From: Bryobacterales bacterium | GTDB taxonomy: Bacteria; Acidobacteriota; Terriglobia; Bryobacterales; UBA6623 | DNA: 64,000 nucleotides | Direction of reading: 5' to 3' | NCBI GenBank assembly: GCA_965214655.1 | Contig: OZ243965.1 | Span: 1,669,716-1,733,715 of the forward strand | In this document: one piece after another, positions 1-64,000 of the stretch | Numbering within the stretch: position 1 is the stretch's first letter | How the letters are laid out: each line of letters starts with the position of its first letter | Made by a program: the position numbers and the translations under genes | Notes under the pieces: model-generated | What the model saw: only the letters and a program-made list of their open reading frames with translations | Told to the model about the DNA's origin: nothing | The model's database searches: none

Positions 1-172
1 TCCCGGAATCAGGCTGCCCCCCACGGCCCGGCCGATCGGCAAGATCGAGCGCAAGCCCAAGCTTCTGATCCCCCGGCACGGCGCCCCGGGCGAAGCGGCC
101 CACGAACCCCCGATCCGCACCAAAACGACGCCCCCGCCGCCGAAAGACTACGTCCGCCCCGACAATTGGTAG
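1..172 (+). CDS. 3' end of an unidentified CDS entering from upstream of the window (partial)
   Basis: The frame beginning at nt 2 is open to TAG at 170-172. Third codon positions are almost all G/C, as in the clear genes here. Pro/Lys-rich tail ...KDYVRPDNW. No start in the window, so it is absent from the ORF track. Confidence 0.3.
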   Translation, partial: PGIRLPPTARPIGKIERKPKLLIPRHGAPGEAAHEPPIRTKTTPPPPKDYVRPDNW

Positions 173-221
173 CGGACAAAAACCCCGGAGGGTGAAACCC
201 GAGCGATGCGGCGGCCGGCGC

Positions 222-617
222 TTACTTCCGTTCCGGCTGCGCGGGCTTTTTGAACTTTTCCATAAGCTCCTTCCTGATGGCTTCTCTCATCGCTTCCTTT
301 TCGGATTCTTCGATTGTGTAACCGAGAGCTTCCTTCAGCATATCGTAGATACGGGTTTGACGTTCAATAATGCTCAAGGAAAGATCGCACATCTCCAAAG
401 AGTTCTTGTAGTTCTGAATCGAGAGGTTATCAGTCGCACGGTCAGCAGGTGAACGGTACATGAATTCCGTCACCATCAACTTCAATCCCTCGCTCCGGAC
501 GAGATCTTGACAGGCATTGACGACAGGGAACGCTGCATCCATCTCCTTGTGAACGACTTGCGAAGACACTACTTGCGCAAAAGCAAGGGCTGCAACGATC
601 TTCATTAAATTTCTCAT
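222..617 (-). CDS. hypothetical small secreted protein (signal peptide plus Glu/Lys-rich helical region)
   Basis: 131-aa ORF with a signal-peptide-like N-terminus, MRNLMKIVAALAFAQVVSSQ. No family recognised. Lies in a ~0.4 kb stretch visibly AT-richer than its flanks, 29 nt downstream of the PBP1A stop on the same strand. Confidence 0.5.
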   Translation of the reverse strand: MRNLMKIVAALAFAQVVSSQVVHKEMDAAFPVVNACQDLVRSEGLKLMVTEFMYRSPADRATDNLSIQNYKNSLEMCDLSLSIIERQTRIYDMLKEALGYTIEESEKEAMREAIRKELMEKFKKPAQPERK

Positions 618-646
618 TTCAGTTAGCTTAATCTGAGCTTATTATT

Positions 647-3250
647 TTACCTTTTCTTGCCGCCTTGGAAAGCTCCGATAACGCGGCCGAAGAAGCCGCT
701 TTTTTTCTTCTTCTTGCCTTCGTCCGCTTCGGCGTCGTTCTCGTCGTTCTCGGCGTTCTCATCCTCGGCAGTGACCGCCCAGCCGGCGACGCTGGTCGAC
801 ACGCCGCCGACGTTCCCGGCCATGAATGCCGTCGGCTGCGAACCGGCAATGTAGATTTCGTTCATGCAGCCGTCGCACGAGTGCGTGGCCAGCGCCTGCA
901 ACTTCGGGTCCACGGCGACGCTGATGACTCCCTCGGGCATGGCGAACGGTTCGGGATCGGCGTATTCCGGCAACTCGTGCGCCTGTTTCATGAAGCGCGC
1001 CCAGATGGGCAGCGCCGAGTGCGCCCCCTCGATGGCCAAATCGGTGTTGTCGTCGAAACCGACCCAGACCACGCAGAGCAAATTGTTGGTAAACCCGGCG
1101 AACCAGCCGTCATCGTCCGTGCCGGTCTTGCCCGCCGCCGGAACCGTCAACTCGTAGGTCAACCGCGCGCGAATGCCCGTACCCCGCCGGATCACGTCCT
1201 CGAGGATGTTGGTCGTGATGTAGGCCACGCGGGGGTCCATGACTTCGCGGTCTTCGTGCTGCGCCCGCAGCAGACGCTCGCTGCCGCTGTTGCGCACCAG
1301 CTTGACGAAGTGCGGCTCCTTGCGGATTCCGCCGTTCACGAAGCTCGTATACGCCCCGGCGATCTCCAGGGGAGTCGCTTCGTAAGCTCCCAGCACCAGC
1401 GACGGCATGGCTTCCAAATTCTCGCCCATGCCGGCGCGGGCAGCCATGTCCGCAACGCGTTGGAAACCGGCCATCTCGCCGACCTTCACCGTGGCGATAT
1501 TGATCGAACGCATCAGCGCGTAGCGCAGCGTGATCAGGCCGTGAATCTTGTTGCCGTGGTTGGAGGGCTCGTAGGGCTTGCCGTCGAACCAGAACGTCGT
1601 GGGCACGTCGTCCACCAGCGTGCCGGCGGTCAGAGGCTCCGGCGACGGCTCGTAGAAGAAGGTCCGCGCATATTCGGGCATCTGCTCTTCGTAGCCCTGC
1701 TCGATCAGCAACGCGCGCTCTTCGTCGAGCGCGCTGTCGATCGCCGCCGCGTAGACGAACGGTTTGAAAACCGATCCCGGCTGGCGCTTGGCCAGCACGC
1801 GGTTCAACTGCGATCTGCCGTAGTCGCGGCCGCCAACGATCGCCTTGACTTCGCCCGTTTTGGGGTCCAAGGCCACCAGGGCGGCTTGCGCTCGCGGCGG
1901 CTCTTCGACCCCGCGGAAGCGCCTCTGCCGGGCGACGATCTTGTCCACGTCCTCCATCCCGGCGCGCAGCGCTTCGACGGCTATGTTCTGCAAGCGCTTA
2001 TCGAGCGTCGTGTAGACCCAATAGCCTTGCGTGATGAGCTCCTCCGCGGGAAAGTGCTCGCGCAGGTTCTTGTTGACCAGGTCCACGTAGTACGGCGCAT
2101 CGCGCACCTCCAGGTGCCCGCGCAGCACCCGAATCTCCTGCTGCGCCGCGGCTGCGTGGGTCGCCTGGTCGATATAGCCCTCGCGCAGCATCGCCGCCAG
2201 AACCTGATTGCGCCGATGTTTGGCCCGCTCGGGATAGCGGTAAGGATTCAGATAGCTCGGCCCTTGGGGCAAGCCCGCCAGCAGCGCCGCTTCGGCCAAA
2301 GTGACATCGCGCACGTCCTTATCGAAGTAGAGGCGCGCCGCCTCGCCCAAGCCGTTTACGTTGAAGCTGCCGTTGCGGCCCATGAAAATCTGATTCGAGT
2401 AGTACTCGAATATCTTTTCCTTGCTGAGGCGGGACTCCAGTTGGAAAGCGATCATCGCCTCTTCCGCCTTGCGGCGGTATGGCCACTCATCCCGGGTCAG
2501 GAAAAAGTTCCGCGCCAGTTGCTGCGTCAGCGTCGACGTGCCGCGCGGCCGACGCCATTCTCGGATGCCCTCGATCGCCGCCCCGATCGTGCGGATCACG
2601 TCCAGGCCGTGGTGCGAATAAAAACGGTGGTCTTCAATGGCGATGACGGCGTCGACGAGATGCTGCGGGTAGTCCTCGAAACGGAACAACCGCCGCTTGG
2701 TGCGCTCGTCGTCGAACAGATTCGTAATCAACTCCGGCTCGAGATCGTAAGCTTCCAGTTCTTTGTCCGCATTGAGCGCGCGGATGCCGACCACCTTGCC
2801 GTCCACGAAATCGATGGCCGCCGGCTCGCGGGCGAAATACGACAAATTTCCCGGATAGATTTCGACCGCCGTGCCGCTCATGCGATACCAGCCGAGCGCA
2901 TTGTCCTTGGACTGCGTATATCCGGCCGCGCGCAGGCCTTTGGCGACATCGAGCGGCGTGAGCTCATCGCCGACGTACACGGGGCTGGGCGCCGCAAGAA
3001 TCCGGGCCGTGCGGTTGAACGCCCCCGAAGCCATGCGTATGTCTATGATTTTTTTGAATTTCCAGTAGTAGTGATTGAAGACCGTCCCGCCGGCGACCGC
3101 CCCGATCAGGGCAAGGCCGAGCAGGACCTTGCCGGTCGGACTCGTCAGGAATCGGATCGGCCGCGCGACCCAACCCGAGATCACAATCACGCGTCCGTCT
3201 TGCCGCGGCCCTGAGGCCGCGCCGGGCTTGGCTGTTCTGCGGGTAGTCAT
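647..3250 (-). CDS. mrcA: bifunctional class A penicillin-binding protein 1A (GT51 transglycosylase + transpeptidase)
   Basis: 867 aa with an N-terminal TM anchor. GT51 motifs EDHRFYSHHGLD and RRKAEE. Transpeptidase SxxK (GSVFKPF), SxN (PSNHG) and KTG (GKTGTDDD). Acidic then poly-Lys C-terminal tail. Confidence 0.9.
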   Translation of the reverse strand: MTTRRTAKPGAASGPRQDGRVIVISGWVARPIRFLTSPTGKVLLGLALIGAVAGGTVFNHYYWKFKKIIDIRMASGAFNRTARILAAPSPVYVGDELTPLDVAKGLRAAGYTQSKDNALGWYRMSGTAVEIYPGNLSYFAREPAAIDFVDGKVVGIRALNADKELEAYDLEPELITNLFDDERTKRRLFRFEDYPQHLVDAVIAIEDHRFYSHHGLDVIRTIGAAIEGIREWRRPRGTSTLTQQLARNFFLTRDEWPYRRKAEEAMIAFQLESRLSKEKIFEYYSNQIFMGRNGSFNVNGLGEAARLYFDKDVRDVTLAEAALLAGLPQGPSYLNPYRYPERAKHRRNQVLAAMLREGYIDQATHAAAAQQEIRVLRGHLEVRDAPYYVDLVNKNLREHFPAEELITQGYWVYTTLDKRLQNIAVEALRAGMEDVDKIVARQRRFRGVEEPPRAQAALVALDPKTGEVKAIVGGRDYGRSQLNRVLAKRQPGSVFKPFVYAAAIDSALDEERALLIEQGYEEQMPEYARTFFYEPSPEPLTAGTLVDDVPTTFWFDGKPYEPSNHGNKIHGLITLRYALMRSINIATVKVGEMAGFQRVADMAARAGMGENLEAMPSLVLGAYEATPLEIAGAYTSFVNGGIRKEPHFVKLVRNSGSERLLRAQHEDREVMDPRVAYITTNILEDVIRRGTGIRARLTYELTVPAAGKTGTDDDGWFAGFTNNLLCVVWVGFDDNTDLAIEGAHSALPIWARFMKQAHELPEYADPEPFAMPEGVISVAVDPKLQALATHSCDGCMNEIYIAGSQPTAFMAGNVGGVSTSVAGWAVTAEDENAENDENDAEADEGKKKKKSGFFGRVIGAFQGGKKR

Positions 3251-3394
3251 CGACCGGTTCGTCGAGTCTTCATGGTTACGACTTTATACGCAAGCGGCGG
3301 CGCTGCGGTTACGCGCAACCGTCGACCGCTCCGCCGAATCTCCATGCATCCAAAACGTCCGCCGGCGGCGTGCGCTGCAATCGCAATCGGAAAC

Positions 3395-5134
3395 CTACCG
3401 CTGCGGAAGCTGCCGGGCCGCGCGGGGCCTGGCGGCTTCGATCCGCTTGCGCAGTTCGCCCGCAACTTCTTCAAGCTTAACGCCGACCGATTCGCCGGTC
3501 AAGCGCTCGGAGAGATCGACCGCGCCCTCGGCGATCCGCCTGCCGACCGTCACCCGGAAGGGAACGCCGATCAACTCGGCGTCTTTGAACTTGACGCCTG
3601 CTCGTTCTGCACGGTCATCGTAGAGGACGTCGACGCCTGCGTTGCGCAGCGCTGCGTAGACGGTTTCGGCCGCCTTGCGCTGGTCGTCGTTCTTTATGTT
3701 CACGGGCGTAACGACCGCTTCGAACGGCGCGATCGATACCGGCAGCGCCATGCCCCTCTCGTCGTGATTCTGCTCGATCGCTCCGGTCAGCACGCGTTCG
3801 AGCCCGATGCCGTACGAACCCATGATCGGCGTCACTTCCTTGCCGTTTTTGTCCAGCACGCGGAGTCCCAACGCCTCGGCGTATTTGCGGCCGAGCTTGA
3901 AGATGTGGCCGACCTCGATCGCCTTGCGCCGTCGTACCGGTTTGCCCGAGGCGATATCCGGGTCGCCGTCCTCAGCCTCGCGGATGTCCGCGAACCGCGC
4001 CTCGAAGTCGCGTCCGGGCGTCACGTTGCGTAAATGGTAGTCGTCCCTGTTCGCGCCGGCGATCATGTTGCGCCGGCCTGCGAGCGCCGAATCGGCGAGG
4101 ACGCGCATGTCGGCGACGCCGACCGGCCCCAGCGAGCCCGCGTCGGCCCCAAGCCATTCTCGAATCTCGTGCGGATGCGCCGGCCGCATCGCGTCCGCGC
4201 CGAGCGCCGCCTGGAGCTTGGTCTCGTTCAACGAGTGGTCCCCCCGCAGCAGCGCCATCAGAGGCTTGCCGCCGGCTACCAAAACCAACGTCTTGATGTG
4301 CGCGGTAACGGGCGAGCCGTCGAATTCCGCGACTTCCTCGATGGTCTTCCTGCCCGGGGTGGGGAACTCTTCGGGAATCCCGGCGCCCTCGAGGTCCGGC
4401 GTTTCCGGCTCCCGCACCCGCGTGACGGCCTTTTCGAGGCTCGCGCGGTACCCCGACGCCGCGCACTCGATTACCCAATCCTCGCCGGCTTCCGACGGAA
4501 CCATGAACTCGTGCGACTCGCTGCCGCCCATCGCTCCCGAGTGCGCTTCGACCGGCAGATACTCCAGGCCGCAACGGTCGAAAATCCGGCAATACGCTTC
4601 GTAATGCTTGTCGTATGCCCGATCGAGGCCGGCGTCGTCGATATCGAACGTGTACGAATCCTTCATCGTGAAGCGCCGCACCCGCATCAACCCCGACTTG
4701 GGCCGCAACTCGTCTCGAAATTTGGGCTGAATCTGGTACCAGATCTGCGGCAGTTGCTTGTAGCTGCGCAACTCGCCGCGGGCGATCCAGGTCATCACCT
4801 CTTCTTCGGTCATGCCCAGGCAGAGGGCGCGCCCCCAGCGGTCTTTGAGGCGGAAGAGGTCGTTTCCCATCACTTCCCAGCGGCCGCTCTTTTGCCACAG
4901 CTCCGCCGGATGCACCTCGGGCGTATACACCTCCTGGGCGCCGATCGCGTCCATTTCCTCGCGGACGATGCGCTCGATCTTCAACAGCGAGCGTTTGGCG
5001 AGATAGAGGTAGCAGTAGAACCCCGCCGCAAGTTGGCGCACGTAGCCGGCGCGCAGCAAAAGCCTGTGGCTGACGACTTCCGCGTCCGCGGGCGCCTCGC
5101 GCAAAGTCGGAATGAAAAGACGGCTCCAACGCAT
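3395..5134 (-). CDS. proS: proline--tRNA ligase (bacterial type)
   Basis: I place the start at ATG 5134-5132, giving MRWSRLFIPTLREAPADAEVVSHRLLLRAGY, a canonical ProRS N-terminus. Class II motif FRDELRPKSGLMRVRRFTMKD and a C-terminal anticodon-binding region. The 45 extra N-terminal codons in the ORF track are Arg/Gly-rich and unlikely to be coding. Confidence 0.92.
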   Translation of the reverse strand: MRWSRLFIPTLREAPADAEVVSHRLLLRAGYVRQLAAGFYCYLYLAKRSLLKIERIVREEMDAIGAQEVYTPEVHPAELWQKSGRWEVMGNDLFRLKDRWGRALCLGMTEEEVMTWIARGELRSYKQLPQIWYQIQPKFRDELRPKSGLMRVRRFTMKDSYTFDIDDAGLDRAYDKHYEAYCRIFDRCGLEYLPVEAHSGAMGGSESHEFMVPSEAGEDWVIECAASGYRASLEKAVTRVREPETPDLEGAGIPEEFPTPGRKTIEEVAEFDGSPVTAHIKTLVLVAGGKPLMALLRGDHSLNETKLQAALGADAMRPAHPHEIREWLGADAGSLGPVGVADMRVLADSALAGRRNMIAGANRDDYHLRNVTPGRDFEARFADIREAEDGDPDIASGKPVRRRKAIEVGHIFKLGRKYAEALGLRVLDKNGKEVTPIMGSYGIGLERVLTGAIEQNHDERGMALPVSIAPFEAVVTPVNIKNDDQRKAAETVYAALRNAGVDVLYDDRAERAGVKFKDAELIGVPFRVTVGRRIAEGAVDLSERLTGESVGVKLEEVAGELRKRIEAARPRAARQLPQR

Positions 5135-5369
5135 TGTTTTTACAGGCGCACAAGCGAAAAAACGACTATTCCGCCCATCGTAGCATCGGCCCCCGCGTAC
5201 CCGGCCGCTGCCCCGCGCGGGGCGCCGGCAATCGGCCTCCCGCTGAGAGCCGCCTCGTCTTTGCCGCACAACACTGCATGCCCGGAAAATACGACTTCGC
5301 TAGACTCCAAACAGCGATGTCCGAACCCACGCCCAGCCCGTCTGCAACGCCGGCTCGAGGAGCGCAGTC

Positions 5370-5374
5370 TCAGT
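5370..5374. repeat. target-site duplication TCAGT (left copy)
   Basis: TCAGT immediately outside the left IR. An identical pentamer lies immediately outside the right IR at 7143-7147. Confidence 0.75.
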
Positions 5375-5392
5375 CCCGGATTTCTCACCAGG
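5375..5392 (+). repeat. IS left terminal inverted repeat
   Basis: CCCGGATTTCTCACCAGG, an exact reverse complement of 7125-7142. Confidence 0.85.
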
Positions 5393-5433
5393 GGGTAGCG
5401 AAAAGCCGCTGATTGTGGCATAAACGTATGTAG

Positions 5434-6901
5434 ATGAATATGTTGCAGCCGGCAACGAACGACTTTTCGCTAGGACACAGTGTAACCAAACAAGTTTTCG
5501 TTTTGCTACCCGATTCCGCCGTGAGGCGGTAGCCCGTTTCGATGGCGGGACGATCACCAGCGAGGCCGGGGCCCTGCTGCTGCAGCGCACCGAGCAGCAG
5601 ACCGGCATCCTGCGCCAGTTTGCGCGCTGCTTTCGCGACTCCCGCCAAGCGGAGCGGATCGAGCACAGCGTGGCGGAGTTGGTGAGTCAACGGGTCTATG
5701 GGCTGGCCTTGGGCTACGAAGACCTCAACGACCATGATCGACTGCGCAGCGACCCGCTGCTGGCGCTGTTGTCGGGCAAGGGCGATGTGCAGGGCCGCCA
5801 ACGTCGGCGGCGGCGGGATCGGGGCCGGGCCGGGGCGGGCAAGAGCACGCTGAACCGACTGGAGTTGACCCCTGCTGAGCCCGCTGAGCGGGCGCGCTAC
5901 AAGAAGATCGCCCTGGACAGCGCAGCGGTCGATGCGCTGTTGGTCGCACTCTACATCCAGCGGCAGAGTTGCCGCCCGCAGCGCATCGTGCTGGATCTCG
6001 ACGCCACTGACGACCGTCTGCACGGGCAGCAGGAAGGGCGTTTTTTTCACGGCTACTACGGCGCCTACTGCTACTTGCCGTTGTACATCTTCATTGACGA
6101 GCAGTTGGTCTGCGCGCGGTTGCGGACAGCGAACCGAGACGCTGCGGCGGGGGCGCTGGAAGAGGTCGTGCGGATCGTGGGGCAGTTGCGCCGGAAATGG
6201 CCCGGGGTGGAGATTCTGCTGCGCGCCGATGCAGGCTTTTGCCGCGAGGAGTTGATGAGTTGGTGTGAGCAACAGGGGGTGGACTACGTGTTCGGACTGG
6301 CCAAGAACCAGCGCTTGTTGCGCCGCCTGCACAAGCCGTTGCAGAAGGCGCAGCGGCGCTACGCTGCCAGCGGCAAGCCGGCGCGGGCGTTCGCCGAGTT
6401 CCGTTATCGCACGCGCCACAGTTGGCGGCGCAAACGGCGTGTGGTGGGCAAGGCCGAGCGGCTGGCCAAGGGCGCCAATCCGCGCTTCCCAATCTACGCT
6501 TCGTGGTGACCTCGCTCAGCACCGCACAGTACGCCGCGCAGAGCTTGTACGAGGATCTCTACTGCGCGCGGGGCGAGATGGAGAAGCGCATCAAAGAGCA
6601 ACAGTTGGCTTTGTTCGCCGACCGCACCTCGACGGCGCTGCTGCGCTCGAACCAGATTCGTTTGTATTTTTCTGCGATCGCCTACTGTCTGTTGCAAGCG
6701 TTGCGCGAGTTGGGCTTGGCGGGCACGCAGATGGCGCGGGCGCAATGCGCGACGATCCGCGTACGGCTGCTCAAGATCGGGGCGCGGGTGCGGGTGACGG
6801 CGCGCAAGGTGTGGGTCTCGATGGCTACGGGCCATCCGGCGCAGGCGCTGTTTGCTGCGGTTTACGCCAATCTGGGAAGGCCGCCGCCGCAGGGCTGCTG
6901 A
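5434..6901 (+). pseudogene. IS1380-family DDE transposase, frame-disrupted
   Basis: Homologous sequence is spread over three frames. ATG 5434 opens a 32-codon frame (MNMLQPATNDFSLGHSVTKQ...). Frame 0 carries ...FRFATRFRREAVARFDGGTITSEAG... through 6509 and has no ATG/GTG/TTG upstream of 5670. A third frame runs from about 6489 to 6901 (NLRFVVTSLSTAQYAAQSLYEDLYCARGEMEKRIKE...). A 14-nt tandem duplication at 6475-6502 explains the second shift. Confidence 0.8.
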
Positions 6902-7124
6902 AGGGGCGCCTGGCGCCTGCGGGTTCGAAGGTCACAGCAAGCGCAGCAGCCCCGGCGGGGGCTTGGCCGGAGTGTGCGCAAAATCGGCCCCAAACCCTCC
7001 TGACGCCCCCGCCTGTAGCGCCGGACGCTACACCCAGCGTGCGCCACGGCCACTGTACTGGGCGATCCGCATCAACTGCCCCTCAAATTCGTTCCGCAAA
7101 CCGCTTCCTGCCCGCCCAGCCATG

Positions 7125-7142
7125 CCTGGTGAGAAATCCGGG
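7125..7142 (-). repeat. IS right terminal inverted repeat
   Basis: CCTGGTGAGAAATCCGGG, an exact reverse complement of 5375-5392. Confidence 0.85.
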
Positions 7143-7147
7143 TCAGT
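7143..7147. repeat. target-site duplication TCAGT (right copy)
   Basis: Identical to 5370-5374 and directly abuts the right IR. Confidence 0.75.
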
Positions 7148-7197
7148 TGCCCCTTGGCGTTCCGCTGCAAGCTCCCGGACGCGCGCCTCGGCGCACC

Positions 7198-7920
7198 GTG
7201 AAGAACGGCGCGCCGGCGAACGATCTCGTGCTGAGCGCGGCCGTGGGAATCAATGAGGATCTCTTTCCCCGCGTATTGAGCCTGTACGTAGCGCCGGGAA
7301 GCGCCGTCGCCGACGTCACTTACGGCAAGGGAGTGTTCTGGAGAAACGTTCCGCCGGACCGGTACCGCCTCTTGGCGACGGATCTAACCGGCGGCGTGGA
7401 CAGCCGCGCGCTCCCCTACAAGGACGGCGCAATCGATTGCGTCGTGTTCGATCCGCCCTATATGCACTCGCCGGGAGGAACGGCGCATCGGGGGCACAAG
7501 CCCTTCGAGCAGTACTACCGCAACAACGGCACGGGGAACCGCACGGGGGCGAAATATCACGAGGCCGTGCTGGAGCTTTACATCGAGACCGGCAAAGAGG
7601 CCCGGCGCGTGCTCCGCGACCGCGGGGTGCTGATCGTCAAATGCCAGGACGAGGTCTGCTCGAACCGGCAACGGTTCACGCATGTCGAAATCATGCAGGC
7701 ATACGAGAGCATGGGCTTCGTCGCCGAGGACCTGTTCGTGCTCGTGCGCCGCAACAGGCCCGGCGCGAGCCGGGTCGTCAAGCAAGTCCACGCCCGCAAG
7801 AATCATTCTTACTTCCTCGTGTTCTGGAAACCCGGCGCGACAGGGGACCTATGGACGCCGCCGGTTGCGGATTCACGCCGATTTGCCGATTCACGCCCCT
7901 GTCTCACCGCAGCGGCGTAG
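7198..7920 (+). CDS. DNA methyltransferase (N6-adenine or N4-cytosine type, DPPY motif), no adjacent restriction gene
   Basis: AdoMet motif-I-like VADVTYGKGVFW, followed about 40 aa later by the catalytic VVFDPPY. Conserved tail ...ARKNHSYFLVFWK. The start is uncertain. GTG 7198 is the first start codon after the IS end, but the frame is open through the IS boundary, which is why the track reports a 551-aa chimeric ORF from 6265. Confidence 0.7.
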   Translation: MKNGAPANDLVLSAAVGINEDLFPRVLSLYVAPGSAVADVTYGKGVFWRNVPPDRYRLLATDLTGGVDSRALPYKDGAIDCVVFDPPYMHSPGGTAHRGHKPFEQYYRNNGTGNRTGAKYHEAVLELYIETGKEARRVLRDRGVLIVKCQDEVCSNRQRFTHVEIMQAYESMGFVAEDLFVLVRRNRPGASRVVKQVHARKNHSYFLVFWKPGATGDLWTPPVADSRRFADSRPCLTAAA

Positions 7921-7953
7921 CCGGAGCGCCGGCGATGGCCTAAAATCGCAGCA

Positions 7954-9090
7954 ATGAAGCGCCGTGAATTTCTCGCGCTGACGGCTGCCGCCGGCGCCTG
8001 CTCGTCCGACCCGATCCCGCCGGACCCCGAACCGGAGTTCCCCAAATTTCTAAGCGGCTACGAAGAGCTTTACGTCCGAGACCCGCGCGCTGCAACGCTT
8101 GAATGGTTCACCGGCGCGGATTTCGGACTTTTCCTGCACTACGGCGTTTACAGCCAACTCAAGCGCGGCGAATGGGCGCAGTTGCGCGAACGCATCCCCG
8201 TTGCCGAATACGCCAAGCTCAAAGACTCCTTCGACCCCCAAAATTTCGACGCCGGCAAGATCGTCGCCCTGGCCGCCGCCGCGGGCATGAAATACGTCAA
8301 CCTCACCGCCCGCCACCATGACAGCTTTTGTCTGTTCCGCACCAACGAGACCGACTTCAACAGCCTCGACGCCTGCGGCCGCGACCTCGTAGGCGAGCTG
8401 GCCGACGCCTGCCAGGCCAAGGGTCTGGGCCTTTTCCTGTACTATTCGTACGCGCTCGATTGGCGGCATCCCTACTTCTACCCCCGCGAGACCGCGCGGC
8501 TCGACTGGCGCAACTCCCGCCCCGACTACGCAGAGCCGCAGCCCGAGTACAAATTCGAGAAGGACGAAGACTTCCTGCACTACATCAAGTTCGTCCACGC
8601 GCAACTCAAGGAAATCATCTACCGCTACCGCCCGCTGGCGGGCGTCTGGCTCGACCCGATCATGGGCTTCTACGCCCGTCCGGAGTTGTTCCCCATCGAG
8701 CAGACTTACGCCATCGTCCGCGAGGCGCAGCCCGGCATTCTGATCTGCTTCAAGCAGGGCGCGAACGGCGACGAAGACTTCACCGCCCCCGAGCGCGAGC
8801 CCCGCGCCCATCCGAGAGGAGGCAAGATCGCCGCCGACGTCTGGGAGTTGAACAAGCACAAACCCATCGAGATCTGCGACACGCTGCAGCCCCGCGCCTG
8901 GGGCTACGACGAGCGCAACGAAGGCGCGCATCGCAGCGCCGACGACGTCATGGACATGCTCGAACACTGCAAGCGGTACGACGCCAACCTGCTGCTCAAC
9001 ACCGGCCCGCTGCCGGACGGCTCGATCCATGCGGCGGACGAGCGGACGCTGCTGGAAGCAGGCCGCCGCCTGCGCGCGGCCCGCGCTTAG
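7954..9090 (+). CDS. alpha-L-fucosidase (GH29), lipoprotein/secreted
   Basis: 378 aa. Signal MKRREFLALTAAAGAC (Cys lipobox-like). GH29 blocks FGLFLHYGVYS, KYVNLTARHHDSFCLF and LFLYYSYALDW. Confidence 0.85.
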   Translation: MKRREFLALTAAAGACSSDPIPPDPEPEFPKFLSGYEELYVRDPRAATLEWFTGADFGLFLHYGVYSQLKRGEWAQLRERIPVAEYAKLKDSFDPQNFDAGKIVALAAAAGMKYVNLTARHHDSFCLFRTNETDFNSLDACGRDLVGELADACQAKGLGLFLYYSYALDWRHPYFYPRETARLDWRNSRPDYAEPQPEYKFEKDEDFLHYIKFVHAQLKEIIYRYRPLAGVWLDPIMGFYARPELFPIEQTYAIVREAQPGILICFKQGANGDEDFTAPEREPRAHPRGGKIAADVWELNKHKPIEICDTLQPRAWGYDERNEGAHRSADDVMDMLEHCKRYDANLLLNTGPLPDGSIHAADERTLLEAGRRLRAARA

Positions 9091-9145
9091 CGTCCGCCGT
9101 GTACACTACTCTATTACCCGCTGAACCCCAAGGAGGAATTGCGTT

Positions 9146-10018
9146 TTGCACTGGGTCGACTACCAACGCCCCGAGTCTCTCGACGCCGCCCTGAAAGCGT
9201 TCGCCGCAAACGCCGGCAAGGCGAAGGCGCTCGCCGGCGGCACCGATCTGCTCGTTCAAATGCGCGCCGGCAGATGCGCGAGCGGCGTCCTCGTGGACAT
9301 CAAGCGCATCCCCGAGCTCAACGCGATGAGCTACAGCCCCGAGCAGGGCCTGACGCTCGGAGCGGCCGTCCCCTGCTACCGCATTTATGGAGACGAGACC
9401 GTCTCGGCGGCCTATCCGGCCCTGATCGACGCCGTCTCGATTATCGGCGGAACGCAGATCCAGGGACGCGCCTCGGTCGGCGGCAATCTCTGCAACGCCG
9501 CGCCGAGCGCCGACATTGTCCCCGTGTTGATTGCCTTGGGGGTCGTATGCAAGGCCGCCTCGGCGGGCGGAACCCGAGAGATAGCAGCCGAAGATTTTTG
9601 CACCGCGCCGGGCAAGAATGCGCTGGCCGCGGGCGAGTTGCTCGTCTCGCTGCATTTTCCGCCGCCCGCACCGCATTCCGGGGCCCGCTACATCCGCTTC
9701 ATCCCGCGCAACGAGATGGACATCGCCGTGGTCGGGGCCGGCGTCTCCGTCACCTTGGCGGACGGCAGGTTCTCCGCGGCGCGCGTCGCCCTGGCGTCGG
9801 TCGCCCCGACGCCGCTGTTCGTCAAAGAAGCCGGCGCGGCCCTTGTCGGGCAGCCCGTCCATGCCGCGTCCATCGCCAAAGCCGCCGCGGCCGCCAAGGG
9901 CGCGGCCAAACCGATCACCGACATGCGCGGAACGGCCGCGTACCGCCGCAATCTCTGCGCAGTGCTCACCCGCCGCGCCCTTGAGGACGCCGTCGCAAGA
10001 GCCGGCGGGAAGCTTTAA
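9146..10018 (+). CDS. xanthine dehydrogenase-family molybdoenzyme, FAD-binding (medium) subunit
   Basis: 290 aa with LAGGTDLLVQMR and CoxM/XdhB-like architecture. TTG start preceded by a strong AAGGAGG about 9 nt upstream. Confidence 0.85.
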   Translation: MHWVDYQRPESLDAALKAFAANAGKAKALAGGTDLLVQMRAGRCASGVLVDIKRIPELNAMSYSPEQGLTLGAAVPCYRIYGDETVSAAYPALIDAVSIIGGTQIQGRASVGGNLCNAAPSADIVPVLIALGVVCKAASAGGTREIAAEDFCTAPGKNALAAGELLVSLHFPPPAPHSGARYIRFIPRNEMDIAVVGAGVSVTLADGRFSAARVALASVAPTPLFVKEAGAALVGQPVHAASIAKAAAAAKGAAKPITDMRGTAAYRRNLCAVLTRRALEDAVARAGGKL

Positions 10019-10035
10019 CGGAGGCGGAAACGAAA

Positions 10036-10521
10036 ATGAAGAAAACCCAAGTGCAAACAACCGTCAACGGCCAGCCGGTCGAGTTTCTTTGCGAACCCCG
10101 CCAGTCGCTGCTGGAGGTCTTGCGCGACAACCTTGGCCTTACCGGCACGAAGGAAGGCTGCAACGACGGCAATTGCGGCGCCTGCACCGTCGAGATGGAC
10201 GGGCGCATCGTGCCCGCCTGCCTCGTGCTCGGCGTCGAAGCCGAGGGAGCGCAAATCGTCACCATCGAGGGCATCGCACTGGGCAGCGGCCTGCACGAGG
10301 TGCAGAAGGCGTTTCTCGAAGGCGCCGCGCTGCAATGCGGCGTCTGCACGCCCGGCTTCATCGTGGCGGCCAAGGCGCTGCTCGAACAGAACCCCGACCC
10401 GACGGAGCATGAAATCCGTTTCTGGCTGGCGAACAATCTTTGCCGCTGCACCGGCTACGATAAGATCGTCCGCTCGGTCCAGGCCGCCGCTTGCCGGCTC
10501 CGCGAGGAGGTATCCGCATGA
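10036..10521 (+). CDS. xanthine dehydrogenase-family molybdoenzyme, [2Fe-2S] (small) subunit
   Basis: 161 aa. Cysteine clusters CNDGNCGACTV and CGVCTPG...CRCTGY are typical of CoxS/XdhC-type small subunits. Confidence 0.9.
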   Translation: MKKTQVQTTVNGQPVEFLCEPRQSLLEVLRDNLGLTGTKEGCNDGNCGACTVEMDGRIVPACLVLGVEAEGAQIVTIEGIALGSGLHEVQKAFLEGAALQCGVCTPGFIVAAKALLEQNPDPTEHEIRFWLANNLCRCTGYDKIVRSVQAAACRLREEVSA

Positions 10522-12863
10522 GTACGACGCTCGATCCCGTCCAAACCAAAGCCGCGGTCAACGGCGCCGCGGCAAATGGGGTCCGCCCGTCGCCGGCATA
10601 CGAGCCCAACATGGTGCTGGCGACCCGCGCTTACGACGTGGTCGGCACGCGCCCGGTGCGCCACGACGGCGCGGACAAGGTCACCGGCCGCGCGCTCTAC
10701 GGAGCGGACAAGCAGTTGGCGGGCCTGCTGCACGGGTTCGTCCTGCGCAGCCCCCACGCCCACGCCAAGATCGTCTCCATCGACACTGCGCAAGCCGAGG
10801 CGCTCGACGGCGTATTCGCGGTGGTCACGGCCGCCGATCTGCCGCCCGCCCGGGACAAGATCGTCGATGTCGGCGAAGGCGACACTCGGCTCGCCTACGT
10901 CCACGGCAACATCCTGGCCAAAGGCAAGACGCTGTACAAAGGCCACGCCGTCGCCGCGGTCGCCGCGAGCAGCGTCCACGTCGCCGAGCAGGCCGCCAAG
11001 CTGATCGAGGTCGAGTACGAACCGCTCGGCTCGTCGATGACCGCCCCGGAGGCGATGCGCGCCGGCGCCCCGCTGCTGCACGACGATCTCAAAACCGTGG
11101 AGTACGGCCAACAGACCGACCGGGCGTCGAACGTCGCCCAGCACTTTCAGTGGAAGATCGGAGACACCGGCGCAGGCTTCGCCAAGGCCGACGTCATCGT
11201 CGAGCGCGCTTTCGACACGGCGACCGTCCACCAGGGCTATATCGAGCCGCACAACGCCACCGCGCTGTGGAACAACGACGGCCGCGTCCATATCTGGACA
11301 TCGACTCAGGGCGCATTCGTCGTCCGCGACGTCACCGCGACGATCCTCGAAATCCCCGTCTCGCAGATCAGGGTCACGCCGATGGAAATCGGCGGCGGCT
11401 TCGGCGGCAAGATTCCGGTCTACCTCGAGCCCGTCGCCGCCCTGCTCTCGAAAAAGACCGGGCGGCCGGTGAAGCTGGTCATGACGCGCGCCGACGTATT
11501 GGAAGGAACGGGTCCGACGCCGGGATCTCACGTCAGCGTCAAGATCGGCGCAACGAAAGACGGAAAGATCACCGCGATGGAGGCCGTCCTGGCCTACGAA
11601 GCCGGCGCCTATCCGGGATCGTTCGTCGCCCCCGGCGGCATGTGCATTTTCGCGGCGTACGCCTGTGAGAACGCCGCCGTCGATTGCTACGACGTCGTGG
11701 TCAACAAGCCGAGCAGCGCCGCCTACCGCGCGCCGGGAGCGACGCAGGCCGCCTTTGCGGCCGAGCAGGCGATCGACGAAATCGCCGGCAGGCTGGGCAT
11801 CGACCCCATCGAATTCCGCCTGCAAAACGCCGCGCAAGAAGGCGTGCGCCGCGTGGACGGACCGAAATTCAGACGCATCGGCTGCATCGAGACGCTCGAA
11901 GCGATGAAGAATCACCCGCACTACGGCGCGCCGCTCGAAGGCCCCAACCGCGGGCGCGGCGTGGCCGTGGGGTTCTGGTTCAACGTCGGCCTGGAGTCGA
12001 GCTGCACGCTGAGCGTCAACTCCGACGGCACGGTCAATCTGATCGAAGGCTCGACCGACATCGGCGGCACGCGCACCTCGATCGCGATGCAGGCCGCCGA
12101 AGTTCTCGGCATTCCCGCCGAGGACATCAACCCGCAAGTCGTCGATACGGATTCGGTCGGCTACACCTCCGTCACCGGCGGCAGCCGCACGACGTTCGCC
12201 ACCGGTTGGGCCGCGCACGACGCCGCGCAAAAAATCGTCGAAGAGATGAAGGCGCGCGCGGCCAAGCTGCTCGAAGCGGACGCCGCGAACGTGACCCACG
12301 AGAAAGGCGTTTATTCCGCCGGCGGCAAGGGCGTCGGCTTTCGGGAAATTGCCGCCCAGGCAAGCCGCACGGGCGGTCCGATCAGCGCCTCCGCTACGGT
12401 AAAGCCGCGCGGCGTCGGCGGTTCTTACGCCGGCAACATCGTCGATGTCGAAGTCGATCCCGAAACCGGCAAGGTCGATATCCTGCGCTTCACCGTCTTC
12501 CAGGACGTCGGCAAGGCCGTCCATCCGAGCTACGTCGAGGGGCAGATGCAAGGCGGTTCGGCGCAGGGCATCGGCTGGGCGCTCAATGAGGAGTATTTCA
12601 TGGGCGCCGACGGCGGCATGCAGAACAACACGCTGCTCGACTACCGCATGCCGACCGCGCTCGACCTGCCGATGATCGACACCTGCATCGTCGAAGTGGC
12701 CAATCCCGGCCATCCCTACGGCGTGCGCGGCGTCGGCGAAGCCAACATCGTTCCGCCGCCGGCGGCGATCGCCAACGCGATTCACAACGCCGTGGGCCGG
12801 CGCCTGCAGCGCCTGCCCATGAATCCGCCCGCCGTGTGGCAGGCCATCGCCGACGGCAGTTGA
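10518..12863 (+). CDS. xanthine dehydrogenase/aldehyde oxidase-family molybdopterin-binding (large) subunit
   Basis: I place the start at ATG 10518 (MSTTLDP...), which overlaps the small-subunit stop as ATGA and follows GAGGAGG. Family blocks GHAVAAVAA, QGYIEPH and GGGFGGK. The active-site loop reads AAYRAPGATQ, not the CO-dehydrogenase signatures. Confidence 0.9.
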   Translation: MSTTLDPVQTKAAVNGAAANGVRPSPAYEPNMVLATRAYDVVGTRPVRHDGADKVTGRALYGADKQLAGLLHGFVLRSPHAHAKIVSIDTAQAEALDGVFAVVTAADLPPARDKIVDVGEGDTRLAYVHGNILAKGKTLYKGHAVAAVAASSVHVAEQAAKLIEVEYEPLGSSMTAPEAMRAGAPLLHDDLKTVEYGQQTDRASNVAQHFQWKIGDTGAGFAKADVIVERAFDTATVHQGYIEPHNATALWNNDGRVHIWTSTQGAFVVRDVTATILEIPVSQIRVTPMEIGGGFGGKIPVYLEPVAALLSKKTGRPVKLVMTRADVLEGTGPTPGSHVSVKIGATKDGKITAMEAVLAYEAGAYPGSFVAPGGMCIFAAYACENAAVDCYDVVVNKPSSAAYRAPGATQAAFAAEQAIDEIAGRLGIDPIEFRLQNAAQEGVRRVDGPKFRRIGCIETLEAMKNHPHYGAPLEGPNRGRGVAVGFWFNVGLESSCTLSVNSDGTVNLIEGSTDIGGTRTSIAMQAAEVLGIPAEDINPQVVDTDSVGYTSVTGGSRTTFATGWAAHDAAQKIVEEMKARAAKLLEADAANVTHEKGVYSAGGKGVGFREIAAQASRTGGPISASATVKPRGVGGSYAGNIVDVEVDPETGKVDILRFTVFQDVGKAVHPSYVEGQMQGGSAQGIGWALNEEYFMGADGGMQNNTLLDYRMPTALDLPMIDTCIVEVANPGHPYGVRGVGEANIVPPPAAIANAIHNAVGRRLQRLPMNPPAVWQAIADGS

Positions 12864-12961
12864 CCGCCCGCCGCAAAAGTTGCGCCTGCGGCGCGGTCAT
12901 GCCGAATCGGCTAGAATAGAAATCTTCCCAGTTCCCAAAATCAAGAAGGAGCGAGACTGAC

Positions 12962-13558
12962 ATGGCCTATTCGGTACCCGATCTTCCCTACGCATTCGAC
13001 GCGCTGGAGCCGCACATCGACGCGCGCACGATGGAAATCCATCACGACAAGCACCACGCGGCTTACGTGGCGAAAGTCAACGCCGCCGTCGCCGGAACCG
13101 AGTTCGACGGCGTAGACATCGACGACCTGATGCGCAACCCGGCCGCGGCGGCCAACGGCGCGATCCGCAACAACGGCGGCGGACACTCCAACCACTCGCT
13201 GTTCTGGACCGTCATGAGCCCCAACGGCGGCGGCGCGCCGACGGGCGATCTCGCCGACGCGATCAACGCCGCATGCGGCGGGTTCGACGGCTTCAAACAG
13301 CAGTTCTCGAACGCCGCGGCAACCCGTTTCGGCAGCGGCTGGGCCTGGCTCAGCGTCGACGGCGGCAAGGTCGTCGTCGAATCGACTCCCAACCAGGACA
13401 CCCCGTTGATGGCAGGCCGCACTCCGATCCTCGGCATCGACGTTTGGGAGCACGCCTACTACCTGAAATATCAGAACCGGCGCCCCGACTACATCGCCGC
13501 GTTCTACAACGTGATCGACTGGAACGCCGTCGCGGCCCGCTTTGCGGCCGCGCAGTAA
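12962..13558 (+). CDS. sodA: superoxide dismutase, Mn type
   Basis: 198 aa with [40 protein letters not shown] and PNQDTPL resemble Mn-SOD rather than Fe-[12 protein letters not shown] is also present. Confidence 0.9.
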
Positions 13559-13605
13559 AACGCTTCGGCTCCTCGTGCGCAAGGCGGGCGGCCGCGGCCG
13601 CCTCG

Positions 13606-14841
13606 CTAGCGGCGCATCTGCGGGATGCGGCTGAATCGTTCCGGGCGAAAGGCGGCCGCAGCGGGATCCGGATTGCCGCCAACGATCTCCTCAGCCAGCA
13701 ATTCCCCGGTCAGCGGTCCAAGCTGAATCCCGCGCCGAAAATGCCCCGCCGCGACATAGACGCCCTGCTCCCCCGGCACGGCTCCGACGACCGGATGCGA
13801 ATCCTCGCAAAAGGGCCGGAACCCCGACCAGGCGTACGCGGCGGGCAGGCCGGCCAACGACGGAAACAGCGCTTGGAATTCGCTTTGAATCGCCTCCGCC
13901 GTCGCCTCGTCGACCCCGGGCTCGAAGCCGATGTCGTCTTCGGAGCCGCCGCCTGCGATCGGCCCGCAGGCCGCTTGCCAGTAATAGAATCGGCGGCCGA
14001 AGGTGACGGCGCGCAAGGTCCCCGCCGGCTGCGCGGGCCAGGCGAGCAGCGTGCCGCGAATCGGTCGAATCGGGGGTTCCCAACCCAGAAGCCGCGTCAG
14101 CAGCGGCGTCCAGGCGCCCGCGGTCACGACGACCGCCGGCGCGGAAATCGAGCCTCTGTTCGTCTCTACCCGTCCCTTGCCGATCGACGAGACCGTAGTG
14201 GCGAGACAGATACGGGCTCCGCAATCCCGTAGATACCGGGTCAGCGCAGCGGCCAGCTTGAGCGGGTGTATGGAGCCGTCGTCCGGGAAGAAAAACGCTC
14301 CGCCTGCGTAATCGAGGCGCGGCTCGACTTCCCGAACCGCGCTCCCGGAAACCCATTCCGCCTCCAGACCTGCCGCGCGGGTCCGCTCGACGGCCCTGCG
14401 CGCGTCCGCGACGCCGAGCGAGGCCGCCGGCTTCAGCAGCCCGCCCCGCACGTAATCGAAAGCGAACTCCTCGTCGAGTCGGGCGAACAGTTCCCGGCCG
14501 CGCAGCGCATGCGCGGCGTCGATGCCCCTGTTCAGGTGCTCGTGGGCAAGCCAGATGCCGCCCGCGCTGGCGCCGGTCGATTCGCCGCAAACGCCGCCGC
14601 GGTCCACGACCGCGACATCCCTGACGCCCCGCCGGACCAGCGAGAGAGCGCTGCAAAGCCCGATCATGCCCGCGCCGACGACAACCGCTTCCGCGCTGCG
14701 CGGAGGTTCCGCGGACACGCTCAGCGCCTCGCGCGCTTCGCGCGGCAGGGTGCGGAACCAAACCGAATCGGGCAACCGCCCATCGTAACAAGCGGCCCCC
14801 GCAACGATTGCTTGCGCAACACGGAAACCCGGCAAAGGCAC
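13606..14841 (-). CDS. FAD-dependent oxidoreductase (DAO / glycine-D-amino-acid oxidase family)
   Basis: 411 aa with dinucleotide fold VVVGAGMIGLCSALSLVRRG and a DAO-like length and C-terminus (YVAAGHFRRGIQLGPLTG). Confidence 0.75.
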   Translation of the reverse strand: MPLPGFRVAQAIVAGAACYDGRLPDSVWFRTLPREAREALSVSAEPPRSAEAVVVGAGMIGLCSALSLVRRGVRDVAVVDRGGVCGESTGASAGGIWLAHEHLNRGIDAAHALRGRELFARLDEEFAFDYVRGGLLKPAASLGVADARRAVERTRAAGLEAEWVSGSAVREVEPRLDYAGGAFFFPDDGSIHPLKLAAALTRYLRDCGARICLATTVSSIGKGRVETNRGSISAPAVVVTAGAWTPLLTRLLGWEPPIRPIRGTLLAWPAQPAGTLRAVTFGRRFYYWQAACGPIAGGGSEDDIGFEPGVDEATAEAIQSEFQALFPSLAGLPAAYAWSGFRPFCEDSHPVVGAVPGEQGVYVAAGHFRRGIQLGPLTGELLAEEIVGGNPDPAAAAFRPERFSRIPQMRR

Positions 14842-14898
14842 CGCCGGCCGTTATGCAACACTGGTGACGGGTCGCACAGACACGGAGGGAAACGGAAA

Positions 14899-15909
14899 GT
14901 GAGTCGCCGCTCTTGGAGCGTGCAGAGAACCGCTCTTCTGGTTGGAGCGGCGGTTGCCGCCATTGCCGCCGCGTGGCGGCTCTCCGCATCCGCGGCGGGC
15001 GCGCAGTTTGTCGGCTGGGTCGATGGGCTGCAAGAGTTGTGGGCCCGTCTTTTCTCGAGATTCGACAATTTCGGGCCGACGGCCGTATTGCTGCTCAAGG
15101 CGGCCTTCTTTCTGGCCATCCTCTGGTTCGTTACCAGGATGCTGAGCCGCTCATTCCGCGCCAAGCTCCTCAACAGAACCGCGCTCGATGAGGGGCTGAA
15201 GTTCTCTCTGCAGCGCATCGTTTCGTACTCCTTCTTCACGCTCGGCGCTCTGGCCGGATTGCATATGTTCGGCGTGGACCTCAGCAGCATCGCCGTGTTC
15301 AGCGGCGCGCTCGGAATCGGCCTCGGCCTCGGCTTCCAGACTATCGCCAAGAACTTCGCTTCCGGTTTGATCCTGCTCGTCGAGCAGCCGATCAAGGTGG
15401 GCGACCGCGTGCAGATCGAAGACCTGCTGGGCGACATCGTCCACATCGGCGCGCGCGGAACGTGGGTGCGCACGAACGAGAACGTGGTGATGATCGTCCC
15501 CAATTCCGAATTCATCGAGGGGCGGGTAACGAATTGGACCGCCAACGACCGCAACGTGCGCATCAACGCGCCGTTCGGCGTCTCCTACGAGAGCGATCCC
15601 GAGCACGTGCGCTCCGTGGTCTTGCGCGTCGCGCAGGAACACCCGGACGTGCTCGACGACCCGCCTTGCGACGTTATCTTCATCGGATTCGGCGACAGCT
15701 CCCTCGACTTCGAGTTGCGCGTCTGGACATCCAAGCAGGTGACCACGCCGAAGATCATCGCCAGCGACATCTACTTCAAGCTCTTCGCCGCTTTCAAGCG
15801 AGAGGGGATCGAGATTCCGTATCCGCAGCGCGATTTGCATCTGCGGTCGGTCTCACGGCCCTTTCCTGTCGAGGCCTTGCCTGCGGGCGGTGGTCCCGAG
15901 GCGCGATGA
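14899..15909 (+). CDS. mechanosensitive ion channel (MscS family)
   Basis: I place the start at GTG 14899, preceded by GGAGGGA. TM helices are followed by the MscS core FSGALGIGLGLGFQTIAKNFASGLILLVEQPIKVGDRV and then ...VPNSEF...VTNWT. The upstream 211 codons of the track ORF overlap the divergent FAD gene and are rejected. Confidence 0.85.
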   Translation: MSRRSWSVQRTALLVGAAVAAIAAAWRLSASAAGAQFVGWVDGLQELWARLFSRFDNFGPTAVLLLKAAFFLAILWFVTRMLSRSFRAKLLNRTALDEGLKFSLQRIVSYSFFTLGALAGLHMFGVDLSSIAVFSGALGIGLGLGFQTIAKNFASGLILLVEQPIKVGDRVQIEDLLGDIVHIGARGTWVRTNENVVMIVPNSEFIEGRVTNWTANDRNVRINAPFGVSYESDPEHVRSVVLRVAQEHPDVLDDPPCDVIFIGFGDSSLDFELRVWTSKQVTTPKIIASDIYFKLFAAFKREGIEIPYPQRDLHLRSVSRPFPVEALPAGGGPEAR

Positions 15910-16019
15910 GCTGCCGAAACCGCCGCCGCTGACCGCTCTCGAATCCGTTATTTGCGCGTCCGGCTGGAACTTCCGTCCGCCTGCTTGCGTATCCAACAAG
16001 CGAAAGGAGGCAGCGGCTC

Positions 16020-16586
16020 ATGACCCCTGCAAAACCGCGTTTTCCCAGGCTTGCCCTGATTTTCCTCTGCGTTCTCGCCGCGCCGTTGGCGGCGCAAACA
16101 CCCTGGATCCACACCGAGGTGACCGGCGAGGACGGCTCCCACGTCAAGGTGAATGCCCCGCTCCCGCTGGCTGAAGCCGCCGTTTCGATCATGCCCCGGG
16201 ACATTCAGGAAGAAATCATGGAAGCGGCATCCGAATTCGACATCGACATTGCCGACCTGCGCAAGCTCTGGCAAGCAGTCAAGGCGGCGGGCGACGCCGA
16301 ATTCGTCACTGTCGAGTCCGCAAAGGAAACAGTGCGCATTGTCCGCGCCGGCGACCTGATTCAGATCCGCGTGACCGAGACTGCCGTTTCGGAAGACGCC
16401 GCACCGGCCGAACACAAGGTTGCTGTCGACGTGCCCATAGACGTCATCGAGGCATTGCTCAGCGGCGATTCCGAGACTTTGAATATCGAAGCGGCCGTCG
16501 GGCGGCTGCAGCAAATGCGGGGCGACATCGTGCGCGTCAACGACGGCAAGAACAAGGTTCGCGTCTGGATCGACGAGAAGAGTTGA
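16020..16586 (+). CDS. hypothetical secreted protein (paralogue of the next gene)
   Basis: 188 aa. Signal peptide MTPAKPRFPRLALIFLCVLAAPLAAQ. No family recognised. Confidence 0.55.
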   Translation: MTPAKPRFPRLALIFLCVLAAPLAAQTPWIHTEVTGEDGSHVKVNAPLPLAEAAVSIMPRDIQEEIMEAASEFDIDIADLRKLWQAVKAAGDAEFVTVESAKETVRIVRAGDLIQIRVTETAVSEDAAPAEHKVAVDVPIDVIEALLSGDSETLNIEAAVGRLQQMRGDIVRVNDGKNKVRVWIDEKS

Positions 16587-16592
16587 TCGACC

Positions 16593-17114
16593 ATGAAAAT
16601 CGCTCTCTCCATCGTCGGAGTCCTTGTCCTCGCGGTCGTCGTCACGGTCGCCTGGATGGACTGGCTGATTCTCGACGTCCATGAATCGGGTCCGGACGGT
16701 ACGCGATTTTGGATTCCCGTTCCCAAGGCGGCGGTCCGGTTGGCGGTGCGGGTTGTTCCCGACCAAGCGATGCCCGATATCCGCGCGGCGGAGTTCGCCG
16801 AGTATCGGGCAGGGTTTCGCGCGGTCGCCGACGAACTCGCAAAAATGCCGGATGCGGCGCTTGTCGAGATAACGGACGGCGCCGACCGTGTCGTCATCCG
16901 CAAAGAAGGAGGCCTGATTCTGGTCGAGGCAAGCGACGCAACGGACGAGGTCAGCGTGCGCGTCCCGGTCGCAGCGCTGCGCCATATCGCCGATGCGTAC
17001 GACGGCGAGCGGTTCGACCCGGCGCAAATCGTAAAGGCGCTCGACGAGTTTCCCCCAAGCCACTTCGTCCGCGTGCGCGAGCCCGGCGCGGAGGTGAGAC
17101 TGAGCATTCGCTAG
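16593..17114 (+). CDS. hypothetical membrane-anchored protein (paralogue of the previous gene)
   Basis: 173 aa. N-terminal TM helix MKIALSIVGVLVLAVVVTVAW. Starts 6 nt after the previous stop and shares its motif order by eye. Confidence 0.55.
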   Translation: MKIALSIVGVLVLAVVVTVAWMDWLILDVHESGPDGTRFWIPVPKAAVRLAVRVVPDQAMPDIRAAEFAEYRAGFRAVADELAKMPDAALVEITDGADRVVIRKEGGLILVEASDATDEVSVRVPVAALRHIADAYDGERFDPAQIVKALDEFPPSHFVRVREPGAEVRLSIR

Positions 17115-17132
17115 GTGTACAGTCCCTGTTGC

Positions 17133-17798
17133 TCACGCCCGAGGAACCTGCTCCGCCAGTTCTTCTCGAATCGCCTCTCCCAGCTCTCCGGGGTCGAATC
17201 CGTACGGCCCCGGACCGCCTTTGTAAACGATGGCGCCGTCCGTATCCACGAGGTACATGCGCTCGGGCCACGCCGTATAGCGCTTTTCTACGGGGAAGTC
17301 CATTCGGTCGACCAGCGTGGGGAACTCGATATCGAGCCGCCGCACGCACATGTCGGCGTATCGATCCTTTTCCTCGTAGGTGCGCGCGAGGGGCACGTCG
17401 AATCCGCGCCGCGCATTGATCTTCAGCGCCCAGGCGTCCGCGGCGTGCGCTTCCCGGATGTAAATCAACAGAAACTGAACCCGCCCGCCGTATTCGCGGT
17501 ACAGCGCGTTGAGGGCCGGAACCTCCGCCCGAAACGGCGGTCAGGTGTAGCTGCCGAAAATCAAGGCGACCGGCTTTTCGCCGCGGAACGACGACAGCCG
17601 CACGGTCTCTTCGGATTTCTTGTATTGCAGCTCGAAATCGGGAGCCTCGCCGCCAAGCCGGAGCGGCCCTTCGCCGTGGCCCATTTTGGCTTCCCAGTAC
17701 TTCGCCTGGAGCCAAAAGGAGTACCCGCTATAGCCGCCGTAGGCCAGCGCCGCGGCGACGGCGCCGCCGGCGATCCACCATTTCTTGCGCCGCGTCAT
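17133..17798 (-). CDS. iodothyronine-deiodinase-like thioredoxin-fold protein with in-frame TGA (predicted selenocysteine at 17543-17541)
   Basis: Track ORFs 17541..17798 and 17133..17468 share one frame, and the 72 nt between them contain no stop. The joined product reads ...GEKPVALIFGSYT-[TGA]-PPFRAEVPALNALYREYGGRVQFLLIYIREAHAADAW...YKGGPGPYGF. This matches the deiodinase-family active site FGSxT-U-PPF and the IYIxEAHxxDxW block. N-terminal TM anchor. Confidence 0.8.
17513..17530 (-). promoter_or_regulatory. candidate bacterial SECIS hairpin
   Basis: The mRNA reads UGA + 10 nt + GGGCGGAGGUUCCGGCCC. This can pair as GGG-CGGA / UCCG-(G)-CCC with an apical GGU loop. The position (stem begins 11 nt after UGA) and a G-U in the loop fit the general bacterial SECIS model. 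Not folded computationally. Confidence 0.4.
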
Positions 17799-17870
17799 CG
17801 GTTGAGTAGGCGGCGCGCGCGCCTTGCAGGGTTACATCCGCGCCGCCCGCTGGGCCGGCGCCGCGGATTT

Positions 17871-18293
17871 TCAGCCGGTCTCTTCGAAACTGCTGAAGAA
17901 AAACGCGCGCTCGACCGCCGCCGTCTCCGGCGCATCGGAGCCGTGGACCGCGTTTCTTTCGATGTCCGTGCCGTATAGATTGCGAATGGATCCCGCGGCG
18001 GCTTTCTTCGAGTCGGTCGCGCCCATGACCTCGCGCAGCTTGGCGATGGCGTCCTCGCGCTCCAGGATCATCGGCACGACCGGCCCCGAGGTCATGAACG
18101 CCACGAGGTCGTTATAGAAAGGCCGCCGGCTGTGCACCGCATAGAAGGCTTTGGCCTGCGCCTCGCTGAGCGTGATTTTCTTCATCGCCGCGATGACGAA
18201 GCCGGCTGCTTCCAGATGGGCGATGATCTTGCCCGTATTGCCAGCGGCGACGGCGTCGGGCTTGACGATGGTCAACGTTCTTTCAGTCGGCAT
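17871..18293 (-). CDS. ndk: nucleoside-diphosphate kinase
   Basis: 140 aa with [15 protein letters not shown]...[12 protein letters not shown], a canonical NDK. It is the C-terminal part of the 445-aa track ORF. ATG is at 18293-18291. Confidence 0.95.
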
Positions 18294-18295
18294 CT

Positions 18296-19198
18296 CTATC
18301 TTTCGCCGCCGGATTGCGGAGACGCAGCCGCGGCTTGCATCGCTCGAGCCAGCGTCGAAGCCAACTCGGCTGGCGAAGGCGCAACGGCTATCCCCGCCGC
18401 TTCCAGCGCCGCCTTTTTTTCCTTGGCGGTTCCCTTGCCGCCGGAGATGATTGCCCCGGCGTGGCCCATGCGCCGCCCCGGAGGCGCCGTCGCGCCGGCG
18501 ATAAAGCCCGCGACCGGTTTCTTCACGTTGCTCTTGACGAACTCGGCCGCGGCTTCTTCGGCAGTCCCGCCGATCTCGCCGATCATGATGACGCCCGCCG
18601 TGCCGGGATCGTCGTTGAACAGGCTCAGGGCGTCGATGAAACCGGTTCCGACGATCGGGTCGCCGCCGATGCCGATGCAGGTCGATTGCCCGATTCCCAG
18701 CGCCGTCAACTGGCCGACGGCTTCGTAGGTCAGCGTGCCGGAGCGCGACACCACGCCGACAGCGCCCTGCTTGTGGATCTTGCCCGGCATGATGCCGAGC
18801 TTGCATTTGCCGGGCGAAATGACGCCGGGGCAGTTCGGGCCGAGCAGGCGCGTCTTGCCGCCGCGCAGGGCGTCCGCCACCATCACCATGTCGCGCGCGG
18901 GGATGCCTTCGGTAATGCAGACGACCAACTCGATCTCCGCTTCGATCGCCTCCAGGATCGCGTCGGCGGCCCCCGGCGGGGGAACGAACACGATCGAGGC
19001 GTTCGGCCGCACGGCGCGGACGGCCTCGCGGACGGTATGGAAAACCGGCACGCCAAGCTGTTCCGAGCCGCCGCGGCCGGGGTGTACGCCGCCGACGATC
19101 TTCGTTCCATAGTCCATGCACTGCTGCGCGTGGAACGCCCCCGCGCGCCCGAATCCCTGGACGATGACGCGCGAGCTTTCGTCTACGAGTACGCTCAT
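18296..19198 (-). CDS. sucD: succinate--CoA ligase subunit alpha
   Basis: 300 aa with [34 protein letters not shown] and MGHAGAII. Confidence 0.95.
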
Positions 19199-19204
19199 GG
19201 TTCG

Positions 19205-20362
19205 TCAAGCGGCAAGCGCCACTACCTTCTCGGCGGCTTCTTTCATGTCGCCGGCAACGGTGAAATCGAGGCCGGATTCATTCAGGATTTCGCGGCCGCG
19301 CTCGATGTTCGTGCCCTCCAGCCTGAGCACGATGGGCGCCTGGATGTCGAGCTCGGTGGCCGCCGCGACTACGCCCTCGGCCAACACGTCCACCTTCAAA
19401 ATGCCGCCGAAAATGTTGATGAGGACGGCCTTGACGTTCGGATCGGAAAGGATGATGCGAAACCCGTTGCGGATCTGGTCTTTGCTGGCGCCGCCGCCGA
19501 CGTCGAGAAAATTCGCGGGCATGCCCCCGGCGTATTGGATGATGTCCATCGTGGCCATGGCCAGACCGGCGCCGTTGACGATGCAGCCGACGTTGCCGTC
19601 GAGCTTGATGTAGTTGAGGCCGTGGTCGATCGCCTCGGTTTCGAGCGGCTCTTCTTCGTCGAGGTCGCGCAGAGCGGCCAGGTCCGCGTGACGGAACATG
19701 GCGTTGTCGTCGAAGTCCATCTTGGCGTCGAGGGCGACGGCGCGGCCGTCATGGGTGATGACGAAGGGATTGATTTCGACCAGGGAGGCGTCAGTGGCTT
19801 CGTAGGCTTCGGCCAAGGCGGTCATCGCCTGCGCCGCGGCGGCGAATGCGCCGCCCTCGATGCCGATCTCGTAGGCGGTTCGGCGCGCCTGATAGGGGCG
19901 CAGACCGCGGCCCGGCTCGATCGTTTCCTTATGAATGGCTTGGGGGTTGCGGGCGGCGACCTCCTCGATCTCCATGCCGCCCTCGGCGGACGCCATGAAG
20001 ACCGGCTTGGCGATCGCCCGGTCGAGAACCACGCCGAGATAAATTTCGCGGGCAATGGGCATCTGCTCTTCGATCAGCAAGCGCTTGACGATCTTGCCTT
20101 CGGGGCCGGTCTGCGGAGTGATCAGCGGCCGGCCCAGGATGGCCTGCGCTCTTGCGACCGCTTGGTCAACGCTGTGAGCGAGCTTGACGCCCCCGCCCTT
20201 GCCGCGTCCTCCGGCATGGATTTGCGCCTTGACCACGACCTTGCCGCCGAGCTTCTCGGCTGCGCCGCGGACTTCGTCGAGCGAAAAGGCGACCGCGCCG
20301 CGCGGCGTGGGGACGTTGTAGCGGCGCAAGATCTCCTTGGCCTGGTATTCGTGAATCTTCAT
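19205..20362 (-). CDS. sucC: succinate--CoA ligase (ADP-forming) subunit beta
   Basis: 385 aa with [37 protein letters not shown] and [15 protein letters not shown]. Confidence 0.95.
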
Positions 20363-20467
20363 GGGATTGCCCCTGCGCGATCCGCTCTGCCCGGCGGTAC
20401 GATCAGGGGATTGGGAACGGAGCCTTAAAATCCAATTTTATCGAGGCTGCGAAGGGAACGCAATTCG

Positions 20468-21496
20468 ATGGTGAAAATTCAAGCGGCGCTGCGCAAGGCA
20501 GTTTCTCGGGCGGACCTCGCCGAAGCGGAAGCCGCCGCGGTCATGAACGAAATCCTGCGGGGCGAATCGACGCCCGCGCTGACGGCGGCGCTGCTGACCG
20601 CGCTGCGCATGAAAGGCGAAACAGTGGACGAGATCGCCGGTTTCGCCCGCGCCATGCGCGCCAATGCCGTCGCCGTCCGACCGGCGAAGACCGCCCCGGA
20701 GGCCCTGGTCGATACCTGCGGCACGGGCGGCGACGGCGGCGCGACGTTCAACGTATCGACCGCCGCCGCCTTCGTCGCCGCGGGCGCGGGCGCCGCGGTC
20801 GCCAAGCACGGCAACCGCTCGGTGTCGAGCCGCTGCGGCTCGGCGGACGTGTTGGAAGCCTGCGGCGTCAATGTCCGCAACGCCTCCGCGCGGGCGGCCG
20901 AGTGCATCGACGCAATCGGCGTCGGCTTTCTCTTCGCCCCCGCCATGCACCCGGCCATGAAACATGCCGGCCCGGTGCGCAAGGAACTCGGCATGCGCAC
21001 GGCGTTCAACATCCTGGGGCCCCTGACCAATCCCGCGGGCGCGGGCGCGCAGGTGATGGGCGTCTTCGCGGACGCGCTCGTCGAGCCGGCGGCGCAGGTC
21101 TTGCGCCGCCTCGGCGTCAGGCGGGCGTTTGTCGTTCACGGCAGCGATGGGCTGGACGAGATCACCACTACCGGCCCGACGAAGCTGGCCGAAGTGTGCG
21201 GCGGCGCAGTCAGCGTCCGCGCGGTGACGCCCGAAAACTTCGGAGTGCCGCGGGCGACCGCAGCGGATCTCTCCGGAGGCGGCCGCGAGGCCAATGCGGC
21301 GGCGCTGCAAGCGATTCTCCAAGGCGAAAAAGGCCCGCGGCGCGATATCGTGCTGGCCAACGCCGCCGCCGCGCTGGCCGCCGCCGGCCGGGCCGACGAT
21401 TTCCGGGAGGGCGCGGGGCAGGCGGCCGAGGCGATCGACTCCGGCGCGGCGGCCCGCAAGCTGGACGCGCTGGTCGAATTCAGCCAAGACCGGTAA
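20468..21496 (+). CDS. trpD: anthranilate phosphoribosyltransferase
   Basis: 342 aa with DTCGTGGDG, VAKHGNRSVSS, HPAMKHAGPVRKELG and TAFNILGPLTNP. Confidence 0.92.
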   Translation: MVKIQAALRKAVSRADLAEAEAAAVMNEILRGESTPALTAALLTALRMKGETVDEIAGFARAMRANAVAVRPAKTAPEALVDTCGTGGDGGATFNVSTAAAFVAAGAGAAVAKHGNRSVSSRCGSADVLEACGVNVRNASARAAECIDAIGVGFLFAPAMHPAMKHAGPVRKELGMRTAFNILGPLTNPAGAGAQVMGVFADALVEPAAQVLRRLGVRRAFVVHGSDGLDEITTTGPTKLAEVCGGAVSVRAVTPENFGVPRATAADLSGGGREANAAALQAILQGEKGPRRDIVLANAAAALAAAGRADDFREGAGQAAEAIDSGAAARKLDALVEFSQDR

Positions 21497-21589
21497 AAAA
21501 TTCCCGGCGCCGCTGGACAGCCCCCTGGAGTTTCCGGCAAGGTAAATTCTGGATCGGCGTTCGATCGGTAAACCTAGAAGGAAGTAAAT

Positions 21590-22228
21590 ATGACCATAAA
21601 GGAATTGCAGAGGGAAATAGAAGACAGTCTGGAGGCCGTGCAAGCCATGTCCGATCTACCGGCGGAGTTCGAGGGACTGCGCTTGTTGATGCCGCATGAC
21701 GCCGTGCCTCGCGTGACGATCAGAAACGTTCGCAACGGCGGCAGACTCCGCTCGGACGCTTCGGCGCAGGAGTTCCGCCCCCGGGAGTGCGAAGTGGTGC
21801 TGCGCTTCGATGCGTATGCGGACGACATCGGCGAGGAACCGGAGCGCGGTCTCTCCGCTTCGGAGGACACCCCGCTGCGGCCCGAGATCGAAGAACTGAT
21901 GGAAGCTCTGGACCGCATCGAAGGATCGCGGAACTTCGTGGGTTTGAAGTGGTTCCGCGACCGCTTCCTCCCGGCGGAAGGCTATTCCTGGGCGGACGAC
22001 CGCGGCTTCTGCGGGCATCTGATTCGAGAAGCAACGGAGGAAAAACTGTTGCTCACGAGCCAGGTTCCGAACCCCCGCGACCCCATGCAGCCGACCACGG
22101 CGATTCGCATCAACCGCAGCCATCCCCGGTTTCGGCAACCGCGCGCGGCGCCGCGGCCGCGGGCGTTCAACCCGGTCCGGGCGAGGGGCAAGCCGTTGCC
22201 GCCGACGGGGCGCGAGGACAGGCGGTAG
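21590..22228 (+). CDS. hypothetical protein
   Basis: 212-aa ORF with ATG preceded by GAAGGAAG. No recognisable family. The C-terminal 40 aa are Arg/Pro-rich. Confidence 0.45.
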   Translation: MTIKELQREIEDSLEAVQAMSDLPAEFEGLRLLMPHDAVPRVTIRNVRNGGRLRSDASAQEFRPRECEVVLRFDAYADDIGEEPERGLSASEDTPLRPEIEELMEALDRIEGSRNFVGLKWFRDRFLPAEGYSWADDRGFCGHLIREATEEKLLLTSQVPNPRDPMQPTTAIRINRSHPRFRQPRAAPRPRAFNPVRARGKPLPPTGREDRR

Positions 22229-22247
22229 GCCGGCTGGCGGCGGCCTC

Positions 22248-23189
22248 CTACCGAATCACGTCTCCCTCGACGTCGAGCAGGACGTTGGCGCAGAGATCGT
22301 TGCCGAACGTTTCCCAGTCCAGGAAGCTCCACACGACTTCTTTCCGGCGGTTGACCTCGATAAGCTGCGGATACCGGCCCCCGGCGTGCGTATTGGCAAT
22401 CACGACGTTGCCGTTGGGCAGTATCTGCAACTGCGTGACCCAGAAGAGCTTGACGCCGGGCAACTCCTCGCGCTCGACGCTCCAGACGATCTCGCCGCCG
22501 GGATTCACTTCGAGGACGCGATTGTTGTTGCCGCCGCCGATCATCGTATTGCCGTTGGGCAGGCGGTAGGCCGAATAGACGTGAATCCCGTGGCCCTGGT
22601 GCGTCGGCGTCGCCGGCCCGGTCAGCTCCATGCGGTATTCCCAGACGACCTTGCCTTCGGGCGAGTATTCGCGGACCGCGCCGTCGTTCTCATGGGTGAC
22701 CAGGTAGGTTCCCTGCGGCGTCTTGCGCGCCAGTCGCGTATCGCGGTGGTGGTGGGGCTTGTCCACTTGGAGACCTACCTCGGCATGAATCTTGCCTTTG
22801 CGGTCGACCTCGACGATGCGCCTGTTGCCCGTCTCGGCGATCATCGTCAGCCCGTTGTCGAGCCGCTGGAACCCGTGAATCTCGACCTTGCCGTCGTATG
22901 ACCCGGCCGCCGTCGATTCCCACCGCCAGACGATCTCCTTCTCGGGCGTCACCTCGACAATGGCGTTCCTTGCCGTGGGCGCCAGCACGTTGCCGTTCTT
23001 GAGCAAGTGCAGGTCGTGAGCCACGGCGCCGTTTTCCCAGGTCCAGTCCACCGAGCCGTCCGGGTTGACGACTGCGACGCGGCGTTTGTCCTGGGCCATC
23101 ACGCGGTGCGCGGTCTTGGCCGCAAGCGCAGCCGCTCCGGAGAAGGCGGTCATGCCGGCGGCGGCCCAAAGAAACTGTCGGCGGCGCAT
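22248..23189 (-). CDS. secreted beta-propeller repeat protein (Tat-type signal)
   Basis: I place the start at ATG 23189 (MRRRQFLWAAAGMTAFSGAAALA). At least five repeats of the pattern ..L.NGN.L......I.EV...G.IVW. Confidence 0.65.
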   Translation of the reverse strand: MRRRQFLWAAAGMTAFSGAAALAAKTAHRVMAQDKRRVAVVNPDGSVDWTWENGAVAHDLHLLKNGNVLAPTARNAIVEVTPEKEIVWRWESTAAGSYDGKVEIHGFQRLDNGLTMIAETGNRRIVEVDRKGKIHAEVGLQVDKPHHHRDTRLARKTPQGTYLVTHENDGAVREYSPEGKVVWEYRMELTGPATPTHQGHGIHVYSAYRLPNGNTMIGGGNNNRVLEVNPGGEIVWSVEREELPGVKLFWVTQLQILPNGNVVIANTHAGGRYPQLIEVNRRKEVVWSFLDWETFGNDLCANVLLDVEGDVIR

Positions 23190-23247
23190 GCCGCGATTAT
23201 AGAGCGCGAACGACGCTGCGGCGCTCGACTGCGCGTCGACCGGCCGC

Positions 23248-24213
23248 TCAGTCAACAAGGTAGATTCCGGCGCCGATCAGCAGCGGCACGCCTTGCGCCG
23301 AGACCCGCTTGACGAAGGCGGCCTTGCGATGCCAGGTTCCCGTCCGGGGGTGGATCGCATGGTAGTAGAGATGGCTTTCGCCGAACGTGCCCGCCACGTC
23401 AACCATGTCTCTGCCGTTGAACCTTGCCCGATAGTCGCGGCCCCACTCCAGAACGGGCTTCCCGCTCAGCGTGATCGCATGGCCCGAAAACAACTGGTTG
23501 CCCAGCATGTCCATGCCGAACACGTAAATCGAGCCGGCGCGCCAGCGCGGATCGCTTTGCAGCAGCAGCGCGGCGAAGTAGCCCTTCGACTCGACTTCCA
23601 GGGCGGCGCAGCGGACGAACTCCTCCAATCGCTGCATCGACGGCTCGGCGGCGAGCAACTCGGCGTTGACTTGCGCGGGGTGGCAGGCGCCGGGGAAATC
23701 GCGGCTGTAGATCCCCGCGCCGATCACGGCGTCCTCCCCGTTCCAGTCGATGCGGATCGTGTAGCTGGCCTTGGGCTCGGTCAAGTTGTCATCCGGGTTG
23801 CGGAACTCGTAATAGACCCAGCCGCGGTCGGCCAACCCCGAAGTCCTGTGGAACTCCTCCACCAAATCCGTGCCGAAGCCGTCGGTCTGATCGCCCCAAG
23901 GCGTCCCTTCGCGGCTCGAATCCGGAGGAAAGACAAGGGGGGTGCGCGTCGAGGGATTCAGCACGAACACGTAGAACTGCCCGCTTTCCCAGCGCGCATC
24001 CTCGTGAAAGGCGCGCCGAGCTTCCTCAACGCCCGCCTCCAGGGCGTATTCGTAAGCGCACTGGACGAACGCCTCGATATCTTCCGTAGAGCGAATGGCG
24101 GCGGCGGCGACCGATTTCTCCGCGCAAGGGACGGGCGGCGCCGCGGAGGCCCGCGCCATGCTTCCCGCAAGCAGCAGAAGCGCGATGGGAGCAACCGCTC
24201 TCGAAACGTTCAT
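23248..24213 (-). CDS. secreted stand-alone double Cache-like (sCache_2-like) domain protein, copy A
   Basis: I place the start at ATG 24213 (MNVSRAVAPIALLLLAGSMARASA). Two modules each end in ..GAGIY and carry YVFV/YVFG...W.YYEF blocks resembling single-Cache_2 domains. No transmitter domain. Confidence 0.6.
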   Translation of the reverse strand: MNVSRAVAPIALLLLAGSMARASAAPPVPCAEKSVAAAAIRSTEDIEAFVQCAYEYALEAGVEEARRAFHEDARWESGQFYVFVLNPSTRTPLVFPPDSSREGTPWGDQTDGFGTDLVEEFHRTSGLADRGWVYYEFRNPDDNLTEPKASYTIRIDWNGEDAVIGAGIYSRDFPGACHPAQVNAELLAAEPSMQRLEEFVRCAALEVESKGYFAALLLQSDPRWRAGSIYVFGMDMLGNQLFSGHAITLSGKPVLEWGRDYRARFNGRDMVDVAGTFGESHLYYHAIHPRTGTWHRKAAFVKRVSAQGVPLLIGAGIYLVD

Positions 24214-24296
24214 CCCTGCGATTGTATCACCGCCGCGCCTGCGCCCGGTCACAACAGGACGGCGGCCGCAAGCGGAACGGCTGCCCGCTCGGCCGA

Positions 24297-25268
24297 TCAG
24301 TCGGTCAAGTAGATTCCGGCACCGATCAGCAGCGGCACGCCTTGCCCCGACACCCGCTTGACGAAGGCCGCCTTGCGATGCCAATTCCCCGTCTCGGGAT
24401 GGATCGCATGGTAGTAGATGTAGCTCTCGCCGAACGTCCCCGCCACGTCGATCATATCCCGCCCGTTGAACCTTGCTCGAGGATCGCGGCCCCATTCCAG
24501 AACGGGCTTGCCATTCACCACGACCGAATGACCCGAAAACAACTGGTTGCCCGCCATGTCCATGCCGAACACGTAAATCGAGCCGGCGCGCCAGCGCGGA
24601 TCGCTTTGCAGCAACAGCGCGGCGAAGTAGCCCTTCGACTCGGCCTCCAGGGCGGCGCAGCGGACAAACTCCTCCAGCCTTTCCATGGACTGTTCCTCCG
24701 CAAGCAGCGCGGCGTTGACTTGCGCGGCGTGGCAGGTTCCGGGGAAGTCGCGGCGGTAAATCCCCGCGCCGATCACGGCGCCGGTGTCGGTCCCGTTCCA
24801 GTCGATGCGCACCGCGTAGCTGGCCTTCGGCTCGGTCAGTCCGTTCTCCGGGTTGCGGAACTCGTAATAGACCCAGCCGCGGTCGACAAATTCCAAGGCG
24901 CGGTCAAATGCCTCGAGCAAGTCCGTGCCGAAGCCGTCGATTTGTTCGTCCCAAGGCGCCTCTTCGCGGCTCGGATCCGGAGGAAAGACAAAGGTAGTGC
25001 GCGTAGGGGGATTCAGCACGAACACGTAGAACTGACCGCTTTTCCAGCGCTTATCTTCGTGAAAGGCGCGGTACGCTTCCTCAGGGCCCATTTCTTGCGC
25101 GTACTCATAAGCGCATTGGACGAACGCCTCGATATCTTCCGTAGAGCGAATGACGGCGGCGGCGACCGATTTCTCCGCGCAAGGGATGGGCGCGGCCGCG
25201 GAGGCCGGCGCCATGCTTCCCGCAAGCAGCAGCAGCGCGATGGGAGTAACCACTCTCGAAACGTTCAT
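24297..25268 (-). CDS. secreted stand-alone double Cache-like domain protein, copy B (tandem paralogue)
   Basis: 323 aa, collinear with copy A along its whole length, with about four-fifths identical residues by eye. Same signal peptide. Confidence 0.6.
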   Translation of the reverse strand: MNVSRVVTPIALLLLAGSMAPASAAAPIPCAEKSVAAAVIRSTEDIEAFVQCAYEYAQEMGPEEAYRAFHEDKRWKSGQFYVFVLNPPTRTTFVFPPDPSREEAPWDEQIDGFGTDLLEAFDRALEFVDRGWVYYEFRNPENGLTEPKASYAVRIDWNGTDTGAVIGAGIYRRDFPGTCHAAQVNAALLAEEQSMERLEEFVRCAALEAESKGYFAALLLQSDPRWRAGSIYVFGMDMAGNQLFSGHSVVVNGKPVLEWGRDPRARFNGRDMIDVAGTFGESYIYYHAIHPETGNWHRKAAFVKRVSGQGVPLLIGAGIYLTD

Positions 25269-25361
25269 CTATTTGATCGTATTACAGCCGCGCACAACCG
25301 CGCACGCGCTCGGCAAACGGACGGGAAGACTGGAACAGTGCTACAACTAACTGGGGCGGTT

Positions 25362-26759
25362 ATGGAAAATTTCTCGGCGGATCGCCGAACGTTCCTCAGA
25401 GCGGGGGCGGCGACGGCTGTTGCGGGCTTGTTCGGGTGCTCCGCGCCGGAGCGGCAGGAGGGCAGGAAGCCCAACATCGTCATCGTCATCGCGGACGACC
25501 TGGCTTGGCGCGACATCGGCTGCTACGGCGCAACGCAGGTCGCGACGCCCAATATCGACAGGCTGGCCGCCGAGGGCATGCGCTTCGAGCGCACGTTCAC
25601 GGCCACGGCGATGTGCGCCCCGATGCGCCAGCAGATGTACACGGGCATCTTCCCGGTGCGCAACGGCGCCTACCCCAACCACTCGCAGTCGAAGCCGGGC
25701 GTGAAAAGCATCCCGCACTATTTCCAGCCGATGGGTTACCGCACGGCGCTGAGCGGCAAGAAACATTTCGGGCCGCCGGAAAACTATCCGTTCGAGTTCC
25801 TCGGAGACGGCAAGGACGTCGCTTATGAAGCGATTGACGAGTTCATCGCGCGCGACCCCGAGCAACCCTACTTCCTGGTGGCGTGCTCGAACGAGCCGCA
25901 TCTGCCCTGGAACCGCGGCGACGCGGCGAAGTTCGACCCGCAATCGTTCGCGCTGCCTCCCTATCTGGTCGATACACCCGAAACGCGGAAGGCGCTGGCC
26001 GCCTACTATGCCGAAGTCGAATATCTCGACGGACAGGTCGGCCGCTTGACGGCGGCGGTGGAAAAATCGGGCCGGGCCGACAATACGATTTTCATTTTCT
26101 GCAGCGAGCAGGGCGTCCAGTTTCCGCACGGCAAATGGACCTGCTACGACCTGGGCTTGCGCCAAGGCTGGATCGTGCGCTGGCCGGCGCGGGTCAAGGC
26201 AGGTTCGCTGGCGCAGGCAATGGTCCAGGGCGTCGACGCCTTGCCGACCTTGATCGAAGCGGCGGGAGGAGACCCTTCCGTCCACGATTTCGACGGCAAG
26301 AGCTACCTGGCCGTTTTGGACGGCCGCGCGGAGCGTCACGCCGACCATGTTTACGGCGTGCATACCACGCGGGGCATCATTCAAGGCAGCCGCTGCTATC
26401 CGGTGCGGTCGGTGCGCGACGAGCGGCACAAGCTGATCTGGAATCCCAACTACACGACGAAGTTTCAGAACGTTCTCACGGAAGCGGACAACTCGGGGTA
26501 TTGGTCGAGTTGGCTGGAAAAGGCCAAGACGGACGCCGCGGCGGCGGCTCTCGTGGGGATGTATCAACAACGTCCGGAGTTCGAGTTTTACGATGTCGTT
26601 GCGGACCCGCTCGAATTGACCAATCTTGCCGAAAACCCCGATCACGCCCCAAAGATTGCGCTGCTGAAGGCGAAGCTCGACGCCTGGATGGAGCAGCAAG
26701 GCGATAGCGGAAACGAAACCGAGATGGCCGTCAAGGCGCACAAGACCGGCATCGTCTAG
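25362..26759 (+). CDS. sulfatase (formylglycine-dependent, arylsulfatase A family)
   Basis: I place the start at ATG 25362 (MENFSADRRTFLRAGAATAVAGLFGC). PNIVIVIADDL and the CxPxR motif in TATAMCAPMRQQMYTG. The upstream 380 codons of the 845-aa track ORF are antisense to the Cache genes. Confidence 0.88.
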   Translation: MENFSADRRTFLRAGAATAVAGLFGCSAPERQEGRKPNIVIVIADDLAWRDIGCYGATQVATPNIDRLAAEGMRFERTFTATAMCAPMRQQMYTGIFPVRNGAYPNHSQSKPGVKSIPHYFQPMGYRTALSGKKHFGPPENYPFEFLGDGKDVAYEAIDEFIARDPEQPYFLVACSNEPHLPWNRGDAAKFDPQSFALPPYLVDTPETRKALAAYYAEVEYLDGQVGRLTAAVEKSGRADNTIFIFCSEQGVQFPHGKWTCYDLGLRQGWIVRWPARVKAGSLAQAMVQGVDALPTLIEAAGGDPSVHDFDGKSYLAVLDGRAERHADHVYGVHTTRGIIQGSRCYPVRSVRDERHKLIWNPNYTTKFQNVLTEADNSGYWSSWLEKAKTDAAAAALVGMYQQRPEFEFYDVVADPLELTNLAENPDHAPKIALLKAKLDAWMEQQGDSGNETEMAVKAHKTGIV

Positions 26760-26782
26760 CCGCCCGCGTCCGGGAGCGAAAT

Positions 26783-29242
26783 TTGTTGACGCCGCGCCGC
26801 CTCGATGCGTATTCTGCCATTGTGAGCTTGCGGCTGCCGCCTATCCGCTTGCTGCCCGTGCTACTCGCCGCGGCGCCGAGTTGGGCGGGAGTGTCTTTCG
26901 AGCCGCCCGACATTCATCTGCAAGGTCCGGGCGCGGCGCAGAGGTTTCTTGTCCGCGGGGGCGGCGGCTGCACGGTAACGAGCGGCGACCCCGGCATTGT
27001 CGGCGTCGCGGGGAACCGTCTGATCGGGCGGCGCGGCGGAACAGCGGAGCTTTCCGTGCGCTGCGCCGAGGGTTCGAGCCGGGTTTCGGTGCGGGTGGGC
27101 GAAGCCGCCGCCGCCGTCGGGATCGGTTTCGAGCGCGATTTGCTGTCGATCTTCACCACGAAGGGCTGCAACAGCTCGGCCTGCCACGGCTCGCCCGCCG
27201 GGCAAAACGGCTTCAAGCTGTCGCTCTACGGTTCCGACGCGAAAGCCGACCACGAGATGATCGTGCGCCGCGATGACGGACGCAGGGTCTCGCTGCAAGC
27301 GCCGGAGGAATCGTTGCTGCTGGCCAAGCCTTCGTTCCGTGTGGCCCACGGCGGCGGTCAGCTCATGACTCCGCAGGCGGACGAATACCGCACCATCCTC
27401 GATTGGCTCCGGCAGGGAGCGCGGTATGAAGCAGCGGGCGTTCGCCTGGAACGGCTGGAGATGTATCCCGGCGAAAGCGTGCTCGTCGGCGCCGGAGCGG
27501 CGCAGCCGCTCATCGTCATCGGCAGACTCTCCAACGGCTCGACCCGCGATATGTCCCATGAGGTGCGCTACGCCGTCAACGACGCGTCCGTAGTGTCCGA
27601 GGTCGAGGACGGCCGGGTGACTGCGCAAGGGCGCGGCCTGACCACGGTCACCGCTCGGGCGATGGGCAAGGTCGCTACGGCGCAGTTCATCGTGATCGAC
27701 GCAGCCGCCGGAGACGCATATCGGGCGCCGGACCCGAACAACTTCATCGATGAGCACGTCTTCCGCAAGTTGCGGGAAGTCAATATCGAGCCGTTCCCAT
27801 TGACTGCGGACCGCGCCTTCGTGCGCCGCGTTTTCCTCGACGCGGCGGGCGTCTTGCCGACAACCGACGAGGCCGAAAGTTTCGCCGCAAGCCGGGATCC
27901 GCACAAGCGGTCGAAGCTGATCGACCGCCTGCTGGAGCGCGAGGAGTACGCAACGCATTGGTTGGTCAAATTCGAGGACTGGTTCCGCAATTCCCAGTAC
28001 TACTCGCAGGGCCGCACCAACGGTTCGTACAAGCGCTGGCTTCACGACGCGATCCGCGAGGACAAGCCCTACGACGCCGCAGTGCGGGAGATGATTACCG
28101 CGGTCGGGGACACGACCGTGCGGCCGGCCGGGAATTTCTGGCATCCGGCAATCGATTTCATGTTGAAAAAATTCGAGATCGAGAAGGCCGTGCCGACGGT
28201 GACGCGCCTTTTCCTCGGACAGCGGATCGAATGCGCGCAGTGCCATAATCATCCGCTGGAAAATCTGACGCAAGACGATTTTTACGGCATGGCGGCGTTC
28301 CTGGCGCGGATGAAGGTCAAGCACGGTTACGGGCAGTACCGCCGGGTTTGGTACAACGAGCGGCGAGGCGAGGTTGCCCATCCGCTGACGGGCAAGCCGG
28401 TGGCGCCCAAATTCCTGGGCGGCGAAGCCGCGGACGTACCGCCGGGCGTCGACCGCCGCGAGGTCCTGGCCGACTGGATTACGCGCGAACGCAAGATGCA
28501 GTTCGCGCGCGCTGCGGTCAACCGCATCTGGCACGAGTATTTCGGCCGCGGCATTGTCGAGCCGTTCGACGACTTCCGTTCGACGAACCGCGCGACTCAT
28601 CCGCAACTGCTCGACGATCTGGCGCGGCTTTTCATCGACTCCGGTTTTCGGTTCAAGGCGGCGCACCGGGCGATCCTCAACTCGAAGACCTACCAGCTCA
28701 GCGCGCACACTGCGGGCCGCGCCGGCGGCGAAGACCCGCTGGAAGAGATTCTGTTCGCGCGCTATGTCCCCCGCAAGCTGCCCGCCGAGGTCTTGCTCGA
28801 CGCGATCGCGCAGGTGACCGGCAGCCCGGAAGAGTTTCGCGGCTACCCGCCGGGAACGTCGCCGAAAGAATTGATCGCCTCCATTGGCGCGACCTATTTT
28901 CTGACGACGTTCGGCCACCCGCGGCGCGATGTCATGGAAGCCCGAGCGAACGCCCCTTCGCTCGCGCAGGCGCTGCACATGATGAACGGAGACGTGCTGC
29001 AGGAAAGACTCGCCGCGGAAGACAACATCCTCAGTTCCCTTGTCGGCCGCGGCTTGAGCGATCGGGAAATCGTCCGCAGGCTCTACGTGCGCGCCCATTC
29101 CGCAGAGCCGGACGGGGAAAAAGCCGCGGCGGTCGAGCAGTATCTCGCGGCGGAACGCAGCGCGGGGCGGAGCCGCCGTCGAGGACTCGAGAACGTCTTG
29201 TGGGCTATCCTGAATGCCAAGGAGTTTCAGCTGAACCGCTGA
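26783..29242 (+). CDS. DUF1549/DUF1553 (PSCyt/PSD) domain protein with Ig-like domain
   Basis: 819 aa. CNSSACHGSPAGQNGFKLSLYG (PSCyt1-like), IECAQCHNHPLE (DUF1549 signature) and a DUF1553-like C-terminal half. The TTG start is uncertain; an alternative is GTG about 40 nt downstream. Confidence 0.8.
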   Translation: MLTPRRLDAYSAIVSLRLPPIRLLPVLLAAAPSWAGVSFEPPDIHLQGPGAAQRFLVRGGGGCTVTSGDPGIVGVAGNRLIGRRGGTAELSVRCAEGSSRVSVRVGEAAAAVGIGFERDLLSIFTTKGCNSSACHGSPAGQNGFKLSLYGSDAKADHEMIVRRDDGRRVSLQAPEESLLLAKPSFRVAHGGGQLMTPQADEYRTILDWLRQGARYEAAGVRLERLEMYPGESVLVGAGAAQPLIVIGRLSNGSTRDMSHEVRYAVNDASVVSEVEDGRVTAQGRGLTTVTARAMGKVATAQFIVIDAAAGDAYRAPDPNNFIDEHVFRKLREVNIEPFPLTADRAFVRRVFLDAAGVLPTTDEAESFAASRDPHKRSKLIDRLLEREEYATHWLVKFEDWFRNSQYYSQGRTNGSYKRWLHDAIREDKPYDAAVREMITAVGDTTVRPAGNFWHPAIDFMLKKFEIEKAVPTVTRLFLGQRIECAQCHNHPLENLTQDDFYGMAAFLARMKVKHGYGQYRRVWYNERRGEVAHPLTGKPVAPKFLGGEAADVPPGVDRREVLADWITRERKMQFARAAVNRIWHEYFGRGIVEPFDDFRSTNRATHPQLLDDLARLFIDSGFRFKAAHRAILNSKTYQLSAHTAGRAGGEDPLEEILFARYVPRKLPAEVLLDAIAQVTGSPEEFRGYPPGTSPKELIASIGATYFLTTFGHPRRDVMEARANAPSLAQALHMMNGDVLQERLAAEDNILSSLVGRGLSDREIVRRLYVRAHSAEPDGEKAAAVEQYLAAERSAGRSRRRGLENVLWAILNAKEFQLNR

Positions 29243-29254
29243 GTCGCCGTCGCC

Positions 29255-30529
29255 ATGCTGCTTTCCGGAATGCGTTCGCGCTACAGCCGCCGCGACGTGC
29301 TGCGGCTGGGCGGCGTTGCGTTCGGCGGCATTTCGCAGGCAAACATGCTGCAAGCGTCGACCGCGGGGCGCAAGGAAATCTCCTGCCTGATCTTCTTTCA
29401 GCAGGGCGGTTTGTGCCAGCACGATTCGTTCGACCCCAAGCCCGAAGCGCCGCGCGAGATTCGCGGCGGCTTCGGCACGATTCCGACGGCGCAGCCGGGG
29501 GTTCGGTTCAGCGAGTTGATGCCGCGCTTGGCCAAGGACTTCAACCGGTTTTCCGTCATCCGCTCGATGTATTCGCGCGAGGCGATTCACGAGAAAGCCA
29601 AGCAATACATCTTCTCCGGGCAGCGGCCGAACAACGCATTCAAGCATCCGGTTTACGGCTCGGTCGCGGCCCGCGAGCTGGGCACCCGCAACGGCTTGCC
29701 GCCGTTCGTGGTGATTCCCAAAAAGGATATCTGCGCCGATGCCGGATTTCTGGGCTCGGCCTACGATCCGTTCATTACCGGCGATCCGAACAAGGAGAAT
29801 TTCTCGGTTCAGGACCTGACGCTGCCGACCGGACTCGGTCTCGAAGAGGCCGCGGGCCGCGCCAGGCTGCTTGCCGCGCTCGATGCCTCGCTGGAGCGCA
29901 TGGAGAAATCTCAGGTGGTTGCCGGCATGGAGCATTTCTACAGCAAAGCGCTGGCTCTGGTGAGCTCGCCCCAGGCCAAGAAAGCGTTCGACTTGGGGGC
30001 GGAACCGGACAGGCTGCGGGACGATTACGGGCGGACCACCGCCGGACAAGGAGCGCTTCTCGCGCGGCGGCTGATCGAGGCCGGCGTGCGCTTGGCGGCG
30101 CTCTTCCACGGGGGGTACGACACGCACACCGACAACGACAAAACCAACAAGGATCTTTACCCCGAGTTCGACCAGGCGTTCTCGACGCTGTTGGCGGACA
30201 TGGACAGCCGCGGGCTGCTGGAGAGCACCCTGGTTTTGGCGATCGGCGAATTCGGGCGCACCCCGAAGATCAATCACTCGGCAGGCCGCGATCACTGGCC
30301 CGGCGTGTTTTCGGTTGTAGCGGCAGGCGCCGGAGTTCCCGGAGGACAGGCGATCGGCGCATCCGACGCCAAGGGCGCAGAGCCGGTCGACCGGGCGGTT
30401 TCGGTCGAAGACCTCGGAGCAACGGTGTACAAAAAGCTCGGCATCGACTGGAACGAGGAGTACCACACCAACGGGCGCCCGGTGAAGATCAATGACGGCG
30501 GCGCCCCGATTCGCGAGTTGTTCGGTTAG
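29255..30529 (+). CDS. DUF1501 domain protein (sulfatase-like fold, Tat signal)
   Basis: 424 aa with SRRDVLRLGG, SCLIFFQQGGLCQHDSFDPKPEAP and GEFGRTPKINHSAGRDHWP, typical of DUF1501. Starts 12 nt after the DUF1549/1553 gene. Confidence 0.85.
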   Translation: MLLSGMRSRYSRRDVLRLGGVAFGGISQANMLQASTAGRKEISCLIFFQQGGLCQHDSFDPKPEAPREIRGGFGTIPTAQPGVRFSELMPRLAKDFNRFSVIRSMYSREAIHEKAKQYIFSGQRPNNAFKHPVYGSVAARELGTRNGLPPFVVIPKKDICADAGFLGSAYDPFITGDPNKENFSVQDLTLPTGLGLEEAAGRARLLAALDASLERMEKSQVVAGMEHFYSKALALVSSPQAKKAFDLGAEPDRLRDDYGRTTAGQGALLARRLIEAGVRLAALFHGGYDTHTDNDKTNKDLYPEFDQAFSTLLADMDSRGLLESTLVLAIGEFGRTPKINHSAGRDHWPGVFSVVAAGAGVPGGQAIGASDAKGAEPVDRAVSVEDLGATVYKKLGIDWNEEYHTNGRPVKINDGGAPIRELFG

Positions 30530-30542
30530 GCGAACGGGTCGA

Positions 30543-32435
30543 ATGCGGCGCCGCGCACGGTTGTTGTTCCTTGTTTCTCCGCTGCTGCCGGCGGCGGCAA
30601 GCTTCGCCGCCGAAGATCCCGACGACCCTTGGGTCGATCGTTTCGAGCCGCTCGGCGGGCAGCGGGGCGCGACCGTCGCCGTCGAGCTTGTCGGCAAAAA
30701 CCTTGGGCAGCCTTTGGATGTGGCCTTCGATTCCCCGCATCTGGTCTGGGAAAACGGCGGGGAAGCTGCGGACTCGAAAGTAAGCGGACGCATTCGGATC
30801 GACTCCCAAGCCGAGTTGGGCCCGCACATTGCCACGCTGATTACCGCCGCGGGACGCGCCAATTCGCGGCTGTTCTACGTCGATGCGTTTCCCTCGACCT
30901 ATGAAGTCGAGCCCAACGACCTGCTCGACCGAGCCCAGTCGATCGAGCTCAAGCCGCAAACGCTGCAGGGCGCGATGCACGAGCTCGCCGACATCGACTG
31001 TTTCCGCTTCGCGGCCCGCGCGGGCGAGCGCTGGACGTTCGATTTGCGCTCGCTCGAATACGGCGGCTTTCTCGAAAACAATTTGACGCTGCTGGACGCG
31101 GCCGGCCGGCGCGTGGCCTTCAACGACGACCGCGACGATTACCTGGAGACGCCCTTTCTGGAGCATACCTTCGACAACGACGGAAATTACTACCTGAAGC
31201 TCGATCAGTACCGCGGGCCGCAGCGCGTGAACTGCGCAAGGAATTGCGGTTACATGCTGCGCATCTCGCAGCTTCCCGCGGTCGATGCGGTTTTCCCCTT
31301 GGGCGCCCGCGCCGGTTCGAGCGTGCTGGTTTCGCTGCGCGGCCGCGCGTTGGATACGATCCGGGAGGTCTATCTCACTGCAGTTCGGGGCGCGGAATAT
31401 TACCGGCTGACTTTTCCCTATACGATCCCCGTCAGCAGCGGGGCGGACCGTCGCGCGCGCATCGCCGGCAAGGTTCTGGAGTGCGGCCAAAACGAATGCC
31501 GGGTCGCATTCGATATCCCGCCGCAGGCGCCCAAAGGGCTCTGGCGCCTGTGGACGCGCGGGCCGCACGGAGTCGACGACCGCCTGAGCTTTGAAATCTC
31601 GGATATGCCGGAAACGGATGCAAGCACGATCCGCATTCCCCCCGCAGGCGTCGTTGTCAACGGCTCGTTGGACCGCGAAGGCGGCGAGGACGTTTACAGC
31701 ATCGAGGTCCGCGCGGGAAAGCCGATTGCCGTCGCCGGCCTCGCCGCGCAGATGGGCTTGCCCTATATGGACCCGGTGCTCGAGTTGTTCGACGGCGAGG
31801 GCAGGCTTTTGGCCGAGCACGACGACTTGATGGCCGGCGCCGGAACGGTGATCGGCAACCTCGATCCGTTGCTGCACTTCACGCCGGAGTCCGACGGCAG
31901 GCTCAAGTTGGTCGTGCGCGACCGCATCGGCCGCGGCGGCCCGTCATTCGTCTATCGCCTGCGGGTCGAAGAGCGGCCGCCCGGCTTTGCGCTGCTTTCC
32001 GACCCGGAAAACCTGAACCTGCGCAGCGGGGCAACGGAGCGGATGGGGGTTTTGCTGATACGCGAGCCCGGATTCGACGAGGCGGTCGACGTGTGGGTCG
32101 AGGGGTTGCCCGAAGGCATTGCCGCAACGCAGGGCAGGTTTCGAGCCGATCAGTTTTTTGGACCCTCGGGCGACGGCGACAACGTGATTATCCCCGAGGT
32201 TCTCCTGGAGCTGACCGTCACTGCCGCCGCGCCCCCCGGAGATTATCCGATTCGCGTGCGCGGCCGTGCGGCAGGGCGTTCCGCAACGGTGGAAGCGATT
32301 GCGACGTTGTGGATCGGGCCGCCGCGGAAACGCAATGACGTCCGCCGGCCGCTGCCTGCGGTTCTTTTGACGGTCCTGCGCCCGGACGGGCAGCCGCCGT
32401 CCGGCGGCGCGGGGAAGACTTCCGACGCCCGCTGA
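30543..32435 (+). CDS. secreted protein with pre-peptidase C-terminal (PPC)-like repeats
   Basis: I place the start at ATG 30543 (MRRRARLLFLVSPLLPAAASFAAE). YEVEPNDLLDRAQSI...GAMHELADIDCFRFAARAGERWTFDL resembles a PPC domain. A second, similar unit is GSLDREGGEDVYSIEVRAGKPIAV. Confidence 0.6.
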   Translation: MRRRARLLFLVSPLLPAAASFAAEDPDDPWVDRFEPLGGQRGATVAVELVGKNLGQPLDVAFDSPHLVWENGGEAADSKVSGRIRIDSQAELGPHIATLITAAGRANSRLFYVDAFPSTYEVEPNDLLDRAQSIELKPQTLQGAMHELADIDCFRFAARAGERWTFDLRSLEYGGFLENNLTLLDAAGRRVAFNDDRDDYLETPFLEHTFDNDGNYYLKLDQYRGPQRVNCARNCGYMLRISQLPAVDAVFPLGARAGSSVLVSLRGRALDTIREVYLTAVRGAEYYRLTFPYTIPVSSGADRRARIAGKVLECGQNECRVAFDIPPQAPKGLWRLWTRGPHGVDDRLSFEISDMPETDASTIRIPPAGVVVNGSLDREGGEDVYSIEVRAGKPIAVAGLAAQMGLPYMDPVLELFDGEGRLLAEHDDLMAGAGTVIGNLDPLLHFTPESDGRLKLVVRDRIGRGGPSFVYRLRVEERPPGFALLSDPENLNLRSGATERMGVLLIREPGFDEAVDVWVEGLPEGIAATQGRFRADQFFGPSGDGDNVIIPEVLLELTVTAAAPPGDYPIRVRGRAAGRSATVEAIATLWIGPPRKRNDVRRPLPAVLLTVLRPDGQPPSGGAGKTSDAR

Positions 32436-33329
32436 TCAGCCCCGCGGGTGGCGCTTGTCGTAGACCTCGCGCAGGCGCTTGCGCAGAACGTGCGTGTAAA
32501 TCTGCGTGGTCGAAATGTCGGCGTGGCCGAGCATCATCTGCAGGCTGCGCAGATCCGCGCCGCGTTCGAGCAAGTGGGTGGCGAAACTGTGCCGCAGCAC
32601 GTGCGGCGTGAGCCGCTTGGCGATGCCGGCGGCGAGTCCTTGGCGCTTCAACAGCTTCCAAAAGGCTTGGCGGGTCATTGCCTTGCCGCGCGTCGTGACG
32701 AAAAGATATTCCGACGGCCGGTTTTTCAGAATGACCGAACGCGCGCGGCGCATGTAGTCTTCCAGCGCTTCAAGCGCCTCGCGCCCTACGGGAACGAGAC
32801 GGGTTTTGCCTCCTTTGCCCGTCGTGCGCAGCACGCCCATCTTGGCGTCCATCTCCACGGTCTTTGCCTGCACCAGCTCGGAGACGCGCAGGCCTGTCGC
32901 GTAGAGAAGCTGCATCATCGCATGATTGCGGCTTCCGAGCGGGGATTGGGGGTCCGCAGCGGAGAGCAGACGGTCGATTTCTTCGAGGGACAGATAGTGG
33001 GGGAGCTTTTTCCATTGCAGCGGCGACGTCAGGTTCGCCGTCGGGTCGGCCGCGAGATAGTTCTGCTGCCGGAGATAGACGTAGAGGCTGCGCAGACTCG
33101 ATAGATGGCGGGCGATCGAGCGGGCGCTGAGACCGGCCTCGTAGAGCGAGTCGAGAAACGCGCGCAGGTCGACGTTGTCGGCCCGGCGGATGGACCGCCC
33201 GCGTTCTTGCAGGAAACCGGCGAGGCGCGCGAGGTCTCGGCGGTACGCCTGGAGGCTGTTCGCAGAGAGTCCTTTTTCGACGCGGCAGTAATCGAGATAC
33301 TCCCGGACGATCGTTTCCATCGAGATCAC
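32436..33329 (-). CDS. xerD: site-specific tyrosine recombinase XerD (XerC/XerD family)
   Basis: 297 aa with YLDYCRVEKGLSANSLQAYRRDL, ATGLRVSELV, HVLRHSFATHLL and LGHADISTTQIYTHV. Confidence 0.85.
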   Translation of the reverse strand: MISMETIVREYLDYCRVEKGLSANSLQAYRRDLARLAGFLQERGRSIRRADNVDLRAFLDSLYEAGLSARSIARHLSSLRSLYVYLRQQNYLAADPTANLTSPLQWKKLPHYLSLEEIDRLLSAADPQSPLGSRNHAMMQLLYATGLRVSELVQAKTVEMDAKMGVLRTTGKGGKTRLVPVGREALEALEDYMRRARSVILKNRPSEYLFVTTRGKAMTRQAFWKLLKRQGLAAGIAKRLTPHVLRHSFATHLLERGADLRSLQMMLGHADISTTQIYTHVLRKRLREVYDKRHPRG

Positions 33330-33366
33330 AACATCTTGCGAATCAGGGCATTACGGGGCCGTACGG

Positions 33367-33395
33367 TTGACAGATCGTTTCCTGTGTATTAGCAT
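33367..33395 (+). promoter_or_regulatory. candidate sigma70-type promoter for the 33428 gene
   Basis: Perfect TTGACA (33367-33372), a 17-nt spacer, then TAGCAT (33390-33395), about 33 nt upstream of the start codon. Pattern match only. Confidence 0.3.
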
Positions 33396-33427
33396 ACGGC
33401 TGAAGGTCAAAACATTCCGTCTATATT

Positions 33428-33937
33428 TTGTCAAACTCTACCACGAAGAAAGTTTACGTGCGGCGCTTCGACCGCGAAGCGCTCGAAGGGTATGTATCGC
33501 CGCAGACGTTCCTGTGCGCGGACGGGATCGAGGTGATCGACCGTGAGGCCGAGGTCGTGCTCGTGCCCTATGAGCAGACGCGGGCCGTTTATTTCGTGCG
33601 CGACTTCAAAGGCGACCCGGAGCCGGACCAACGCAAGATGTTCGCCTCGCGGCCGAAGCTCGGCGGGCTTTGGGTGCAGATGCGCTTCCGCGACGGCGAG
33701 GCGCTCGAGGGAGTGATGCCCAACGACCTGCTGCAGGTCGGCAGGCACGGGGTTACGATCACGCCTCCGGACGCGAACGCCAATACGCAGAAGGTGTTCG
33801 TGCCGCGCAGCGCGCTGGACGGCTTTCAGGTGCTGGGCGTGGTCGGCAGCCCGATTCACCGCCGCAGGGCGCATCCGCAACAGCCCGCCCGGGATCAGAG
33901 GGGCCTGTTCCGCGCTCCGGCCGAAACCGCTTCCTGA
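33428..33937 (+). CDS. hypothetical protein with internal two-fold repeat
   Basis: 169 aa. The two halves share ..RF(D)RE/GEALEG......G......V.VP... by eye. No family recognised. Confidence 0.5.
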   Translation: MSNSTTKKVYVRRFDREALEGYVSPQTFLCADGIEVIDREAEVVLVPYEQTRAVYFVRDFKGDPEPDQRKMFASRPKLGGLWVQMRFRDGEALEGVMPNDLLQVGRHGVTITPPDANANTQKVFVPRSALDGFQVLGVVGSPIHRRRAHPQQPARDQRGLFRAPAETAS

Positions 33938-33953
33938 TTTTTCGCCCGGGCGC

Positions 33954-34874
33954 TTAATGCTCGGCTTCCAGGAAGCGCTCGGCTTCGATGGCGGCCATGC
34001 AGCCGGCGCCGGCCGCAGTGACCGCTTGGCGGTATACCTTGTCTTGCACGTCGCCGGCGTGAAAGACGCCCGCGACGTTGGTGCGCGCGCCGCCGTAGGA
34101 AACGATGTAGCCCTGCTCGTCGAGATCGAGCAGGCCGCGGAACACTTTGGTGTTCGGGATGTGGCCGATGGCCAGGAACAGCGCGTCGGTCTTGTGCTCC
34201 CATTCCTTGCCGTCGATAGTGCTTTTCAACTTGAGGCCGCTGACGGCCTTTTCGGCCGGCTCGAAAACTTCCTCGACCGTGGCGTTGACGATCCAGTCGA
34301 TCTTTTCATTGGCGCGGGCGCGGTCGAGCATGATTTTCGATGCCCGGAACTCGTCGCGGCGGTGGATGATCGTGACTGCGGAAGCGAATTTGGTGAGAAA
34401 GGTCGCTTCTTCCATCGCGCTGTCGCCGCCGCCGACCACGGCTACCGGCTGCCCGCGAAAGAAAAACCCGTCGCAGGTGGCGCAGGAGCTGACGCCGTGG
34501 CCGATGAGTTGCTGCTCGGAATCGAGGCCGAGCCAGCGGGCGGAGGCTCCCGAGGCGACGATCAGAGTTTTCGTTTCGACCTTGTCGTCGCCGATCCAGA
34601 CCTTGAAGGGGCGCTCGGAAAGGTCGACTTTCTCGACGTAGCCGGGCTTGAAGATCGCGCCGAATCGCTGCGCCTGCTTTTTCATGTTCTCGACGAGCTC
34701 GGGGCCCATGATCCCCTCGGGGAAGCCGGGAAAATTCTCGACCTCGGTGGTGAGGGTGAGCTGGCCGCCGGCTTCGGGGCCTTCGATAACGAGGGGCTCC
34801 AGGTTGGCCCGGGCGGCATAGATGGCGGCGGTGGCGCCGGCGCAGCCGGAACCGATAATCAAGACGTTCAGCAT
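33954..34874 (-). CDS. trxB: thioredoxin-disulfide reductase
   Basis: I place the start at ATG 34874 (MLNVLIIGSGCAGATAAIYAARA). Redox-active CATCDGFF, VVGGGDSAMEEA and GVFHAGDV. Confidence 0.92.
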   Translation of the reverse strand: MLNVLIIGSGCAGATAAIYAARANLEPLVIEGPEAGGQLTLTTEVENFPGFPEGIMGPELVENMKKQAQRFGAIFKPGYVEKVDLSERPFKVWIGDDKVETKTLIVASGASARWLGLDSEQQLIGHGVSSCATCDGFFFRGQPVAVVGGGDSAMEEATFLTKFASAVTIIHRRDEFRASKIMLDRARANEKIDWIVNATVEEVFEPAEKAVSGLKLKSTIDGKEWEHKTDALFLAIGHIPNTKVFRGLLDLDEQGYIVSYGGARTNVAGVFHAGDVQDKVYRQAVTAAGAGCMAAIEAERFLEAEH

Positions 34875-34985
34875 GGGGGCGGTTTCTCCCGAAAACGAAT
34901 CTCTCATTCTAACGACGCCCGCGCCGCGCCGGATGCGCGCCTCCGCTTGCGTGACTTTCGCCGCGGATTGCTAGCCTATAATCCG

Positions 34986-35678
34986 ATGGCGCGGTTCGCT
35001 CCGGCGAAGCAAGCGGATCCCCTGCTCGACGCGTTTTGGGAGCGGGGCTTGATCCTCATGGGCAAACGCGTGGAAGAGGAGTACGCGCTGCATACGCCGA
35101 TTTTCATCAACCTGCGGCAGGGCTTGTACGACGACCTGGAGTTGCTGAATTTGCTGGGGACGGCCCTGTGCCGCAGGATCTTCGAGTTGGCGGCAGGCTC
35201 CCCAAGGCGGCAACAGGTCGTGGGCATTCCCGACACGGCGACCCCTTTGGCCCTGGCCGCCGCTCTGGCCTCCCGCGGCAACGCCGAAGCGCTGCTTTAC
35301 GGACAGCTTCGCAAACAGCCTGCGGCCTATCCCGGCGGTCAATCCGGCGCCTGCGCTTACATGGGCGTTCGCGACCCGTCGCGCGAGATCACGCTGATCG
35401 ACGACGTGATGGCCTCGGGGAAAACGAAGCTTTGGGCGATCGACTATTTGCGCGAGGCCGGGCTGGACGCGGCCCGCATCCTCGTCGTCGTCGACCGCGG
35501 GCAGGGCGGCGCCCGAATCCTTCGCGAGCGCGGATACCCGGTGCATTGCCTCTACGGCATCCGCGCCGTGATCGAGTACTATCTGGCAACCGGCCGCGTC
35601 GATGCAGGCGCCGCGCGGAAAGCGATCGATTGGCTCGACCGCCACAGGTTCTTCCCGGCGAACGCGGGCGGCGGGTGA
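34986..35678 (+). CDS. phosphoribosyltransferase family protein (PyrE-like, non-canonical)
   Basis: I place the start at ATG 34986. PRPP-binding loop ITLIDDVMASGKTK. The N-terminal region only loosely resembles OPRTase, so I do not call it pyrE. Confidence 0.6.
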   Translation: MARFAPAKQADPLLDAFWERGLILMGKRVEEEYALHTPIFINLRQGLYDDLELLNLLGTALCRRIFELAAGSPRRQQVVGIPDTATPLALAAALASRGNAEALLYGQLRKQPAAYPGGQSGACAYMGVRDPSREITLIDDVMASGKTKLWAIDYLREAGLDAARILVVVDRGQGGARILRERGYPVHCLYGIRAVIEYYLATGRVDAGAARKAIDWLDRHRFFPANAGGG

Positions 35679-35683
35679 GCGGT

Positions 35684-36916
35684 TCAGGCGGCGCCCCGGA
35701 ATCCCGTCAGCGCGACCGCAAACATGTAAAGCGAAAACAGGACGGTAACGACCAGGCCGACGTTCAACAATATGCCCGGGCGATTTTCTCCCGCCACCGA
35801 TTTTTTGTTGAGCAGGACCGTCACGAAAACGGCCAACAGCGGCATGGCGATCGGACTGACCGCTTGCGAGGCAATCATGATCCGTACGGGCTTGCCGCCG
35901 AAAACCGGGACGACCAGCCCGAACAGCGCTGCGGCGGCGACCATGACGCGAAAGACGCCGCGGCTCATGTCGCGGGGAATGCCCAGAAAATCCGAAATCA
36001 GCCACGGCCCCAACAGGTAGTTGGGAAACAGCGAGGAGAGCCCGGCGGCCAGAATGCCGAGAACGAAGCCGGTCACGGCGACACCGCCGGCGAGCGGCTC
36101 CAGGGTTTTCACCATGTCGATGGCGGCTTCGATCTCCATCCCCTTGACGTGCAGGGTCCCCGCGGCGCAAGCCATGATGGCGGCGTTGATAAAGAAAAGC
36201 AGCGTCATGGAGACCGCCGAGTCGCGGTCGACCACGGCAAGATCTTTCACCGTCCAGCCCTCTTCCTGGACCAGGACGCTGCGCGTGATCAGCACGACCG
36301 AGGCCATCGTCGTGCCGACCATGCCGGCGATCAGCAGTTTCGGGTTCCCGCTGTCGGGCATGCCGGGCATCAGGCCCGCAACAACCGCGGACGCCGCGGG
36401 CGGAACGATCGAAGCGGTAAAGAAAAAGGCCAGTCCCATCACGCTCACCAGCGCCGCGAGCACCTTCAGGAAAAAATCGTGGCGGCCGACCCAGAACAGC
36501 ATCACGAGCAGCAAGGTGAAGAAGGTCGCCGAGCCGAGCATCGGCACGGCGAAGCCGAGATACATCGCCGTCCATTCCCGCAAGACGTCGACGACGATGG
36601 CCATGACGCCGATAATCGATGCGAGCTGAGTGGCCATCAGCGAGCCGATGACGACGACGGTGACCGTGCCGCCGAAATGCCGGCGGAATACGTGCAGGAT
36701 CGTGTCGCCGGAAAGAATCGTGACGCGGCTGATGCCGACCACCATGACGTGGGTGAACAGCGAGGCCGGGATCAACGTCCAGAGCAGGGACATGCCGTAG
36801 CTCGCGCCGGCGGAAGCCATCGTGGTGACGCTGCCCGTACCGATGACGTAGCCGATGATGAAGATGCCCGGGGCCAGGGTCTTGGCCGTTGCGGCGAGAC
36901 GGCGCAGTTCCATCAA
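35684..36916 (-). CDS. Nramp-superfamily transporter, divergent (canonical DPGN/MPH metal-site motifs replaced)
   Basis: 410 aa with about 11 TM segments. LAPGIFIIGYVIGTGSVTTMASAGASYGMSLLW aligns to Nramp TM1 (..GY.DPGN..). GMVGTTMASVVL aligns to TM6 (G.T.MPHN.). Confidence 0.75.
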   Translation of the reverse strand: MMELRRLAATAKTLAPGIFIIGYVIGTGSVTTMASAGASYGMSLLWTLIPASLFTHVMVVGISRVTILSGDTILHVFRRHFGGTVTVVVIGSLMATQLASIIGVMAIVVDVLREWTAMYLGFAVPMLGSATFFTLLLVMLFWVGRHDFFLKVLAALVSVMGLAFFFTASIVPPAASAVVAGLMPGMPDSGNPKLLIAGMVGTTMASVVLITRSVLVQEEGWTVKDLAVVDRDSAVSMTLLFFINAAIMACAAGTLHVKGMEIEAAIDMVKTLEPLAGGVAVTGFVLGILAAGLSSLFPNYLLGPWLISDFLGIPRDMSRGVFRVMVAAAALFGLVVPVFGGKPVRIMIASQAVSPIAMPLLAVFVTVLLNKKSVAGENRPGILLNVGLVVTVLFSLYMFAVALTGFRGAA

Positions 36917-36982
36917 GCCGGAAGCTTAACACGGCGCCCGGGGCGGCCGCCGGGCATCTTCCGCGCCGAGCGGCGGCGGGCG

Positions 36983-36995
36983 TCAGCGATCGCCC
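36983..36995. repeat. 13-nt direct repeat TCAGCGATCGCCC, copy 1 (contains the palindrome GCGATCGC)
   Basis: Exact second copy at 37030-37042. Both lie in the divergent intergenic region between the Nramp-like gene and the M16 peptidase gene. Confidence 0.6.
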
Positions 36996-37029
36996 AGGGC
37001 GTAACGCATTGCTGCCGAGTATCGAGTTC

Positions 37030-37042
37030 TCAGCGATCGCCC
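37030..37042. repeat. 13-nt direct repeat TCAGCGATCGCCC, copy 2
   Basis: Identical to 36983-36995, 47 nt start to start. Confidence 0.6.
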
Positions 37043-37095
37043 GCGCCGGCGTGACAACCAAATCGGGCCGCAGTCCGTCATAATCGAAGGTGAGC

Positions 37096-38667
37096 ATGAG
37101 AGCCGTCAGAATTTTACGTTTGTTTTTTGCGGTTGCGCTTGCCGCGGCCGCGCTTTTCGGCCAGCGGGTGGAGGTCGAGGAGTTCACCCTCGACAACGGC
37201 ATGAGCTTTCTGTTGCTGCCGCGCAAGGGAGACCCGAACGTCGCCGCGGGCTGGGTGGCGAAGGTCGGCTCGGTCAACGAGCGGCCCGGCGTCACCGGCG
37301 TGGCGCATCTCTTCGAGCACATGATGTTCAAGGGAACGCGCACGATCGGCACGAAGGACATCGAGCAGGACTTGGCTACCATCGAGCGGCTCGACGCTCT
37401 GCGCAAGCGGATTCAGGCCGAGGAAACGGCGCTGATCGAAAAACACCGGCGGGGAACGATCGACGATCCCAAGAATCCCCAAAACAGAAGCGCGGCCCAC
37501 ACCGCGCTCATCGAGCAATTCGAGGAAGCGATTCGGCAGCAGCGGGAATTGACCGTCAAGGACGAGTTCGACCGGATCTATACCGCGGCCGGGGCCTCGG
37601 GCATGAACGCCGGAACGACGAACGATTTCACGATTTATTTCATCAACGTCCCGGCCAACAAGCTGGAGTTGTGGTTCTGGATGGAGTCCGACCGGTTGAC
37701 GAACCCGGTTTTCCGCGAGTTCTATTCCGAGCGGGACGTCGTGCACGAAGAGCGCCGGCTGCGGGTCGATTCCACGCCTACGGGCAAGCTCGACGAGCAG
37801 TTCGATTCGATGTTCTGGCAGTCGTCGCCCTACAACTGGCCCGTCATCGGCTGGCCCAGCGACCTGGAGGGCATCACGCGCGAGGAAGCCCTGGAGTTCT
37901 TTTCGATCTACTACGCCCCGAACAACATCACGGCGGCGATCGTCGGCGACTTCGACGCGCAGCAGGCCAAGGCATGGGCGCAGCAGTATTTCGGGCGTCT
38001 GCAGCGCGGGTCCGCGGCGCCCGAGCCGGTGCGTACGCGCGAGGTCGCCCAACAGGCGGAGAAGCGCATGACCGGCTACGCGGAAACGCGTCCGACGGTG
38101 CGCCTGCGCTACCACACGGTTGCCGACGCTCATGCGGACGAGCCGCCTTTGCTGGTTCTTTCCGCGCTGCTCAACGGGCGCACCGGGCGGCTGTACAAGT
38201 CTTTGGTCCTGGAGCAGAAAGTGGCGGCGCAGGCCGGCGCGGGAGTCAACGGCCTCAAATTCGACGGCTACTTCGAGTTGAGGGGCGTTGCCGCCCCGGG
38301 CCACACTCCGGAGGAAGTCGAAAAGGCGTTGCTCGCGGAGGTCGAGGTCATGCAGAAAGAACCGGTCGGCGCGCGGGAATTGCAGAAGGTCAAGAACCAG
38401 CAGCTTGCCGGCGACTTCCGCAAGCTGCGCTCGAAGTTCGGGCTCATGGTGCAATTGCTGAGTTACGAAGCGTTGGGCGAATGGGAGAACATCAACCGGT
38501 TTTCCGACCGCATCCAGGCCGTCACTCCCGAAGATGTCCAGCGGGTCGCCAAGAAATACTTTTTCGACGCGAACAAGAACGTAGCCGTCTATTACACGAA
38601 AGAAGGCGCAACCGCCCCGCGAGGCCGAAGACCGGGCCCTGCGGGCCGCGCGGGAGGTGGACGATGA
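37096..38667 (+). CDS. M16 family (pitrilysin/insulinase) zinc peptidase, catalytic subunit
   Basis: Signal peptide MRAVRILRLFFAVALAAAALFGQ. HxxEH zinc motif in GVAHLFEHMMFKGT. GTG 37090 is an alternative start. Confidence 0.88.
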   Translation: MRAVRILRLFFAVALAAAALFGQRVEVEEFTLDNGMSFLLLPRKGDPNVAAGWVAKVGSVNERPGVTGVAHLFEHMMFKGTRTIGTKDIEQDLATIERLDALRKRIQAEETALIEKHRRGTIDDPKNPQNRSAAHTALIEQFEEAIRQQRELTVKDEFDRIYTAAGASGMNAGTTNDFTIYFINVPANKLELWFWMESDRLTNPVFREFYSERDVVHEERRLRVDSTPTGKLDEQFDSMFWQSSPYNWPVIGWPSDLEGITREEALEFFSIYYAPNNITAAIVGDFDAQQAKAWAQQYFGRLQRGSAAPEPVRTREVAQQAEKRMTGYAETRPTVRLRYHTVADAHADEPPLLVLSALLNGRTGRLYKSLVLEQKVAAQAGAGVNGLKFDGYFELRGVAAPGHTPEEVEKALLAEVEVMQKEPVGARELQKVKNQQLAGDFRKLRSKFGLMVQLLSYEALGEWENINRFSDRIQAVTPEDVQRVAKKYFFDANKNVAVYYTKEGATAPRGRRPGPAGRAGGGR

Positions 38668-40163
38668 AGCGGCGCGATTGGATACGAACGGCGGCGGGCG
38701 CGGCCGCCTCGGCCGCGTGGGTTCGGGCGGCTGACGTGCCCGCTCATCCGCGGGATCTGCAGTTTCCGGCCCTGAGCTTCGAGCCTCCCGCGGCGGACGA
38801 ATACCGCCGCGACTTGAGCGGAGGAGCGTCGGCGTATCTGGTCGAAGACCATCAATTGCCGCTGATTACGGTCTCCGTGACCGTGCGCACGGGCGACTAC
38901 CTGGTTCCCCGCGAGCATCTGGGGCTGGCCGGATTTACCGGCGGTCAAATGCGCTCGGGCGGCACGAAAACGATGTCGGCGCGCGAATTCGACGAAGAGG
39001 CCGCCTTCCTGGCCACGCAGATCTCGTCGAGCATCGGAGCGACCTCGGGCGGGGCGTCGGTCAATTGCCTGAAGCAGAATCTGGGCGCCTCGCTGGCAAT
39101 GTTCTTCGACATGCTGAAGAACCCCGGGTTCGACCCGGAGCGGCTTGAAATTTCCCGTACGCGGACTTTGCAGGGGATGCAGCGGCGCAACGATCAGTTG
39201 CGCAGCATCCAGCGCCGGGAATTTTCCCGCCTGATGCGCGGCGACAACCATTTCACGACCAAGCAATCGACCGAAGCGACCGTGAAGTCGATCGTTCCCG
39301 AACTCATGCGGGATTTTCACCGCAGCTACTACCATCCCTCGCGCTTCATCTTCGCCGTATCGGGCGACTTCGACACGGACGACATGGCGCGGCGTCTGAA
39401 CGCCGCCCTGGAAGACGGTTGGTCCGGCGGCGCCAAGGACCCCGGCAAGATTCCGGCGCCCGATCACGCTCCCCAAGCGGGAGTCTACACCGTCGACAAG
39501 ATCGGGCGCGACGTCAACCAATCTCATGTCGCCATCGGACATTTGGGCATCGCCCGCTCGAATCCCGACCATATCGCCGTCGGCATCATGAACGACATTC
39601 TGGGCGGCGGCGGGTTCATTTCCCGCATCATGTCGCGGGTGCGCTCGGACGAGGGCCTGGCCTACAGCGCCGGTTCTTCGTTTCGGGCGGGAACTTACTA
39701 CCCGGGGCTGTTTCAGGCGGGGTTCCAATCCAGGAACCCTACCTGCGCGCAAGCGGCCGCGATCGTTTTCGAAGAGATCGACCGCATCCGCAGCGAAAAA
39801 GTCTCGGCAATGGAGATCGACACGGCCAAGAACTCGGCGATCGAGATATTCCCGCGGTTTTTCGCGACGGCGGGCCAAGTGGCGGGAACGTTCGCCGCGG
39901 ACGAATACACGCAGCGGGAAACCGGCTATTGGGAGAAATACCGCGAGCGCGTGGCGGACGTCAGCATCGACGATGTGTTGCGCGCGGCGCAGAAATATCT
40001 GCGCCCCGAAGAACTGGTCGTGCTCGGGGTAGGCGATCGGGACGCGATGCTTGCCGGGAACCCCGACAGGCCCGATTACAGCTTCGACAAGTTCGCCCGG
40101 GGGGGCGCGATTCACGAGATTCCGTTGCCCGACCCGATGACCATGGAATACCCGGAAGTCTGA
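38664..40163 (+). CDS. M16 family peptidase-like protein, non-catalytic partner
   Basis: ATG 38664 overlaps the upstream stop as ATGA. Tat-like MKRRDWIRTAAGAAASAAWV. M16 fold blocks are present but there is no HxxEH. Confidence 0.82.
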   Translation: MKRRDWIRTAAGAAASAAWVRAADVPAHPRDLQFPALSFEPPAADEYRRDLSGGASAYLVEDHQLPLITVSVTVRTGDYLVPREHLGLAGFTGGQMRSGGTKTMSAREFDEEAAFLATQISSSIGATSGGASVNCLKQNLGASLAMFFDMLKNPGFDPERLEISRTRTLQGMQRRNDQLRSIQRREFSRLMRGDNHFTTKQSTEATVKSIVPELMRDFHRSYYHPSRFIFAVSGDFDTDDMARRLNAALEDGWSGGAKDPGKIPAPDHAPQAGVYTVDKIGRDVNQSHVAIGHLGIARSNPDHIAVGIMNDILGGGGFISRIMSRVRSDEGLAYSAGSSFRAGTYYPGLFQAGFQSRNPTCAQAAAIVFEEIDRIRSEKVSAMEIDTAKNSAIEIFPRFFATAGQVAGTFAADEYTQRETGYWEKYRERVADVSIDDVLRAAQKYLRPEELVVLGVGDRDAMLAGNPDRPDYSFDKFARGGAIHEIPLPDPMTMEYPEV

Positions 40164-40178
40164 TCCGGCGGCGGGCGG

Positions 40179-43100
40179 TCACTCCTTGGTGATTGTCTCG
40201 TCGAGGTTGAGGATGAGGCTGGCCAGCGTCGTGTAGGCGGCCCATTCCGCGGGTGGGAACGCTTCATCGGCCGGGCGGGCGCCTTGGGCCAACAAGGCTT
40301 GCGCCGCGGCTTCGTCGCTCTCGAAGCGGGAGCGCTGATAGCGGAATCCCTCGACCATGACGGCCAACTCCGCCGGACTCGGCCGGCGGGCCGCGGCCAG
40401 CCTGAAAGCATGGCTCAAGCGGGCTTCGACGCCGGCGTCCGTCTCGCGCATGACGCGCGCGGCCAAGGCCCTGGCGGCTTCGAAGAAGGCGAAGTCGTTC
40501 ATCAGGTTGAGCGCCTGCAGCGGCGTGTTCGTGCGCACGGCGCGCACCGTGCAGGCTTCGCGGCCGGCGGAATCGAAGTTCATCATCGACGGCGGGGGCA
40601 CGGCGCGTTTCCAGAATGTGTAGAGTCCGCGGCGGTAGAGATTCTCGGCTTCGTCCATCTGGTAATCTTTCGTGCCCGCCAACTCGCTCCATAGTCCCGG
40701 GGGCTGGTAGGGCTTGACTGAAGGGCCGCCGATCTTTTCGACCAACAGGCCCGAAATGGCCAGCGCCTGGTCGCGGACGGCCTCGGCAGGCAGGCGGAAG
40801 CGCGGCCCGCGGGCCAGCAAACGGTTTTCCGGGTCGCGCTCGACCCCCGCGCCGACGGCGCGGGACGACTGCCGGTAGACGGCGCTGGTAACGATCGTCT
40901 TCAGGATATGCTTCACGTCCCAGCCCGATTCCATGAACTCGACCGCGAGCCAGTCGAGCAACTGCGGGTGCGTCGGCCACTCGCCTTGCGAGCCGAAGTC
41001 TTCGACGGTCTTGACGATGCCGGTTCCGAACAGCATCTGCCAGAACCGGTTGACCGTTACGCGCGCCGTCAGCGGGTTGTCGCGAGAGACCACCCAGCGC
41101 GCGAACTCCAGGCGGTTGCGCGGGGACTGCCCGGCCAGAACGGCCGGCACGCCGGGTTGCACCTCCTCGGCCGGCGCATCGTAGGCGCCGCGGTCGAGGC
41201 GGTAGGTTTTGCGCGGAACCCGCCGTTCGCGCATCACCATCACGGTGGGGATCGAGTCGGAAAACCGCTGCCGCCTGTCTTCCAGGCCGCGGATTTTCGC
41301 GGTCAGCGCGACGAGCTCCGCCGGGCCGAAACGGTTGGCGTACGCCCGGTCGAGCTTGCGCTGCGCCGCCGGGCTGCGCCGTCCCTCTGGAACGGCGGCC
41401 AACCGGTCGATGCGCTCGCGCACGGCCTCGACTTCGATCTCTTCCGGAGTCAAGGCTCGGCTCCACACGGAAACGCGGTCCATAAGTCCCTGGAAGCCGA
41501 GGCCGAGGCCGCGACCGATTCTGAGCGGTTCCTTCGACTTGATTTCCTGATTCATCTCGTCGCGGACGATCTTCTTGGCGACGGGTTTCCCATCGATGTA
41601 GAGAGTCACGCCCGCAGCGAGGCGGCTGCCGTCGTAGGTGAACGCTACGTGCCGCCATTCGTTGAGGGCGACCTGCGGTTCGGAATCGATTCTCAAGCAA
41701 TCGTCCAACCAGCGGTTGATGAGGTTGACCTGCAAGCGGCCGTCCTTGAGATAGAAGCCCCAGCCGGGGTTGCTCTGGGTGTCTTCTTCCGCGGAGATGT
41801 CGCGGGTTCGCGCTACGATCGCTCCGTCTGCCGAGGAAGGACGAATCCAGGCGCTCGCGCTGAAGCGGTCATAGAAGCTGAAGTTGCCGGTATCGCCGAG
41901 CGCGACGGACCGCTTTCCGTCGAAAGAATTCTCCCCCTCGCCGTTCCAGGCGGCGATTCGGCGCCGGTCGTCCGTCCAATCGGCGGGGGCGGCGGCAACG
42001 GCGCGCTCCCAGTCCAGGCGGTCTCGGCGCCCTGCTTCGATCAGCGCCGCGCGCCGCCGCTTCAGCGCGTCGAGCTCGGCGGACATTGCCGCCAGCGATT
42101 CCTGCTGCTCGGCCGTAGGCGCCTGCACGAACGGCGGGGAGTTGCCGTACTTGAACGCTTTGCCTTTTTCCGGCACGTTGTTGAAGTAGGCGAACATGCC
42201 GTAGAACTCCTTCTGCGTGAAGGGGTCGTATTTATGGTCGTGGCAACGCGCGCAGCTCATGGTGACGCCGAGCCAGACGGTCGATGTCGTGTCGACGCGG
42301 TCGACCACGTATTCAACCGCGTATTCCGCGTCGACGATGCCGCCTTCCCCGTTGCCGCGATGATTGCGGTTGAACCCGGTGGCGACGATCTGGTCGAGGG
42401 TGGCGTCGGGCAGCATATCGCCGGCCAACTGCTCCACGGTGAACTCGTCGAAGGGCTTGTTTGCGTTGAAGGCGTCGATCACCCAGTCGCGCCAGCGCCA
42501 CATCGAGCGCTCGGCGTCGGTCTGGTAGCCGTTGGTATCGGCGTAGCGCGCCGCGTCGAGCCAGCGCGCCGCCATGCGCTCGCCGTAGCGGGGAGAGGCC
42601 AGCAGGCGGTCGACGACCTGCTCGTAGGCGTCCGGCGAGCGATCCGCCAGGAAGGCGTCGATTTCTTCAGGCGAAGGGGGCAGGCCGTTCAGGTCGAGGC
42701 TGACGCGGCGGATCAGCGTTTCGCGGGCCGCCGGGGGCGACAGGGAGAGACCCTCGCTTTCCAGCCGCTTCAAGACGAAGGCATCGATCGGGTTCCTTGC
42801 CCGGCCCGCTTGCCGCACCGCCGGCGCCTGCGGATATTGGGGAGGGACGAACGCCCAATGCCCGCTCCATTCCGCGCCTTGCGCGATCCAGGTTTCGATC
42901 AGCTCGATCTCGGCTGGGGTCAGCTTGGCGTGGCCGGCGTAGGCGGGAGGCATGCGGCGGGCCGGGTCGCTGCTGCTGACGCGCATGTAGAGTTCGCTGC
43001 CCGCGGGGTCTCCCGGAACGATAATCTCCCGCCCGGAGCCGGAGTCGATGCGGATGCCGTCCGCAGTGTCCAGACGGAGTTTCGTGGTGCGGTTCGCTGC

Positions 43101-43226
43101 GTCCGGACCATGGCAGGTAAAACACTTGTCGGAGAAAATGGGACGGATATCCTTGCTGAACCGAACGGTAGCCGCGCCGGCGAAGCTGCACAAGGCGAAT
43201 GCCGGCAGGAAAAGCGTGATGCGCAT
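40179..43226 (-). CDS. PSCyt1-DUF1549-LamG-DUF1553 domain protein
   Basis: 1015 aa with a signal peptide. [21 protein letters not shown] (PSCyt1), [13 protein letters not shown] (DUF1549), a central concanavalin/LamG-like segment ([23 protein letters not shown]) and a DUF1553-like C-terminus. Confidence 0.85.
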
Positions 43227-43268
43227 TCTGGATTGAATTATAAGACCTGTCGCTCGCGAGTTGCGGCG

Positions 43269-43799
43269 CTACATCAGCTTGGGGCCGGCCACGCGGCTGA
43301 TCGTCGCCACGGCATGCGCTTCCGCCGCCTGACCGAGGCCGATCGGCCCCACCCCTTCCGCGCTCTTCGCCTTGATGCTGACGGCTTCGCGCTCGATTTT
43401 CAAGATCCCGGCGACATTTTTGCAGATCAGCTCGCGGTAAGGCAGAATCTTCGGTTTTTCAATAACGATTACCGTGTCCACGTTGACGGTCTTCCAGCCG
43501 TAGCCTTCGAGCAGCTCTCTTGCATGCCGCAAAAAGATCGAGCTGTCGGCGTCTTTCCACTGCTCGTCGAAAGGCGGAAAGAGTTCTCCGATGTCGCCCA
43601 TCGACGCCGCTCCGAGCAGCGCGTCGGTGACCGCGTGCAGCAGAATGTCCGCATCCGAATGCCCGGACAACCCCTTCTCGAAGGGGATTTCGACGCCGCC
43701 GAGAATCAATTTCCTTCCGGCGGTCAAGCGGTGCAGATCGTAGCCCACGCCCGTGCGGAACTCGCGCCGGTCGATGCTCGGGATCGGCGGCGCGCTCAT
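43269..43799 (-). CDS. ispF: 2-C-methyl-D-erythritol 2,4-cyclodiphosphate synthase
   Basis: 176 aa with GVGYDLHRL, GHSDADILLHAVTDALLGA and DIGELFP. ATGA overlap with the ispD stop. Confidence 0.93.
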   Translation of the reverse strand: MSAPPIPSIDRREFRTGVGYDLHRLTAGRKLILGGVEIPFEKGLSGHSDADILLHAVTDALLGAASMGDIGELFPPFDEQWKDADSSIFLRHARELLEGYGWKTVNVDTVIVIEKPKILPYRELICKNVAGILKIEREAVSIKAKSAEGVGPIGLGQAAEAHAVATISRVAGPKLM

Positions 43800-44515
43800 C
43801 TTCGGGACGCCCGCCTCTCTTCTTCATGGAAGAGCCGCGCCAGGGCCATGTCGCCGGGGCGCGTGATCTTGATATTGCGGTCGCTCCCGCGCATGACCTG
43901 AACGTCTACGTTCAGATGCTCCACCAAGCCGGCTTCGTCGGTGCCGAGAAACCCGTCGCGCTCCGCACGGTCGAAGGCGCGTTCGAGCAACTCCTTGCGG
44001 AAAACCTGCGGCGTTTGCGCCAGCATGATCCGCTCGCGCGGCAACGTCGCTTCGATCGTGTCCCGCCTGACTTGCTTGATTGTCTCCACCGCGGGCATGC
44101 CTAGAATTACGGCGCCGGACTCGGCGGCTTTGGCGATCGCCGCTTCAATCAGATCGATCGGAACGAAGGGGCGGACCCCATCGTGAACCGCCACGATGTC
44201 GATCCCTGCGGAAACGGCGCGCAGACCGTTGCGCACCGACTCTTGCCGGTTGCGGCCGCCGGCGACCGTGCGGATGCTTTTCGCAGCGCTTTCCGCAGCC
44301 AAGCCGCCGGCCACCTCCGCGACGTCTTCCGCCGGAACGACAACGAGGATCTCCTCGACGCTCGGAGCGGCTAGAAATTTGCCGATCGTGTGCGCCAGAA
44401 TGGACGCGCCGCCGAGCGGCATGAACTGCTTGCGGCCGGTTCCGAACTGCTCGCAGGCTTCCTTTCCCATCCGCGTCCCCAGCCCCGCTGCCGGAAGTAT
44501 TGCAGCGACTCTCAT
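43796..44515 (-). CDS. ispD: 2-C-methyl-D-erythritol 4-phosphate cytidylyltransferase
   Basis: 239 aa with MRVAAILPAAGLGTRMG, VAVHDGVRPF and ETIKQV. Confidence 0.9.
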   Translation of the reverse strand: MRVAAILPAAGLGTRMGKEACEQFGTGRKQFMPLGGASILAHTIGKFLAAPSVEEILVVVPAEDVAEVAGGLAAESAAKSIRTVAGGRNRQESVRNGLRAVSAGIDIVAVHDGVRPFVPIDLIEAAIAKAAESGAVILGMPAVETIKQVRRDTIEATLPRERIMLAQTPQVFRKELLERAFDRAERDGFLGTDEAGLVEHLNVDVQVMRGSDRNIKITRPGDMALARLFHEEERRASRR

Positions 44516-44524
44516 GAAACGGAA

Positions 44525-45667
44525 TCAGCGCCCGGCATGCTCGATCTTGTGATGTCTCGAACGGTGCGCCCCCGGCCGCCGCGCGTCGGCCGGGTCCAAC
44601 TCTTCAGCCGGGTCGACGGATTGCGCAGGATTCGCTTGCCGGAAACGCTGACTCCCGGCGGCCGGCGGGCGGTGTGCGGCGGCGCGGTCGTCGTAGCGTC
44701 CGAAGATCATCTTGCCGGCAGTCGTTTGCAGAACGCTCGTGACCGAGATATCGATCTTCTTCGAGATCTGCTTCCTGGCGTTGTCGACTACCACCATCGT
44801 GCCGTCGTCGAGATAGGCGACGCCCTGGTTGTATTCCTTGCCCTCTTTGCTGATGAAGACCTGCATCGTCTCGCCGGGCAGAACGACCGGCTTCAAGGAG
44901 TTGGCGAGCTCGTTCAGGTTGAGAATCGCAACGCCGTGCAAGCGAGCCACCTTGTTGAGGTTGAAGTCTTGGGTAACGATTTTGCCCTCGGTCTCCTTGG
45001 CCAGCTCGATGAGCTTGAGGTCCACTTCCTTGAGCGGCGGGTAATCGTTTTCGACGATCGAGACGTCGATGTTCGGGGCGTTCTGGAGCCGCTGGAGAAT
45101 GTCCAGTCCCCGGCGGCCGCGGTTGCGGCGCGAGCTGTCCGACGAGTCTGCTATGGCTTGCAACTCCCACAAGACGAATTGCGGGATAACCAGAGTTCCG
45201 TCGAGAAAACCCGTCTCGGCTACGTCGGCGATGCGTCCGTCGATGATCACGCTGGTGTCGAGAATCTTGGCCGTAGAGGAAGGCGGCGGCTTTTCGACCG
45301 CGGAGCCGGCGATTTTCCCCGCAAGCAGCGCGTCTGCTTTGCCGCCTCCGAGCAGCAGCCCCAGGTACGCCGCCGGCAACAGAATGCCGATCTGCAGGTA
45401 GGACGCCCCCGGCGAATCGCTTGCCGCGCCGATGACAAGGATTGCCGGACAAGCCGCCAGTATGCCGGCCAGCAGCCCCGCGGCCGCGGCGATCAGCCGC
45501 CGCGCCTCGACGCGATGGAGGCGCATCTCCAGAAAGATTACGGCGGCGGCCAGCAGCGCGCCGCAGACGCCGCCGATCCGCGGCCCCAGCCCGAACGGTT
45601 CAAGGGCAACGGACAGCAGAGTAAACGCCGCAGCGAAAAGGACTCGGAAGACCCACAGTTCCTTCAC
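44525..45667 (-). CDS. PIN/TRAM domain membrane protein (YacL-like)
   Basis: 380 aa. N-terminal TM helices, PIN block [15 protein letters not shown]...[10 protein letters not shown] and a TRAM-like C-terminus ([30 protein letters not shown]). It lies upstream of ispDF, as in many bacteria. Confidence 0.8.
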
Positions 45668-45839
45668 GCTTCAATCCCCCCGACCGCCGCCGCGGAGAAT
45701 TCGTCGCTCACGGGAGACTGCCATCGTATCCACGAGTTGTGCGTCTAGGGACGGATTAGTATACCACCGCTCGCGGGAGAGGCTCTTTTCCCTGCGCGGC
45801 TTGGACCTGGTCCAAGCCCTTCGCGCCGACTCGGCGCGG

Positions 45840-46733
45840 TCAGGTCTCGAGGGCCTGCTTGCAATAGGCGAAACACTTCTTGACCTCCGCGACCGTGTCG
45901 GCGCCTTTGTATTCGTACTCGATGTTGGCGGGGATCTCGAAGTTGCTGTCGCGCAACAGGCGCAGCGCCTCCGTGATCGGCGTGTCTCCCTCGCCGAATT
46001 CCACGTTCTCGCCCTGGTTGCGCTTTCTGTCCTTGATGTGCAGGGCGACGATGTCTCCGTGGTGGCGCGCGATGTAGTCGACGGGGTCGAAACCGGCGGC
46101 GACGAAGTGCCCGATATCGAGGTTGACCCCGATGTGGCTGGTACCCATTCGGGCTTTGTCGAAGTCCTCGGGCGTCGCGAACTCGTTTTCGCGGATCCGC
46201 GAATGATTGTGCATGCCGACCGGCATGTCGTACCGCTTGGCGTACTTGTCGACGCGCTTCGCCACGGAGACGTGGCCGGAAGCGGTAATCGCCTGGGCGC
46301 CGAGCGCCTTGGCCATGGCGAAGCCCCGTTCGATTTCTTCGTCGGTGAAATCGTCTCGGAAACTGTAGTTGTAGGCAAAAAGGTCGATCCCGGCTTCGTG
46401 GAAGGCCAAGCCGATCTTTTCGTATTGCTCGAGCGGCGCCGTCAGGCGGTATTCCCGCAGCTTCGCTCTGCCGTCCGCCGCGCCGCGGGTCTCGCGCAGG
46501 GGCTCCATGTGGCCGCTCCACATTTCGCATAGGCCGAAGCCGATCTCTTTCATTGCGGCGATGGCTTCTTCCACGGGACGGTCGCGGAAGCTGTAGCTCT
46601 GCGCGCCCACCGTAACTCCCCTGAAAGTAGAGTTGTTGGCCTCATGCGCGGCGGCGCGGGGCGCCGCCGCGCATCCGACCGCGCCGGCGAAAACGGTTTG
46701 CGTGAAGTGTCTGCGGGTCATTGTGCGAATCAT
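45840..46733 (-). CDS. sugar phosphate isomerase/epimerase (xylose isomerase-like TIM barrel), Tat signal
   Basis: I place the start at ATG 46733 (MIRTMTRRHFTQTVFAGAVGCAAA). AP_endonuc_2-like blocks MHNHS, NLDIGHF and HIKD. Confidence 0.75.
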   Translation of the reverse strand: MIRTMTRRHFTQTVFAGAVGCAAAPRAAAHEANNSTFRGVTVGAQSYSFRDRPVEEAIAAMKEIGFGLCEMWSGHMEPLRETRGAADGRAKLREYRLTAPLEQYEKIGLAFHEAGIDLFAYNYSFRDDFTDEEIERGFAMAKALGAQAITASGHVSVAKRVDKYAKRYDMPVGMHNHSRIRENEFATPEDFDKARMGTSHIGVNLDIGHFVAAGFDPVDYIARHHGDIVALHIKDRKRNQGENVEFGEGDTPITEALRLLRDSNFEIPANIEYEYKGADTVAEVKKCFAYCKQALET

Positions 46734-46854
46734 GGCGGGGATGGTTTCCTGTCTCTTTCTTTCCTTGTACGGAAGGGTAGCGAACCTCACATGGTATCGT
46801 TTTCGGCATCGCTTTGGGCAACCCGCGCCGAAACACGATACCCTATGGACTTCC

Positions 46855-47718
46855 ATGGCAGTGCGCTCGAACGGTCCGTTTCGGTTGTCGGTTTGCAACG
46901 AGCTTTACGGCGAGACGGACTTCGCGGCGTCTTGCCGCTCGATCAAGGCGGCCGGATGGGACGGGATCGAGATTGCGCCGTTCACGCTGCTGACCGACGC
47001 CACCCGGCTCTCTTCCGCGCGGCGCCGGGAAATTCGTGACATCGTCGTCTCCGAAGGACTCGAATTTGTCGGCCTGCACTGGCTGACGGTCGGCCCGCAG
47101 GGCTTGCACGTGACGACTTCGCAGGAGAAAGTTCGGGCGCGGAGCTGGGAATACGTGCGCGGGCTGATTGCTCTGTGCGCCGACTTGCGCCCGGACGGCG
47201 CGGCCGGCGGGGTGATGGTATTCGGCTCGCCCGGCCAAAGAAAGACCGCCGGCGGGCTGACGACGGCGCAAGCGGAGCAGAACTACATCGACGGGGTGCG
47301 CTCGATCACGGCCGACCTCGAAGCCGCCGGCGTGACGCTCTGTGTCGAAGCCCTGCCGGCCGCGCAGTGCGATGTGATCCTGACGCTCGACCGCGCCGCG
47401 GAGATCGTCGAGACGATCGGCAGCGCGAACGTGCGAACGATGTTCGATACGCACAACGCGGTCGACGAAATCGAGCCCCATGCCGATCTCGTTGCCGCCC
47501 ATTGGCCGAAAATCCGCCACATTCACGTCAACGAATTGGACGGCAGCCATCCTCGGCCGGGCGGGGGCTACGACTTCAAGCCGGTCCTCCAGGTCGCCAA
47601 AGACCGTTCGTTCGACGGTTGGGTGTCGCTGGAAGCTTTCGACTTCACGCCCGGGGCGGAAACGATCGTGCACGAATCGATCGCCTATCTGCGCGCCGAG
47701 ATCGACCGCTTGCATTAG
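46855..47718 (+). CDS. sugar phosphate isomerase/epimerase (xylose isomerase-like TIM barrel)
   Basis: I place the start at ATG 46855 (MAVRSNGPFRLSVCNELY...). GWDGIEIAP, LCVEALP, MFDTHNA, IRHIHVNE and WVSLEAF. Confidence 0.75.
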   Translation: MAVRSNGPFRLSVCNELYGETDFAASCRSIKAAGWDGIEIAPFTLLTDATRLSSARRREIRDIVVSEGLEFVGLHWLTVGPQGLHVTTSQEKVRARSWEYVRGLIALCADLRPDGAAGGVMVFGSPGQRKTAGGLTTAQAEQNYIDGVRSITADLEAAGVTLCVEALPAAQCDVILTLDRAAEIVETIGSANVRTMFDTHNAVDEIEPHADLVAAHWPKIRHIHVNELDGSHPRPGGGYDFKPVLQVAKDRSFDGWVSLEAFDFTPGAETIVHESIAYLRAEIDRLH

Positions 47719-47750
47719 GGCGCAGGCCGCGCGCCGAGCCGCAGCCGCTC

Positions 47751-47797
47751 TCAGAACACCGTGAATCAGAACACCCCGTGAATCAGAACACTGTGAA
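47751..47797. repeat. three tandem 15-17-nt units (plus strand TCAGAACAC[C/CCC/T]GTGAA)
   Basis: Units at 47751-47765, 47766-47782 and 47783-47797, with a degenerate fourth at about 47798. The third unit encodes the last codons and the TGA of the minus-strand gene 47783..48268. Confidence 0.8.
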
Positions 47798-48268
47798 GCA
47801 GAAAACGTCGTTTCTGCCCTGAGGCGTCAGCCCGTACTCGCCCGCGGACAGACTGCCGTTGATGCGGATGCGCGCCACCTTGCCGTCGACTCTCTCGATA
47901 TTGAGAAAGTAGGGTCTGGCCACGATTTTCTTTTTCTTGCGGTACAGGATTTCGCGGCGCCCCTTGACGACCTCGAAACCGTAAAGGCGTAAATCCGCCG
48001 GGTCGATTTCGACCCACTCGAAGAGAAATTCCGGAGCGGCCAACGGCGTGCGCACGTTCGAGGTCGCCCCCGGCACCCAAAAGCGCAACTCGTTCTTCGT
48101 TGCTTCTTCGTTCGCATCCAGCGGTTCGACCTCGAGCAGCGCGCTGCCGTGGATAAGATACGGGCGGTCGGGTTTTTCCGGATTCGGCAGGCCCAACCTG
48201 TTTTTGTCCTGGCCCGTCAGCGGCGATGCCAGCAGCACCCCCGCGGCGAGCGCCGTCAGCGTTCTCAT
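47783..48268 (-). CDS. hypothetical secreted protein
   Basis: 161 aa. Signal peptide MRTLTALAAGVLLASPLTGQ. No family recognised. Confidence 0.5.
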   Translation of the reverse strand: MRTLTALAAGVLLASPLTGQDKNRLGLPNPEKPDRPYLIHGSALLEVEPLDANEEATKNELRFWVPGATSNVRTPLAAPEFLFEWVEIDPADLRLYGFEVVKGRREILYRKKKKIVARPYFLNIERVDGKVARIRINGSLSAGEYGLTPQGRNDVFCFTVF

Positions 48269-48361
48269 GCCCGAATTCTAACGGAAGCCCGCGCTTGGCC
48301 GGCCGCCGCCGCAGGGCGCCGTGTTAGGATAACGGGCTGTTCCCATCGGCCTCCTTGTTCA

Positions 48362-49708
48362 ATGGAAGACTTGCCTGCAACGCTCCGGCTCGTCGTTCTC
48401 GTTCTCCTGCTTGGCGTCAATGCTTTTTTTTCCGCGGCCGAAGCGGCGTTGGTTTCCGTCCGGCATACGCGCATGCTGGAGTTGGCCGAGCGCGGAAACC
48501 GCAATGCGCGGATCGTGCTGGATCTGATCGAGTCTCCCGAGCGGATGCTTGCGGCCACCCAGTTGGGGGTTACCTTGGCCAGCCTGGGATTGGGCTGGGC
48601 CGGCGAGAGCACGGTCTATCGGCTGCTTCAACCGGTCTTCGCCCATTTGCCGCTCGCTCCGTCCGAGGGAGTCGGGCGCCTGCTCGCCTTCGCGCTCGCG
48701 TTCCTGACGATTACATTTCTGCATATGGTGCTGGGCGAGGTGGTTCCCAAGAATCTGGCGATCGAACGCTCGGACCGCTTGGCCCTGGCGGTGGCGCCGG
48801 CGATGCAGTTGTTCACCCGGGCGAGCGGGTTCTTCGTAGTGCTGGTGAAGGGATCGGCGGAAAGAATTTCCCGGTTGATGGGGCTGAAGATCACCGGCGC
48901 GGACAAAGCCTATTCCGCCGACGAGCTGAAGCTGGTCGTTTCCGGCAGCAAGCTTCCGGGCGAGGCTGCCGAGCAACAGCGCGGCATGCTGCATCGGGTC
49001 ATCGATTTTTACGATCTGACCGTCCGCGAGGTCATGGTCCCGCGTAAGGATCTGGTCTCGCTGCCCGTCGAATCGACCGTCGATCGAGTCGTGGATTGCC
49101 TGGCGCGCAGCCGGCATTCGCGCATCCCCGTCTACCGCGGCTCGCCCGAGCACGTCGTCGGGGTCATTTATGCCAAGGAGATCTGGACGTATGTCCAACA
49201 GGCCTGCAGCCGGCGGGCTTTCGCCCGCCCGTTTCCGCCTTTCCGCATGCAGTCGTTCGTCAGGGACGTCGAGTTCGTGCCGGAGACCAAAGATCTGTTC
49301 CAACTGCTGGAGGAGTTTCAGAAGCATGGGCGCCAGTTGGCCGCCGTCGTCGATGAGTTCGGCACCGTCGTCGGCATCGTGACGGCAGAGGATGCGATCG
49401 AGCAGATTGTCGGCGAGATCCGCGAGGAGCACGAACCGCCGGATCCGCTTGCCGCCGGAGGCGTGATCGAGTTGGACGGGATTACGAATATCGTCGATCT
49501 GGAGAACCGCTACGGCATCGAGTTGCCGTCCGACGCGGGCTTCGAGACGCTTGCCGGCTTCTTGCTGAGCCGCTTGGGGCGCATTCCTGCGCAAGGCCAG
49601 CATGTCGAGCATGAAGGCCGGCGGTACTCGATCGTCGCCATGGACGCCAACCGCGTGGCGGCGGTCCGCATCGAGCCGGTCGCAGCGGAGGACGGGGAGC
49701 ATGTTTAA
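48362..49708 (+). CDS. hemolysin-family / CNNM transporter (DUF21-CBS pair-CorC_HlyC)
   Basis: I place the start at ATG 48362 ([33 protein letters not shown]). [10 protein letters not shown] and HSRIPVY. The CorC C-terminus has IELDG and [15 protein letters not shown]. Confidence 0.88.
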
Positions 49709-50375
49709 CGGCGAGTCCGTTACGGCGATCGTTCCCTGCCTCGACGAAGAGCACGGCGTCGAACAAGTGCTCCGGGCGATGCCGCAGTGCGTCGATGAAG
49801 TGATCGTTGTCGACAACGGGTCGACCGACCGCACCGTGCAAGTGGCGCACTCGTTCGGGGCAAAGGTCATCGTCGAAGACATGCGCGGATACGGACGCGC
49901 CTACAAACGCGGCTTCGCCAATGCCTCCAGCGACATCGTCGTGACGCTCGACGGCGATCACTCCTACCCGGCCGACGCGATCTCGTATTTGCTCGAAGCG
50001 AGGCAGCACCTGAGCGCCGATTTTCTGAACGCTTCAAGATTCCCCGTCCGCCGCCGGAATGCCATGAGTTTCAAACACTGGGTCGGAAATCTGATTCTTT
50101 CGCTGGCGATGTCGCTGCTGTTCTTTCGCTGGGTGCGGGACTCGCAATCGGGAATGTGGGTGTTTCGGCGCTCGATCCTCGACAAGATCCGGCTCGATGC
50201 GCAAGGCATGGCGTTTTCCGAGGAAATCAAGATCGAGGCCGTCAAGCATCCCGAGATTCGGTTCGCCGAGATTCCGATCCTGTATACGTCCCGTTTGGGG
50301 GAAATCAAGCTCAACCCCTGGCGCGACGGGTTGCGGAATCTGTTTTTCCTGTTCAAGAAACGGCTGCAGTTTTAG
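49701..50375 (+). CDS. glycosyltransferase family 2 (polyprenol-phosphate glycosyltransferase-like)
   Basis: I place the start at ATG 49701 ([17 protein letters not shown]). VVDNGSTDRT and VTLDGDHSYP. Overlaps the upstream stop by 8 nt. Confidence 0.85.
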   Translation: MFNGESVTAIVPCLDEEHGVEQVLRAMPQCVDEVIVVDNGSTDRTVQVAHSFGAKVIVEDMRGYGRAYKRGFANASSDIVVTLDGDHSYPADAISYLLEARQHLSADFLNASRFPVRRRNAMSFKHWVGNLILSLAMSLLFFRWVRDSQSGMWVFRRSILDKIRLDAQGMAFSEEIKIEAVKHPEIRFAEIPILYTSRLGEIKLNPWRDGLRNLFFLFKKRLQF

Positions 50376-50382
50376 CTTCGTC

Positions 50383-51123
50383 GTGGCGTATACGGTTTAC
50401 GACGATTTCGCCTGGTTCTTCGACCGCTACTGGGCGGACGAATTCTTTGAGGACGTCCGCGCAGGATTCGAAAGCCTCTTCTTGCCGCGGCTGCCGCCCG
50501 GCTCGCGGGTGCTCGACGTGGGCTGCGGCACGGGCCGCATGGCCCGGCTGTTGTGCGAACGGCGTTTCGAGGCGGTGGGCGTCGACGGCTCGCAAGAGAT
50601 GCTGGCGCTTGCCCGCGGCAATGCCCCACGAGCGCAATTCGAGCAGGCCGACATTCGCCGCTCGCTCCCGGCGGGGCCGTTCCGCGCGGCGGTTTCGCTG
50701 TTCGATACGGTCAATCACCTGGCTTCGCGCGGCGCGGTCGGCGCGGTCTTTCGGAATGTTTTCGAGGCGCTTGAACCCGGCGGTCTGTTCCTGTTCGACG
50801 TGAATACGGAAGAGGGCTTCCGCGAGTCCGCCGCCGAGACCTACGCGGATATCGAGACCCAGCGCGTATGCCTGGTGAAGACGCGGTTCGACGCGGACGC
50901 CGGGCGCGGCGCGTCCGCAGTCACGCTGTTCCGCCTGCAAGACGGCAAATGGGAGCGCCGGGATTTCGAGATCGAGGAATTCCTGCACGACGCGCGCGAT
51001 CTGGAAGAAATTCTCCGCGAGGTCGGTTTCGTTGACGTGGAAGTTCTGTCGGCCGAAGACGACTTCGGCATGCGGCGCGACTACGGGCGGGTATTTTTTC
51101 TGGCCGCGAAGGCGCGGCGCTGA
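50383..51123 (+). CDS. class I SAM-dependent methyltransferase
   Basis: GTG 50383. Motif I is VLDVGCGTGRMA, followed by AVGVDGSQEML and GGLFLFDV. Confidence 0.78.
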   Translation: MAYTVYDDFAWFFDRYWADEFFEDVRAGFESLFLPRLPPGSRVLDVGCGTGRMARLLCERRFEAVGVDGSQEMLALARGNAPRAQFEQADIRRSLPAGPFRAAVSLFDTVNHLASRGAVGAVFRNVFEALEPGGLFLFDVNTEEGFRESAAETYADIETQRVCLVKTRFDADAGRGASAVTLFRLQDGKWERRDFEIEEFLHDARDLEEILREVGFVDVEVLSAEDDFGMRRDYGRVFFLAAKARR

Positions 51124-51274
51124 AACCGGCAGACCGCTATCGCAAGCGCACCCGTCGCGAGCGATTCCTGGAGGAAATAGTTGATCGAACCTTGTCCTTT
51201 CAGGTAGAAAGGAGGATTGAAGCCCGTGGCGGTTGGGACGACGAACGGCATTCGTGACCAAACACAGATCGAGC

Positions 51275-52855
51275 ATGACTTGTAAGGAGCCCGGCGCGTC
51301 TGGGGCATCGTCGGTTGGGCCCCGTGCGCAGGACGCCGGGATGGGCCCCCCTCCGGCGTCCGTTCGATACAACGACTGGCGCCAAGTGGCGGTGGAGCCG
51401 CCGGCGGCGTTCAAGCCTGTCCTGCCGGTCAGCGTGATCGTCCCGTCCTACAAAACTCCCGCCGAGACGCTGGCCAGGACCTTGGCGGCGCTCGAGGGCC
51501 AGACCTACCCGCGCGATTTGTTCGAGGTGGTCATCGTCGACGACGGGTCGCAGCCGCCGCTGGAACGGCCCCGGGCAACCCCCCTGGACGTCAAGGTGGT
51601 GCGTCAGGAGCGCTGCGGGTTCGGGGTGGCCAAGGCGCGAAACACCGGCGTTCGGGCTGCCGCCCACGACATCCTGCTCTTTCTCGACAGCGACTTGCTG
51701 GTCGAAGCGCGCTGGATGGCGGCGCATGCCCGGTGGCACCATGCTGTTTCCGACGCTCTGACCCTGGGGCGCCATGCCTATGTGGCAATGGACGGCATCG
51801 ATGCGGAAACGATCAGGCGCCGGCCCGGGTCGTTGCAGGAGCTATTCTCGGACCGGCCGGCGGACCCGCCCGAGATCGAAGAGCTGATGCTCAGAACCAA
51901 CGATCTGACGACGCGAGCCGACGACGTGTTTCAGGCGATGATGGGGGGCAACTTCGGAATCGGCAAGAGCTTCTACCGGTTACTGGGCGGGATGGATGAA
52001 TCGTTCGCACGCTGGGGAATGGAGGACACCGAGTTCGCTTACCGGGCGTATGCCCGCGGTGGGCTATTGGTTCCGGTCCGGGACGCTTTCGCCTGGCATC
52101 AGGGCCGCTGGGCGGAAGGCAGGGAGGCCAAAGCTCGAAGCGGTCGGATCCAGCACGGGAAAGCGGCCCATCTGATCGCCCACCCCGGGTTCCGCAGCAA
52201 CACCCCCGGCCGCATCTATGCAGTACCCCAGTACGTGGTGACCATCGATGCCGGACGGCTGCCGGCCGAGCAGGTCATCGAGACCGCGGCGCAGATCCTG
52301 GCCGACCGCGTACACGACTTGGCGGTGCGCATTGAAATATCCGCGAACGAGGGCGATGAGCGGCCGGCGCGGCTCCGCGAGGTATTCGGTCCCGACCCGC
52401 GCGTGCGCGTCGCTCCCGCCGGCGAAGCCCTCGACGAGTTTCCTGCGGCGGCGTTCCACGTCACGCTTCCGGCCTCCGCCGCGTTCGCCCCGAACCTGGT
52501 GCATCGCCTGCGCGCCAAGCTGAGAGGCGCGGTGACCGCCGCCTCGGTCCTTTCCAACGGAACCCGGGTGTCGATCACTCGCGCGTGGGCGCTCCATCGG
52601 GCGCGCCGCGCAGGGGGCGGCCCGGCCGATTTCGGCGATGCGCGGACGCTCTCCTCCGCGTCTCTGAAGCTGAAGGCTGGCGACGCGGCGCGGACCTCCG
52701 GCACGGACTCGGTGGGCTGGCCCACCAAGTGGGAAATCTTGCGCGACCGGGTGCGGGACCTCCACGGGTGGCGCGAGGGTTGGTGGCTCGTGAAATGGTT
52801 GTGCCATTGGAGCCTCCGACATCTGCCCCGCAGCACCCGGATGCGAGATGGATGA
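51275..52855 (+). CDS. glycosyltransferase family 2 with ~250-aa C-terminal extension, tandem copy 1
   Basis: VSVIVPSYKTPAETL, VVIVDDGS, LFLDSDLL and GGMDESFARWGMEDTEFAYRAY. The start is ambiguous: ATG 51275 or ATG 51341. Confidence 0.8.
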   Translation: MTCKEPGASGASSVGPRAQDAGMGPPPASVRYNDWRQVAVEPPAAFKPVLPVSVIVPSYKTPAETLARTLAALEGQTYPRDLFEVVIVDDGSQPPLERPRATPLDVKVVRQERCGFGVAKARNTGVRAAAHDILLFLDSDLLVEARWMAAHARWHHAVSDALTLGRHAYVAMDGIDAETIRRRPGSLQELFSDRPADPPEIEELMLRTNDLTTRADDVFQAMMGGNFGIGKSFYRLLGGMDESFARWGMEDTEFAYRAYARGGLLVPVRDAFAWHQGRWAEGREAKARSGRIQHGKAAHLIAHPGFRSNTPGRIYAVPQYVVTIDAGRLPAEQVIETAAQILADRVHDLAVRIEISANEGDERPARLREVFGPDPRVRVAPAGEALDEFPAAAFHVTLPASAAFAPNLVHRLRAKLRGAVTAASVLSNGTRVSITRAWALHRARRAGGGPADFGDARTLSSASLKLKAGDAARTSGTDSVGWPTKWEILRDRVRDLHGWREGWWLVKWLCHWSLRHLPRSTRMRDG

Positions 52856-54418
52856 ATGCAACCGATCTACCCCGCCGCTCCCGTCCCCCGGACAAGTCCT
52901 CGACCGGCCTCCGTTCGATACAACGACTGGCGTCAGGTGGCAGTGGAGCCGCCGGAGACGTTCAAGCCTGTCATCCCGGTTAGCGTGATCATCCCGGCCT
53001 ACGAAACTCCCGCCGAGACGCTGGCCAAGACCCTGGCGGCGCTCGAAGGCCAGACTTACCCGCAGGAGCTGTTCGAGGTGGTCATCGTCGACGACGGGTC
53101 GCAGCCGCCGCTGACGCTGCCCCGATCAACGCCATTGGATGTCAAGGTGGTGCGACAGGAGCACTGCGGATTCGGGGCGCCCCGGGCGCGAAACACCGGC
53201 GCTCGTGCTGCCGCCTACGACATCCTGCTCTTTCTCGACAGCGACGTGCTGGTCGAGGCAAGCTGGATGGCGGCGCATGCCCGGTGGTGCCATGCCGTTT
53301 CCGACGCCCTGACCCTGGGGTCCTGTGTCTATGTGGCAATGGACGACATCGACGCGGAAACGATCCGGCACCGGCCCGGGTCGTTGCAGGAACTGTTGTC
53401 GGACCGGCCGGCGGACCCGCCGTACTGGATCGAAGGCCACATGCTCCGAACTAACGAACTGACGTCGCGAGCCAACGACCTGTTCAGGGTGATGCTCTCG
53501 GGCAACTTCGGAATCGGCAAGAGCTTTTATTGGTTGCTGGGCGGGATGGATGAATCGTTCACACGCTGGGGAATGGAGGACATCGAGTTCGCTTACCGGG
53601 CGTATGCCCGCGGCGGGCTATTGGTTCCGGTCCGGGACGCTTTCGCCTGGCATCAGGGCCGTTGGGCGGAGGGCAGAGAGGCCGAGGACCGGAGCCTTCG
53701 GATTCAGCACGGGAAAGCGGCCCACCTGATCGCCCACCCCGGGTTCCGCAGCAACGCCCCCGGCCGCATCTACACGGTGCCCCAGTACGTGGTGACCGTC
53801 GATGCCGGACGGTTGCCGGCCGAGCAGGTCATCGCGGCCACCGCGAAGATCCTGGCCGACCGCGTACACGACTTGGCGGTGCGCATTGAAATGTCCGCGA
53901 ACGAGGGCGATGAGCGGCCGGCGCGGCTCCGCGAGGTATTCGGTCCCGACCCGCGCGTGCGCGTCGCTCCCGCCGGCGGCGCCCTCGACGAGTTTCCCGC
54001 GGCGGCGTTCCACGTCACGCTTCCGGCCTCCGCCGCGTTCGCCCCGAACCTGGTGCATCGCCTGCGCGCCAAGCTGAGAGGAGGCGCGGTCACCGCCGCC
54101 GCGCTTCTTTCCGACGGAACACGGGTGTCGATCACCCGCGCTTGGGCGCTCCATCGGGCGCGCCGCGCGGGTGGCGCCCCGGCCGATTTCGGCGATGCGC
54201 GGACGCTCTCTGCCGCGGCCCTGAAGCTGAAGATCAGTGATGCGGCGCGGACCTCCGGCACGGACCCGGTGGGCTACCCTACCAAGTGGAAGCGCTTGCG
54301 CGACCGGGCGCGGGACCTCCACGACCGCCGCGAGGCATGGTCGTTCCTGAAATGGTTATGCCATTGGGGTCTCGGTCGCCTGCGCCGGGGCCGCCGGGTA
54401 CGGGATATCCTGCCATGA
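52856..54418 (+). CDS. glycosyltransferase family 2 with C-terminal extension, tandem copy 2
   Basis: 520 aa. The ATG directly follows the copy-1 stop (TGAATG). Collinear with copy 1 and highly similar from ..ASVRYNDWRQVAVEPP.. to the C-terminus. Confidence 0.82.
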   Translation: MQPIYPAAPVPRTSPRPASVRYNDWRQVAVEPPETFKPVIPVSVIIPAYETPAETLAKTLAALEGQTYPQELFEVVIVDDGSQPPLTLPRSTPLDVKVVRQEHCGFGAPRARNTGARAAAYDILLFLDSDVLVEASWMAAHARWCHAVSDALTLGSCVYVAMDDIDAETIRHRPGSLQELLSDRPADPPYWIEGHMLRTNELTSRANDLFRVMLSGNFGIGKSFYWLLGGMDESFTRWGMEDIEFAYRAYARGGLLVPVRDAFAWHQGRWAEGREAEDRSLRIQHGKAAHLIAHPGFRSNAPGRIYTVPQYVVTVDAGRLPAEQVIAATAKILADRVHDLAVRIEMSANEGDERPARLREVFGPDPRVRVAPAGGALDEFPAAAFHVTLPASAAFAPNLVHRLRAKLRGGAVTAAALLSDGTRVSITRAWALHRARRAGGAPADFGDARTLSAAALKLKISDAARTSGTDPVGYPTKWKRLRDRARDLHDRREAWSFLKWLCHWGLGRLRRGRRVRDILP

Positions 54419-55308
54419 GAATAGGCCTCGACCGGCTTATCCCGCTCCTGGTCGCCCTCGCCGTGCTGGGCGCGGCGCATATACTGGTCCGCACGTCCAC
54501 CTATGGGGCGGCAATCTATCCGGATTCCGTAGGTTACCTGTCCATAGCTGTAAACCTCATTGCGGGAGAAGGCTTGCAAGACTTCAGGGGCGTCGGGCTC
54601 CTGCCGTGGCCGCCCCTCTTCCCCCTTGGCTTGGCGGCCCTCGGGCTTGCCGGAATCGAGCCGGCGGACGCGGGCCGTCTCGTCAACGCCCTCGCCTTTG
54701 GCTTGGCTATCCTGTCCAGCGGCCTCTACCTGCGCCGGACCCTCAGGTCGCCTCTCCTTGTGGTTGGGACCACAGCGGTCGTGATGACCTCTGTTCCCCT
54801 CAGTCATTTATCTTCATTCATCCTGTCCGAACCCACCTTCATCCTTTTCACGCTCCTCGCCTTGATGCAGATGGGGTCCTGCCTGAACCGGCGAGCCGTT
54901 TGGCCGTCCCTGGTATCGGCAGCCGGGTTCAGCGCCTTGGCGGCGGTAACGCGGTACCCCGGGGTTACGGTGATATTCACGGGAGCCCTCATGCTGCTTC
55001 TGCGCCGGGAGTCGCCGCTCGCCGCCAGACTGAAGCACGCTGCCGCCTATGGCGCTATCTCGTCGATTCCCTTGGCGGCTGTGCTGGCGTACAACCAAGC
55101 GGTCTTCGGCGCACCGGTAAGGGGAGTCTCAACGGGCGCATTGCTGAAAACGATCTCATCGGACGGGGGGTGGGTGGGGCTCTTGTCCGATTCACTGGGC
55201 ATGGCGATCGATGCGTTTCACAAGGCGATGATTCCCTTGAACGCGCCGGACTGGTTGTTCTGGGAGCCGGGACGGTATGTCTTCGTCCCGCGAACCGGAC
55301 GACCATGA
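54415..55308 (+). CDS. GT-C fold membrane glycosyltransferase, N-terminal module (ArnT/PMT_2-like)
   Basis: ATG 54415 overlaps the upstream stop as ATGA. Polytopic, with IYPDSVGYLSIA in the first loop (the D-x-x-Y-type motif typical of GT-C enzymes). 297 aa. Confidence 0.62.
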   Translation: MRIGLDRLIPLLVALAVLGAAHILVRTSTYGAAIYPDSVGYLSIAVNLIAGEGLQDFRGVGLLPWPPLFPLGLAALGLAGIEPADAGRLVNALAFGLAILSSGLYLRRTLRSPLLVVGTTAVVMTSVPLSHLSSFILSEPTFILFTLLALMQMGSCLNRRAVWPSLVSAAGFSALAAVTRYPGVTVIFTGALMLLLRRESPLAARLKHAAAYGAISSIPLAAVLAYNQAVFGAPVRGVSTGALLKTISSDGGWVGLLSDSLGMAIDAFHKAMIPLNAPDWLFWEPGRYVFVPRTGRP

Positions 55309-55997
55309 AGCCGTCCTTCAACCGGTGGCCGGCCCTCCCGTTCGCGACATTCGCCTTGGCGTACCTGACATTCATAGTAGTGGTCGCTCCCTTGCAGACC
55401 AGCGCTCCGTCCTATGCCTGGTTCCTGACGCCGCTCTATATACCACTGCTTTTGGTCGCGGCGTTCCTGCTGGACAAATTTCTATGCATCCGGACCGAGG
55501 GCTGGATGTCCGTTGTCAAGTGGATTTCAACCTCCCTCGTACTGATCGGCTGCCTCGGGAATGTCGGCCTCTCGGTGCAAGGAAACTTCAATGCCACCGT
55601 CTTTGCTCTGAAATCGGGATACCACGGCAAGACCTATAATGTCCCGTATTGGGACGATTTGGAGACAATCAGGTATCTGAGAGCGAACCCGGTGGACACA
55701 CAGGTTTACGGCGGCCGCTACGCTCTGTTGCATTCCTTGCTCGCGCTGGATACCGAGGTTCATGTTCGCGGGAAGTATCGGACGCTCCCTCACACCATCC
55801 AGAATGTGATAGGGAGGCTTGAAGACGGCCCGGATGAAGCGCATATCGTCTGGTTGTACGACTTGTCCCGCGACTATATCTTCGGCCTGGATGACCTTCG
55901 CGCATTGCCGGGGCTGGAAGTAGTCGTGGAGTTGGACGATGGAGTGATATTCAAATTCAACAAGGCAAACAACCAAACCAATGACCCGATCCCATGA
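55305..55997 (+). CDS. membrane protein, possible C-terminal module of the preceding GT-C enzyme
   Basis: ATG 55305 overlaps the upstream stop as ATGA. About 3-4 TM helices followed by a soluble ~120-aa domain. Lower G+C than the flanks. Confidence 0.5.
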   Translation: MKPSFNRWPALPFATFALAYLTFIVVVAPLQTSAPSYAWFLTPLYIPLLLVAAFLLDKFLCIRTEGWMSVVKWISTSLVLIGCLGNVGLSVQGNFNATVFALKSGYHGKTYNVPYWDDLETIRYLRANPVDTQVYGGRYALLHSLLALDTEVHVRGKYRTLPHTIQNVIGRLEDGPDEAHIVWLYDLSRDYIFGLDDLRALPGLEVVVELDDGVIFKFNKANNQTNDPIP

Positions 55998-56076
55998 TAC
56001 AAAGTCTGTCGCATTTCCAAACGAGCGGCCTCAGCCGTCGCCGAGAAGGCGACGCTCTGGCTGTCGATCCTTGTTG

Positions 56077-56108
56077 GCGGCCTTGTCTGTTTAAACAGAC
56101 AAGGCCGC
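56077..56108. repeat. 32-bp perfect palindrome GCGGCCTTGTCTGTTTAAACAGACAAGGCCGC
   Basis: The two 16-nt halves are exact reverse complements. It lies 80 nt after the 55997 stop and 12 nt before the truncated GT4 ORF. No U-tract on either side. Confidence 0.9.
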
Positions 56109-56120
56109 GGTGAAAGCGTC

Positions 56121-56720
56121 GTGGGCGGCGCGGCGGACGACGTAGCCGACGGCCGTAAATGCCTGCTGCGGCCGGAACAGGGCTTCCAAGACCTGCTCGC
56201 CGGCCTGACCGTGCTCGACGCCCGGCTCCCCGACTGGCGTCTGCTGCTGGTGTCGTCGACTACCCGGCCGAGCGAGATCGCGGAGGTCGAAGGCCGCCTG
56301 GCGGAGCTTGGTTTTCAGGGACGCTGTTGGCGCCAGTGGGCGCCCTATTCGTACGCCGTCCTAAAGGCTTGTTTGGAAACCGCGAGCCTGGTGGTGACGC
56401 CGTACCGCTGGGCCGCGCAGAGCGGCGTGTTGGCCCTGGCGGCGGGCGCCGGCCTGCCGGTCGTGGCGACCGACGTCGGGGGCTTGCCGGAGATGGTCCG
56501 ACCCGGCGTCAACGGAGAGCTGGTCCCGGTCGGGAACGCCGCACGACTGGCCGAAGCCATCGACGGAGTCATCGGCCGCCTCGACCGTTATCGCCGCGGC
56601 GGGCGCGCCTGCCGCAGTATGCTATACTCTCCGCAAGAGGCCGCCGCTGCCGTCGCGGGCGCCTTGTGCGCCGCCGCCGGGGCGGCCGGTGAACATCCGG
56701 CGCATGAGGACGGTCGATAA
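56121..56720 (+). pseudogene. glycosyltransferase family 4 (GT-B), C-terminal half only: 5'-truncated remnant
   Basis: 199 aa covering only the Glycos_transf_1 C-domain (LVVTPYRWAAQSGVLALAAGAGLPVVATDVGGLPEMVRPGVNGELVP). The frame is open upstream to 55998 but shows no start codon and no GT N-domain similarity. Confidence 0.65.
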
Positions 56721-56836
56721 AGCGTGCGGCGCATCCCCGGCATCGGGGCCAGCCGGTTCATTCCCGAAGATGGCCGCGTCGTCCGGCAGGCGGAGTTCCC
56801 TTTCCAAATAGAGGTTGCGCGTTGGGGGTATCCTGG

Positions 56837-58075
56837 ATGATGGAAGCGATTCGCCGCGGTCTGCGGCTGCTCGGCTGGAACGCCTTGTTTCTCTTGGCCG
56901 GTCTGACCCTGATCGCAGCCGCCGCTGAAGTCCGGTTGCGGATAAAGACGCCTTTCATGGGCGCGAGCCGGCCCGTGCGCTTCCTCCCGAAGGTGGGACT
57001 TATCGGCAAACCTAACGCGGATGTGCGTAGGACGGACAGGCTCGATTTCTGGATCGTCTCGCGAAACAACAGCCTGGGCTTTCTCGACCGCGAACCCATC
57101 GGCCCCGAACGCGCCGCAGCGAGCTGCCACGTCGCCATCGTCGGCGATTCCTTTGTAGAAGCGAGTCAGGTCCCTATCGCCGATAAATTCCAGGTCCGGC
57201 TCGAAGACCTTGCCGCCCGGAAACTGCCCGATCTGGACATCACCGCCTCGGCTTTCGGGCGCAGCGGCACCGGCCAACTCAACCAACTGCCGTTTTACGA
57301 CGAATTCGCGCGGCGCCTGCGCCCCAAGCTGCTGGCGCTCGTCTTCGTCCTCAACGACTTCGCGGACAACTCCCCGTTCCTGGACTCGTTGTATTCGGGA
57401 CGCGACCCGGACCGGATTCCGTGGGTCTCCGCGGAACGAAACGCGAACGGAACCATGAGGCTGCGGCCGCCCCATCCCGATTGGCAGTACGGATTGCCGC
57501 TGCCGGATCCCTACCCCCTGTACATGCGCGTCTTGAGGCGCATGACTTGGTTTTCCTACTTCGCCAACTGGTTGGACGCCAAGATCAACGCCTTGTTTCC
57601 ACCCGACCCCAATCCCGTACTGATCGCGCGGGCGGAACTGCTGAGCCTGCGCCCGCGCTATGCATCGCTGCTCGCCGGCTGGCAGCCTACGACGTGGGGG
57701 CGCGTAGATGAGATGTTCGCTGCCAAGGACCTGCCGCCCGTCTTCGAGGAAGCCCTGGATTTCACGGCTTTCGCCCTGGACCAATTCAAGGAACGCGCCG
57801 ATCGCGACGGCGTCTCGCTGGTCATCCTATCGACACACACGATGGGCACCCGAGGCCATCGTGCATTCGAGCGCATGAAGGCCATGGCCGAGGCGCGGGG
57901 CATTCCCGTCATCGACCAGTACGACTATATCTTGCGCCAAGGCGCCGATCCCGAGGATGCGCGCTGGGCTCACGACGATCACTGGAACGCCGACGGCCAC
58001 CGTTGGGCCGCCGAAGCCCTGCTCGAATACCTGCAGCGCAACCCGGCGGTCTGCGCCGGCGCGGGCGAAAAATAG
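56837..58075 (+). CDS. SGNH/GDSL-type hydrolase-fold protein, membrane anchored (possible polysaccharide O-acyl transferase/esterase, AlgX/AlgJ-like)
   Basis: N-terminal TM helix. Block I is VAIVGDSFVEA, with a C-terminal HDDHWNADGH (D-x-x-H type). TTG 56822 is an alternative start. Confidence 0.6.
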   Translation: MMEAIRRGLRLLGWNALFLLAGLTLIAAAAEVRLRIKTPFMGASRPVRFLPKVGLIGKPNADVRRTDRLDFWIVSRNNSLGFLDREPIGPERAAASCHVAIVGDSFVEASQVPIADKFQVRLEDLAARKLPDLDITASAFGRSGTGQLNQLPFYDEFARRLRPKLLALVFVLNDFADNSPFLDSLYSGRDPDRIPWVSAERNANGTMRLRPPHPDWQYGLPLPDPYPLYMRVLRRMTWFSYFANWLDAKINALFPPDPNPVLIARAELLSLRPRYASLLAGWQPTTWGRVDEMFAAKDLPPVFEEALDFTAFALDQFKERADRDGVSLVILSTHTMGTRGHRAFERMKAMAEARGIPVIDQYDYILRQGADPEDARWAHDDHWNADGHRWAAEALLEYLQRNPAVCAGAGEK

Positions 58076-58153
58076 ACCGCGGTACGCGGCCGCTTGAAAT
58101 ACGACGGTTTACCTCATGGTTTGCGAGCGCCCGCGTACAGTGGAAAACGGAAG

Positions 58154-58190
58154 AAAAAACGGCCGCAGCCAAACGACGCTACGCGGCCGC
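58154..58190 (-). terminator. candidate intrinsic terminator of the minus-strand glycan operon
   Basis: The minus-strand RNA is GCGGCCGC-(16-nt loop)-GCGGCCG-UUUUUU, starting 28 nt after the sulfotransferase stop. It forms a 7-bp all-GC stem followed by U6. Confidence 0.45.
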
Positions 58191-58217
58191 GTGGAGCGCT
58201 TGGCCGAATAGATTCCG

Positions 58218-59147
58218 TCACCGCCGTTCGCCCGCCTTCAGCCACAGTTCGAGGTCGCCCGCGTACCGCGCTCGGAGCAACGCCTTGTTCCGTTCGGTCA
58301 GGCGGTCGTTCGCCGCCGATCGAGCGGCCTGCAGCGCGTCCTGCGTCGCCTGCCAGCCCGCCATCGTATTCAACATCGGCAACGCCGGCGCCGGCAGGCC
58401 GAGGCGCCCCGCGACCCAGTTCAGATCCGCGTCGAGGTTCTCGAAGCGGCCGACGAAATCGGGCAGGCGGCCGTCTTCCAAGCGTATCTGCAGATGCTGG
58501 GAGAGAAAGTGCCGATCGGCGAAGGCGTCCGAGCCGTACGGCGTGTGCAGCCACCGGCAGAGGTCGTCGAAGCCGGTCGTTTCCTCCAGCCCGTAGAATG
58601 CGTCGAAAAAGCTCCGGCTTTTCTGAGCCTTGTGGAGAGGACTTGCCGCTTCGTCGAGAGAAAACCCGGTGGACACGGTTCGGTCGGCTACCGGGTCGAA
58701 AAAGCGCCGGTCTTTCTTCCCTTCGTAGAGGTGGTACTGTTCCGCATAGATCCCGGGCGCAAAAAAAACCTCCCGATACCACGAGAACGTCCTGGCGAAA
58801 GGATGCCTGACGAACGCGAAACTGTAGTAGTCCTTCGCTTCGGGACACGTCGCGTGAATGTCGCGGATGCGCATGCCGCGCATGACCTCGGCGTCGGGAT
58901 CCGCGTTACGCAACGCCGCCATGATGCTCCGCGACGCGGCCTTGGGGATGCTCATCCAGAGAAATCGATATTTGCGCGAGACGATCTTCTCCGTGCGGAG
59001 ATCGGGCGTCCGCCGGGCTGTGCGCGCCATGCGCCAAGCGTCGTTGAACGCCCCGCGCGACAATGCGCCCGCGATGTCCCTAGCGACGAGCGGGTTCGAC
59101 GCGAGCGCGGCCGGCGTTCTCATCGCGTGCTTCAACAGGTCAATCAT
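58218..59147 (-). CDS. sulfotransferase family protein (Sulfotransfer_2 / carbohydrate sulfotransferase-like)
   Basis: 309 aa. The 5'-PSB-like motif is FLWMSIPKAASRS and the 3'-PB-like motif is FAFVRHPFARTFSWY. Also DRHFLSQ...FVGRFENL. Confidence 0.8.
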   Translation of the reverse strand: MIDLLKHAMRTPAALASNPLVARDIAGALSRGAFNDAWRMARTARRTPDLRTEKIVSRKYRFLWMSIPKAASRSIMAALRNADPDAEVMRGMRIRDIHATCPEAKDYYSFAFVRHPFARTFSWYREVFFAPGIYAEQYHLYEGKKDRRFFDPVADRTVSTGFSLDEAASPLHKAQKSRSFFDAFYGLEETTGFDDLCRWLHTPYGSDAFADRHFLSQHLQIRLEDGRLPDFVGRFENLDADLNWVAGRLGLPAPALPMLNTMAGWQATQDALQAARSAANDRLTERNKALLRARYAGDLELWLKAGERR

Positions 59148-59652
59148 CCCGCCGCCCTTCAGGAGCCGCCGGGCGCAGGAAACCCGTGCAGCGTTCCGGG
59201 CGATACAGCCGGCGCCTGGGCCGGCGTTCGCCCGTCAGGGCCGCCGCCACCGCCCGGGCGACGACCGGAGATTGCGCGAAACCGCCGGTATAGACGAGAA
59301 TTCCTCCGGTTCGCGTGGACTGAACGCCGAACAGGCCCAGCCCCGACAGCGTCCAGGGCCGCACGCAATAGCACGGCAATGCGTCAAGGGCGCCGGCGGC
59401 CCGCGCCTGCGCATACTTGTCGGGAAACAGGTCGATTGCTGTTGCGTCGACGTTCGACGGATCCATGCCGAGAAACCCGTGGCCCGAACCGCGGCGTCGC
59501 GCGATCGGGACCACGGCCTTTGACGCGATGACGGCGCGCCGCCGGCATCGAGCGTTCTTCGCCGGCCAGTCGGGGCGACAGACCGCATTGTCTTCGAGCA
59601 GCGCGCGTTCGTTCGCTGCGGTGAGCGGAAAGGCGACCGGGATCGTGCTCAT
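59140..59652 (-). CDS. hypothetical protein (C-terminus faintly reminiscent of flavoprotein C-terminal motif)
   Basis: 170 aa. The ATG overlaps the GT4 stop as ATGA, and its own stop overlaps the sulfotransferase start by 8 nt. Third-position G/C is high in this frame. Carries GGILVYTGGFAQSPVVARAVAAAL. Confidence 0.45.
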   Translation of the reverse strand: MSTIPVAFPLTAANERALLEDNAVCRPDWPAKNARCRRRAVIASKAVVPIARRRGSGHGFLGMDPSNVDATAIDLFPDKYAQARAAGALDALPCYCVRPWTLSGLGLFGVQSTRTGGILVYTGGFAQSPVVARAVAAALTGERRPRRRLYRPERCTGFLRPAAPEGRRDD

Positions 59653-60905
59653 GGTTCGTTTCCGGGTATGAATTGGGCGTACCGCTCCGCGGCTCGCTCC
59701 GCCGTGAACCCCATTCCCCGCTCGACCAGGCGTTCCCGCGGCTGCGGGTCGTCGAGCGGGGCGACAATCGCCGCCGCCAGCACCGCGTCGTCGCCGACGG
59801 AAACGAGCGCGCCGAACCTCCCCCCCTCGAGAATCTCGGACGGGCCGAAGGGACAATCCGTGCCGACCACCGGGCAGCCGCACGCCAACGCCTCGATGAC
59901 GACGTTGCCCAGCCCCTCCGACTTCGACGACAGGGCGAACACGCCGGCGCGGGACATCCAGGCGAAGGGATTGGAGACAAAGCCCGGCAACGCCACGTCT
60001 TCCGCGACGCCCAGCGCCGCCGCCAATACCTCCAACTCGTCGCGCTGCTCTCCCTCGCCGAGAATCGCCAGTCGCGCAGCCCGCTGTCGACGGACGCGGG
60101 CAAAGGCGCGGATCAACGTCGGAAAATCTTTCTGGTCCACCAACCGGCCGGCGCCGAGGATCACCGGCGGTGCGCCCGGACGGAACCACGGGTTGTCGAG
60201 CGGGGCTTTCGCCAGCGCCGGCAGGTCGGGGGTGACGACGGGGTTGTAAATGGCGGCGATGCGCTCGCGCGGAATGCGCGCTGTCCGCGACAGGCCATCG
60301 CCCGCTCCGTCGGAGCAGGTCACGATCGCGTCGGCCTGCAGAAAGGCGCGGCTCATCAGCCGCAACGCGGCGTTCGCGCGCCATTTTCCCACGCGTTCGG
60401 TATGATTGGACAGGTGCGCCGACGCGAGGTTCTGGTGGGAAATGACGACGCGCGTTCCGGCGCCGGAGAGGCGCCGCGCGCACAACGCATACATGTTGGC
60501 CTGATCTCCGGCAGCATAGATAACGGACGGCCGATTACGGCGCAAATGCCGCGTCACGGCAAGGAGACGCAGTATGACCCTCAGAACCTCCAGAATGCTT
60601 CTGTGCGGGCGGGTAAACAGCCGGCGCGTCAACAAAGCGCGCCAGAGCAACATCCTGAAGCCCGCCGCCGGATCGGCGGCCAGAAAACGGGCCGATCGCC
60701 ATCGGCCGCGTTCGGCCCGCAGATCGACGACGTTGACGGCGGCCGGCACGGGATGCGCAGACGGCCCGGGGGAGTAAAAAAACAACAAGTCGACCCGATG
60801 CCCGCGGCGGGCGAAGGCGCCGGCCAAGTTGGCCTGAACCCTTGCCTGGCCCCCGCCGGACAAGTCGGCGGTGAGCAGGGCGACATGGGACGACCGCCGG
60901 TTCAT
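59649..60905 (-). CDS. glycosyltransferase family 4 (GT-B)
   Basis: I place the start at ATG 60905 (MNRRSSHVALLTADLSGGGQARV). The C-domain has SSKSEGLGNVVIEALACGCPVVGTDCPFGPSEIL (EX7E-like). Confidence 0.85.
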   Translation of the reverse strand: MNRRSSHVALLTADLSGGGQARVQANLAGAFARRGHRVDLLFFYSPGPSAHPVPAAVNVVDLRAERGRWRSARFLAADPAAGFRMLLWRALLTRRLFTRPHRSILEVLRVILRLLAVTRHLRRNRPSVIYAAGDQANMYALCARRLSGAGTRVVISHQNLASAHLSNHTERVGKWRANAALRLMSRAFLQADAIVTCSDGAGDGLSRTARIPRERIAAIYNPVVTPDLPALAKAPLDNPWFRPGAPPVILGAGRLVDQKDFPTLIRAFARVRRQRAARLAILGEGEQRDELEVLAAALGVAEDVALPGFVSNPFAWMSRAGVFALSSKSEGLGNVVIEALACGCPVVGTDCPFGPSEILEGGRFGALVSVGDDAVLAAAIVAPLDDPQPRERLVERGMGFTAERAAERYAQFIPGNEP

Positions 60906-60958
60906 CACGACAACGCCGCGGTCTGGCGGCGCTCGGTGACGTCGGTAATGCGCATGAT

Positions 60959-61852
60959 TCAAGCTCCGGGCTGCCGTTCGAAGAACCGGCCCAAGAGGAA
61001 TTCGGCTTCCGGGGGCGTAACCTCCGCAACTGCGCCCCCGGGACAGTTGGTCAATTCTCCGACCCGGACTTCGGTTGGCGCTGCGTACAGAGGCACACGA
61101 ATGAAGTCGAACGGCGCCGACAATCGGGTCGCCAGATCCAGCATTCTGCTCAGCATGGGCGGTTTCGGATGGTTTTGCTCGCCACGCGGGTAGCGTATGG
61201 ACACCGGCATCGGGTTCCAGTACAAATCGTAAAAGTTCCGGAAACAGCCAGCAAATCGGCCCGAATCTACCTGGATGAACCCTGGGCGACCGTGAAAACA
61301 GAATATCTTGTAATCGGTGGGCGGAGTGCGGCCGTTTTCGGTGAAAAACTCTTCAACGATGATTTTTGGGCGAAGATGTCGATAGTTTTGCTCTCTAGTC
61401 TCTCTGTAGTAATCGATGTCCAACCATTGTCTCAAGGTTTCCCGGTCCGGTGGGTCGTCTCGATCTGTGCAAATGAGCACGCGGCCACACCCGCTCGTCG
61501 GCTTCAGGATGCATGGAAATTTGTCCAGCGCCAACGCATCCATTTCCTGTTTTGTCCGCAGGATCTGGAACGTCTGCAGGTTGTATTGGGAACCCACCGT
61601 CTGGGCGATATAGAGCTTGACATGTTCCTTGTCGGTAACGAATTGGCGAAGCGGATCGTACAGCTCGCCGCTGGTTCTCAGTGCGAACAGGCGATCGCTG
61701 TACCTTTGCGGGCGTTTTTCGGGAAGTCTCCCGTGGCACTCCAGAAATTTGTACAGACCGACCATCCGATCCAGCCACAAGGTCTTGGGGCCGAAGCGCG
61801 AAATGCGCTGGATCGCCGCTTGGCGCAGCCGGCGCCGAAAGTCGGTTGGCAT
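60959..61852 (-). CDS. ATP-grasp fold protein, TupA-like
   Basis: I place the start at ATG 61852 (MPTDFRRRL...). Blocks DKEHVKLYI, FPCILKPTSGCG, IIVEEF, PTDYKIFCFHGRP and VRVGELTNCPGG match my recollection of the ATPgrasp_TupA family, which is found in capsule and teichuronopeptide loci. Confidence 0.72.
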   Translation of the reverse strand: MPTDFRRRLRQAAIQRISRFGPKTLWLDRMVGLYKFLECHGRLPEKRPQRYSDRLFALRTSGELYDPLRQFVTDKEHVKLYIAQTVGSQYNLQTFQILRTKQEMDALALDKFPCILKPTSGCGRVLICTDRDDPPDRETLRQWLDIDYYRETREQNYRHLRPKIIVEEFFTENGRTPPTDYKIFCFHGRPGFIQVDSGRFAGCFRNFYDLYWNPMPVSIRYPRGEQNHPKPPMLSRMLDLATRLSAPFDFIRVPLYAAPTEVRVGELTNCPGGAVAEVTPPEAEFLLGRFFERQPGA

Positions 61853-61865
61853 GGTGCCTTCCCCC

Positions 61866-62237
61866 TCAGTCCGGCGAATAGCCGATGGGTTCGTCCTCGA
61901 CAACGACCGCGCCATGGACGGGGTCAGGCATGGGCGCACACGCATCAAGGGCAATGCCGCCGTAACGACCGGGCAGCTTCGTCCGGCAATCCTCGACGGC
62001 TGCCCCGAGGCGATTCGCCGCCGACTCGCAGCGTCTCACATCTATCTGAACCGGCACATTCCCTGGAATTCTTCGACGGACCTTACCTAGAGACTCGCGT
62101 GGCTCATCCCGCCGTTCGGCCGCCAAAACCGAGTCGTAGAAATCTTCCCACATGCCCTCGTTTTCGTTGAGGTCGATAATGACTGCTCTGCGCTCGCCCT
62201 GGTCGTCAATGACAAATCGTATGCCTTTCATGAACAT
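61866..62237 (-). CDS. hypothetical small protein with antitoxin-like N-terminal ~50 aa
   Basis: 123 aa. MKGIRFVIDDQGERRAVIIDLNENEGMWEDFYDSVLAAERRDEPRESL resembles small antitoxin-type proteins I recall from other genomes. The remainder is unrecognisable. Lies in an AT-richer stretch. Confidence 0.35.
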   Translation of the reverse strand: MFMKGIRFVIDDQGERRAVIIDLNENEGMWEDFYDSVLAAERRDEPRESLGKVRRRIPGNVPVQIDVRRCESAANRLGAAVEDCRTKLPGRYGGIALDACAPMPDPVHGAVVVEDEPIGYSPD

Positions 62238-62350
62238 GGTCTCTCTCCCAACTTTCCAATCCAGGATCGACGGCTTTCCTCACCCAGCCTACAGCAAAGA
62301 CAGAGGACATGCTGCCCATCTGCGAGTTTCATGCACTATGTCGTTCCTTG

Positions 62351-63970
62351 TCAACCGAGAGGACGTTTCAGCCGTCCCGCCGTTTCAGCATGTCGATCTC
62401 CCCTTGTAGCCGTGCGTCCCGTCACGCTTGCGGATGGACAGTGTTCGGGCGCCGGATGCGGCAGGTCGAGCTCCCCGAGGTCGGCCAGGGCCGGGTCCCA
62501 GCCGGGGCTGACGCGGTCGGCCATCTTAAGGAAATAGTCGTCGGATATGCCCCAGGTGTGGCGCCGGCCGTGCCGCACGAGCATGAAACCGGCGCCGTGA
62601 GTCCGGTAAACCCGGCCGCCGGCCCGTGTGACGTCCTCGATCAGCGCCTCATCCACCCCTTGTGGAATCCTCCGCCAGCCGCCCAGACGGTGAAGGTCCT
62701 CGCTCGCAATCAGCAGCGCGCCGCCGGCCATGTAATGCGTGTACGTCTCGCCGCCTCCGCTGAAGCAGTGCAGGGTCCGATCCGAGGGGGCTAGATAGAC
62801 GAACTCCGCCCCCTTGCCCACCACTTGCGCCTGCGAGTACTCGTGCGCCAGGACGAGGTCCCAGACGTGATCGGCGCCGTACAGGTCGTCGTCGTCCATC
62901 TTGGTCAGCAGCGTCCCGCTCGCCGCCGCCGCTGCGACGTTCAGCACCGAGCCGAGCGGCCGGCGGGCATCGACGCGCACGACCTGCGTGGGACAGGCCA
63001 AGCCGGCGGCGCGGCGCTCGACGTCCGCGAAGCCCTCGCCGTGCAACGCCAGCACCAACTCCAGCCGGGGATAGGTCTGTCTCGCCGCGGCGGCCAGCGC
63101 CCCCGGCAGCAGTTCGGGGCGCCGGGTCGCCAGCAGGATCGACACCCGGGGGAGCGGCGGCGGGTCCGGCAGCGCCTGCGCGCACATCTGCCGGGTTCGA
63201 CTGCGCAACGAGTGTTCCCGGAGGGCGGCCCGGCGCATCCTGACGCTCAAGCGTTCGCGCGCCGCGAGATCGATGCCCCGAACGTCGGCGGCCATCAGGT
63301 CGTAGAGCTCGGCGCCCAGCAACGGTTCCAGCCGCCGGTCGTCGTCCGCCAGATGCACGACCACGCCGAGCGCGGCCAGCCGGGCCAGCGCGCCCGCCCG
63401 CGCGGTCGCGTCAGGATGGAAGGCCTGCACGTCCTCGAGGTGGCGCATCCGGCGCAAACTCCGCCGGTCGCCGGGACGGACGACGCGGTCCGCCTCGATG
63501 CCGGGCGGCAGGAGAGCGAGCGGCCCTAGCGCACCGACCGTGCTCTCCGCGTTGCGCACCCACTCCACCGGGTTGCTGGTCAACGGATCGAAGGCGGGTA
63601 CCGAGAGGCGTCGCGGCGCCTCCGAGAGCACGACTGACGGGATCTCGAGATTCGCGGCGTGGGCCGGGGTGTCGGCCACCGCCACATCGATGCGGCGGCG
63701 GTCGGTTGTCGTCGCCACCCGGCGGGATGCCCCGAATGCGGTCCGCGCTACAGGCCCCAGCGCGGCCAATTCCGCGCCCAGCGGATAGGCGGCCCTGCGC
63801 AACGCCGCCAGCGTTTTCCGCCGCCGCCGCACCCAGCCGGCCGTTCGGTTCGCGAACGCGCGCGCCAGCCAGGTCAGGACCCGCCAAGCGTCTCCAGGAC
63901 GGCGGACGTTCCCCACGCGGGCGCACAGCCGTTCCAACGCGGAGCGTTCGTTCCAGGACTTCGTTCGCAC
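62351..63970 (-). CDS. glycosyltransferase family 2 with long N-terminal extension
   Basis: 539 aa. The GT2 core is PRVSILLATRRPELLPGALAAAARQTYPRLELVLALHG and then ...LLTKMDDDDLYGADHV. The start near the window edge is uncertain. Confidence 0.7.
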   Translation of the reverse strand: MRTKSWNERSALERLCARVGNVRRPGDAWRVLTWLARAFANRTAGWVRRRRKTLAALRRAAYPLGAELAALGPVARTAFGASRRVATTTDRRRIDVAVADTPAHAANLEIPSVVLSEAPRRLSVPAFDPLTSNPVEWVRNAESTVGALGPLALLPPGIEADRVVRPGDRRSLRRMRHLEDVQAFHPDATARAGALARLAALGVVVHLADDDRRLEPLLGAELYDLMAADVRGIDLAARERLSVRMRRAALREHSLRSRTRQMCAQALPDPPPLPRVSILLATRRPELLPGALAAAARQTYPRLELVLALHGEGFADVERRAAGLACPTQVVRVDARRPLGSVLNVAAAAASGTLLTKMDDDDLYGADHVWDLVLAHEYSQAQVVGKGAEFVYLAPSDRTLHCFSGGGETYTHYMAGGALLIASEDLHRLGGWRRIPQGVDEALIEDVTRAGGRVYRTHGAGFMLVRHGRRHTWGISDDYFLKMADRVSPGWDPALADLGELDLPHPAPEHCPSASVTGRTATRGDRHAETAGRLKRPLG

Positions 63971-64000
63971 GATCTCGCCCGTGACGCCCGCCCGGGCAGC

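Follow-up and report, generated by a model that had tools for sequence, protein, structure and literature searches.

The locus considered here lies on the minus strand of a 64-kb stretch of DNA (hereafter the window) and raises a simple question: does the TGA that interrupts a deiodinase-like gene in mid-frame end its protein, or is it read as selenocysteine (Sec)? The preliminary description of this DNA had favoured the second possibility and predicted a selenoprotein. We have followed the question from the reading frame to the protein, from the protein to its relatives, and from these to the RNA structure that would be needed to decode the UGA.

Results

One reading frame, one internal TGA

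The gene starts with an ATG at 17798-17796 and runs to the in-frame TGA at 17543-17541, beyond which 135 further stop-free codons follow in the same frame until a terminal TGA at 17135-17133 (Table 1). In the ORF listing the locus appears as two pieces, 17541..17798 (85 aa) and 17133..17468 (111 aa, with a TTG start), and the 24 codons that link them (17469-17540) are open. This agrees exactly with the preliminary description, which had reported two pieces in one frame, no stop between them other than the TGA, and a read-through sequence that our translation reproduces: a product of 221 aa that includes ...KPVALIFGSYT-U-PPFRAEVPALNALYREYGGRVQFLLIYIREAHAADAW... Its expectation that standard gene callers would break the gene is borne out in each public assembly examined, where the gene is split in two; joining the two annotated fragments gives a complete enzyme bearing its active site.

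A syntenic relative, L001, has an identical start and architecture. Upstream lie sucC, sucD and ndk, the last separated from the selenoprotein gene by a 72-nt gap, and the Pfam labels at the L001 locus are ATP-grasp_2/Ligase_CoA, CoA_binding and NDK. A scan at the locus returned no promoter-like or terminator-like signals above chance, and the gene neighbourhood, considered as a clue to function, revealed no recurrent partner for the window's lineage. Recurrent neighbours, namely FG-GAP/ASPIC proteins and multihaem cytochromes c, were seen only in the subfamily that carries cysteine in place of the TGA (the Cys forms).

Table 1. Coordinates of the features discussed in the text, with the basis for each.
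Feature	Coordinates	Strand	Basis or remark
Complete predicted selenoprotein CDS	17133..17798	minus	221 codons and terminal TGA; sequence, ORFs, translation
Predicted N-terminal signal peptide or signal-anchor: MTRRKK, then WWIAGGAVAAALAYGGYSGYSFWL	17709..17798	minus	Hydrophobicity
Thioredoxin-fold deiodinase catalytic domain, residues 46-207	17178..17663	minus	Pfam, Dio alignment, conservation, proxy model
In-frame TGA, predicted selenocysteine codon (residue 86)	17541..17543	minus	Alignment and homologue codons
10-nt spacer CCGCCGUUUC between UGA and hairpin	17531..17540	minus	Encodes Pro-Pro-Phe
bSECIS hairpin GGGCGGA-GGU-UCCGGCCC	17513..17530	minus	Folding, covariation, Cys-form control
Cys151 codon (TGC), candidate resolving cysteine	17346..17348	minus	Family conservation
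sucC (context only)	19205-20437	minus	ORFs
sucD (context only)	18296-19198	minus	ORFs
ndk (context only)	17871-18293	minus	ORFs

A deiodinase-type active site spans the TGA

Consistent with the deiodinase-like assignment made originally, the joined product matches Pfam PF00837 (T4_deiodinase) at 109.4 bits (E 2.3e-31, against a cut-off of 27), with residues 46-207 aligned to profile positions 73-230 of 237. Among solved structures, the closest are the catalytic cores of Dio3 (4TR3, E 9e-21) and Dio2 (9H48, E 2e-20), both of which were crystallised as Sec-to-Cys mutants. The segment FGSYT-TGA-PPF, a motif that marks the start of helix alpha-1 in this family, matches FGSCTCPPF (Dio3) and FGSATCPPF (Dio2) in every column, and the same column is Cys in bacterial homologues that are single full-length proteins; the TGA thus occupies the catalytic Sec/Cys position, as had been proposed. 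The domain retains the Dio-type insertion together with S83, T85, U86, Y113, E116, H118 and W123, all of which apart from U86 are near-invariant in the family. In Dio2 the proton relay consists of Ser127, Thr129, Tyr157, Glu160, His162 and His182, with Trp167 as a substrate residue, and the equivalent of His182 is Ala in the window protein. A structural model built on P0004, a 53%-identical Cys homologue that served as a proxy for the window protein, is nearest to Dio3 and Dio2 (target-length-normalised TM-scores of 0.78 and 0.81). The product also passes the cut-offs of two further Pfam models, AhpC-TSA at 48.6 bits and Redoxin at 33.9 bits.

A second cysteine, Cys151, is a candidate resolving residue: 58 of the 61 Sec forms and all 23 Cys forms have Cys in this column, and two homologues without it, P0100 and P0106, are also without the active-site Cys/Sec. 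Its position differs from that of the distal or resolving cysteines of the animal enzymes. At the other end of the protein, the preliminary description had placed a transmembrane helix that would act as a membrane anchor. The N-terminus is indeed moderately hydrophobic, but its most hydrophobic 15-aa stretch, within residues 7-22 after a basic N-terminus, reaches a Kyte-Doolittle mean of only 1.3, and a signal peptide or signal-anchor is a better description than a firm transmembrane helix. Most listed family members likewise open with a signal-peptide-like or anchor-like hydrophobic segment, the few that start elsewhere being attributed to a mis-chosen ORF start or a cut contig. With such an N-terminus, the thioredoxin-fold domain most likely lies in the periplasm.

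The alignments also bear on the way in which the locus is publicly annotated, that is, as two small genes, one for an 85-aa membrane peptide and the other for an independently initiated 111-aa protein. We regard this arrangement as very improbable. The split would sit within the active-site motif of one thioredoxin-fold domain, the 24 linking codons are conserved, in frame and alignable with Dio3 and Dio2, and the full-length Cys homologues are single proteins. Nor is the putative downstream start a stable one, as it is TTG in the window and falls on ATGs elsewhere in L001 and L002.

The TGA is conserved and the codons beyond it are under selection

Among the 80 best-matching species-level genomes with a homologue, the codon in the TGA column is TGA in 56, TGT or TGC in 23 and GGA in one, so that most of this set has the Sec form, which extends across several soil and sediment phyla. 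The genomes with the TGA form are labelled Acidobacteriota, Planctomycetota, Gaiellales, Chloroflexia, Ignavibacteria, Kiritimatiellia and Binatia, among others. All of the closest relatives carry TGA, including L001 (92-94% amino-acid identity to the window) and seven other loci, and an identical TGA is found in L088, an independent short-read metagenome contig that is 99.92% identical over 2,574 bp. A sequencing or assembly error that has turned a true TGT or TGC into TGA would require a change of only one base, but the same codon in L088, L001 and the seven other loci argues strongly against it, and an error would leave the hairpin described below unexplained; we assign this reading a negligible probability.

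The preliminary description had made the conservation of the downstream codons a touchstone of its prediction. These codons are conserved, and the half of the gene that follows the TGA is under purifying selection, with a dN/dS of about 0.1 (0.09-0.12 for the window against L001, L002 and L005; 0.09-0.29 when both sides of the TGA are considered). The locus therefore has what is expected of a member of the bacterial deiodinase-like family, in that TGA stands opposite Cys in homologues and both sides are conserved.

A bacterial SECIS hairpin follows the TGA

Immediately beyond the TGA, after the spacer, lies a hairpin that the preliminary description missed and that is the strongest single piece of evidence for Sec decoding. 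In the window it is 18 nt long (the family consensus is 17 nt); its stem has 7 bp and a single bulged G, at 17517, and an A-U pair closes the apical GGU. Its MFE is -9.8 kcal/mol (20-26 nt element), close to the family mean of -10.5. It can be compared with the Zhang and Gladyshev consensus model for bSECIS elements, as quoted in a 2026 review (PMC13188914, Fig. 2), which calls for an apical loop of 3-9 nt, an upper stem of 4-16 bp, an MFE of -7.5 kcal/mol or below, 16-37 nt from UGA to apical loop, and a G in the first two loop positions, the loop pattern being N1-G-[G|U]-N-N2 with N1 and N2 paired. The window element has a loop of 3 nt (GGU), or of 5 nt (AGGUU) if its A and U are taken as unpaired, and seven pairs; the loop reads A-G-G-U-U, in which A and U can pair; the 10-nt spacer and 6-7 nt of stem place the loop 16-17 nt from the UGA, at the short end of the range; and its folding energy lies below the required value.

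Single-sequence folding z-scores were not significant (-1.2 to +0.9), and since they are uninformative in sequence of 65% GC we relied instead on covariation. The genuine E. coli element is itself not recovered as the MFE structure by single-sequence folding. Across 60 family sequences, 82.1% of cells are paired, compared with 55.4% in shuffles, and none of 500 shuffles reached this value; the covariation score is 0.584 as against 0.183 in shuffles, and every slid register scores lower. Compensatory changes preserve the structure: double-sided changes occur in 103 cells and at six of the seven pairs, many of them flips from G-C to C-G. The loop is AGGUU in 41 of the 60 sequences, and the Glu codon within it is essentially always GAG. 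Between the window and L002, only 1 of 36 nt differs over the hairpin element, compared with 23-31% in the flanks. The Cys-form genes provide a control, in that the hairpin is absent from them: 34% of cells are paired, and the MFE is -4.65 rather than -10.48 kcal/mol (p = 3e-10 on folding energies). In the window and the L001 lineage, a G.G mismatch, equivalently a bulged G, breaks the family register.

A competing hairpin, CCGCC/GGCGG, directly 3' of the UGA was considered and rejected, as it does not covary (42.3% paired, and 42.7% in shuffles). Rfam gave no SECIS or tRNA-Sec match at gathering score over the whole window; at a permissive threshold the locus gave a single chance match (isrK, E = 5), and Rfam may have no model for bSECIS elements of this type. 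Upkeep of the stem imposes coordinated amino-acid changes, for instance from Glu-Val-Pro to Gln-Val-Gly, a clear-cut case, found in nature, of an RNA structure that limits the sequence of a protein.

The hairpin and the selection beyond the TGA together weigh against the possibility that the locus is a pseudogene, in which a nonsense mutation has struck a deiodinase-like gene of the Cys type and left its downstream part untranslated. Gene callers do report two fragments, and one relative, L007, looks decayed, with an additional in-frame TAG and a weakened hairpin. However, 56 species-level genomes, drawn from several phyla, carry this TGA, the downstream sequence evolves with the low dN/dS given above, the covarying hairpin is specific to TGA forms, and the catalytic residues downstream are all intact. 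In our view the pseudogene reading is effectively refuted.

UGA is otherwise a stop

The genetic code is standard here, and TGA ends neighbouring genes. The three sites cited in the preliminary description as ordinary stops (10519-21, 38665-67 and 54416-18) each end a coding-like ORF, and the other long ORF pairs that are joined in frame by TGA are neighbouring but distinct genes, whose Pfam domains are complete and unrelated. The other TGA joins in the window (29240, 52853, 44525, 16584 and 19207, and others) are all boundaries between separate genes or antisense shadows, which leaves no second selenoprotein candidate. No selA, selB, selC or selD was found in the window (Pfam over about 45 ORFs, ARAGORN, Rfam), and no SelD or SelA motifs occur in 590 kb of fetched flanks, which says little about the whole genome. 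Acidobacteria are listed in the literature among the groups that bear selenoproteins, and the gene itself indicates that the organism probably uses selenocysteine.

Might the UGA be recoded to an amino acid other than Sec? Mukai et al. describe a selC* tRNA-Cys as a possible opal suppressor, and also allo-tRNAs of Acidobacteria that may be nonsense suppressors. Cys might thus be inserted through SelB by such a tRNA(Sec)-like tRNA-Cys, or an acidobacterial allo-tRNA might act as the opal suppressor. General suppression is disfavoured because TGA is the stop of many neighbouring genes. Moreover, the groups in which Mukai et al. reported selC* (Firmicutes, Thermodesulfobacteria, Nitrospirae and Proteobacteria) do not include Acidobacteria, the features of the hairpin are those of a canonical SelB-type element, and the literature treats the family as one of selenoproteins; recoding to a residue other than Sec is highly unlikely.

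Discussion

Taken together, the conservation of the TGA, the covarying hairpin and the purifying selection support the original interpretation of the locus as a selenoprotein gene. It is very probably one gene, from a Bryobacterales-type acidobacterium, that encodes a 221-residue member of the bacterial deiodinase-like family, a predicted exported redox enzyme whose UGA would be decoded by means of the hairpin. By analogy with E. coli fdhF, and from the cis evidence, a ribosome that meets the UGA at codon 86 would find, 10 nt downstream, a short hairpin with an A-GGU-U apical loop; SelB carrying Sec-tRNA(Sec), part of a trans-acting machinery that we assume to be present, would bind this hairpin, and selenocysteine would be inserted in place of termination. 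The final TGA of the gene, which is without such a hairpin, would be an ordinary stop.

What the enzyme does can be approached through its sequence. The signal peptide or signal-anchor would direct the thioredoxin-fold domain to face the periplasm, where Sec86 would lie in a deiodinase/peroxiredoxin-type active site, FGSYT-U-PPF, backed by a hydrogen-bond network of the conserved Ser83, Thr85, Tyr113, Glu116 and His118. Sec86 might then attack an electrophile, whether a peroxide oxygen, a halogen or a sulfur, and Cys151 could resolve the oxidised selenium to form a selenenylsulfide, after which an external thiol reductant would recycle the enzyme. The most likely role, as judged from these features, is that of a peroxiredoxin-like enzyme or thiol-selenol oxidoreductase.

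It is tempting to speculate that the same selenoprotein might instead be a periplasmic reductive dehalogenase of natural halogenated phenolics that acts, as the animal deiodinases do, through a Se-halogen intermediate. In favour of this, the Sec forms keep the deiodinase-specific insertion and the residues associated with thyronine binding and proton relay (His118, Trp123, Glu116, Tyr113, Ser83 and Thr85). In addition, the fold of the proxy model is nearer to Dio3 and Dio2 than to any Prx or ResA, and Sec is known from the literature to boost deiodination, as replacing it by Cys cuts Dio activity about 1000-fold. On the other hand, no dehalogenation-related neighbours and no conserved operon were found, the Arg275 clamp of Dio3 is not evidently conserved (the position mapping being provisional), and the original describers of the family favour a generic redox role. 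We consider the dehalogenase activity unlikely. In Acidobacteriota, Planctomycetota and Gaiellales of soil and sediment the Sec forms prevail, and a more adventurous proposal, which we hold to be rather improbable, is that they are exported selenium-dependent reductive dehalogenases that attack natural iodinated, brominated or chlorinated phenolics of organic matter by way of a Se-halogen intermediate, which Cys151 would resolve, and that their activity is ancestral to that of the animal deiodinases. If this were true, it would amount to an unrecognised aerobic route of halogen cycling.

Comparison with known systems

Bacterial deiodinase-like selenoproteins were published from the Sargasso Sea in 2005 (Zhang, Fomenko and Gladyshev, 2005), and appeared again in the GOS data in 2008 and in reviews of 2022 and 2026. 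The gene does not therefore represent a new family; it is another member of one known in bacteria since 2005. With the family of Zhang et al. (2005) it shares homology to PF00837, an in-frame UGA opposite Cys, a presumed redox role and a bacterial-type SECIS directly downstream with a G in the apical loop, but those cases were marine metagenome reads whereas the window gene belongs to an Acidobacteriota (Bryobacterales-like) genome. The representative motif given in the reviews is UxxC, which we could compare by description only, whereas the window protein has U-P-P-F, like the animal deiodinases, and the distal Cys151.

Relatedness to NCBIfam NF038285 (deiodinase_rel) stops short of membership: the score is 190 bits, below the curated cut-off of 250. 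Only the C-terminal catalytic half aligns (profile positions 174-340 of 347), since the 221-aa protein has nothing that corresponds to about 170 positions at the N-terminal end of the profile. The fold is also held in common with extracytoplasmic thioredoxin-like oxidoreductases (ResA, DsbE/CcmG, TlpA, Etrx) and 1-Cys/atypical peroxiredoxins (AhpE, BCP) (Foldseek E of about 1e-9 to 1e-10, proxy model), proteins that are N-terminally anchored or exported, as is predicted for the one described here. Unlike these, however, the window protein is without CxxC, has Sec followed by Pro-Pro-Phe and retains the deiodinase insertion, and its score against PF00837 is far higher than those against AhpC-TSA and Redoxin.

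The animal enzymes Dio1-3 (4TR3/4TR4, 9H48) have the same thioredoxin/peroxiredoxin-like fold and likewise start with a hydrophobic segment; FGS-x-T-U-PPF and the YI-x-EAH-x-D-x-W block are shared, as are the Dio-type insertion and five of the six proton-relay residues. Nevertheless, identity to the window protein is only about 30%, the sixth relay residue is replaced as noted above, the second conserved Cys lies elsewhere, and the catalytic domain of the window protein is probably extracytoplasmic. The animal SECIS is a 3'UTR kink-turn element, in contrast to the coding-region bacterial hairpin found here. Thyroid hormones are not expected in bacteria, and the describers of the family look to a different substrate there (Zhang et al., 2005).

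The closest parallel for decoding is the verified element of E. coli fdhF, the archetypal SelB-binding hairpin, in which the UGA is followed by 11 nt and a 17-nt hairpin, GGUUGC-A-GGUC-U-GCACC, as compared with UGA, 10 nt and GGGCGG-A-GGU-U-CCGGCCC in the window. The stem sequences are unrelated, the window loop is one nt shorter and one nt nearer the UGA, and the bulge is a U on the 5' side in fdhF but a G on the 3' side in the window, where it is a feature absent from most family members. What the two have in common is GGU in a small apical loop, a closing A-U pair and a bulge in the stem, and binding of the window element by SelB is putative. The family SECIS is unusually uniform, fdhF-like and only 17 nt long, which makes it a compact and well-defined element for reporter or heterologous-expression work.

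Reading frame and conservation of the TGA codon

The deiodinase-like locus is a genuine selenoprotein gene that is at present mis-annotated. The preliminary description took it for one ORF cut by a single in-frame TGA, and in every detail that account agrees with the ORF list and the translation: the 24 codons bridging the two listed pieces are free of stops, and the joined product of 221 residues reads ...KPVALIFGSYT-[TGA]-PPFRAEVPALNALYREYGGRVQFLLIYIREAHAADAW... (see table). That gene callers would split such genes, as was also anticipated, is borne out by the homologue search, in which the top matches are fragments of 123-140 aa spanning the post-TGA half only, and complete proteins (235-250 aa) that carry FGSYTCPPF come next. 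When the contigs of the fragments were fetched, each proved to hold an ORF of 84-85 aa ahead of the fragment, with an in-frame TGA between the two at the column seen in the window.

Features of the window (positions in window coordinates)
Feature	Position	Strand	Basis or remark
Selenoprotein ORF start, ATG	17798	minus	Sequence, ORFs, translation
In-frame TGA (codon 86)	17543-17541	minus	Translation
bSECIS hairpin GGGCGGA-GGU-UCCGGCCC	17530-17513	minus	Begins 10 nt after the UGA
Terminal TGA	17135-17133	minus	135 open codons after the internal TGA
ORF piece 1	17541..17798	minus	85 aa, mechanical ORF list
ORF piece 2	17133..17468	minus	111 aa from an internal TTG, mechanical ORF list
Two hypothetical genes (188 aa, 173 aa)	16020-17114	plus	Convergent to the selenoprotein gene; no Pfam match
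DDE_Tnp_1_4 transposase	5424-6509	plus	
PSCyt2/PSD1 + DUF1501 gene pairs, giant PSCyt1/PSCyt2/PSD1/Laminin_G protein, sulfatase	26708-30529, 40179-43268, 24090-26759	plus, minus, plus	'Planctomycete-type' content
XerC/D-type tyrosine recombinase	32436-33350	minus	
Thioredoxin-reductase-like flavoprotein (Pyr_redox_2)	33954-34970	minus	338 aa; 16 kb from the selenoprotein gene
Xylose-isomerase-like TIM-barrel (AP_endonuc_2) paralogues	45840-47718		Divergent pair
GT2 glycosyltransferase paralogues	51221-54418	plus	Tandem, TGA alone between them

A sequencing error at the TGA is ruled out, since the 85-aa fragment of the window recurs verbatim, with the same TGA, on a 2.6-kb metagenome contig from an independent assembly (L088) that is 99.92% identical to the window. 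Synteny with the window (sucC-sucD-ndk followed by the selenoprotein gene) extends to L001, a 1-Mb contig from a Bryobacterales-labelled MAG (Acidobacteriota), where the protein identity is 92-94%. The two convergent hypothetical genes keep their syntenic place in both contigs. Synteny with L001 is locally broken, as its flank lacks the window's transposase and has an AA_permease gene that the window does not. The window's PSCyt, DUF1501 and sulfatase genes are of planctomycete type, though the closest genome is labelled Bryobacterales.

When one genome per species was scanned, 80 loci were returned, of which 56 have TGA at the Sec column, 23 have a Cys codon (TGT or TGC) and one has GGA. The TGA forms carry labels of Bryobacterales, Blastocatellia, Terriglobales, Vicinamibacterales, several Planctomycetota, Gaiellales, Chloroflexia, Ignavibacteria, Kiritimatiellia and Binatia, among others. 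Purifying selection (Nei-Gojobori) acts on both sides of the TGA, and the post-TGA dN/dS of 0.10 against L001, and of 0.09 and 0.12 against the homologous loci L002 and L005, shows that the downstream part is translated; conservation of these codons was a test named at the outset.

A few loci depart from the pattern. In the Sec-type locus L007:508-560 (ENA ERZ27257347 k141_2011232) the TGA is followed 16 codons later by another in-frame stop, TAG, and the SECIS stem contains an A.C mismatch; this is the sole such case among 60 Sec-type sequences and probably reflects gene decay or faulty assembly. The GGA (Gly) at L060:3130-3132 (VFZP01000284.1, an Acidobacteria MAG), where the PPF motif of the Sec type and the RREVP codons that encode the hairpin are kept, could mean that the enzyme has been inactivated, that a base was miscalled or that the variant is simply unusual. 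Sec-type genes also occur in taxonomically unexpected bins labelled Nevskia soli (L034, NZ_CAJCHS010000296.1) and Clostridia MAG (L039), with a motif and SECIS nearly identical to the acidobacterial ones; these labels could reflect mis-binning or horizontal transfer.

A reassigned genetic code is excluded, in keeping with the earlier view that reassignment is unlikely: TGA ends many coding-like ORFs in the window, the remaining TGA-joined pairs of long ORFs are unrelated complete genes (PSCyt2/PSD1 + DUF1501, GT2 + GT2, PIN-TRAM + IspD), and a finer scan of the window found no second selenoprotein candidate. Within the 64 kb there is no tRNA and no Rfam match, selA, selB and selD are absent among the ~45 window ORFs tested, and SelD and SelA signature motifs are absent from 590 kb of fetched flanks; we infer that the trans-acting Sec machinery is present in the genome. 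Three selenoprotein families and four selenoproteins were listed for Acidobacteria as early as 2006.

A covarying SECIS hairpin

Among close relatives the 33 nt past the TGA are nearly invariant while the flanks diverge: between the window and L002, only 1 of 36 positions differs past the TGA, as against 23% upstream and 31% downstream. The window hairpin, of seven pairs with a single bulged G, has an MFE of -9.8 kcal/mol, and the family consensus is the 17-nt GGCGGG-AGGUU-CCCGCC. Because the surrounding sequence is GC-rich, single-sequence folding z-scores do not reach significance, and the case for the hairpin rests on covariation. The 60 distinct Sec-type sequences keep the stem by swapping G-C for C-G pairs wholesale (as in GGCGGG/CCCGCC, GGUCCC/GGGACC and GGCGCC/GGCGCC), and these swaps carry the peptide along with them, from Arg-Glu-Val-Pro-Ala to either Ser-Gln-Val-Gly-Thr or Arg-Gln-Val-Gly-Ala. 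Paired cells reach 82.1% versus 55.4% in column shuffles (a value attained by none of 500), the covariation score is 0.584 versus 0.183 in shuffles with 103 double-sided changes, and all slid registers score below that of the hairpin. The same columns in 23 Cys-form genes, used as a control, are 34% paired, and their folding energy is -4.65 versus -10.48 kcal/mol for the Sec forms (Mann-Whitney p = 3e-10). For a rival hairpin that immediately follows the UGA, covariation gives no support.

The window hairpin falls within all four published bSECIS consensus criteria: a loop of 3-9 nt on a stem of 4-16 bp, a loop pattern N1-G-[G|U]-N-N2 with G among its first two positions, a UGA-to-loop distance of 16-37 nt, and an MFE of -7.5 kcal/mol or lower. 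Its geometry is near that of the element in E. coli fdhF, in which the UGA is followed by 11 nt and then GGUUGC-A-GGUC-U-GCACC, a sequence we checked against 5,419 genomes of that species. By analogy with fdhF, SelB with Sec-tRNA(Sec) would bind the hairpin as the ribosome meets UGA-86, and selenocysteine would be inserted.

Fold, location and proposed chemistry

With the stop replaced by Cys, the product matches the Pfam T4_deiodinase model at 109.4 bits (E 2.3e-31, cut-off 27), with weaker scores for AhpC-TSA and Redoxin, in line with the earlier assignment to PF00837. Among all PDB sequences the top matches are the catalytic cores of mouse Dio3 (4TR3/4TR4, E 9e-21) and mouse Dio2 (9H48, E 2e-20). 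Both place the TGA column on the catalytic Sec, which is Cys in the crystallised proteins, and both align over the YI-x-EAH-x-D-x-W block as well; the TGA thus sits on the Sec/Cys position, as first proposed, opposite the Cys of the FGSYTCPPF homologues. As a structural proxy we used the model of a full-length Cys homologue (P0004, 53% identical to the window protein, mean pLDDT 88), whose nearest folds by Foldseek are Dio3 (target-normalised TM 0.78, rmsd 2.2 A) and Dio2 (0.81), followed by extracytoplasmic thiol-disulfide oxidoreductases (ResA, DsbE, Etrx) and 1-Cys peroxiredoxins such as AhpE. The window protein is related to the NCBIfam 'deiodinase family protein' NF038285 yet stands outside its membership, because it matches only the C-terminal half of that model, at 190 bits against a cut-off of 250.

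The basic N-terminus (MTRRKK) is followed by a hydrophobic stretch. The preliminary description called this a TM helix; the segment is there, but it is only moderately hydrophobic (Kyte-Doolittle mean 1.3). Since the majority of the family members listed also start with a signal-peptide-like or anchor-like hydrophobic segment, the catalytic domain is most likely periplasmic or surface-exposed. The Cys-form subfamily, often adjoining secreted FG-GAP/ASPIC proteins and multihaem cytochromes c, points again to an extracytoplasmic setting; in the window's own lineage the gene has no conserved neighbour. At L044:885-5204 and about 15-20 further Cys-form loci (for example L047, L052 and L058) with FGSY[ST]CPNF, the gene is repeatedly flanked by one for a secreted protein of FG-GAP/ASPIC-UnbV type and by one for a multihaem cytochrome c, and the set may form an extracytoplasmic redox module.

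A second cysteine, Cys151, is kept in 58 of 61 Sec forms and in all 23 Cys forms, and is absent precisely from the two homologues without an active-site Cys or Sec. The latter (P0100 and P0106, metagenome/NCBI proteins of 231 aa) have Ser or Val at that column, keep the other fold motifs and look like non-redox paralogues. From this conservation and joint loss we propose a peroxiredoxin-like cycle: judging from homology, the selenolate would attack an electrophile, Cys151 would resolve the oxidised selenium to a selenenylsulfide, and an external thiol reductant would regenerate the enzyme. The resolution step is the least secure because Cys151 does not occupy the position of the distal cysteines of animal deiodinases. 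It is tempting to speculate that the protein might be an exported selenium-dependent dehalogenase of natural organohalogens, but we regard this as quite unlikely.

Comparison with known deiodinases and deiodinase-like proteins

The gene has the defining features of the bacterial deiodinase-like family, which has already been described. Sec- and Cys-containing members with bacterial SECIS elements were found in Sargasso Sea bacteria, and a redox function unrelated to thyroid hormones was suggested (Zhang, Fomenko and Gladyshev, 2005); in the GOS study Sec forms numbered 22 and Cys forms 21, and reviews of 2022 and 2026 place the family under PF00837. Taken together, the conserved TGA column, the covarying bSECIS and the T4_deiodinase match support the selenoprotein interpretation first made. 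What we add is incremental. The family extends broadly through Acidobacteria and soil phyla, Sec forms predominate in the genomes that match best, covariation proves quantitatively that the fdhF-like SECIS is uniform, the protein is likely exported, and Cys151 is conserved. With respect to the animal enzymes, six residues that are essentially invariant in the family (Ser83, Thr85, Tyr113, Glu116, His118 and Trp123) have counterparts in the hydrogen-bond/proton-relay network and stacking Trp described for Dio2 and Dio3, whereas the equivalent of Dio2 His182 is Ala in the window protein.
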